Shown here: piece after piece, positions 1 to 64,000 of the stretch
Layout: each line of letters starts with the position of its first letter
Numbering within the stretch: the stretch's first letter is position 1
DNA from: Anolis carolinensis
Lineage: Eukaryota
Reading direction: 5' to 3'
Length of the DNA stretch: 64,000 nt
Assembly: GCF_035594765.1 (NCBI RefSeq)
Contig: NW_026943822.1
Coordinates: 17,693,769 to 17,757,768, forward strand
Program-made: the position numbers and the translations under genes
Notes under the pieces: model-generated
Databases searched by the model: none
Told to the model about the DNA's origin: nothing
What the model saw: the letters and a program-made list of their open reading frames with translations, nothing else

Positions 1-160
1 CAGATCCAGCTAGAAACAGTGGTATATTTGGCTCTCTGCATTTGCAAGTTAGATATGATTTAGATCTGATTTGGAAATGGAAATGTCCTCTCTAGGAATA
101 TCTAGGTCCTCTAGGATGATTCTGTGGCTGATTTCCATCATAGATTTGTGTGGAAGGACC

Positions 161-210
<50 letters not shown>

Positions 211-213
<3 letters not shown>

Positions 214-595
214 GAAAAGAAAAAGGTTTGGATCATTGATGTTGTCATCCCAGGTGACAGTCGCATTGACGAAAAACAACAAGAAAAACTCAGCCGCTAT
301 CAGGACCTCAAGATTGAACTTCAAAGACTCTGGCAGAAACCAGTACAGGTGGTCCCAGAGGTGACCGGCACATTGGGTGCCGTGCCAAAAGATCTCAGCC
401 GGCATTTGGAAACAATAGACATTGACAAAATTATGATCTGCCAGCTGCAAAAGGCCACCCTGCTGGGATCTGTGCACATCATCCGAAAATACATCACACA
501 GTCCTAGACACTCGGGAAATGTTCGACTTGTGATTTTGTGATATGAAATCCAGCATATCTATCTTGTTTGCTGTGTCATAATAAAATAATAATAA
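211..595 (+). mobile_element. 5'-truncated R4/Dong-type non-LTR retrotransposon (restriction-like endonuclease C-terminus)
   Basis: WIIDVVIPGD...EKLSRYQDLKIELQRLW; flanked by (TAA)n. Confidence 0.8.
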
Positions 596-1073
596 GTTTA
601 TTTATATCCCGCCTCCATCTGCCCCGAAGGGGACTCGGGGCGGCTTACAGCAAAATCAGATACAAAACAATGATAAAATAAAATAGGAAACATCAAAGAA
701 CAATAATAAAAACCAATAAAAATATATACACAGCAGCCAAAAAAACACACCGGAGTATTAAAACATCAAATTAAAAACAATGAGTAATTTTACAGTGTAG
801 ATGCGCCCTTAGTCCCCAGAAATAAAAAAATATTCATTGAGGGTGAAAGGTGCCAAGTGAAGGCAACGTCTCAATTCAGACACTTTTAAGCTTTCTCCAA
901 GAGCTTTGACTTCTTCCTTTTATTGGTAAGTCCTCCTCCTGCCTGTGATGCTTGTCTAAGCATCACAAGCAAGGAAGAGAACCTTCCAATAAAAGGCAAA
1001 AGTTGGTCCAGACACAGCTGCCTTTGAGTTTTCTATACCCTCTGATGACATTGATGTTGTTTGTATTTCCAAG

Positions 1074-2154
1074 GCCTTTGCGGACATGCTCAGGGCGAAC
1101 AAAACACTGAAGAGCCTCAATGTTGAGTCCAACTTCATCACCTCCGCAGGGATCCTGGCGCTGGTGGATGCGCTAAGAGAGAATGAAACCCTCACCGAGA
1201 TCAAAATTGATAACCAGGTAAGTTTAATTGCATAGTTAAGATTAACCACCTAAAGAGAGGTTGCCAAGTATTGATTAAAGACTAGTGTGGATGGAATGTG
1301 GTTTCATATTTGTCACTGCGATTAAGTTTCAAAGTTTGCTGTGTGGTCCAAGCTTCTTGGGAGAGTCACAAATCAAATCAAACTGTCATTCAATCCCAGC
1401 ACTAAGCTTTTTTGCTCCTATTAGCTTTAGGTAGGTTTATCCTACCTTCGTAAGGAATTAAGTACCTTAAAAGAAAATAACTTTCTTGGATTTTAAGTCC
1501 CGCATTGCCATGTTGTTTGGGGATTCTGGGAATCAATCAAAAAGCTGACTTTGCCAAATACAGTAGAATCTCACTTATCCAAGTTAAACGGGCCGGCAGA
1601 AGCTTGGATAAGCGAATATCTTGGATAATAAGGAGGGATTAAGGAGAAGCCTATTAAACATCAAATTAGGTTATGATTTTACAAATTAAGCACCAAAACA
1701 TCATGTTATACAACAAATTTGATAGAAAAAGCAGTTCAACATGCAGTAATGTTATGTTGTAATTAGTGTATTTACGAATTTAGCACCAAAATATCACGAT
1801 ATATTGAAAATATTGACTCCAAAAATGGCTTGGATAATCCAGAAGCTTGGATAAGTGAGGCTTGGATAAGTGAGACTCTACTGTAGTGCAAGTAATGGGA
1901 CAACCCAGCACCATCCAAGAGAGGTAAAGAAGACCTTAAGATCATGATGGGGGGTATCTAGATGCTGTTTTAATATCGTAATGTTAATGGCTTTAAATTG
2001 TATTTATATGTTGGTTGCTTCTATTGATTTTACGTTATGTTTTATTTTCTTTGTATAATGAGGCATTGAAATTTTGCCTAAATGTATGTTGTACGCCGCT
2101 CTGAGTCCCCTGCGGGGTGAGAAGAGCAGGACAGAAATGAAATTAATAATAACA

Positions 2155-2195
<41 letters not shown>

Positions 2196-2455
2196 TAACA
2201 AATACACCTAGTTTTCAAGGCCTTATCATGGATTCTCTCAGAATGTCTAATTAGTCTATTTTTCACTCCCTCTATTCTCAAGCCTAATCTGGCTTCTCAG
2301 GAAATACTAAATTGTATTTATATGTTGGTTGCTTCTATTGATTTTATGTTATGTTTTATTTGCTTTGTATAATGAGGCATTGAATTTTTGCCTAAATGTA
2401 TGTTATGCGCTGCTCTGAGTCCCCTGCGGGGTGAGAAGAGCAGGATAGAAATGAA

Positions 2456-2524
<69 letters not shown>

Positions 2525-5500
2525 TAACAAATACACCTAGTTCTCAAGGTCTTATCATGGATTCTCTCAGAATGTCTAATTAGTCTATTTTTCACTCCCT
2601 CTATTCTCAAGCCTAATCTGGCTTCTCGGGAAAACTTCCCCTCGGCCAAAGGCTGTTTCTCAAGAGAAATGGACCTTTCACTTCTTTCACTTTCCCCGGT
2701 TGCCTGAGAACAATCACAGGAATCCAAAACATCGACCACATCTGCCTGCAATCCTCTCCTAACACTGACAGACTCATCACTTTGAACCCCAACAAACCCC
2801 TCGTCAGAAATGTCAGAAAAATCTTCTGCCACTTGCCGAGCTACAACACTTTCTTTGAGCAACCCTTTCTAAAACACTAGTGTTGACTGACTTCTAACGT
2901 TTGCTGATCCTAACAGAGGCAGCAGCTGGGGACCCCGACGGAAGTGGAGATCGCAAAGATGCTTGAGGAAAACACCAAGATCCTTAAATTTGGGTATCAC
3001 TTCACGCAGCAGGGACCACGGACAAGAGCAGCCAATGCCATCACGAAAAATAACGATTTAGGTACGTAAGGCTTTCTCTTCTATAGAAGAGATATTATTA
3101 TACTAGGTCTGGTGAATGTTGCTTTGCATAAAGAGGCCTCTTATAATATTGAATCGGATGAGGGAAATCCTTCCAGTGTTGGGGGTCTTTAGACAAACGT
3201 TGGATGAGTGTCTGTCAGGAGTACAGTAGAGTCTCGCTTATCCAACATAAACGGGCCGGCAGAACGTTTGATAAGCGAATATGTTGGATAATAAGGAGAG
3301 ATTAAGGAAAAGCCTATTAAACATCAAATTAGGTTATGATTTTACAAATTAAGCACCAAAACATCATGTTATACAACAAATTTTACAGAAAAAGTAGTTC
3401 AATACACAGTAATGCTATGTAGTAATTATTGTATTTACGAATTTAGCTCCAAGATATCATGATACAGTAGAGTCTCATTTATCCAAGCCTCGCTTATCCA
3501 AACCTCTGGATTATCCAAGCCATTTTTGTAGTCAATGTTTTCAATATTTTGTGATATTTTGGTGCTAAATTTGTAAATACAGTAATTACAACATAACATT
3601 ACTGTGTATTGAACTACTTTTTCTGTCAAATTTGTTGTATAACATGGTGTTTTGGTGCTTAGCTTGTAAATCATAACCTGATTTGATGTTTAATAGGCTT
3701 TTCCTTAATCCCTCCTTATTATCCAAGATATTTAATCATCTATCCTGTTTTTATTACGGTCTTACCATTTATGTGTTTTAAATGAAATTTTTATCCTATA
3801 TTGTTGTTTACACTGATATATTGTATTACTGTTTTATCTTTTTATATTGTGATTGTGTTGTTTTTGCTTATATTTTGTTCTTATGTTGTTTGGGCCACTG
3901 CCCCATGTAAGCCGCCCCGAGTCCCCTCGGGGAGATGGTGGCGGGATATAAATAAAGTTTTATTATTATTTTATTATTATTATTCGCTCATCCAAGCTTC
4001 TGCCGGCCCATTTAGCTTGGATAAGTCAGACTCTACTGTATATTGAAAACATTGACTACAAAAATGCGTTGGATAATCCAGAACGTTGGATAAGCGAGTG
4101 TTGGATAAGTGAGACTCTGCTGTACTTCAGTTGTGTATTCCCACATGGAGAGAAGTGGGACTAGATGGCATTTTTAGCCCTGCTATGTCAAAAGCAATCT
4201 GGTTTCCAACCATGGCCACACTAGAATAAATCCTAGGGTTTGTAATTTGGTGTAGCATTAACGCTCCCGGGCTGAGAAATCTATACTTTCTCTCCACTGC
4301 AAATCCCAGGATTCTAGGACAGATCCATATCAGTTAAATTAGGATTCTGTAGTGAACTGATTCTTAGTTTCCTTATTTATCAAAAGGTCTCTTTGTTCAT
4401 TTAACAGCTCTGCCCCATTGCTCACACATTCCTCCTTTCATATTCCATAGTTGGGAGATCTTCCTTTTACTTGCTATTGACATCTTGCTTTTTTCTTGCT
4501 TTCCTAGTCTGGAGCATAGCATTTCTGCAAATCCTGCCTTTCCATCTCTTCAGCCCTGAAACTTCTGACGCGGGTTATTGCAAATGCCTGTTTGGGTTCT
4601 GAGCACTGCAAGAGAAACTGCTTGTTAAACTCTCACAGGTCATATATCTCTGTCTGTGTCACCCAGCAGAGCTGTCTACTCCCTGCTTATATCACACTCT
4701 TTTGCACGTCTGTTTTGTTTGGGCCGGCTTTCCTTTCAAACTGCATGATTACCTGGACATCACTAACCATTCAGAGATAAAACATGAAATCAGTTTAACA
4801 GTCAAAAGCTTTCATGGCTGGAAACACTAGGTTGCTGTGAGTTTTCCGGGCTGTATAGCCATGTTCCAGAAGCATTCTCTCCTGATGTTTCGCCCACATC
4901 TATGGCAGGCATTCTCAAAGGTTGTGAGACCTGTTGGAAACTAGTCAAGTTGGGTTTATATATCTGTGGAATAATGTCCAGGGTGGGAGAAATAATTCTT
5001 GTCTGTTGGAGGCAAGTGTGAATGTTGCAATTAATCACCTTGATTAGCATTGAATAAACTCACAGATTTAACGCCTGGCTGTTTCCTACCTGGGGGAATC
5101 CTTTGTTGGGAGGTGTTAACTGGCTCTGATTGTTTCTTGTCTTGAATTCCCCTGTCTTCTGAGTGTTGCTCTTTATTTACAATCCTGATTTTAGAGTTTT
5201 TAAATACAGTAGAGTCTCATTTATCCAAGCTAAACGGGCCGACAGAAGCTTGGATAAGCGAATATCTTGGATAATAAGGAGGGATTAAGGAAAAGCCTAT
5301 TAAACATCAAATTAGGTTATGATTTTACAAATTAAGCACCAACATCATGTTATATAACAAATTTGACAGAAAAAGTAGTTCAACACGCAGTAATGTTATG
5401 TTGTAATTATTGTATTTACAAATTTAGCACCCTAATATCACGATATATTGAAAACATTGACTACAAAAATGGGTTGGATTATCCACAGGCTTGGATAAGC

Positions 5501-6810
5501 AAGGCTTGGATAAGTGAGATTCTACTGTACTGGTAACCTATTCAATGCAAATCAAGGTGGCCAATTGCAACATTCACATTTGCCTCAGGCAGACAAGAGT
5601 TCTTTCTCCCACCCTGGACATTATTCCACAGATACGGAAACCCCACTTGCCTAGTTTCCAACACCTCACAGCCTCTTGAGGATGCATGCCATAGATGTGG
5701 GTGAAACGTCAGGAGAAAATGCTTCTGGACAATGGCCAGACAGCACAGAAAACTCACAACAACCCAGTGATTCCGGCCATGAAAGCCTTTGACAACACAA
5801 ACTCACAGCAACCTTGCAACTCCCATATTTTCATAGCATTGAGCCATGGCAGTTAAAGCGATATAAAACTGGATTAACTGCACAGTGTAGAAGCGCCTTT
5901 GACAACGCAACGGTGTAACTCTTTATCATGAATGTCACATGGTCATGACTCAGGTTTTCAGCATGTCCCTTAGGCAATACCCACTTAATCATTCTGCAAG
6001 TGTGTGACCACATGTCCATTAGAACTGTATTTTACCCTGTTTCCCCTAAAATAAGACATCCCCAGAAAATAAGACCTAGTAGAGGTTTTGCTGAATTGCT
6101 AAATATAAGGCCTCCCCTGAAAGTAAGACCTAGCAACGTTATTGTTTGGAAGCATGCCCGCCGAACACAACACCAGAGCATGCAGGATCAGTAAATTTGC
6201 GTACCATAAAGTGTTGTACATGGAATTATTGGTAGTAACAATAAATTCTTGATAGGATTCAGTTTGTCTGGTTATGCTGGTTTATGATGACAACTACTGT
6301 ACAGTATATAATAAATGTTCATTTTTTTGTTCAACAATAAATATGAATTCTTCTTCATGGAAAAATAAGACATCCCCTGAAAATAAGACCTAGAGCATCT
6401 TTGGGAGCAAAAATTAATATAAGACACTGTCTTATTTTCGGGGAAACACAGTACACAATAGGATTGCTGCCAGTGCATTCCTATCTAACAACACATTCTT
6501 TATCAAACAATTTAATGGATGCAACTGGTCTTTCTCAGCCTGACTTACTCCAAAGGGCTGTGAGGAGAGAGAACCATCTTGAACTCTCTGGAAGAGAAAA
6601 GAGAGTTCAATTCAACACATTTAGAAATAACCCTGTGACAATGGTTAGTTGTGACTGCAACCCTTGCTGCAATTATTCCTTCTCGCTTTTGAGTGTTAGC
6701 AGACATCCTTCTCAGAATCAAATTAAACAGTAAAACTAACTAGTATTTTCTGTTGTTTTCCCCATTCCGGCGCAGTTCGCAAGAGGAGAGTGGAAGGAGA
6801 CCATCCGTAA
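1074..6810 (+). CDS. TMOD3: Tropomodulin-3, last three coding exons (1074-1217, 2917-3061, 6776-6810); 5' part lies outside the window
   Basis: GT-AG exons splice in frame to [107 protein letters not shown]. This is the tropomodulin LRR C-terminus; the ending matches TMOD3 ([11 protein letters not shown]). Candidate AATAAA signals at 9776 and 9874. Confidence 0.93.
1561..1883. mobile_element. About 320-bp Tc1/mariner (pogo/Tigger-like) MITE, representative of 15 or more copies
   Basis: TIRs CAGTAGAGTCTCACTTATCCAA with TA flanks. Other copies start near 3224, 3465, 5207, 19933, 22762, 23557, 26097, 29827, 32634, 33592, 36217, 41213, 41924, 47627, 54200 and 61356. Confidence 0.85.
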
Positions 6811-8141
6811 ATCAAATGTGCGAGACGCGGAGGACGCGGAGCTCCCCGCCCACATCTGCTTGGCTTGGGCTTCCACAACCCCGAGATTTCTTCTTACCTG
6901 GGTAGAAGGGAAAAGACTGGAATTGCCATTCCTCTTTGTTTGTTTGCTCCTTTTGTGTCTTTGGGACTTGTATGTGGTAAAATTATATTGTTATACGTGA
7001 TATCCAACGCCTGAATATTTTATGACCCCATCTTAACCAAGATAGCTTCTCGAAAAACCCATTTTCTTTCCACACTTGGGGGAGATGCCTTCCAGAATGA
7101 TAAGCACCAATGCTAAAATCTGTGTTACGAGCAATGGGTTTTGGAAATATTTTTGACGTCTTACTTCATCTGCCCTGTTTATATACAGTGATGCGGCTGA
7201 TACTAGACAGCAGATACTTCCATCATTCCTTAAATACTCAGTGTTTTCTCCGTACGGAAATTACGCTTGACGTTTCTTATTTGTGTTTGTATATAAGAGA
7301 AGAGGATTCCACTTCACGGGACTGCTTTTGCTCGCTTTTTGCCTTCTTGGGGATAAGCTACGTTGACTAAAAAGGAGATGGGTTGCTTAAGCCTTTGCAA
7401 GGAAGGGCTTGAGTTTTATTATATTTCCCCTGTTAGTTTGCAGAAAATCACATTTCAGGTTTTTTGCTTCTTTGTGTCTGAACTGGATGTATTTATAGAC
7501 CTCTCTTTTTCGGTGTCCTTGGTCTTGTGTTGGCCTATGTTGCCTTAGTATTTAAAGTTGGAGGGAAAATGCTATAATATCTATGGCATTCCTCTTCCAT
7601 TCCACTGATCAGATAACAACTCAAAACTACCTTAAAACAAAACGAATAAGACTGTTGTCCTTTGATTGGGTACTTGATGTGTTGCAAGTTGCGTCGAAAC
7701 CATATCGTTGGAAAAATCGTTCTGTTGGACAACGGCTCACAGCATCCCCTAGATAAGCAGATTCCGGGAATTGTAGTCCAAGCAGTGCCTTTGTCCTGCT
7801 CTGGATGGGCAGGAATGTCTTGTGGGCAACGCCGGTGCTAAAACTAACTCAAACCAAAGCATGAGAGATGCTTGAACTGTGTTACACCGTCGGAAACCAA
7901 GCATGGGGGAATCCGTGTATCCATCGCAGTGGTTGCAGCATGATCTTTCCTATTTAGTGCAGCTTGGGTGGCAACTTCGGGATCCAAGGATGTTAGTTCT
8001 GTATGTGTATCCTTCGGAGAATAATATTATAATTTCTTAAATGCCTAACGTAATCTAAAAGTTACCAGAAGAGATGAAAACACAAGCAATTAGTAGATGT
8101 TATTTGAAGTAGAAGGGATATTTGTCAAGTCAACCCATTCT

Positions 8142-8360
8142 GTTGTCGAAGGCTTTCATGGCTGGGATCACAGGGTTGTTGTATGTCTTTCAGGCTGTGT
8201 GGCCATGTTCCAGAAGTATTCTCTCCTGACGTTTTGCCCACATCTATGGCAGGCATACCTCACAACCTCTGAGGATGCCTGCCATAGATGTGGGCGAAAC
8301 GTCAGGAGAGAATACTTCTGGAACATGGCCACACAGCCCGAAAGACATACAACAACCCTC
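8142..8360. mobile_element. Penelope-like element termini in inverted arrangement, carrying a minimal hammerhead motif
   Basis: ctgagga-tgcctgccatagatgtgggc-gaaac-gtc at 8269-8303. Related copies at 4800-5205, 5540-5800, 12047-12366, 22595-22760, 36790-37005, 55456-55825 and 62198-62630. Confidence 0.72.
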
Positions 8361-9965
8361 AGCCCATTCTGTTGGTGTTCTACTTCCCAGTATGAAAAGT
8401 TTCAGTTGAGTATTAAAGCAGAGTGGGAATTGTGCAGCCTTCCAGATGCTATGTGCGGCAAATCCCAGCCGCTCTATAAACAGTATAGCAAATGTTGAAA
8501 AATACTGGGAATTGCAATCCAACAACTTCTAAATGCTCATCACTAGGAGCAAGTTCTGCGGACATTCCAGAAAGAAAACGAATGGCAAAATATTGAATTG
8601 CATAATTAAAATATTAATATTGAATTGCATAATTAAAATATTGATATTGAATTACATGATTAAAATATTTTTCCAGTAAGAAGAGCAAGGGGCAACAAAA
8701 ATGAATTGGTGGGTTTGACCACACTGTCTTAGGAGAAGCAGGCCTAACAGCTCGGATTAGCCAACAAGGGGTTATGGGCCCAGCGTGCTTCCACTGCACA
8801 ACTCTGCTATATTTCTGATGGAATGACTCCAACTGAGGGCCCATAACCCTTTGTTGGGGAATCCAAGTTTTTAGGCTTAAGATAACCCTCAGTTGGGTGA
8901 TTCCATCGTAAATATAGCTGAGTTGTGCAGTGGCACATTTTTGTTGGCCCTTGCTCTTCTTACTGGAAAAATATGTCCTCCATAACACAACAAACTATTT
9001 AATAGCATCTATAGCCAGGGCTCCTTCTGGATTGGTCACTAGCATCCTAAAGTTACCAACTATGTCTTAGGAGAAGCAGGCATCCGTCATCCCCGTTTGG
9101 TCCATAACAAAGCAAACTGAAGCAAAATTTCACCATGGAAGAATTCTGCAAAATGTTGTTTTGTGCTTTCAAGTCATTTCTGACTTATAGTGACATATCA
9201 GACGGGTTTCTCGGCACAGTTGGTTCAGAAGAGCCTTGATGTTGTCTGCGGCCGAGAGAGTGTGATTTGCCAAGGTTACTCAGTGGGTTTCATGTCCGAA
9301 CGGGGATTTGAACACAACTCTTATACTCCAACCACTACACCTCAATATTTCCCTCTTCGGAATGGGCGACAAGGATGCCCAAACAATTGCACGTTCTGTT
9401 CATGCACATTATTATTATTTCACTTTTCCGTTGGGAGTGAAAGCTTTAAAGTCAGGACGTTATTTTCTCTCTTTGAGGCTTGCATTTAAGGCACATAAAC
9501 ATAACCCTACCTATTTGTTGATTCAGTTTCCCAAGAGGCGAACTTCTGTCCATTTTCGCGGACAAACGGTGGCTCTTCGTTGGAGAAGGGAATTTGCTTC
9601 TTTAGAACAAACCTCCTATTTTTGTTGATTGTCTTTAGCTTCCGATGTTAAGACCCCCCAATAGAATGATTCCACATTATATTATGAAATAATGTGCTTA
9701 CTATTAATACTGTTTACAAATGTTTATCTTCTCTTACGATTTTTGATACAAATAACGCTGTTCGTAAGCTGCAAAAATAAAGCTGTGGTCCGATCTGGTT
9801 GGCATTTCCGTCAAAGAGGCGGGGATGGACGTTTTTGCAGTAAGTTGTCAGCTCTGTATGCTGCCATTATTGTAATAAAAGTATCCAAATGGTATTTTTA
9901 TTTCTGATGTATTATTATTCCCATACCATTATTTTACATCAATGAGTTGGTCATTTGACGCAATT

Positions 9966-11555
9966 CAGAAAGGATTAGCTACTAACCTATAGGGATGTAT
10001 ATATGCAGTCCTCAGATACAACCACAAGAGGGCAGCATATAAAGTATTAGCTAATAGCCCATAGGGATGTTTACATGCAGCACTCGGATACAACCACAAG
10101 AGGGCAGTATATAGATAGAAAGGATTAGCTAATAGCCTATAGGGATGTATATATGCAGCACTCAGATACAACCACAAGAGGGTAGTATATAGATAGAAAG
10201 GATTAGCTAATAGCCTATAGGGCTGTATATATGCAGCACTCAGATACAACCACAAGAGGGCAGTATATAGATAGAAAGGATTAGCTAATAGCCTATAGGG
10301 ATGTATATATGCAGCACTCAGATACAACCACAAGAGGGCAGTATAAAGATAGAAAGGATTAGCTAATAGCCTATAGGGATGTATATATGCAGCACTCAGA
10401 TACAACCACAAGAGGGCAGTACATAGATAGAAAGTATTAGCTAATAGCCTATAGGGCTGTATATATGCAGCACTCAGATACAACCACAAGAGGGCAGTAT
10501 ATAAATAGAAAGTATCAGCTAATAGCCTATAGGGCCGTATATATGCAGCACTCAGATACAACCACAAGAGGGCAGTATATAAATAGAAAGTATTAGCTAA
10601 TAGCCTATAGGGCTGTATATATGCAGCACTCAGATACAACCACAAGAGGGCAGTATATAAATAGAAAGTATTAGCTAATAGCCTATAGGGATGTATATAT
10701 GCAGCACTCAGATACAACCACAAGAGGGCAGTATATAAATAGAAAGTATCAGCTAATAGCCTATAGGGCCGTATATATGCAGCACTCAGATACAACCACA
10801 AGAGGGCAGTATATAAATAGAAAGTATTAGCTAATAGCCTATAGGGCTGTATATATGCAGCACTCAGATACAACCACAAGAGGGCAGTATATAAATAGAA
10901 AGTATTAGCTAATAGCCTATAGGGATGTATATATGCAGCACTCGGATACAACCACAAAAGGGTAGTATATAGATAGAAAGAATTAGCTACTAGCCTATAG
11001 GGAAGTATTTATGCAACACTCAGATACAACCACAAGAGGGCAGCATATAAAGTATTAGCTAATAGCCTATAGGGATGTCTATATAGAGCACTCAGATACA
11101 ACCACAAGAGGGCAGTATATAGATAGAAAGAATTAGCTAATGGCCTATGTGTATGTGCAGCACTCGGATACAACCGCAAGAGGGCAGTATATGAACACAG
11201 CATTAGCTAATAGCCTATAGGGAAGTATATATGCAGCACTCGGATACAACCACAAGAGGGTAGTATATAGATAGAAAGGATTAGCTAATAGTCTATAGGG
11301 AAGTATATATGCAGCACTCGGATACAACCACAGGAGGGCAGTATATAGAGAAAGAATTAGCTAATAGCCTATGGGGATGTATATATGCAGCACTTGGATA
11401 CAACCACAAGAGGGCAGTATATACATAGAAAGGATTAGCTAATAGCCTATGGGGATGTGTATGTGAAGCACTCAGATACAACCACAAGAGGGCAGTATAT
11501 AGATAACAAGAATTAGCTGCTGGAGTATATGGATGTATATATGCAGTGCTCAGTG
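9966..11555. repeat. Minisatellite, 78-bp unit, about 20 copies
   Basis: Unit gatacaaccacaagagggcagtatatagatagaaaggattagctaatagcctatagggatgtatatatgcagcactca. Confidence 0.95.
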
Positions 11556-12506
11556 TAGATGCAGTTTCCTATTTCTATGGTACCATCATGGCAAGCGTAG
11601 TATTTCTTCTGGTCTTCCATCTGACTGATTCAATTTAAATGAGTAAATCATTTAAATACAAGTGCACTGTTCAGGCTCCACTATGCCAAAAATGGCAGAT
11701 TCTGGTGGTGATGTTTTCGTGAGGTTTCTCCCTGCTTCTGTATGCGACCTGTCAAGAACACCTGTGTCCCAGATGCTGCCTAAACCAAGAGCGGCTTCCT
11801 CTGTTTAGAGCAGGATTCTGTCTTGAGCATTTGTGGAAGAAGAAGGCATTTAATGCTGTACCTTAGGAAAAGGCATTTGCAATCTGTCTTTCAGAATCTT
11901 TACTGTGCCATAGGATCTCCTATGAAATGCCCTTCATTACATCCTTTTAAAAAAACTACTGAAGAAGACCAAAAAGAGTGAAAATATTCCGAAAAACTCG
12001 ACCAAGAAGCCCCTGAGACGCAAGTTGCAGGTAACTTTGTTTTTGTGTTGTCGAAGTCTTTCAATGGCCGGAATCACTGGTTTGCTGTGAGTTTTCCGGG
12101 CTGTATGGCCATGTTCCAGAAGCATTGTCTTCTGACGTTTCACCCACATCTACGGCAGGCATCCCCAGAGGTTGTGAAGTCTGTTGGAAACTGGGCAAGT
12201 GGGGTTTATATATCTGTGTAATGTTCAGGGTGGGAGAAAGAACTCTTGTCTGTTGGAGGCAGGTGTGAACATTGCCATTGGTCACCTTGATTAGCATTGA
12301 ATAGCCTTGCAGCTTCAAAGCTTGGCTGCTTCCTACCTGGGGGAATCCTTTATTGGGAGGTGTTAGAAGGGGAGCACAGGGGTGAATGTCAATAAAAGAG
12401 GAGGAAATGTATAGAATATGTTTATATAACTTAACTTTTTCTCAAATAATAAAATAAAAAAGTCCAAAACACCTGGAGGACCGAAGTTTACCCAAGCCTG
12501 GTATAT

Positions 12507-12947
12507 CTATATATATAAAAGAGTGATGGCATCAGGGCAGAGGACAAAACAACAAAACTACAGGGCCCCCAACCTTGAAATTTGACAACACAACCCATCA
12601 TCCACGCCTCTAGGTTGATACAACAAAAAGAAAAGAAAAATAAAGTCCTAATTAGAGAGAGAGGAATAATTGCTTTTTTCCAATTGCTGCCAGTTAGAAG
12701 GCTAAGCTCCTCCAACTTGGTCTCCTAGCAACCCAAAAAAAAACCACTAAAAAATTAATACAATAAAATACTATAATAACAGAAAATAACTAAAAATAAT
12801 ACAAGAAAATAATAAAATAATAAATAAAAATATAACTTACAATAAAATTAATTAAAAATGCAAATAACGTCAAATAAAAATTACACAACAATTTTTAACC
12901 AATACCACCACCACTTTGCCACAGCAACGCGTGGCCGGGCACAGCTA
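12507..12947 (+). mobile_element. Non-autonomous Helitron-like element
   Basis: 5' TC(tatatat), 3' hairpin plus CTAG. A related copy lies at 26248-26786 (minus); a second family at 16407-16920 (minus). Confidence 0.65.
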
Positions 12948-13342
12948 GTATGCATATAAAAGAGAGTAGCAAAAAATAGATGGAAGTTGTCATCTGTTTC
13001 ATTTGAAGTTTACTATAGCAGATGTCAACAAAGTGAGAACAGTACAGAGGGAAAATAACTACGAGATGAGAAAGTGAAGCCTTAAAAAAAACAAACCAAA
13101 ATATAGATTTCTCCAGGTTTATATGATACAGTTTTTCCTAACAATCATAATGCAAAGCAGAAGAAAGTTACGAAAGAACAAAAAAAGAACCAAACTAGTT
13201 GAGCTCAAATGGTCAACCCTACTGTCCACATCATAATAAGAGAATAAACTCATAATCTGAGCCACAAATGCAGAGTTGGACGGCAAAAGTGCAATTTCTC
13301 CCGACACTAAAAAAAATCACCGGTTTCTGACTTTGTAGCATC

Positions 13343-16300
13343 ATGAATGTAGACGATGATGCAAAATGGCTGGAGTGGGTGGCCCAGCAGTTTGAAAGTA
13401 TCGCCGGCAAGGATAAAGAAATTGATTTGGAAGAGTTCAAAACAGCTCTCAACGTGAAGGAGGTAGGTTTCCGATCACTGCTGTAAGTTGCTCAAGGGCT
13501 TTGGCTCGGAAGGATTTGGATGTTTGGCTTCCCTGGGGGGAATTTAATACACCAAAACTTCTCTCACTAAGACTCTTTCCCCATATAAATTCAATATGCC
13601 ATAGATACTCATGTATATGTCTAGAACAGTGATTCCCAAAGTGGGCGCTACTGCCCCCTGGTGGGCACTGCAGCGATCCAGGGGGGCGGTGATGGCACCT
13701 ATTAGGACACAGGGGCGGGGCCAGGGGAGGGGCGGGGCCTCTTCCCAAGTGCCAGAGACAGGGCTGAGCACCTTAGGTGCCTGTTAGGACACAGGGGGCG
13801 GAGCTAGAGGAGTGGGCGTGGCTTCTTCCCAAGAGCCCAAGACAGGGCTGAGCATCTATACCTCTCCTGAGGTGCTTGTTGGGAGACAGAGGGCGGAGCT
13901 AGGGAAGGGGGCGGGGCCTCCTTCCAAGAGCCTGAGACAGGGCTGAGCCTCTATACCTCTCCTGAGAGGCTTTTTAGGACTAAAGGGCGGGGCTGGGGTG
14001 GGGGCGGGGCCTCTTCCCAAGAGTGTGAGACAGGGCTGAGCCTCTATCTCTCTCCTGAGAGGCTTTTTAGGACTAAAGGGCGGGGCTAGGGGTGGGGGCG
14101 GGGCCTCTTCCGAAGAGCATGAGACAGGGCTGAGCCTCTATCTCTCTCCTGAGAGGCCTTTTAGGACTAAAGGGCGGGGCTAGCTGTGGGGTGGGGCCTC
14201 TTCCCAAGAGCATGAGACAGGGCTGAGCCTCTGTATACCTGTCAGACCCCAGGCAGCAGGGCACCAAGAACCATACACGGAGGCCAATCTCTATCTAATA
14301 TCTTTATTAAAGAAATGTATAAAAGCAATAAAAACAAGTGAAGAATATAGTTCAGAAGCAGACCTTTCAAATGAGGTCAAATATAGTCCAAAAATGTATT
14401 GTCCAATAAATGATATTAGAGTTCAAAGTTTTTATCCAATACCGAAACACACACTATTGCCAAGCAATAGTGTGGGGAAATGTCTGAGTCTTAGGAGTCC
14501 AAGGTAGCTTGACAACAAGGCTGGAAACAAGGCTGGATACAGGGCTGGATACAAGGCTGGATACAAGGCTGGATACAAGGCAAACAGTGATTCTTGGAAC
14601 AAGGTCCGTGGTTAAAAGCAAGGCGAGGCAAGTCTTGAATACTTAATCCGGGAAGCAAGGAACTGGGGTTACGAAGTCCACACACGATCTTACTCCTGAA
14701 GCTGCTCTGTTGACTCCGCAAAGAATCTCCCGCGTCAGGCACCTATATTGGGTCTCGTTTTCCCGCCAACAATCTCTTTCCCTAGAGAACGGGAAGCGAA
14801 ACCCAACTTTGTCCAGATGCAAGACTCCTTAGAATTTCCCAAGGGAAGCAGGTCTAATCAGCCTGTTGTTTGGCAGCAATCCGTAAACTCCTGCGATTCT
14901 GTTCCCTGACTCCTCTGTCAGCACAATAGGATTCTTTTCTAGGGAACGGAGGCGAGGAATGTCCAAGGTCTGTTTTACTGAATTCTTGGGTACAAACATC
15001 AACATCCGGCAGGTGAAAGGACTCCGGCTCTTGTTGAACCGGCGAAAACCCCATGTTTTCATCTTCATCTGCCTCGATGGCACTAGGAACAGGACTACAA
15101 GGCCCATGAGGCATCACAATACCTCCCCTGAAGCACTTGACAGAACATGGGGGGGGGGGGGTAATAGAGGTTCAGCCCCATCAGGCACTTGGGAAGAGGC
15201 CACGCCCCCTCCTCTAGCCCCGCCCCCGTGTCCTGGCAGGTGCTGCAGGACAGGGATAGAAGCTCAGCCCTGCCTCAGAGCTCGTAACTCCGCCCATCCC
15301 AGTCCTGGCCTCCCATTTGTGGCCCCGCCCACCTCCTCTCCCAGCCCTGCATCTTGGACTAGGGGAGAGGCTCAGCCCCGCCTTCTTGAACAGGAGCCAC
15401 ACCCACCCCTCTAAGCCACGCCCCTTTCCAGGGGGCGCTGAGTCATATTTTTTCTGGAAAGGGGGCAGCAGGCCAAATAAGTTTGGGAACCACTGGTCTA
15501 GACATTTTGGTTAAAAAAAATCAACCCCCCAAAAACTGGGTCAAAAGTGAGTCATGAGGGCTGATTTTTCTTTCCCCCCTTCTCTCCCTTAGTCCTTTTT
15601 TGCCGAGCGGTTCTTTGCTTTGTTCGACTCGGACGGAAGCGGCACCATCAGCCTGGATGAGCTGCTCGAGGCCCTGAAGCTGCTGATCCACGGAAGCGAA
15701 GCAGACAAGCTCCGGTTCCTCTTCCATGTTTATGACGTGGATGGTAAAACCCCAACGACCACCTTCCTTCCGCCAGAGCTTCTCAATCTAAGATTTTGCT
15801 TTTCCACAACCCTCTTGCTCTGCCCATTTCAAGACAGTCACTGCTGGTGGTTGCTTGTGTGTGCATGTTTCCATTGGGGCTCCTGGGCTGTATGTGCCGT
15901 AACCCAGAGTCCTCAATATGTATTTATTTATGTACAGTATTTATATTCCGCCCTTCTCACCCCAAAGGAGACTGAGGGCGGATCACAGAACTCACATATA
16001 CGGCAAACATTCAATGCCATTTATACATTGAGAGACAGATAATTATACATAGATAGAGGTATATAGGGGCCTCCAGTGGCGCAGTGAGTTAAAGCGCTGA
16101 GCTGCTGAACTTGCGGACCAAAATATCACAGGTGCGAATGCGGGGAGCGGAATGAGCGCACACTGTTAGCCCCAGCTTCTGCCAACCTAGCAGTTCAAAA
16201 ACATGCAAATGTGAGTAGATCAATAGGTACTGCTCTGGCGGGAAGGTAACGGTGCTCCATGCAGTCATGCCGGCCACATGACCTTGGCGGTGTCTATGGA

Positions 16301-19300
16301 CAACGCCGGCTCTTCGGCTTAGAAATGGAGATGAGCACCAACCCCCAGAGTCAGTCATGACTAGACTTAACGTCAGGGGAAAACCTTTACCTTTATATAT
16401 ATATACTAGCTTGGGGACCCGGCAGTGCCCGGGTTATTAGTAGACGGCATTGAGTTGTTTGAAGATGTTAGGAAATATCACTTAAGTTTGGTCCAGATCC
16501 ATCATCAGCTGGTTTCAATGCTGTCTGTATAAGGGTGAACTACAACTCCCAGAGCAAGAAATGAGTGATGCTACTTGGTCCATCTTCCCCCAATCTGCTC
16601 CAGGGCGAAAAGGGTTTCATGGGGGTTCTATGTGCCAAGTTTGGTCCAGTTCCGTCACTGCTGGGCGTCGCAGTGACCTGTGGGAGTCGTAGCGATTGAA
16701 AGTACTACAAATCCTATCACCCATGGGCCATCGTCCCACAAACGGCACCAGGGCGTAAAGCGCATCATGGGGATTAAGTGTGCTAAGTTTGGTCCAGATC
16801 CGTCATTCCTGGTGGTCTCAGTGGCCTGTGATAGTGGCGGCCAATCAGAAAGCTGGCACATACTCGCATGCATACATACATACATACATACAAACATACA
16901 TACAAACATTCACTATATATATATATCCATATATATATCCATATATGGTGTCCATTGGGAATCCTCCCTCTGTTGTCCTAGGCAGTGGATCTATCGAACG
17001 TGGAGAGCTGCGCACGGTCTTGAAATCATGCCTGAAAGAAAGTTCGATTTCTTTGCCGGAAAAGACGCTGGATGACCTCACGGGAGCCCTCTTTGAGTCG
17101 GCTGACTCTGACTGCAGCGGAGCCATAACCTTTGAGGAGCTCCGAGCGGAGCTGGAACATTTCCCCGAAGTCATGGAGAACTTAACCATCAGGTATAATG
17201 CCCTTTCCATGGTCTCCACTTTTTAAGCCGAGGGCCGGTCCACAATCCTTCAGACTGTTGACGGGCCGGATTATCATTTGAAAAAAAAAATACAAACAAA
17301 TTCCGATGCACACTGTACATGTCTTATTTGTAGTGCAAAAACAAACAAACAACAACATTGAAAGAACAATATAATATTTAAAAATAAAAATAATTTTAAC
17401 CAACATACATTTATCAGGATTTCAATGGGAAGTGTAGTCCTGCTTCTGGCCAATGAGATAATCAAGTTAATTAGGGTTGTTGTTGTTGTTGTTGTTGTTG
17501 TTGTGTGCCTTCAAGTCATTTCAAACTTTGGGCGAGCCTAAGTCTAAAATGTATTTATTTATTATTTATTTATTTACTGCATTTATTTACTACATTTGTA
17601 TCACACCCTTCTCACCCCAAAGGGGACTCAGAGTGGCCTACAAATTATATGTACATACAATATAATATATTATTAGCATAACACAATATTAGCATTATAT
17701 ATTACTTTATTGAACTATACCACTATACTGTAATATAATATAGTAATATTATATGTAATATAGAATTGATATTATTATATGGTATTATTATTAGTGTTAT
17801 ATTGTATTACATTATAATATTATTATCAATATTATATGTATATACAATATATTATATTGTAAAACTGAGGGCGGGGGCCAGGTAAATGACCTCGGAGAGC
17901 CGCATCCGGCCCCCGGGCCTTAGTTTGGGGACCCCTGGTCTCCACACTCTCTAAACACCAATTTATCCCCAAAAGGACTCTTCTTAGTAATGGATAGGTC
18001 TGACAAAAGGGTTATCAATCTGAGGTCTGTTGCTCTGTAGACTATATTGTGAGAACCGACAAAATAACATGAAAATTACATTGTTTTTGCTTATTTGTTC
18101 TAGAGACATAGACGTTCGAGGAGTTTGCAATCTCACTCTCTGCGAATGTGGCATGCTATCAGCACTATTGGGAGATTTGATTTAAGTAACATATCTAATA
18201 TTATGGCCTTACACCAGTAAGGGGGTCTATGGTGACTTACAGTAGTAAAAATAAATGTTTTCCCCTGGCATGTACCTAGCGATCTATTCACATTTGCATG
18301 TTTTCGAACTGCTAAGTTGGCAGAAGCTGGGGCTAACAGCGGGAGCTCACCCCACTTCCCGGATTCAAACTACTGACCTTTTGGTCAACAAGTTCAGCAG
18401 CTTAGCGGTTTAACCTGCTGTGTCACTGGGCACTCCAGTACAGTACAGATATTAAAATGAACCATGCACAGTGCCACTTGGGTTGCATCTACATTGCAGA
18501 ATTACTGCCATGGCTGAATGCTATGGAGTTGTAGTTTTACAAGGTCTTTCACCATCAGACAGTGGGTGCTGATGCTTCACCAAACTACAACTCCCGAAAC
18601 CATTGAGTGGTGCCAAACTGCCTTAATTCGACAGCAAGTGGCTGCTCCGTTGATGCCTTATGCCTCTTTCTTGCAGTGCCGCAAGCTGGTTAAAGCCCCC
18701 CATGACTCCCCCAAAGGACCACCCACCGCGCTACCTGAGTCCGGCCTATTGGCACAACAATGGGAGCAAACTGCTTTTCCTGGGCAGCTACCTGGCAGTG
18801 AACATCCTCCTGTTCACTTTGGCAGCATTGAAGCATCTTGGCTCCGGCGCCTGGATCATGCTGGCGAAAGGCTGTGGGCAGTGCCTGAACCTCAACTGTA
18901 CCTTCCTAGTGGTGAGTAAATTGTGTGTATCCATTGCATAAGGTGCACATATGGCCATGGTGGGCTGGGCTGTGGCGCAGCTGGCTAGTAACCAGCTGCA
19001 ATAAATCACTACTGACCGGGAGGTCATGAGTTCGAAGCCCGGATCGGGTTAAGCCCCCGACCATTAAATAGCCCGGCTTGCTGTTCACCTATGCAGCCCC
19101 GAAAGACAGTTGCATCTGTCAAGTAGGGAAATTTAGGTATGCTTTATGCGGGAGGATAATTTAACTAATTTACAACATCATAAAACTGCCAGCAAAACAC
19201 GAGGAAAGGAATGAGGAAGTACAGCCACTAGTGGACGGTGAAGCAACAGCTCCCCCTGTGGCCAGAATCGTGAAGCTGGAAAAAAATGTTAAATGCCTCT

Positions 19301-22300
19301 GTGTCTGTCTATACTGTATGTTGTTTGTCTGTTGACATTGAATGTTTGCCATATATGTGTTCAGTGTAATCCGCCCTGAGTCCCCTTCGGGGTGAGAAGG
19401 GCGGAATATAAATACTGTAAATAAATAAAATAATAAATCTACACTGAGGCATTAATTTCACAAGGTCTTTCACCCTCTTTGCCAAAGAGTGCTGATGCCT
19501 CCCCAGCTATCATTCCCATGTCACCATAACATTGAGCATGTTACACAATCTTGCTTGGAATATCATTCTTATCTTATTTTCTCCTATGGAAGTGCTTTGG
19601 CATTGTAAAATATAAATCTTGTGCTGGTGTGACAATGGTGTCCCGGTTGGTAAGGATGACAATGTCAAAGAGATATGCAAACACACTGAAGGTTCAAAAC
19701 ATAAAACAACATAAGAGCATCATATACATTTGACATTCACATAAGTGTTCACAACAATAATAAAGTACAGTCAACTGTTGTAATACACAGCAGTATCTTA
19801 CAGAATATAATGTTTAAAGAAACTGCAATCATAGAGACTTAAATGCGGGCTGGAGTCAAACCACATAGAGTAGTCTACGGTATTTGAACAATTTCTCAGG
19901 ACTCCAACTAAATTTTGTAAACAACACAGTACTGTAGAGTCTCACTTATCCAACATAAATGGGCCGGCAGAATGTTGGATAAGCGAATATGTTGGATAAT
20001 AAGGAGGCATTAAGGAAAAGCCCATTAAACATCAAATTAGGTTATGATTTTACAAATTAAGCATCAAAACATCATGTTATACAACAAATTTGACAGAAAA
20101 AGTAGTTCAATAAGCAGTAATGCTATGTGATAATTACTGTATTTACGAATTTCAAAATATGATATATACTACAAAAATGTGTTGGATAATCCAGAACGTT
20201 GGATAAGGGAGTGTTAGATNNNNNNNNNNNNNNNNNNNNNNNNNNNNNNNNNNNNNNNNNNNNNNNNNNNNNNNNNNNNNNNNNNNNNNNNNNNNNNNNN
20301 NNNNNNNNNNNNNNNNNNNNNNNNNNNNNNNNNNNNNNNNNNNNNNNNAATATTAATAATAATATTATGTTGTAATACAATGTAATAATAATTATAATTC
20401 ACTATTATAATTGTATATTTATATTATATGCAATATTACTAATAATATTGCAATATAGTAGTATAATATAATATATTGTATGTATATATACTTGTAAACC
20501 GCCCTGAGTCCCCTTCGGGGTGAGAAGGGCGGTATATAAATGTCGCAAATAAATAAATAAATAAATAAATATGTGTATTAGTCCATCATGCACATTCAAC
20601 CTTTGCAAACTAATATATGATGATACAATGTGAAACTAAAAGAATCAATTATAAAATCAATTGGCTTAAACCTGATGTGGAGTCAAACTGACTCAGAGTC
20701 TCTGTAGTACTGGAGCAATTCTTCAGGACTCCACAGGTCTTGAAACACTTAATCTAGAAGATAAACCTTGAGAAAAAGATCTTATAGCTATTTAAGATCC
20801 TGTGTTGTCGAATGTATATGATGCTCTAATATACATACTGTGTTTTATGTTTTGAACCTTCAGTGTGTTTGCATATCTCTTTGACATTGTTTAGGATAGA
20901 CATCTGTGTTTATTTATTACTATATTCTGCCTGCAATATGGTAAGGATGACAACCTGTCCCCCGTTTTGCCTCCAAGGTGGTGATGTTGCGCCGGTGCCT
21001 GACCTGGTTGCGGGCCACTTGGGCGGCCAAAGTCCTTCCGCTTGACCAGAGCGTCCTTCTCCATCGGCTGATCGGCTGCTCCGTGGCCGCTCTGAGCGTC
21101 CTTCACACAGGGGCTCACGTGGCCAACTTTGGTGAGTGCCTCTTTCCATTGAGGTTGTCTTCTGCTGACTTTCATAGAATCATAGAAGTTCTTCCTAATG
21201 TTTAGGTGGAATCTGTCAGAGCGCGCGGTTTGGATAAACACACATGCAGCGGAAGATCAACGAAGAATCACTGGCACCAATAAATAGGCTGAAGCCTGTT
21301 TGGCTTTCTACAAAAGATTTACTGACAAACGGAAAACTCTCAAGACGACATATACATACAGAGTGCAAATAGGCAGAGAGCAGAGGGCAGAGGTCAGAAC
21401 AGATAACACAGGGAGCTATTTATAACCACCTCTGCTGTCTGATGCAATACACAGTTAACTCTTTACACCAGGGGTCCCCAAACTAAGGCCCGGGGGCCGG
21501 ATGCAGCCCTCCAAGGTCATTTACCTGGCCCCCGCCCTCAGTTTTATAATATATTTTTTATATCAGTTTTAATAATATAATATATTGTATATACATATAA
21601 TATTGATAAAAATATTATAACGTTATACAATATAATACTAATAATAATACCATATAATAATATTAATTATATGTTATATATTACATATAGCATTACAGTA
21701 TAGTGGTATAGTTCAATATAGTAATGTATAATGCTAATATTGTGCTATGCTAATACAGTAATATAATATATTGTATGTACATACAGCTGCTCTGAGTCCC
21801 CTTCGGGGTAAGAAAGGTGGGATATAAATGTAGTAAATAAATGTAGTAAGTAAATAATTAATTAATTTTAGACTTAGGCTCACCCAAATTCTGAAATGAC
21901 TTGAAGGCACACAACAACAACAACAACAACAACCCTAATTAACTTGACTATCTCATTGGCCAGTAGCAGGCCCACACTTTCCATTGAAATCCTGATCGGT
22001 TTATGTTGGTTAAGATTGTTTTCATTTTTAAATATTGTATTGTTCTTTCATTGTTGTTGTTGTTGTTGTTGTTTTGCACTACAAATAAGACATGTGCAGT
22101 GTGCATAGGAATTTGTATTTTTTTTCAAATGATAATTCGGCCCCTCTATAGTCTGAAGGATTGTAGACCGGCCCTTTGCTTTAAAAGTTTGAGAACCCCT
22201 GCTTTACACACTCGCATCGTGGACAGCAGACAGTGCATGATGCAATCTCCAGCTCACATTGCAACACTATAACTCAATTACATTTAAACAACTCTATATA

Positions 22301-24776
22301 CAATCATTCCCACTTCAACAGAATCTCTCTCCTGCAGTGAGGCTGTCTCAGACCAACGACACCTTCTACCTCTGGGAATACCTCTTCACCACGCGGACCG
22401 GGATTGGCTGGGTTTACGGAACGGCTTCCGTCACCGGCCTGGCTCTGCAGCTCCTCATTGGCCTCATGTCCGTGTGCTCCAGCACTTTTGTCCGTAAGAG
22501 TGGCCACTTTGAGGTGAGGTCCATTGGAAGTTTCCACCAGAGCTTGACCATATAGTCACGCTGAAGGACTGGCCTAGAGAGATTGTATTTTTTGTGTTGT
22601 CGAAGGCTTTCATGGCCGGGATCACAGCATTGTTGTATGTTTTCCGGGCTGTGTGGCCATGTTCCAGAAGTATTCTCTCCTGACGTTTCACCCACATCTA
22701 TGGCAGGCATCCTCAGAGGTTGTGAGGTATGGAGAAACTAAGCAAGGAAGGTTTATATATACAGAAGAGTCTCACTTATCCAAGCCTCGCTTATCCAAGC
22801 CTCTGGATAATCCAAGCCATTTTTGTAGTCGTTTTCAATATTTCGTGATATTTTGGTGCTAAATTCGTAAATACAATAATTACAACATGACATTACTGCG
22901 TATTGAACTACTTTTTCTGTCAAATTTGTTGTATAACATAATGTTTTGGTGCTTAATTTGTAAAATCATAACCTAATTTGATGTTTAATAGGCTTTTCCT
23001 TAATCCCTCCTTATTATCCAAGATATTCACTTATCCAAGCTTCTGCTGGCCCGTTTAGCTTGGATAAGTGAGACTCTACTGTATCTGTGGAAAGTCCAGG
23101 GTGAGAGAAGAACTCTAAACTGGCAGCAATTGGATAAAAACAATTATTGCTCTCCCTCTAATTAGGACTTTATTTTTCTTTTCTTTTTGTTGTATCAACC
23201 TAGAGGCGTGGATGATGGGTTGTATTGTCAAATTTCGAGGTTGGGGGACCTGTAGTTTTGTTGTTTTGTCGGTCGCTGTGATGCCATCACTCTTTTATAT
23301 ATATAGATATTGTACTATACCATTATACCATAATATTATTAGTAATATTACATTTAATATATAATACTATCATATTATACAATATTATTATATTGTATAA
23401 TTATTATTAGCTGCCCTGAGTCCCCTATTGGGTGAGAAGGGTGGGGTAGAAATACTATAATAAATAAATAAATATTATATTACATTATAATATTATTATC
23501 AATATTATATGTATACACAATATATTATATTATTACCATATCATTCATTTACGATACAGTAGAGTCTCACTTATCCAACGTTCTGGATTATCCAACGCAT
23601 TTTTGTAGTCAATGTTTTCAATACATCGTGATATTTTGGTGCTAAATTCGTAAATACAGTAATATAGTATTACTGCGTATTGAACTACTTTTTCTGTCAA
23701 ATTTGTTGTATAACATGATGTTTTTGGTGCTTAATTTGTAAAATCATAACCTAATTTGATGTTTAATAGGCTTCTCCTTAATCTCTCCTTGTTATCCAAT
23801 GTATTCGCTTATCGAACATTCTGCCGGCCCGTTTATGTTGGATAAGTGAGACTCTACTGTATTTGGCATACAGCAGATTTTGCAGTCATGCAATTGTTTT
23901 CAAGATCCCCTACTTGAGTATCCTCATCGAGGTAGTTTACATCCTTGGTGTGTCCTCTAGCTTCCAGGATGTTTCCCAAACTTTCCTTGCTCTTCCCTAT
24001 GAGATCCTCCTCTCCACAACCCGTAGGTCTTCTACTGGACCCATCTCTCCTACGTCTTCATCTGGACCTTGTTAATTATCCATGGACCCAATTTCTGGAA
24101 GTGGTTTGTTGTGCCTGGATTTCTGTTCCTCGTAGAGAAGATCTTTGGGGTGTTCTTGTCCCGCACTAGGAGGCTCTACATTGTGGAAATCAACCTTTTG
24201 CCCTCAAAGGTTTGTTCTCTGGAAAAAAATACATATAAGCCAGAAAAAAATATTCCATCTAAATATTAGGAAGAGCTCTTCAACATGGGATTCTGCAGCT
24301 GTCTGGGTGGCCATCTATCAGGCGTGCTTGGATTGTGTTTTCTTAGATGGCCCAACTCTGATTCCATAAACAAAATTCTGACTCCATCCTTCTCCATCCA
24401 CTAAACCAATGATGGGCAACCTTTTGCACTTGGTGTGTCAAAATTCACCAAAAAACCTAGCATGACTTGGGTGGTGTGTCACTTCGAGAGAGAAAACCAT
24501 AATTTCACAATATATATAGTTTAAATAACAAAAATATATAATTGTAATATATAACTGTATTTAATAAATCAAAAACTATTTACTACCATTATTTCCATGT
24601 ACAACAATCTATGGTACCTCTTGCAGTTTCCACGCTGATTTCTCTCTGTTGTAGTTTCAATGTAGTCATGAATAATGAATAATTATAATAATAATAATAT
24701 AATAGTAATAATATAATAATATACTACAATAATAATAGAATAATAATAGAATGATTTTATAGATAGATAGATAGAG

Positions 24777-24829
<53 letters not shown>

Positions 24830-25110
24830 TGTAATGTGCATAATTCCCATGGAGTAAACAACAAAACCACTGGACCAAATCACACCAAATTTGGCCACAA
24901 AAGACATTAGTCATCCAATCAATCTGCATGTAGAAGCGTGGCAGCAAAAATGGCTAGGCGTGTCAGTACTGACACGCATGTCATAGGTTGGCCATCTAAA
25001 TGTGGGAGCCGCAGCCAAGAAGAGAAGGGTTGGATTGGGTGACCTTTGTGGTCTCTTCCAACTCTATAGTCCAATGTGGATGGAGTGGGACATGTGGAAA
25101 TGAGTGCACT

Positions 25111-25149
<39 letters not shown>

Positions 25150-28100
25150 CAGTATTTATATTCCGCCCTTCTCACCCCATTGTACACATATAAGGCAAAC
25201 ATTCAATGCCATATAACATAGAATAGAGACAGAGACAGACGCAGAGGCAATTTAAACCTTCTCCAGCTTCCAGCTTCCTGAGGGTATGCTTGATTCCGGC
25301 CACAGGGGGAGCAGCTGCTTCATCATCCACTGCGACTGCAACTTCCTCATTCCAACGACAGCTGGGTGATTTTTATGGTGTCGTAAATTAGCCTCCCCAT
25401 GTATAAGTGGTATCTAAATTTCCTACTTGATAGATGCAACTATCTTTAGGGTTGCTTAGGTCAACAACGAGCAAGAGCTATATTTTTATTTTTATTGGCG
25501 GGTGCTCACCCCGACACTGGCCTCGAACTCATGACCTCTTGGTCAGAGTGATTTATTGCAGCTGGCTGCTAACCAGCCTGCGCCACAGCCCGGCCCCGGG
25601 TTGCAGAACTTGATGTCTCACCAGTTTGTTGGAGGACATCATCCATAGCTTGATTCCATCGTCCTTCTTCCAAAGTTGGCTGCCTTTCTTTCCTCTGTCT
25701 TTAAGTGCAGGTGACCCACTTGGTGATCCAGAGACCCCCGTTTTTCCACTACAAGCCCGGAGACTATGTGTACCTAAATATCCCAGCTATAGCCAAGTAC
25801 GAATGGCACCCATTCACCATCAGCAGTGCCCCGGAGCAACCAGGTGGGTGGCCGCCAGAAAGGCTTTCGAAATTTAGTAAAGGGAAGGGAGATGGAAAAT
25901 GCTGGAAGTGCGGAAAACACAATGGAGATTTTATACATATGTGGTGGAGGTGTAAGAGAATAAAAAAGTTCTGGCAGGAAATTCACAAAGAAATGGAGAA
26001 AATACTCCGAAATAAATTTGCTTTACAACCAGAGTACTTCCTTTTAGGTAATACAGATTTTCAGATGGACCTCAATACAGAAAAGCTTTTCACATACAGT
26101 AGAGTCTCACTTATCCAACATAAACGGGCCGGCAGAATGTTGGATAAGCGAATATGTTGGATAATGAGGGATTAAGGAAAAGCCTATTAAACATCAAATT
26201 AGGTTATTTTACAAATTAAGCATCAAAACATCATGTTATATAACAAACTAGCTGTGCCTGGCCACGCGTTGCTGTGACGTTGTCTGGTGGTGTTGGTGAG
26301 AAATTGTTGAGGTAGTGGTGGTATTGAATGTGTGTTGTATGGTTGTCTTTATGTTTAGTATGCACACTGAAGTGGATTATATGGCAGTGTGGAGTCAAGA
26401 TAATCCAGTTCAAAGCAGATAATATAAGATTCTAAATGAGTTATATAGCTGTGTGGAAGGGCTTTGAGTCTACACTACCATATAATCCAGTTAAAATCTG
26501 ATAATCTGTGGAAGAGGCCTAAGTGAGGCCTAACTGTGCCTGTCCCCTGGGCTGAGTAGATTGCTAGGAGACCAAGTGGGCGGAGCTTAGCCACCTAACT
26601 GGCAGCAATTGGATAAAAACTATTATTCCTCTCCCTGTAATTAGGACTTTATTTTTCTTTTCTTTTTGTTGTATCAACCTAGAGCCGTGAATGATGGGTT
26701 GTGTTGTCAAATTTCAAGGTTGGGGGTCCTGTAGTTTTGTTGTTTTGTCCGCTGCCCTGATGCCATCACTCTTTTATATATATAGATTTGACAGAAAAAG
26801 TAGTTCAGTACACAGTAATGCTATGTGATAATTACTGTATTTATGAATTTAGCACCAAAATATCACGATGTATTGAAAACATTGACTACAAGAATGCGTT
26901 GGATAATCCAGAACGTTGGATAAGTGAGACTCTACTGTATATGGATGTTTAGCCGGCTACAATTATTTGGAAGAAGATGTGTTTCGCGATGCAGAGANNN
27001 NNNNNNNNNNNNNNNNNNNNNNNNNNNNNNNNNNNNNNNNNNNNNNNNNNNNNNNNNNNNNNNNNNNNNNNNNNNNNNNNNNNNNNNNNNNNNNNNNNNN
27101 NNNNNNNNNNNNNNNNNNNNNNNNNNNNNNNNNNNNNNNNNNNNNNNNNNNNNNNNNNNNNNNNNNNNNNNNNNNNNNNNNNNNNNNNNNNNNNNNNNNN
27201 NNNNNNNNNNNNNNNNNNNNNNNNNNNNNNNNNNNNNNNNNNNNNNNNNNNNNNNNNNNNNNNNNNNNNNNNNNNNNNNNNNNNNNNNNNNNNNNNNNNN
27301 NNNNNNNNNNNNNNNNNNNNNNNNNNNNNNNNNNNNNNNNNNNNNNNNNNNNNNNNNNNNNTTCCACAACTTTTTATGTATATGTTTAAAATCATAAATA
27401 AAATATGGAGGGGAAATAAACATGGGTGGCCGCCCAGAAACCAACCTGAATTGGGAATTAATGTGGAAAAGTTGCATATGGCTTATTTTCCCATTCAAAT
27501 TTGGCACAATTTTGGGGTGAAACCGGCTCCAAATAGTACTTTGGGTTCTCCCAAAGTGTGCCAAAACTCCCTGCTCAACTCTCCGTTGCACAAGAAACCA
27601 TCACAAATACCTTCTGCTCCTTCCATTTCCCCTTCGTAATAGCAGGAAAAAGGTGATGAAATGTCTTTTCATGGCAACATTTTGGAAACAGAGAGAAAAC
27701 AAATGTGACACTAGAATAATTATGTCATGGTAAGGGATGCCAGCAAGAGGAGAATGGTTCAAAGCACCAGAAACCCCTCAACTGGAGGATCCAGAAAAGT
27801 GTCCCTCTTCTCGAGCCCTCTCTTCTTTCTTCTTTCTCCCCAAAGGGACTATTTGGCTCCATATTCGGTCTCTGGGACAATGGACCAACCAATTGTATGA
27901 ATACTTCTGGCACCAAGGTGACCTTCGTGACTGTGAACCCGACACAAAGCAACAGAAGAAAACCAGCTCCGAGAAATGGGTAGATTTGCAGTTTAAAATT
28001 GGAATTATCATTAATGTAGACTCCTCTCTGGCCTTTGTTGTTGCTGTTTAAATAGCACCAGGCGTATTAAATGTGAATATGTACAATATTTTTGGCAGAC

Positions 28101-28898
28101 TTTACAAAACGAGTCAAATCAAATACTACGAAATGAGTGGGTCATAACAAAGGAAATAGCAGTATTAGGGAAAAGAGAGGAAATGGGAAATAAAAGGGAA
28201 ATCAAAGAAGCAATAATTGAATGTGCACAAGCAGTAATAGTATTAGGGTGGAAAGATAAATCCAAATGGTCAGTACGTAAATGGTCAGTACCAATATATG
28301 GTGGAGCAAATGGAATTTGAAATTATGAATGTGAAACTAAATGGTGTAAAAACTAATGAAAATAGAACAAGAGAAATGGAAGAAAGATGGACAAGGGTAA
28401 AGAACTATATCATGAATCAATCTGGAGATCAAGCCGTAAGAAATAAGATACAAATGTTATATAGTATATAGGATGGAAATGGATAAAGATAAAGATATAA
28501 AGATTGTCTCACAAAGAAACGAATATGTAAAAAGGAAACAATCCTCGTGTTGGTGGTGGGAATTGTAAATGTTTTGTATGTCTACGGTATGTATTTTTTG
28601 TGTTTTAAAAAATAAGAAATCTGTATTAAAAAAAATAGCACCAGGCATATTAAAATACCGTATATACTCGAGTATAAGCCGACCCGAATATAAGCCGAGG
28701 CACCTAATTTTACCACAAAATCAGTTCTTTACTGCTGGGAAGTGGTACTTGAGGCATAAGTTCCAATGAATCATTTGGGCCACATAGTTGTGCCTCTGTT
28801 TGTAGTCAGTCTGTGCGATTTTCTTACAGCAGCTGAGGATATGATCAATAGTTTTGTCGGTTTCCTTGCACAGTCTGCATTTTGGGTCATCAGCTGAT

Positions 28899-28936
<38 letters not shown>

Positions 28937-30149
28937 AGGAGCCATACATTGGACTGTGTAAGCTCACCAAGACGTTCCCCGGAACTTTTCTTTCAGAAGT
29001 GCCTCTTTGGCTCCTCTGATGTGGAGCAGCCTGTGGTCAGAAGCGAGGATGAGATGGTGGAGATCTTATCCTACAGGACCATTGGCTCTCCCAATGGAAG
29101 GACTGCAAATGAGGAGGTAAAGCAAATTTATCTTGGACAACGTAAAGCAGGGAGTGCGTCTAAACCAGGCATGGGCATAATTTGGCTCTCCGGGTATTTT
29201 GAACATCAGATGCAAGGAGATCAAGTCCAAAACACCTAGGGTCGAAATTTGCCCTTTACCTGGTCTACACTATAGAATTAATGCAGACTGACCTCATTGA
29301 CTCAATGCTGGGGAACTTTGAACTGCATTATTTGCCAGCCTTACTCTGGGGGTAAATACCATATATACTTAAGAATAAGCCAACCCGAATATAAGCCGAG
29401 GCACCTAATTTTACTGGGAAAACATTGACTCCAGTATAAGCCGAGAGTGGTAAATTTCAGAAATAAAAATAGATACCAATAAAATTACATTCATTGAGGC
29501 ATCAGTAGGTTAAATGTTTTTGAATATTTACATTTTAGGAAAAGACTGTCCAACTCTGGTTAAATCATTATTCTCATCTTCTTCAATGTAAATTTGCTTA
29601 TGTATCCTTTTAATAATAATAGAGTAAAATAATACATGCAATAATAATAATAATAATAATAAATACAGGAAAACAATACATGCAATAATAAATAGAGTAA
29701 AATAAAAAATGTAATATAATAATAATAAGACCAGAGTGAAATAATAAATGTATTAATAATAATAAAAATAGAGTAAAATAAATGTAATAGTAACAACAAT
29801 AATAGAGAAAAATAATAAATGTAATACAGTAGAGTCTCACTTATCCAACATAAACAGGCCCGGCAGAACGTTGGATAAGCAAATATGTTGGATAATAAGA
29901 AGGGATTAAGGAAAAGCCTATTAAAGATCAAATTAGGTTATGATTTTACAAATTAAGCACCAAAACATCATGTTATACAACAAATTTGACAGAAAAAGTA
30001 GTTCAATACGCAGTAATGTTATGTTGTAATTACTGTATTTACAAATTTAGCACCAAAATATCACGATGTATTGAAAACATTGACTACAAAAATGCGTTGG
30101 ATAATCCAGAACGTTGGATAAGCGAATGTTGGATAAGTGAGACTCTATT

Positions 30150-30184
<35 letters not shown>

Positions 30185-33100
30185 CATAATAATAATAATA
30201 AATACAGGAAAATAATACATGTAATAATAAATAGAGTAAAATAATAAATGTAATAATAATAATATCAGAGTGAAATAACAAATGTATTAATTATAAAAAT
30301 AGAGCAAAATAAATGTAATAGTAGCAACAGTAAAAGAGAAAAATAATAAATGTAATAATACCAATAATAATAGAGAAAAATAATAAATGTACCATATATT
30401 CTCGAGTATAAGCTGACCCAAATATAAGCCAACCAGGACCCTCACCTGAGTATAAGCCGAGGGGGGCTTTTTCAGTCTTAAAAAAAAGGGGCTGAAAAAC
30501 TAGGCTTATACTCGAGTATATAGAGTAGTTGTCCAGTGAGTAGATATTTGGTAGCTATACTTTTATACTTTTGTTACCACTATCGTCTTTGCTCAACAGG
30601 TTTCTGGAAAGGCTTGCGAGAATCAGAGACTCTGTCACATCAAGGTAAAACATACTCATACCCTCACTACTGTTAATGTGGGATTTGTGTATTGATAGTG
30701 TTTAAATGAGATTTGTGTCTTGTCTGTATTGCATACTGATTGCATCATCCAGAGTGTGACATAGTCTAGAAAGAGTTAATTACTGACCTTGATGTGTGGC
30801 TGGAACTGGGGAGTGTCCAGACACAAGTGTGTATGCATTACTGATTGCATCAGTTCAGTTCTGTTCTGAGTCAAGTCCTGTGTTCGTCGATTGTCTGCAA
30901 GCCTGTTTGTCTTGATTATTACTGCTTACAGTAAAACTTTGTATATAGTTTTACTAATGTCTCTGGGTCTCTCTTCGTTCTGCGTTCCACTGATTCCATC
31001 CAACTACTGCTGTGCTGCAAATTACTCTGACAACTACACCTGAAAGATGGCAGTTTGTGTTTAGTGGCCATGTTAGAGTGGAAGATGGGAATGATAGTAT
31101 AGAAGGAAGGAGCCCAAGGTATATTGGGTAGCAGGAAAGGGATGCAGAATGTGAAGCTGACATGTTTTAAGAAAAACAACAGGAAGGAGCATGTATGCAA
31201 CATGGATATGTCAGAGAGAATCAGTTGGCCACGTATATTGTTTTATAGGCATGGGCAAACTTGGGCCCTCCAGGTGTTTTGGACTTCAACTCTCACAATT
31301 CCTAACAGCCTACCGGCTGTTATGAATTGTGAGAGTTGAAGTCCAAAACACCTGGAGGGCCCAAGTTTGCCCATGCCAGTTCTATAGCAAAATGTGCTAC
31401 AGGAGGTATCATAACATGACAATATAATCAACCAGCACAATGTTGTTTTCTTCAGTGTTACATTGACGGTCCTTATGGCACTCCCACGCGGAGGATCTTC
31501 ACCTCGGAGCACGCGGTGTTGATCGGCGCAGGGATCGGAATCACTCCTTTTGCCTCTATCTTGCAAAGCATCATGTTCAGGTTGGTCTGCGGCCGGCACA
31601 TTTTGGGGCAGAATGTATATCGTTTAACCCCACCTCAACTGCTATGACTCAATGCTACGGAAGCATGGGAGTTGTAGTTTGGTGAGACACCAGCCCTCTA
31701 TAGCAGAGAAGGTTAAAGATGTTAAAGACTCCCCATGAAAGGCTAAACAACAAGGGGCCGGGCTGTGGCGCAGCTGGCTAGTAACCAGCTGCTATAAATC
31801 ACTACTGACCGAGAGGTCATGAGTTCGAAGCCCGGGTCGGGTTAAGCCTCCAACCATAAAAAAAAAAAAAATAGCCCCGGCTTGCTGTTGACCTAGCAGC
31901 CCCGAAAGACAGTTGCATCTGTCAAGTAGGGAAAATTTAGGTACGCTCTATGCAGGAGGCTAATTTAACTAATCTACAACACCATAAAACTGCTCACGAG
32001 GAAAAGAAGAGGAAGAACAGCCACCAATGGACAGTGAAGCAACAGCTCCCCCTGTGGCCGGAATCGTGAAGCTGGAAAGATGTTAAAAAATGCCTCTGTG
32101 TCTGTCTAAAACTGAATGTTGTTTGTCTGTTGGCATTGAATGTTTGCCATATATGTGTTCATTGTAATCCGCCCTGAGTCCCCTTCGGGGTGAGAAGGGC
32201 GGAATATAAATACTGTAAATAAAGCCTCCTGCTTGTTGCTTCTCCTCCTCTCTCCTCCTGAGTGGAGCTGTTCTATTTGGGGTGTTGATTCAAAATATAA
32301 AAGGTAAAGGTTTCCCCTGATGTTAAGTCCAGTCGTGTTTGACTCTGGGGGTTGGTTCGAAAACATGCCAATGTGAGTAGATCAATAGGTACCGCTCCGG
32401 CGGGAAGGTAACGACGCTCCATGCAGTCATGACCTTGGAGGTGTCTATGGACAACGCCGGCTCTTCGGCTTAGAAATGGAGATGAGCACCAACCCCCAGA
32501 GTCAGACACGACTGAACTTAACATCAGGAGAAACCTTTACCTTATGTAGACTTGTCCATAGCTGCATGGAATACGGTAGACTCCACTATTGTTCATCTTT
32601 CACAATAATGAGCAATATATGTTCCTGACAGTACAGTAGAGTCTCGCTTATCCAACGTAAACGGGCCAGCAGAACGTTGGATAAGCGAATATGTTGGATA
32701 ATAAGGAGGGATTAAGGAAAAGCCTATTCAACATCAAATTAGGTTATGATTTTACAAATGAAGCACCAAAACATCATGTTATACAACAAATTTGACAGAA
32801 AAAGTAGTTCAATACGCAGTAATGCTATGTAGTAATTACTGTATTTACGAATTTAGTACCAAAATATCATGATGTATTGAAAACATTGTCTACAAAAATG
32901 CGTTGGATAATCCAGAACGTTGGATAAGCGAGTGTTGGATAAGTGAGACTCTATTGTATTTAGAATTTTTTAAAAACTGTGAATAGTGTGCATCATTCCA
33001 GATCATTTTTTTTGGATGTTCTGTATCTTGTTTCTTCATAGGCACCATATGCAGAAGCAGACTTCCCGCAGCCAGGACCTCACATTGAATGAGAACCTTA

Positions 33101-35389
33101 AAAACGACAACATGAAACTTCAAAAGGTGAGACAATGCCTCCAGCTGCTGCTTGGCATGATATATATTTGCAAAGCTTTGGAAAGTACCATTTAAATGGG
33201 TTCCTGAGTCAACTCAACACAAATGACCTACTCAATACACAATTGAAAATAAACCAGTTCAGTAAACAATATGTATGGCAAATTAGTTATACTGTTTAAA
33301 TTCACAGTAATAACAAACAACATCAAATGGATTGTCCAATATACATTGAAATACAGTCGGTGTTGTGTATTCTAATGCCGAGAAGAATAAGTCCGCCACG
33401 ACCGGTTTTGGCCCCGCATCAGGCCTTTCTCTGGTGGTCTGAAAATAGTTACGTACACTAACATAAATAAGAAAATATATCCATAGAACATCATCCATTG
33501 CCAAATACTAACCTGGTTCCACACCTAACACTTGTTCTCTTTAGAGATACATGTCATTTACACTGTGAAATATATATCAAAGAAACCAATACAGTAGAGT
33601 CTCACTTATCCAAGCTAAACGGGCCGGCAGAAGCTTGGATCAGCGAATATCTTGGATAATAAGGAGGGATTAAGGAAAAGTCTATTAAACATCAAATTAG
33701 GTTATGATTTTACAAATTAAGCACCAAAATGTCATGTTATACAACAAATTTGACAGTAAAAGTAATTCAATACGCAGTAATGCTATGTTGTAATTACTAT
33801 TACTGTATTTACGAATTTAACACCAAAATATCACAATGTATTGAAAACATTGACTACAAAAATGGCTTGGATTATCCAGAGGCTTGGATAAGCGAGGCTT
33901 GGATAAGTGAGACTCTACTGTAGTTACATACATAAAATATAAGTAACTACCTATCCATTGAACATCAACTATAAAAAATTGCAAAAACTTACACAGTTCC
34001 AAATTTAATACTTGTTCTCCTTAGAGATACAGTACAGTATCATTTATCCAACATAAACGGGCCAGCAGAATGTTGGATAAGCGAATATGTTGGATAATAA
34101 GGAGGGATTAAGGAAAAGTCTATTAAACATCAAATTAGGTTATGATTTTACAAATTAAGCACCAAAACAACAAATTTGACAGAAAAAGTAGTTCAATACG
34201 CAGTAATGCTATGTAGTAATTACCGTATTTACGAGTTTAGCACCAAAATATCATGATATATTGAAAACATTGACTACAAAAATGCGTTGGATAATCCAGA
34301 ACGTTGGATAAGCGAGTGTTGGATAAATGAGACTCTACTGTACATGTTTTTTACAGTGGAATCTAGGTCAAAGGAACAAGGAGTGGCTGTAAGCATCAAA
34401 GAGTTACATACATCCAAAATAATTGTATTTCAATATATATTGGACAATCCATTTGATGTTGTTTGTTATTACTGTGAATTTAAACAGTATAACTAATTTG
34501 CCATACATATTGTTTACTGAACTGGTTAATTTTCAATTGTGTATTGAGTAGGTCATTTGTGTTGAGATGATATATATTTGCCCAACGAAGAGAGACGGTA
34601 ATTGGCAGCATTTTTTCCCCATCACCAGGTGGACTTTATCTGGATTAACCGAGACCAAACATCCTTTGAGTGGTTTGTCAGCCTCCTGATGCAACTGGAA
34701 GGCAGCCAGGCTGATGAAGACCCCAGCGGTAGGTTGGCTCTGTTTTTATGCTGCCATGGCCAAAATAGCACAATTCTATAACATTTAAAAGGTCCCAGGT
34801 TCAAATCCTGGGAGCGGAATGAGCGCCCGCTGTTAGCTCCAGCTCCTGTCTACCTAGCAGTTCGAAAACACACCAATGTGAGTAGATCAATAGGTACCAC
34901 TCCGGCGGGAAGGTAACGGCGCTCCATGCAGTCATGCCTATGGCCACATGACCTTGGAGGTGTCTATGGACAACGCCGGCTCTTTGGCTTAGAAATGGAG
35001 ATGAGCACCAACCCCCAGAGTCGGTCACGACTGGACTTAACGTCAGGGGAAACCTTTACCTTTACCTATAGCATTTATTAAATTCAGTAGACTGTACTAT
35101 TATTGACATTTCCATGGTCAGTCTAGAAACGTATGCCATGTATATATGGGTGTTGTATTGTACTGTAAGTTCCTTTTCCTGCTTACTAACCTTCTTTCCT
35201 TTCTTCAGATTTGCTAAGCATCTCTTTTGGGATTACTGTCAATATTTTAAGTTATTTTAATATTTATAAGATGTGTTATTATACTATGATTTTATTGTGT
35301 TACTGTTTTTATTGATGTACGGTAATACTGTTTTGGGCTTGTTTCAGGGTAAGCCTCCCCAAGTCATTTGGGAGATGGAGCGGGGTATA

Positions 35390-35448
<59 letters not shown>

Positions 35449-37583
35449 CACAGCAAACAAGATAGATATGCTGGATCTCGTTTCACAAAATCACAAGTTG
35501 AACACTTCCCAAGTGTCTAGGACTGTGTGATGTATTTTCGGATGATGCGTGCAGATCCCAGTAGGGTGGCCTTTTGCAGTTGACAGATCGTAATTTTGTC
35601 AATGTCTATTGTTTCCAAATGCCGGCTGAGATCTTTTGGCACGGCACCCAGTGTGCCCATCACCACCGGAACTACCTGTACTGGTTTCTGCCAGAGTCTT
35701 TGAAGTTCAATCTTGAGGTCCTGATAGCGGCTGAGTTTTTCCTGTTGTTTTTCGTCAATGCGACTGTCACCTGGGATGGCAACATCAATGATCCAACCCT
35801 TTTTCTTTTCCACAACTATGATGTCTGGTGTGTTGTGTTCCAGAACTTTGTCAGTCTGAATTTGGAAGTCCCACAGTATCTTTGCGTGTTCATTTTCCAA
35901 TACTTTTGCAGGTTTGGGCCACATGGTTGTGCCTCTGTTTGTAGTCTGTCTGTGCAATTTTCTTACAGCAGCTGAGGATATGATCAATGGTTTTGTCGGT
36001 TTCCTTGCACAGTGAGAGCACCTTGAAGTGGGGCTGAACCCAGTGGCTTTATCAGCAAGATATATAAATAAAAATTAATAATAATAATAATAATCTGCAC
36101 GCATCATCCGAAAATACATCACACAGTCCTAGACACTTGGGAAGTCTTCGACTTGTGATTTTGTGATACGAAATCCAGCATATCTATCTTGTTTGCTGTG
36201 TCATAATAAAATAATACAGTAGAGTCTCACTTATCCAACATAAACGGGCCGGCAGAATGTTGGATAAGCGAATATCTTGGATAATAAGGAGGGATTAAGG
36301 AAAAGCCTATTAAACATCAAATTAGGTTATGATTTTACAAATTAAGCACCAAAATATCATGTTAGACAACAAATTTGGCAGAAAAAGTAGTTCAATATGC
36401 AGTAATGCTATTTAGTAATTACTGTATTTATGAATTTAGCACAAAAATATCACGATATATTGAAAACATTGACTCCAAAAATGCGTAGGATAATCCAGAA
36501 CGTTGGATAAGCGAGTATTGGATAAGTGAGACTCTACTGTAATTACTGTATTTACGAATTTAGCACCAGAATATTATGATGTATTGAAAACATTGACTAC
36601 AAAAATGCGTTGGATAATCCAGAATGTTGGATAAGTGAGACTCTACTGTAATAATAATTCTGACCTTGCTAAAGTATCTATATGTGACCGTGTCCATTTT
36701 CCTCTTAATTGTAACCTCTCGTTGCACTGATTTGCTGTACTCCACTCGCAAAAATACAAAAAAGTCCTGCAAGTTGTTATTTAATGTATTTTCGAAGACT
36801 TTCTTGGCCAGAATCACTGGTGTGTTGTGTGGTTTCCGGACTGTATGGCTATGTTCTAGCTGCATTTTCTCCTGATGTTTCACCTACATCTCTGGTTGGC
36901 ATCTTCAGAGGATCCTCTGAAGATGCCAATCATAGATGTATGCGAAACATCAGGAGATGATGCCGCTAGAACATTGTCATACAGTCTGGAAACCACACAA
37001 CACTCCATTCCTGCACGAATTCTGACATGTCCTTCTGACACCCAGACCGCTTCCTGGAGATGCACCTCTACATGACCTCGGCCCTCAACAGGAATGACAT
37101 GAAGGCCATTGGCTTGCAGGTGGCCTTAGACCTGCTTGCTGAAAAGGAGAAGAAGGACTCCATCACAGGCCTCAAGACAAGGACCCAGCCTGGACGCCCA
37201 AACTGGAACAAGGTGGGCTCCCAAAAGGTTGTCTACTAGCATTTCCAATGCATAGTTTGTTCCCCAGACTTGGGATCTTACTCTTGAGAAACGGAACTTA
37301 CTTCCAAAGTTTACTATTTTCTGGCTTATGGTCCCTTCAATTCCTCTTTCTACGCTGAACTAAATCATGAGAAGAGCAGGATCTAAATTCCGTATGTTAT
37401 TGTTGACAAGTTTAGGGAGAGATGTTACACCTGACTTGTTTTGCTCCCCAGCTTTTCCAGAAACTGGCCAAAGACAACAAAGGGAAGGTCCATGTCTTCT
37501 TCTGCGGCTCTCCGGCTCTGGCCAAAGTCATCAAAGGCCACTGTGAGCAGTTCGGCTTCAGGTTCTTCAAAGAGAACTTCTGA
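13343..37583 (+). CDS. NOX5: NADPH oxidase 5 (EF-hand Ca2+-activated), 16 coding exons, about 756 aa
   Basis: Exons 13343-13462, 15593-15743, 16982-17192, 18677-18911, 20978-21131, 22338-22513, 24027-24209, 25711-25843, 27846-27979, 28997-29116, 30600-30644, 31456-31580, 33042-33126, 34629-34728, 37046-37212, 37452-37583. All are GT-AG with consistent phases (2271 nt). Motifs: EF hands (DSDGSGTISLDE, DVDGSGSIERGE, DSDCSGAITFEE), heme histidines, HPFTISSAP, GIGITPF, VFFCG, terminal KENF*. Confidence 0.96.
13627..15495. mobile_element. hAT-type non-autonomous transposon with internal GC-box tandem repeats
   Basis: TIRs cagtgattcccaaa / tttgggaaccactg; 8-bp TSD gtctagaa / gtctagac. Confidence 0.8.
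14240..15118. mobile_element. Solo LTR nested in the hAT element
   Basis: TG...CA ends; 5-bp TSD ATACC. Confidence 0.8.
16066..16394 (+). mobile_element. Sauria-type SINE (other copies about 18266-18435 minus, 32357-32543, 34787-35067)
   Basis: tRNA-like head ggtggcgcagtg, conserved body, (accttt)n tail. Confidence 0.8.
18963..19437 (+). mobile_element. tRNA-derived SINE with L2-like tail (other copies about 25115-25597 minus, 31755-32222, 39586-39800, 45953-46180 minus)
   Basis: A/B boxes (tggcgcagctgg, gagttcgaagc); tail gccctgagtccccttcggggtgagaagggcgg followed by (taaa)n. Confidence 0.78.
20220..20348. other. Assembly gap
   Basis: Run of N. Confidence 1.
21214..22320. mobile_element. 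Solo LTR containing a nested hAT MITE (21469-22201)
   Basis: TG...CA ends with TSD GAATC. The MITE has caggggt TIRs and an 8-bp TSD ctttacac; a related MITE lies at 17220-17937 (TSD gtctccac). Confidence 0.8.
25862..27422 (+). mobile_element. L1/Tx1-type LINE 3' fragment with nested MITE and Helitron; spans an N gap
   Basis: CWKCGKHNGDFIHMWWRC (L1 ORF2 zinc knuckle); TSD-like tgggtggccgcc(c)agaaa on both sides. A second L1-like insert at about 28064-28632 has TSD aaatagcaccaggc. Confidence 0.72.
26998..27361. other. Assembly gap
   Basis: Run of N. Confidence 1.
30671..31032. mobile_element. Solo LTR
   Basis: TG...CA ends; 5-bp TSD ACTAC. Confidence 0.75.
35447..36012 (-). mobile_element. 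R4/Dong-type LINE 3' fragment
   Basis: ILWDFQIQTD...HNTPDII...IIDVAIPGD (PD..D endonuclease) next to an (AAT)n tract. Other fragments at 28721-28898, 36095-36213 and 40820-40940. Confidence 0.82.
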
Positions 37584-38327
37584 AGGTTGGATTCTCCATG
37601 TCTCCATCCCTGCTGGGTTGGGAAGCCCCATCTTCTCCGTCCGGACTCCTTCCTTGGAGAGCTTTCACTATGAGAGGCATCCAGAAACACCTTTTGTTTC
37701 GTCTTCTCTAGTTTGTAGGAGCTCCTCAGAGCTCTTCAGAGGCACCGCCGGGTCCCCAAGCTAGTTCTCAATAAATTTATTTATTTATTTATTAGCTACA
37801 TTTATATGCCGCCCTTCTCACCCCGAAGGGGACTCAGAGCGGCTTACAAATTAAATTTACATACAATATTATCTTAGCATAGTACAATACTGGTAATAAA
37901 ATTACTATATTGTACTGTATCAATATATTGTAATATTATTAGTAATATTACATGTAAAATATAATAGATAATGAATATTATATTGTATTATTAGTATTAT
38001 ATCGTATTGCAAATAAAATAAAATAAAATAAAATGGAAAAAAATTATTGGAACATTTTCTATCATTAATACAAAAATATATTCTAGTTGCACGTGACTCT
38101 TTTTTTTAATGATTTTTATTGATATATCATATTTAAAAGAGCAGAGTAAGTGAGAGGGGAGTAGGTATAGGAAAGAATGTAGAGATAGTTGGGATCAGGT
38201 CAGGGAGTGGGAACTGGATTAAAGTTAGGGGGATTTTTAGAAAAAGCTGTCAGCCAGAGAGCCAAGGCAAGAATACTAAAAAACGAAAGATTTTTGCCTG
38301 TTGTACATGTCTCTTGATGGGAAATGC

Positions 38328-40203
38328 TTACAAAACCCTGGCTTCCCTCTTGGCTTGTTTTAGAAGCTGCATCTCTTTATCTATCAGATCCTTCAGCACC
38401 TGTTGGGTCTGACGGTTTGGATTTTCACAGAACACAGCCTTGATGGTCTTCAGGATGGCTATCGCTTTGTCCACAATCTCTTTGGATGCTTTTCTATTTG
38501 GAGAATTTCGCACAAAGGAACTTAGTCGGGCAGTGAAATGATCCAGCACTCTCAAAAATGATTTGAGCTTCGCCAATTCCATTTGCAGTTGGGCCAACTT
38601 GAGGTCTGTCGAGTCAGGGGTGGTGGGTGTCTCCACGTGGATCGTCAACGACACCGTGGTGGCCGGGGGCGAAGGCACGATGGTGTCATTGGCCACCTCC
38701 TCCTGCTTCTGTTTGAAACCCTTGACCAGCTTATTCTCCGCATTTTTCACCAGCGCCAGCATCTCTCTCAGGTAATCTTTGACATTCTCGAGCTTTGTGT
38801 TGAAGTCTGGGTCAATTTTAACAACCACCGGAGTATTCCTTAACATTTTGGTCAAGACATCAATCAAGCCCATGATGTCTCCTCTGGAAGATTTATGATT
38901 CCAGGTGAAATGATTGGTTTTCACTATGGCTATGTTGTTATTTTTCGGTGGCTTTTCTGAATGGGAAGAATAGATGGCAACCGATGCGCTCATTACGTGA
39001 TGGGTGACTTTTGGAGAGACGACCTCGGCCACAGCAGGCGTGTCCGGACGCAGAATGATGGTGCCATGTATATCACTCTGAGGCCTCGAGGGTGATGTCT
39101 CAAAGCTGACCTCCACCTTCTGTGGCAGAATGCTGATCACGGGTTCTTCTGTGACAGAAAGAGTTATCCCATTCTGGGGAACCTCTTGAGTGGTGGTCTC
39201 TTGGGTGGTGGTTGTGTCCTTGTGCAGCACGATGGTGGCAATTTTGTCATTCCGCAGTCTCCAAAAAGCTGTTGTCGTTGGGGTGTGATGTACTTCGGTT
39301 CCGGTCGTCTCCAATCTCTGTGATCCTGATCCCTCTGGTCGTTCTGATCTCTCTGAAAAGCAGAAAGTCAGGCCGTGTAAGTGACAGCTGGATGCCTCTA
39401 GTTCAGGGGTCCCTAAAATTTTTAAACACGAGGCCAATTCACTGTCCCTCAGACTGCTGGAGTGCAAGACTATAGTTTTTTGTAAAAAACTATGAACAAA
39501 TTCCTATGCACACTACACATATCTTATTTTGAAGTAAAAACAAAACAAAATGGGAACAAATACAACCTCAATGTTGTATTTGTGGTGGGCTGTGGCGCAG
39601 GCTGATAAGCAGTCAGCTGCAGCCAGCTGCAACAAATCACTCTGACCAAGAGGTCATGAGTTCGAGGCCAGCTCGGAGCTGCGTTTGTCTCTGTCTTTGT
39701 TCTATGTTAAGGCACTGAATGTTTGCCTTATATGTGTAATGTGATCCGCCCTGGGTCCCCTTCGGAGTGAGAAGGGCGCAATATAAATACTGTAAATGAT
39801 AAATTGTGGATAATAAAACCAAAAGGAAGAAGAACGGAAGCTGAATTTTTTTTATTCCATTTTTTACATTTTTATCTTTTTTCTACTATATTACTAAATA
39901 TATTTCTTCTCTCTTTTCTTCTCTCTCTTTTTCTTTTTTCTTCCCTCTCTCCCCTTTTTTTCTTTACCACCTCCCCCTCCCTTTTCACTTTCTTTTCTAG
40001 ATCCATGATTGTTCTCACTCTTTCAATGTTTAAAACTTCCTAATAAAAACTATTTTAAAAAAATAACAAAAAGGGTTGGAAGAGACCCCTTGGTCCATCT
40101 AGTCCAACTCCTTTCTGCTTTTGTGCACCAAAACAGAATCAAAGCACCCCTGACAGATGGCCACCCAGCCTCAATGTGAAGAAGAAGAAGAAGAAGAAGA
40201 AGG

Positions 40204-40257
<54 letters not shown>

Positions 40258-40941
40258 GTTGGAAGAGACCCCTTGGGACATTTAGTCCAACCCCCGTCTG
40301 CCTTTGATAGAATTGTGCTTTTCCGGAATGGCACGGGGATGGACTTGATGACCCCCGTGGTGTCTTCCAGCTCTATGATTCTATGATTTTCCAAAATTTC
40401 ATTGAAAAGGAACTTACTCTGGCCGCCTTGTTGCCCTGCCGAAATATGTACCGTCGCCATTGGTTCGATGGAAATCTGCACAAGGAAAAAGAAAGGCAAC
40501 ACTAGCCATTTCCATTGGATTGTTATGGTATTTTCTTTTCATCCTTTGCCACAAGCCTGAATTTCAAAATGCAGGAGGGTTCGGAGTCGTGTGCCTTCAA
40601 GTCATTCCTGGCTTGTAAGGCAGTCTTTCTCACGGGGTTTCTTAATGAAATTCGTTCAGAAGGGGTTTTTTTTTCCTTCCCATAAAATGTCTTGACTTGA
40701 GAACATCCAAAATACAACCCTCTTGAACTAAGATTACCTGTAAATGTTGAACATTTTGAAAATCCCGGTGCAGATCTGAAGAAAGAAATGGTTGTTGTTA
40801 TTATTATTATTATTTTATTATGACACAGCAAACAAGATAGATATGCTGGATTTCGTATCACAAAATCACAAGTCGAACACTTCCCAAGTGTCTAGGACTG
40901 TGTGATGTATTTTCAGATGATGCGTACAGATCCCAGTAGGG

Positions 40942-40991
<50 letters not shown>

Positions 40992-54082: not shown

Positions 54083-54976
54083 ACAGTGAGGCTGGGTGGC
54101 CATCTGTCAGGGATGCTTTGCTTGTGCTTTTGGTGCACAAAGGTAGAAAGAGTTGGATTAAATGGCCCAAGGGGTCTCTTCCAACCCTCTTTATTATTAC
54201 AGTAGAGTCTCACTTATCCAAGCCTCGCTTATCCAAGCTTCTGGATAATCCAAGCCATTTTTGTAGTCAATGTTTTCAATATATCGTGATATTTTGGTGC
54301 TAAATTCGTAAATACAGTAATTACTATGTAGCATTACTGCCTATTGAACTACTTTTTCTGCCAAATTTGTGGTATAAAATGATGTTTTGGTGCTTAATTT
54401 GTAAAATCATAACCTAATTTGGTGTTTAATAGGCTTTTCCTTAATCTCTCCTTATTATCCAACATATTCACTTATCCAATGTTCTGCTGGCCCGTTTATG
54501 TCGGATAAGTGAGACTCTACTGTACTTGAGTATAAGCTGACCTGAATATAAGCCCACCAGGACCCTCACCCAAGTATAAGCCGAGGAGGGTTTTTTTCAG
54601 TTCTAACAAGGGCTGAAAAACTAGGCTTATACTCGAGTATATACAGTACCTTTGGCTTATCTAAAATTGACCAATGGCAGAGGGTCTTCCTCACCTTCCA
54701 CACCCACCTGGCATAAGTGATACCTGTGACCTCATTTGTTGATTTCAAGCTAACTGTTGGTCTTGGAACTTTCTGGAGAAAGGCACCAGCTCACAGGAAG
54801 GGAGGGGCACATGCAGAGGCAAAGCCACATAGGCAAAAGTTTACTATTTTCCGGCTTATGGTCCCTTCAATTCCTCTTTCTGAACTAAATCATGAGAAGA
54901 GCAGGATCTAAATTCAGTATATTATTGTTGACAAGTTTAGGGAGAGATGTTACACCTGACTTGTTTTGCTCCCCAG

Positions 54977-55108
54977 CTTTTCCAGAAACTGGCCAAAGAG
55001 AACAAAGGGAAGGTCCATGTCTTCTTCTGTGGCTCTCCGGCTCTGGCCAAAGTCATCAAAGGCCACTATGAGCAGTTCGGCTTCAGGTTCTTCAAAGAGA
55101 ACTTCTGA
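54977..55108 (+). pseudogene. NOX5: Duplicated NOX5 terminal exon (intact; possible alternative last exon)
   Basis: Encodes LFQKLAKENKGKVHVFFCGSPALAKVIKGHYEQFGFRFFKENF*. Acceptor ttgttttgctccccag is intact; 3 nt differ from 37452-37583. Confidence 0.88.
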
Positions 55109-56209
55109 AGTTTGGATTCTCCACGTCTCCATCCCTGCTGGGTTGGGAAGCCCCGTCTTCTCCGTTCGGACTCCTTCCTTGGAGAGCTTTCACTATGAGA
55201 GGCATCCAGAAACACCTTTCGTTTCGTCTTCTCTAGTTTGTGGGAGCTCCTCAGAGGCATCATCGCAGATGAAATGGTGTCAAACCGCATTCATTCTACA
55301 GTGTAGATGCACCCAAAAAGGCAGCACCTAGAGAAAAGCTAACAGAGTAAAGCATGCAGGCCTCCCAGTGTCCAAATATATTAATCTGTTTGCAGCAGAC
55401 GTACAGTTGATGTATAGTATAGAATAGTACAGCCTCAGAGGCGTGAGGTCGGAAACTGGACCTCACAACCTCTGAGGATGCCTGCCATAGATGTGGGTGA
55501 AACATCAGAAGAGAATGCTTCTTGAACATGGCCATACAGCCCAGAAAACTCAGAGCAACCCAGTTATTCTGGCCATGAAAGCCTTCAATGTTACCTCTTC
55601 ATCTAATTCTTTTTTAAAAAATTGTTGTGTGTGTGTGTATGTGTGTGTGCATTTTCTTCTTTTGCTTTCATTCCTACTGTCGGAAACTGGACCTCACAAC
55701 CTCTGAGGATGCCTGCCATAGATGTGGGTGAAACGTCAGAAGAGAATGCTTCTTGAACATGGCCATACAGCCCAGAAAACTCAGAGCAACCCAGTTATTC
55801 TGGCCATGAAAGCCTTCAATGTTACATCTTCATCTAATTCTTTTTAAAAAAATTGTTGTGTGTGTGTATGTGTGTGTGCATTTTCTTCTTTTGCTTTCAT
55901 TCCTACTATCCTATAAATGAACTGTTCCACCACTTTCGTTGTAAAAAGAAAAGACAGCATTAATTACTTTTTTCACTTTTTATTTATCTTTATCACATCC
56001 TATCTATATATAACAATCTATATATATATCTACCTATATCTATATCAATCTATATCTATCTATATCAATCTATATCTATATCTATATCAATCTATATCTA
56101 TAGGGGGAGAGGGTGTCAGCCCGAGAGCCAGGGAAAGAATACTAAAAAATGAAAGAAAGGGAGGGGTGGGGATTTTTGACTTTTGTACATGTCTGTTGAT
56201 GGGAAATGC

Positions 56210-59073
56210 TTACAAAACCCCTCTTTCCCTCTTGGCTTGTTTGAGAAGCTGCATCTCTTTATCTATCAGATCTTTCAGCATCTGTTGGTTCCGACCGTTT
56301 GGATTCTCACAGAACACACTCTTGATGGTCCTCTGGATGGCTATCGCTTTGTCCACAATCTCTTTGGATGCTTTTCTATTTGGAGAATTTCGCACAAAGG
56401 AACTTAGTCGGGCAGTGAAACGATCCAGCACTTTCACAAACGATTTGAACTTCGCCACTTCCTTTTGCAGTTCTGCCAACTTGAGGTCTGTCGAATCAGG
56501 GGTGGTGGGTGTCTCCACGTGGATGGTCAACAACACCGTGGTGGCCGGGGGCGAAGGCACGATGGTGTCTTTGGCCACCTCCTCCTGCTTCTGTTTGAGA
56601 CCCTTGACCAGCTTATTCTCCACTTTTCTCGCCAGCTCCAGGATCTCTCTCAGGTAATCTTTGACTTTCTTGAACCTTGAGTTGAAGTCTGTGTCCTCTC
56701 TAACAGCCACCGGACTATGCCTTAACATTTTGGTCAAGACATCAATCAAGCCCATGATGTCTCCTCCGGAAGATTTATGATTCCAGGTGAAATGATTAGT
56801 TTTCACTATGGCTATGTTGTTACTTTTCAGTGGCTTTTCTGAATGGGAAGAATAGATGGCAAACAATGCGCTCATCACGTGAAGGTTGACTTTTGGAGAG
56901 ATGATCTTGGCCACAGCAGGCGTGTCCGGACGCAGAATGATGGTGCCATGTATATCACTCTGAGGCCTCGAAGGTGATGTCTCAATGCTGACCTCCACCT
57001 TCTGTGGCAGAATGCTGATCACGGGTTCTTCTGGAAGAGAAAGAGATATCACTTTCTGGGGAACCTCTGGAGTGGTGCTCTCTTGGGTGGTGGTGGTGTC
57101 CTTATGCAGCATGATGGTGGCAATTTTGTCATTCCGCAGCCTCCAAAAAGCTGTTGTCGTTGGGGTGTGATGTACTTCCGTTCCGGTCGTCTCCAATCGC
57201 TGTGATCCTGATCCCTCTGGTCGTTCTGATCTCTCTGAAAAGCAGAAAGTCAGGCCGTGTAAGTGACAGCTGGATGCCTCTAGTTCAGGGGTCCCCAAAC
57301 TTTTTAAACAAGGGGCCAAGTCACTGTCCCTCAGACTGCTGGAGGGCAAGACTATAGTTTATAAAAAAAAACTGTGAACGAATTCCTATGCACACTACAC
57401 ATATCTTATTTTGAAGTAAAAACAAAACAAAATGGGAACAAATACAACCTCAATGTTAATACTCATTATCATAATAAAAATAATAAAAAGGGTTGGAAGA
57501 GACCCCTTGAGCCATCCAGTCCAACCCCCACCTGCTTTTGTGCACCAAAACATAATCAAAGCACCCCTGACAGATGGGCACCCAGCCTCAATATTATTAT
57601 TATTATTAATAATAATAATAATAATAATGACCATTCCTTTCTTCAGGTCTGCGCCAGGATTTTCAAAATGTTTGGCATCTACAGGTAATTTTAGTTGTAT
57701 TTTGGATGTTTTCAAGCCATAACATTTTCTGGGAAGGAAAATAAATAAAAAACAAACCCTTCTGAACAATCTCACTAAGAAACCCCGTGAGAAAGGCTGC
57801 TTTATAAGCCAGGAATGATTTGAAGGCACACGGCATCGAACCCCTCTGCCGCTTGAAATTCAGGCTTGTGGCAAATGATGAAAAGCCTGCCTCAATAATA
57901 TAACAATCCAATGTAAATGGCTAGTGTTGCCTTTCTTTTTCCTTCTGCAGATATCTATCGAACCAACAGCGAATGTACATATTTTGGCAGAGGAACACAA
58001 CACCAAGAGTAAGTTCCTTTTCAATGACATTTCGGAAAAATCATCGAGTTATAGAGCTGGAAGACACCGCGGGGGTCATCAAGCCCATCCACGTGCCATG
58101 CAGGAAAAGCACAATTCGATCAATCCTAGAGAAAAAGCATTTCTGTTTGTTGTTTATGTTTTGTGCCTTTTTGGTTGCACTGAGAACGGCAATACCATAG
58201 TATGGATACATGAATGTGCCTATTATCCAGCAGAGTTTGCTATTTCTTCCAGTACTGAAAAATAAAAGAATTTTAGGCAGAACTGTGTGCTATGGTCCTG
58301 TTTAATTGTGTGGTCCTTACATTGAAAGTAGTTGTTATTCTCCAGAAACTTTGTTTCTGTGGCTGCCACAAACTATGTTGAATAGGGTTGTTTTTAATTG
58401 TGTCAAAAGCGACTTGAGAACATACTGCAAGTCGCTTTTGGTGTGAGAGAATTGGCCGTCTACAGAGACATTGCCCAGGGAACGCTCGGATGTGTTAGCT
58501 GGGAGGCTTCTCCCATGTCCCCGCAAGCTAGAGCTGACAGACGGGAGCTCACCCCATCTCGCAGATTCGAACCGGCAACCTTCAGGTCAGCTGTTTAGCC
58601 AGCACAAGGGTTTAACCCGTTACGCCAGGTTGAGACTCTATGAGATATTTGTTGAAAAACTAGAGCAAAAAGCGCTGCAGGATGTCCTACAAAAACAAAG
58701 TTTTTGCAGTTTAATAAACCTTTTCCATGTTTTTATGATAGAACCAATTAGGAAATGGCCCAGGAACAAAAATCGTATTACTGTACATAGTGTTAATAGG
58801 AGTCTACAATGCCATATAATCCAGTTCAAAGCAAAACATCTGGATTCTGTGGCAGTGTAGATGAGGCCTGAAAGGTTCCTACTTGTCTCCGTAAGGAATA
58901 GAAGACCCTTCCTAACTATTCCTCCCATGAAGCAAAGTCTTATAAAAGGGAACCCAGCCTCCTCCTCCTCCTCCTCCTCCTCGAAGCCACTTACTGGGAA
59001 TCGGGGCCCCGTCCAGTCCTGGCACGAGACATAGCAAGGCTATCAAGAGCAGCATTGGTAGCAAGATCTCCAT
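56210..59073 (-). CDS. SPESP1: SPESP1-like secreted protein, copy B; exon 1 (59073-58995) plus last exon (57234-56210), predicted 367 aa; exons 2-3 inverted
   Basis: Signal-peptide exon has the same translation as copy A. The 1025-nt last exon is intact (about 55 aa differences from A). Homologues of exons 2-3 lie on the + strand at 57647-57684 and 57951-58008. A phase-1 donor joins a phase-1 acceptor in frame. Confidence 0.65.
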
Positions 59074-59925
59074 GTCTCCTACTAGCAAGCAACTCCTTTG
59101 CCTTCTGGCCAACTGAGCTCAAGGGAGAGAACCAGCCCTGGCCCATCCATTGTGACACAAGGTGTTGTTGCCGTGGAAATGGTGGTCAGGAACAACACAG
59201 CAAGTGCAGGAAATCCATCCCAACCTTGGATGAGTCTATAATTCAATTAGACTTGGAACGGAAGGGAACCCCAAAGGCTATTGGGACAGACCCTGTAGTG
59301 CAAAAGAGGAAAGCACCATTCAATCCCTCCAGACAGATGACCATCCAGCCTCTGCTTAATAATTGCATTAGAGTCGAATGGGAACCCCAAGAGTCATCTA
59401 TCCCAGCCCTTATCTGCCGGGCCGGGACAGGCATGAATCAATCAATCATAGAATCACAAGAGTTGGAAGGGAACCCTTCAGGTCATGTAGTCCATTCAGT
59501 CCGACCTCCCTTCTGCAATAGAGAGAGACACCATTCAATGCCTCCCCACAGATGGCCAACCACTAAGTCTTTATCAACTAATAGTGTATTGATAAATCGC
59601 CTCCTTCTCCTCCCGCTTGGGCTCCTTTTCTCTCCCTTCAGCTTCTCCTTCCTCTCCTCCTTAGGCTGTAAATTGTAATTTTTATTTATTTATAATATTC
59701 TTTTAGTTTATTGAAAAACCGCAAACCAGTGAATCCTCAAAAAGCGAACCGCGAAGTAGTGAGGGAACACAGTACATCCAAACCACACTCTCTTGACCAA
59801 AGAGAACAAGTGGCACGCTTAAGCGGCTGAGGGGCAAAAGGAAGGGGCCTGAGACTGTTAGGAATGGTGGGAGTTGCAGTCCAAAACACCAGCAGGGCCC
59901 AAGTTGGCCCATGCCTGCTATATAT

Positions 59926-61208
59926 CTATATAATAAAAGTCAGTGTTTGTATGTGGGTATGTATGTATGTGGGTATGCAGAATGACGGACCTGGCCCAAA
60001 CTTGACACACTTAACCCCCATGACGCACTTTATGGCCTGGTCTGTTTGGGGGAGGATGGACCACGGATGATGGGATTTGCAGTACTTTGTAACGCTTTGA
60101 CTCCCACAGACTACTGCAATGCCCACCAATGATGGAACTGGACCAAACTTGGCACACAGAACCCCCATGACCCCCTTTATGTCCTGGTGTAGATTGGGGG
60201 GAAATGAACTGTGGATAATGGGATTTGCAGTACCTTCACTCACTTCCTGAGACTATTGCGACTACCAGGAATGACAGAATTGGACCAAACTTGGCATACA
60301 TATACCAAATAACACACTTTGCATGCTGCACCACTTTGGGGGAGAATGGACCAAGGAGTATGGGATTTGCAGTACTTTCAAACACTGTGTCTCTGACAGA
60401 CCACTGTTACTCTAACTCATGACGGATCAGGACCAAAACTGGCACACATACCCCCCATGACCCAATTTATGTCCTGGTTCAATTTGAGGGAGGATTTACC
60501 AAGGATAATGGGACTTGCAGTACCTTCACTCACGTCCTGAGACCACTGCAACTGCCACAAATGACTGATCCAGACCAAACTTGGTACACAGAGCACCCAT
60601 GACCCACTCTATACCCTGGTGTGGTTTGGAGGATGATGGACTATGGATGATGGAAATTGCAATACCTTCACTCACTTCCAGAGACCACTGCGACCCCCAG
60701 CAATGACTGATCAAGTCCAAACTTCACACACAGAGCCCCAATGACCCACTCTACACCCTGGTGAAGTTTGGAGTACAATGGACCATGGACGATGGGAATT
60801 GCAATACCTTCACTCACTTCCTGAGAACATTGCAACCCCAACCAATGCCTGAACAAGACCAAACTTGCCACATAGAGCCCCCATGTCCTACTCTACACCT
60901 GGGTGCTGTTTGCAGGGGGATGGACCGTGGATGATGGGATTTGCAGTATCTTCACTCACTTCCTGAGACCACTGCGACCCACACTAATGACTGAACAAAA
61001 TCAAACTTGCCACACAGAGCACTCATGATTCACTCTACGTCCTGATACTGTTTGGAGGGGGATGGACCATTTATGATGGGACTTGCATATGGGAGTTGTA
61101 GTTCAGCCCCACCCAATGAACCCTGCTGACTCTGGACCTAGACTAAATCTGGAACACAGGCAAACAATGCCTTTCTCAAATGACCCGGGCACCGCCGGGT
61201 CCCCAAGT
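59926..61208 (+). mobile_element. Helitron-like element with internal tandem repeats of about 120 bp
   Basis: 5' tctatataataaaag; repeated gaccaaacttggcacacag...gggatttgcagtaccttcactcac units; 3' hairpin gacccgggcaccgccgggtc. Confidence 0.6.
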
Positions 61209-61689
61209 TGGACAAAATACAGTAGAGTCTCACTTATCCAACACTCGCTATCCTGGAGTGTGTATAAATATTGAATTTAATAGACTGATTGAGTGGAATC
61301 ACTTAGTAGACTTATGCTTCTTGGTGTCTGAGGACCCTTTGATTCTTAAATATATAGTAGAGTCTCACTTATCCAACGTTCTGGATTATCCAACGCATTT
61401 TTGTAGTTAATGTTTTCAATGCATTGTGATATTTTGGTGCTAAATTCGTAAATACAGTAATTACTACATAGCATTAATGTGTAATGAATTACTTTTTCTG
61501 TCAAACTTGTTGTATAACATGATGTTTTGGTGCTTAATTTGTAAAATCATAACCTATTTTGATGTTTAATAGGCTTTTTCTTAATCTCTCCTTATTATCC
61601 AACGTATTCGCTTATCCAACGTTCTGCCGGCCCGTTTGTGTTGGATAAGTGAGACTCTACTGTAAAGGAAAACAAGCATGCAATTCCCA

Positions 61690-62125
61690 ACGTGGCCACT
61701 GGGGGCGGCCAAGGACCACACATGACAGTCGCTGAATCCTGAGCCAAAGGCGTCACTCTCTGCGCCTTCAATGAAGGGGGCGCGCGATTCCCGATGTGTC
61801 CACTGGGGGCAGCAAAGGCACCGCCCTGCTTTTCCCTCTCTATGGCGCCGTGTCCGAAGGCGGAGCCTAGCGTCTGCGTGCGGCGCTCTGGCCCTTCCCT
61901 CCCCAACTCTCTCTGTCGTCGCGATTTGTTTGCGTCAAGGAGCAAGCACCCTCTTCCGGCTTAATTTAGAGTTTGGGGAGGGAAGCCATGGCGGACATGG
62001 AGGAGCTTTTTGGCAGTGATGCCGACACCGAACCGGAGCAGAAAGGTAACATTTCCTTTTCCAAGCCTTCCTTTACTCTCAGGGCAAGGCCACGGTTAGG
62101 CCTCAACACTCCCGGCGCGCCTCTA
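61690..62125 (+). promoter_or_regulatory. CpG-rich promoter/5' region of LEO1
   Basis: Local rise in GC and CpG content around the first exon. Confidence 0.65.
61988..62045 (+). CDS. LEO1: RNA polymerase-associated protein LEO1 (PAF1 complex), first coding exon
   Basis: Kozak gccATGg; MADMEELFGSDADTEPEQK followed by gtaac matches the LEO1 N-terminus MADMEDLFGSDAD; CpG-rich context. Confidence 0.9.
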
Positions 62126-63072
62126 CACTGTGGGGTTAACCCAGTTTTATCCCGCTTTAACTGCCATGGCTCAATGCTATGGAAATATGAGAGTTACAGG
62201 GTTGCTGTGAGTTCCCCGGGCTGTCTGGCCATGTTCCAGAAGCATTCTCTCCTGACGTTTCGCCCACATCTATGGCAGGCATCCTCAGAGGTTGCGAGGT
62301 CTGTTGGAAACTAGGCAAGTGGGGTTGATATATCTGTGGAATAATGTCCAGGGTGGGAGAAAGAACTCTTTGTCTGTTTGAGGCAAGTGTAAATGTTGCA
62401 TTTCATTAGCATTGAATAGCCCTGCAGCTTCAAAGCCTGGCTGCGCCCCACCTGAGGGCTCCTTTTTTGGGAGGTGTTAGCTGGCCCTCATTGCTTCATG
62501 TCTGGAATTCCCCTGTTTTCTGAGTGTTGTTAGTTATTTACTATCCTGATTTTAGAGGTTTTTAAAAAAATAATGGTTGCCAGATTTTCTCATTTTTATG
62601 GTTTCCTCCTTTCTGTTGAAATTGTCCACATGATAATAATAATAATAATAATTTTATTTTATGTATCCTCCTTCAAGAAACAACTGAAGACCTGGATGTT
62701 TAGGTTGGCCTTTGGTGAGGCAGTCATTGGATGACCAGCCTCAGTTGGCATTATAACTCTATCCTGAATTTTATTAGGTCCCTTTTATTTGAGTATTTTA
62801 ACTGATGATGTTATTTTTATATTGCTGCTGCAGTCCCCCCCCCCCCCACCACCACCACCACCACCAATGAAGTCAACTGAATTGTACTTGGTAGCTGATT
62901 GATATTATTACCACTGTGTTAACTCCTGTTTTATTGTCTTACTGTGTTTTATTTTTTGTATATTGTGCAATGTACTTATGCTGTTGTTTTTGTAAATTAT
63001 GCTGGTCGGGCCTTGCCCCATGTGAGCCGCCCCAAGTCCCCGTGGGGAGATGGTGGCGGGGTACAAATAAAG

Positions 63073-63115
<43 letters not shown>

Positions 63116-63823
63116 GTATGCCGCCTCCATCTCCCCATGGGAACTCGGAGCAGCTCACCTGGGGACAAGCCCAATCAAATCACATAAACATCATAAAATC
63201 AACAGTTAAAACAACAAGCGTCATACTAAAAATAGATTACACAGGCCATAGTTTGAAATAAACATAATTAAAATGCATAAAATATTTACAATATTTTGTA
63301 AATCCACAAGTCATTAAAAGGTCCAGTACAGGACATGAGTGGGCAACAATCGAAACTGATAGGGAAACTGATCCACGTGGTTGTGGATTTCAATGGCTTC
63401 TCTGTGTCATCTGACATGGTAGTTGTTAGAGTGGTCCAGCATTTCTGTGTTCTCAAATAATATTCTTCAGGTGCTTTGCTATGGCTGACTTCTCTGGTTG
63501 GATTAGTCTGCAGTGCCTTTCCTGCTCCTTGATTCATGTCTGGGTAATGCTGCTGCGTTTGGTGGTCTTGTCCACACCTTCATGGTATACGGTAGACTCT
63601 TGCAGAAATGTGAGGATTCCTCTGGTCCTTGGTAATGTTCATTTTCATGGTTTCCTCCTTTCTGTTGAAATAACCTATTTGCTGCCAGGAATTGTGAGAG
63701 TTGAGGTCCAAAATACTGAGAGGACCAAAGTTTGCCCATGCCCCGTATAGGTGCTAGTTTGGTATAAAACTTGATTTTCCTTATATTATATCAATCAAAT
63801 AGCTTATTATATAAGACCAAGGC

Positions 63824-64000
63824 CATGACAAAAGGTAGTCTACTCTCTGGTTACATCCTGAATGGATTACTGCAACATGCTCTATGTGGGGTTGCCTTTG
63901 AAGACTGTTCGGAAGGTTCAAGTGGTTCAATGGGTGGCAGCCAGATTTCTCACCAGAGCAGGATACAGGGAGCACACAACCCCCCTGTTGCACCGGCTCT
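63824..64000 (+). mobile_element. L2 LINE reverse transcriptase C-terminal fragment
   Basis: Degenerate DYCN.LYVGLPLKTVRK.Q.VQ motif. Confidence 0.6.

Follow-up and report, generated by a model that had tools for sequence, protein, structure and literature searches.

What are the two long open reading frames (ORFs) lying beside NOX5 in Anolis carolinensis, and do they belong to the family of the mammalian sperm protein SPESP1? In the window (the whole stretch of DNA analysed, 64 kb in length), ORFs of 379 amino acids (aa) occupy positions 38328–39467 (copy A) and 56210–57349 (copy B) of the minus strand. The first-pass annotation of this DNA took them for the last exons of spliced genes. Splicing and last exons both hold, but each ORF begins at an intronic TTG and is therefore rejected as a whole protein; the true last exons (38328–39352 and 56210–57234) are 1025 nt long and begin after an AG acceptor. 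Copy A (RefSeq LOC100566389) is, as had been proposed, a spliced gene with a signal-peptide-like exon and a 399-aa product: its four coding exons, counted one by one, measure 79, 38, 58 and 1025 nt, and its introns have canonical GT–AG sites and compatible phases. RefSeq gives three isoforms, of which X1 has the same structure plus 21 residues upstream; the RefSeq start is an in-frame ATG at 44489, ahead of the one counted here; exon 2 is present in X1 and skipped in X2. A four-exon model had also been put forward for copy B (RefSeq LOC134293936). This is rejected, because the exon 2–3 cassette is inverted, so that exon 1 is spliced to exon 4, giving 367 aa. The exons are as follows.

44348–44426 (−): coding portion of copy A exon 1 (26 codons plus 1 nt), signal-peptide-like
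40738–40775 (−): copy A exon 2 (38 nt), opening half of a 96-nt cassette that leaves the frame unchanged and is common to other reptiles
40418–40475 (−): copy A exon 3 (58 nt), the remaining half of that cassette
38328–39352 (−): copy A exon 4, with TAFW block, Ser/Thr-rich linker, helical hairpin and C-terminal helices (both predicted), lacking the EEKTL helix
58995–59073 (−): copy B exon 1, signal-peptide-like
57608–58123 (+): copy B exon 2–3 cassette, inverted and not spliceable into the gene (exon 2 at 57647–57684, exon 3 at 57951–58008)
56210–57234 (−): copy B exon 4

A third SPESP1-like copy is found on another anole contig, its exon 2–3 cassette inverted as in copy B. RefSeq labels all three copies as uncharacterised. 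The idea that the tandem pair represents two haplotypes assembled in a row was rejected: exon 4 differs by 7.4%, and the cassette by ~12% and in orientation.

Pfam SPESP1 (PF15754) is the best family for copy A (E = 5.9e-5, 22.9 bits, profile positions 92–265) and for the third copy, although their scores (22.8–23.1 and 21.1 bits, respectively) are under the curated cut-off of 27 bits; copy B had no SPESP1 match in the Pfam profile search. Relatives exceed this cut-off: Elgaria scores 28.5 bits, Podarcis 31.9, turtle 45.1 and crocodile 48.5, with the turtle and crocodile matches extending to profile position 321/322. The anole exon, used as a query, reaches these turtle and crocodile relatives at E values of 4e-10 and 8e-8. 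Within the reptile alignment, 22 of 38 members match SPESP1 (best E 1.6e-15), the sole family at E ≤ 0.001. The gene tree agrees with the species tree, recovering snakes, geckos, lacertids, agamids, turtles and crocodilians. Phrynosoma is the sister of the anole copies, with support of 89/97 when the full alignment is used and 76 when the core is used. Other reptiles have the same four-exon layout and the same last-exon acceptor. No mammalian or bird protein was among the matches of the protein searches, which included two with reptile profiles and, for the word-based searches, scored 8000 candidates and missed some species. The link to mammals therefore rests on the Pfam profile and synteny, and since the two profile searches reached neither mammals nor birds, the absence of birds is uninformative. 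The human SPESP1 segments cited in the first-pass annotation were likewise checked through the Pfam profile.

The anole genes thus very probably descend from SPESP1, and the family's origin would then lie before mammals, as had been suggested. It had also been allowed that automated annotation might already name the family, and it does, outside the anole: RefSeq uses SPESP1 for Tiliqua (a skink), the turtles Eretmochelys and Carettochelys and the viper Vipera, and SPESP1-like for the turtle Emydura, while UniProt uses SPESP1 for Crocodylus. The presence of SPESP1 in reptiles is hence already implied by database names and is not new to databases. Our literature search found no paper on reptile SPESP1 and no mention of the anole locus identifiers.

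The copies adjoin NOX5, as first noted, but the side and strand differ from the ancestral arrangement. In human, the two genes have strand and start in common (PMC2568002). In four lizards SPESP1 lies 5′ of NOX5: the order is ANP32-like(−), SPESP1(+), NOX5(+) in a gecko and a skink, and in Phrynosoma and Elgaria the NOX5 side reads SPESP1(+), NOX5(+). The anole copies do not keep this place after ANP32A and 5′ of NOX5 with shared orientation; they are found 3′ of NOX5, in antisense to it. The relevant features are:

11644–12044 (+): conserved block 5′ of NOX5, with no SPESP1 before it in anole; the vacated ancestral site
13337–17193: NOX5 5′ exons
37452–37583 (+): NOX5 last coding exon, with which copy A converges tail to tail
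51783–51852 (−): orphan third exon 1, with a 3-codon deletion and intact donor, inside a duplicated block (51408–51860)
54977–55108 (+): duplicated orphan NOX5 last exon; another lies beside the third copy

In Phrynosoma and Elgaria the counterpart of the 11644–12044 block is located 0.75–0.9 kb past the stop codon of SPESP1; in anole the ancestral site is present, gap-free and empty of SPESP1. No downstream exons belonging to the orphan exon 1 were found. Because orphan NOX5 last exons accompany the copies, the duplicated unit must have taken in the NOX5 tail. The anole gene left its ancestral site for the 3′ side of NOX5, with its strand reversed relative to NOX5, and duplication together with the NOX5 tail then produced three genes or more.

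A feature of the anole copies is the lack of ~66 residues, among them the N-terminal helix that the family otherwise conserves. In other reptiles the last exon opens with an EEKTL-type helix, and it is to this helix that the first part of the Pfam profile aligns. A profile of this motif reaches 52.6 bits at the Phrynosoma locus and has no match in the 64-kb window or the third-copy locus; the alignment shows a gap for this helix. The first-pass annotation had aligned four segments with human SPESP1, and all the anole motifs it quoted are found in the sequence. One of the four blocks is wrong, however: as the helix is deleted in anole, the first block was misregistered and is rejected, the QHLQISIE stretch it used being the separate cassette common to reptiles. 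A second otherwise conserved motif, FDQLTNG, has been replaced. The ~66 codons were lost before the copies split, and the core diverged very fast. The conserved core has changed ~8 times faster in anole than in Phrynosoma (61:7 changes), identity to Elgaria being 43% and 78%, respectively, and the anole stem carries 0.82 changes per site in the core. The proposal of a locally expanded squamate orthologue stands as regards descent and expansion, through profile bridging via turtles and crocodilians, the tree and synteny. The copies are not typical orthologues but a SPESP1 variant, relocated, internally deleted and fast-evolving, given that the helix forming the start of the profile is missing.

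The anole products have a signal-peptide-like leader (hydrophobic, as read from sequence) and no second hydrophobic segment; the genes combine a signal-peptide-like first exon with a large last exon, without a transmembrane anchor. Linkers are 25–31% Ser/Thr, and weak Pfam Mucin matches occur. A helical hairpin and C-terminal helices are predicted at low confidence: the AlphaFold models have pTM values of 0.20 and 0.27, with the C-terminal helices alone at pLDDT ~70–75. Foldseek and PDB sequence searches with the anole protein gave no match, and the ESM Atlas no usable match. RNA-like runs, which carry no tissue labels, fall into two groups, containing 0.28–0.55 and 0–0.04 of the words of the locus.

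Our best explanation as a whole, with a probability of about 0.72, is that the anole copies are relocated, remodelled SPESP1 genes with a SPESP1-type sperm mechanism. The copies would go back to a single amniote SPESP1 gene. By analogy with mammals, spermatids would produce the protein, which would reach the acrosome by the secretory route and be glycosylated on its linkers. There it may act as a peripheral scaffold, not a fusogen, keeping the acrosomal membrane and fusion-related proteins in place. The copies have probably retained a sperm-acrosome role, and we infer from the mammalian function a role in fertilisation. Weighing against this explanation are the anole scores below the Pfam cut-off, the loss of two conserved motifs and the fact that squamate sperm are not known to possess an equatorial segment of mammalian type. 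The mammalian function, described in mouse and human only, comprises an acrosomal/equatorial-segment location and a need for normal sperm–egg fusion (PMC5320423, PMC11673484).

The difference between copies in the last exon is 3–4 times that of flanking DNA; dN/dS among copies is 0.68–1.09, none of the values differing from 1. Positive selection was not accepted as a firm conclusion: one window in 15 tests reached 20:0 (p = 0.008), and synonymous sites also exceed the flanks. We offer, as less likely than not, the scenario in which ancestral SPESP1 was replaced by a relocated, N-terminally deleted family whose members diverge on the sperm head through positive selection, the last exon resisting the homogenisation that affects the flanks and the hairpin being the main target.

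The same dN/dS values also fit weak constraint, under which the copies would be SPESP1-derived but relaxed or decaying after relocation, as young near-neutral duplicates with little or no fertilisation role. The loss of two conserved motifs and a transposon-rich block holding an orphan exon 1 and an orphan NOX5 tail agree with this, and horse SPESP1 is reported as a pseudogene (PMC3434135). We nevertheless consider it unlikely, because all three frames are open (323–340 codons) with in-frame indels only; frame, signal exon, splice sites, TAFW block and single C-terminal Cys have survived the long stem; and RNA-like runs contain the locus. That the copies are extra fast paralogues, an ordinary full-length SPESP1 elsewhere in the genome, unannotated or unassembled, keeping the ancestral job, appears quite unlikely. 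The anole loci read were the window and one other, the word-based searches had gaps, and Phrynocephalus has two relocated copies; however, the ancestral site is present, without gaps, and empty, and two reptile profiles plus an exhaustive search yielded no canonical Anolis protein. It is very unlikely that the products have become secreted mucin-like proteins outside the germ line (for example in skin, gland or reproductive tract) under a new promoter region beside a LEO1-like gene. The new genomic position, the Ser/Thr content and Mucin matches and the activity of mammalian SPESP1 also reported in dermal fibroblasts (PMC11103130) would suit such a change, but exon 1 relocated together with the gene, and the division of the RNA-like runs, tissue unlabelled, into those with the locus and those almost without it fits restricted expression. 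Finally, a reptile family unrelated to mammalian SPESP1, matching Pfam through composition and generic helices, would account for the weak anole scores and the lack of direct mammalian or structural matches, but is extremely improbable and already largely refuted by relatives above the curated cut-off across almost the whole profile and by the matching placement and orientation next to NOX5 in four lizards.

Work on SPESP1 has been confined to mammals, in which the protein stabilises the part of the sperm that fuses with the egg, the equatorial segment. That lizards, snakes, turtles and crocodilians have a clear orthologue places SPESP1 in the amniote ancestor, a dating implied by databases and stated in no paper we found. 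Since no mammalian-type equatorial segment is known in squamate or other reptile sperm, an older acrosome role is suggested. The anole copies of this remodelled SPESP1 provide a naturally occurring loss of the most conserved N-terminal helix together with a bout of rapid change, and these could reveal which parts of the protein are important and whether sexual selection acts on the sperm-head genes of lizards. Were the positive-selection scenario true, the copies would be candidates for a part in gamete compatibility or sperm competition, in a group of lizards amenable to gene editing.

Mammalian SPESP1 is a two-exon gene. The anole genes share with it the signal-peptide first exon and single large last exon, the match to profile positions 92–265, the NOX5 link, and a product of secreted type whose linkers are rich in Ser/Thr and whose C-terminal half is helical. 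They differ in being multi-copy, 3′ of and antisense to NOX5 rather than 5′ and on the same strand, in lacking the helix that matches the profile start, in scoring below the cut-off and in the two-exon cassette of copy A. Compared with annotated reptile SPESP1 (Tiliqua XP_066491484.1, Emydura XP_067412186.1, Crocodylus A0A7M4DXF3 and Phrynosoma KAH0620118.1), the anole genes have the EEKTL helix deleted and the FDQLTNG motif replaced, and are relocated and at least triplicated, with the cassette inverted in two copies, whereas the four-exon layout, the cassette itself, the last-exon acceptor, the TAFW/TPFW-LH block, the predicted helical hairpin and the C-terminal helices with one Cys are common to both.

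Copies A and B, the two SPESP1-like genes of the window, and a related third copy on another contig are very probably SPESP1 by descent (we put the probability at about 0.93), as the first-pass annotation proposed, and the feature itself is real. SPESP1 is the best Pfam match of copy A (E 5.9e-5), but its 22.9 bits fall below the cut-off of 27 bits, and the Pfam profile search gave no SPESP1 match for copy B. The assignment is carried by relatives, gene tree and synteny. An exhaustive search with the anole exon as query returned 14 proteins, those identified being from lizards, a snake, a turtle and a crocodile; several relatives exceed the Pfam cut-off, and the turtle protein matches SPESP1 profile positions 9–321/322. 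Over 38 aligned members, SPESP1 is the sole family at E ≤ 0.001, matched by 22. The gene tree agrees with the species tree, the anole copies adjoining Phrynosoma. No mammal or bird protein was among the results of the profile searches, so it is the profile and the synteny that connect the family with mammals.

The pre-mammalian origin proposed from the sequence is correct and already present in automated annotation, since RefSeq names SPESP1 in Tiliqua, Eretmochelys, Carettochelys and Vipera (SPESP1-like in Emydura) and UniProt in Crocodylus, Phrynosoma and others. Such prior naming, which had been allowed for, is thus borne out in other reptiles; in anole, LOC100566389 (its last exon identical to that of copy A), LOC134293936 (copy B) and LOC103282145 (third copy) are all still uncharacterised in RefSeq. 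We found no paper on reptile SPESP1: in the literature searched, two of 164 papers naming SPESP1 also name reptiles, both dealing, by title and abstract, with mammalian fertilisation, and a survey of gamete-interaction genes includes no lizard (PMC3434135). What is new is that the anole copies are moved, multiplied, internally deleted and fast-evolving.

The gene order in leopard gecko and a skink is an ANP32-like LRR gene (−), SPESP1 (+) and NOX5 (+); the human upstream neighbour of SPESP1 is ANP32A. SPESP1 lies immediately 5′ of NOX5 in Phrynosoma and Elgaria, and the two are fused in an older alligator gene model. Human SPESP1 and NOX5 have a common strand and start site (PMC2568002). The anole window contains the following features.

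11644–12044: conserved block that follows SPESP1 in Phrynosoma and Elgaria, still 5′ of NOX5
~13.3 kb to 37583, + strand: NOX5
3′ of NOX5, − strand: copies A and B
51783–51852: orphan exon 1
54977–55108: duplicate of the NOX5 last exon, with a second such duplicate beside the third copy
57608–58123: exon 2–3 cassette of copy B, inverted relative to the gene
from 61988, + strand: first coding exon, putatively LEO1-like; copy B lies head to head with it, ~2.9 kb away

No SPESP1 was found ahead of the block at 11644–12044; the anole gene has moved. A 78-bp tandem repeat array immediately upstream of this block (9965–11550) may mark a rearrangement breakpoint. SPESP1 was also relocated and duplicated in Phrynocephalus, an independent move within iguanians: P. 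forsythii has two copies away from NOX5 (L006 10001–16940 and L009 10001–14204), one beside an alpha-mannosidase gene, the other between proprotein convertase and IQGAP genes.

The window also holds a BEL/Pao-type retroelement remnant (48149–51394, +), inside which lies a processed 2-oxoacid dehydrogenase E2/PDHX-like gene fragment (49912–50817), the whole matching Pfam Biotin_lipoyl, 2-oxoacid_dh and Peptidase_A17; a stop-interrupted retroviral-type pol fragment with RNase H and part of integrase (52540–53700, −), part of it repeated beside the third copy (L002 32410–34826); a diverged ~145 bp tandem repeat in the interval from copy B to the LEO1-like exon (59980–61108); and two N runs in NOX5 introns (20220–20348 and 26998–27361).

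Copy A has coding exons of 79, 38, 58 and 1025 nt with canonical sites, totalling 399 aa. RefSeq isoform X1 matches this four-exon structure; the 96-nt exon 2–3 cassette is missing from isoform X2. Because the cassette is inverted in copy B, exon 1 is spliced in phase to exon 4, giving 367 aa; the inversion is shared by the third copy, in which the exon 3 donor decayed afterwards. The two 379-aa open reading frames, first read as last exons of spliced genes, do belong to such genes, but their starts are intronic TTG codons; the 399 aa first given for copy A, with a signal-peptide exon, are confirmed. Support for splicing of the copies comes from their splice signals, from conservation across species and from isoforms in RefSeq. 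Several runs guessed to be RNA, which carry no tissue labels, hold 0.28–0.55 of the sampled words, against 0–0.04 in other runs of the species. The duplicated unit included the NOX5 last exon.

In complete non-anole proteins the last exon opens with an EEKTL-type helix, to which the first positions of the Pfam profile correspond; the few without it are models starting downstream. The anole last exon keeps the same splice acceptor but is ~66 residues shorter ahead of the TAFW block, and neither the window nor the third-copy locus shows a trace of the EEKTL motif. The first of four blocks earlier aligned with human SPESP1 was therefore mispaired, the mammalian motif having been set against the wrong segment: this helix is deleted in anole. 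The FDQLTNG motif is replaced in the anole copies. Identity to Elgaria over 157 well-aligned core columns is 43–44% for the anole copies and 78% for Phrynosoma; a relative-rate comparison of anole with Phrynosoma counts 61:7 changes (p 6e-11), and branch lengths are ~0.9 versus ~0.11.

Other squamates vary elsewhere. Skink SPESP1 (L004 19458–21662) reaches 837 aa because the linker that joins the hairpin to the C-terminal helices carries a long Ser/Thr/Pro/Glu repeat; this linker is also expanded in geckos and lacertids. The short snake isoforms P0010, P0037 and P0050 lack the FDQLTNG motif, and P0010, the one aligned, lacks the helical hairpin too, a pattern that suggests splicing inside the large last exon of these isoforms.

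Exon 4 differs at 7.4% of sites between copies A and B versus 2.5% in non-coding flanks (p 3e-9), and at 7.8% versus 1.8% between copy B and the third copy (p 4e-16). Synonymous sites are raised as well, and dN/dS between copies is 0.68–1.09. This pattern fits diversifying selection with patchy conversion; weakly constrained older copies undergoing conversion would fit it too. A 20:0 excess in the A–B helical hairpin, considered as a signal of selection, was lost on correction for 15 windows.

The anole proteins have a leader resembling a signal peptide, linkers with 25–31% Ser/Thr and a single conserved, C-terminal Cys. The predicted model has a helical hairpin (195–256) and three C-terminal helices (284–376, pLDDT ~70–75), with pTM 0.27 overall; neither structure search nor PDB sequence search found a structural match to this low-confidence model. 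By analogy, the anole proteins would enter the spermatid acrosome, their linkers would be glycosylated and their helical part might scaffold membrane proteins, with loss of the N-terminal helix possibly removing one partner contact. Mammalian SPESP1 is expressed, among normal human tissues, in testis and placenta (PMC8253266). When mammalian SPESP1 is lost, the equatorial segment is disrupted, proteins related to fusion are mislocalised and fusion is reduced (PMC5320423, PMC11673484).
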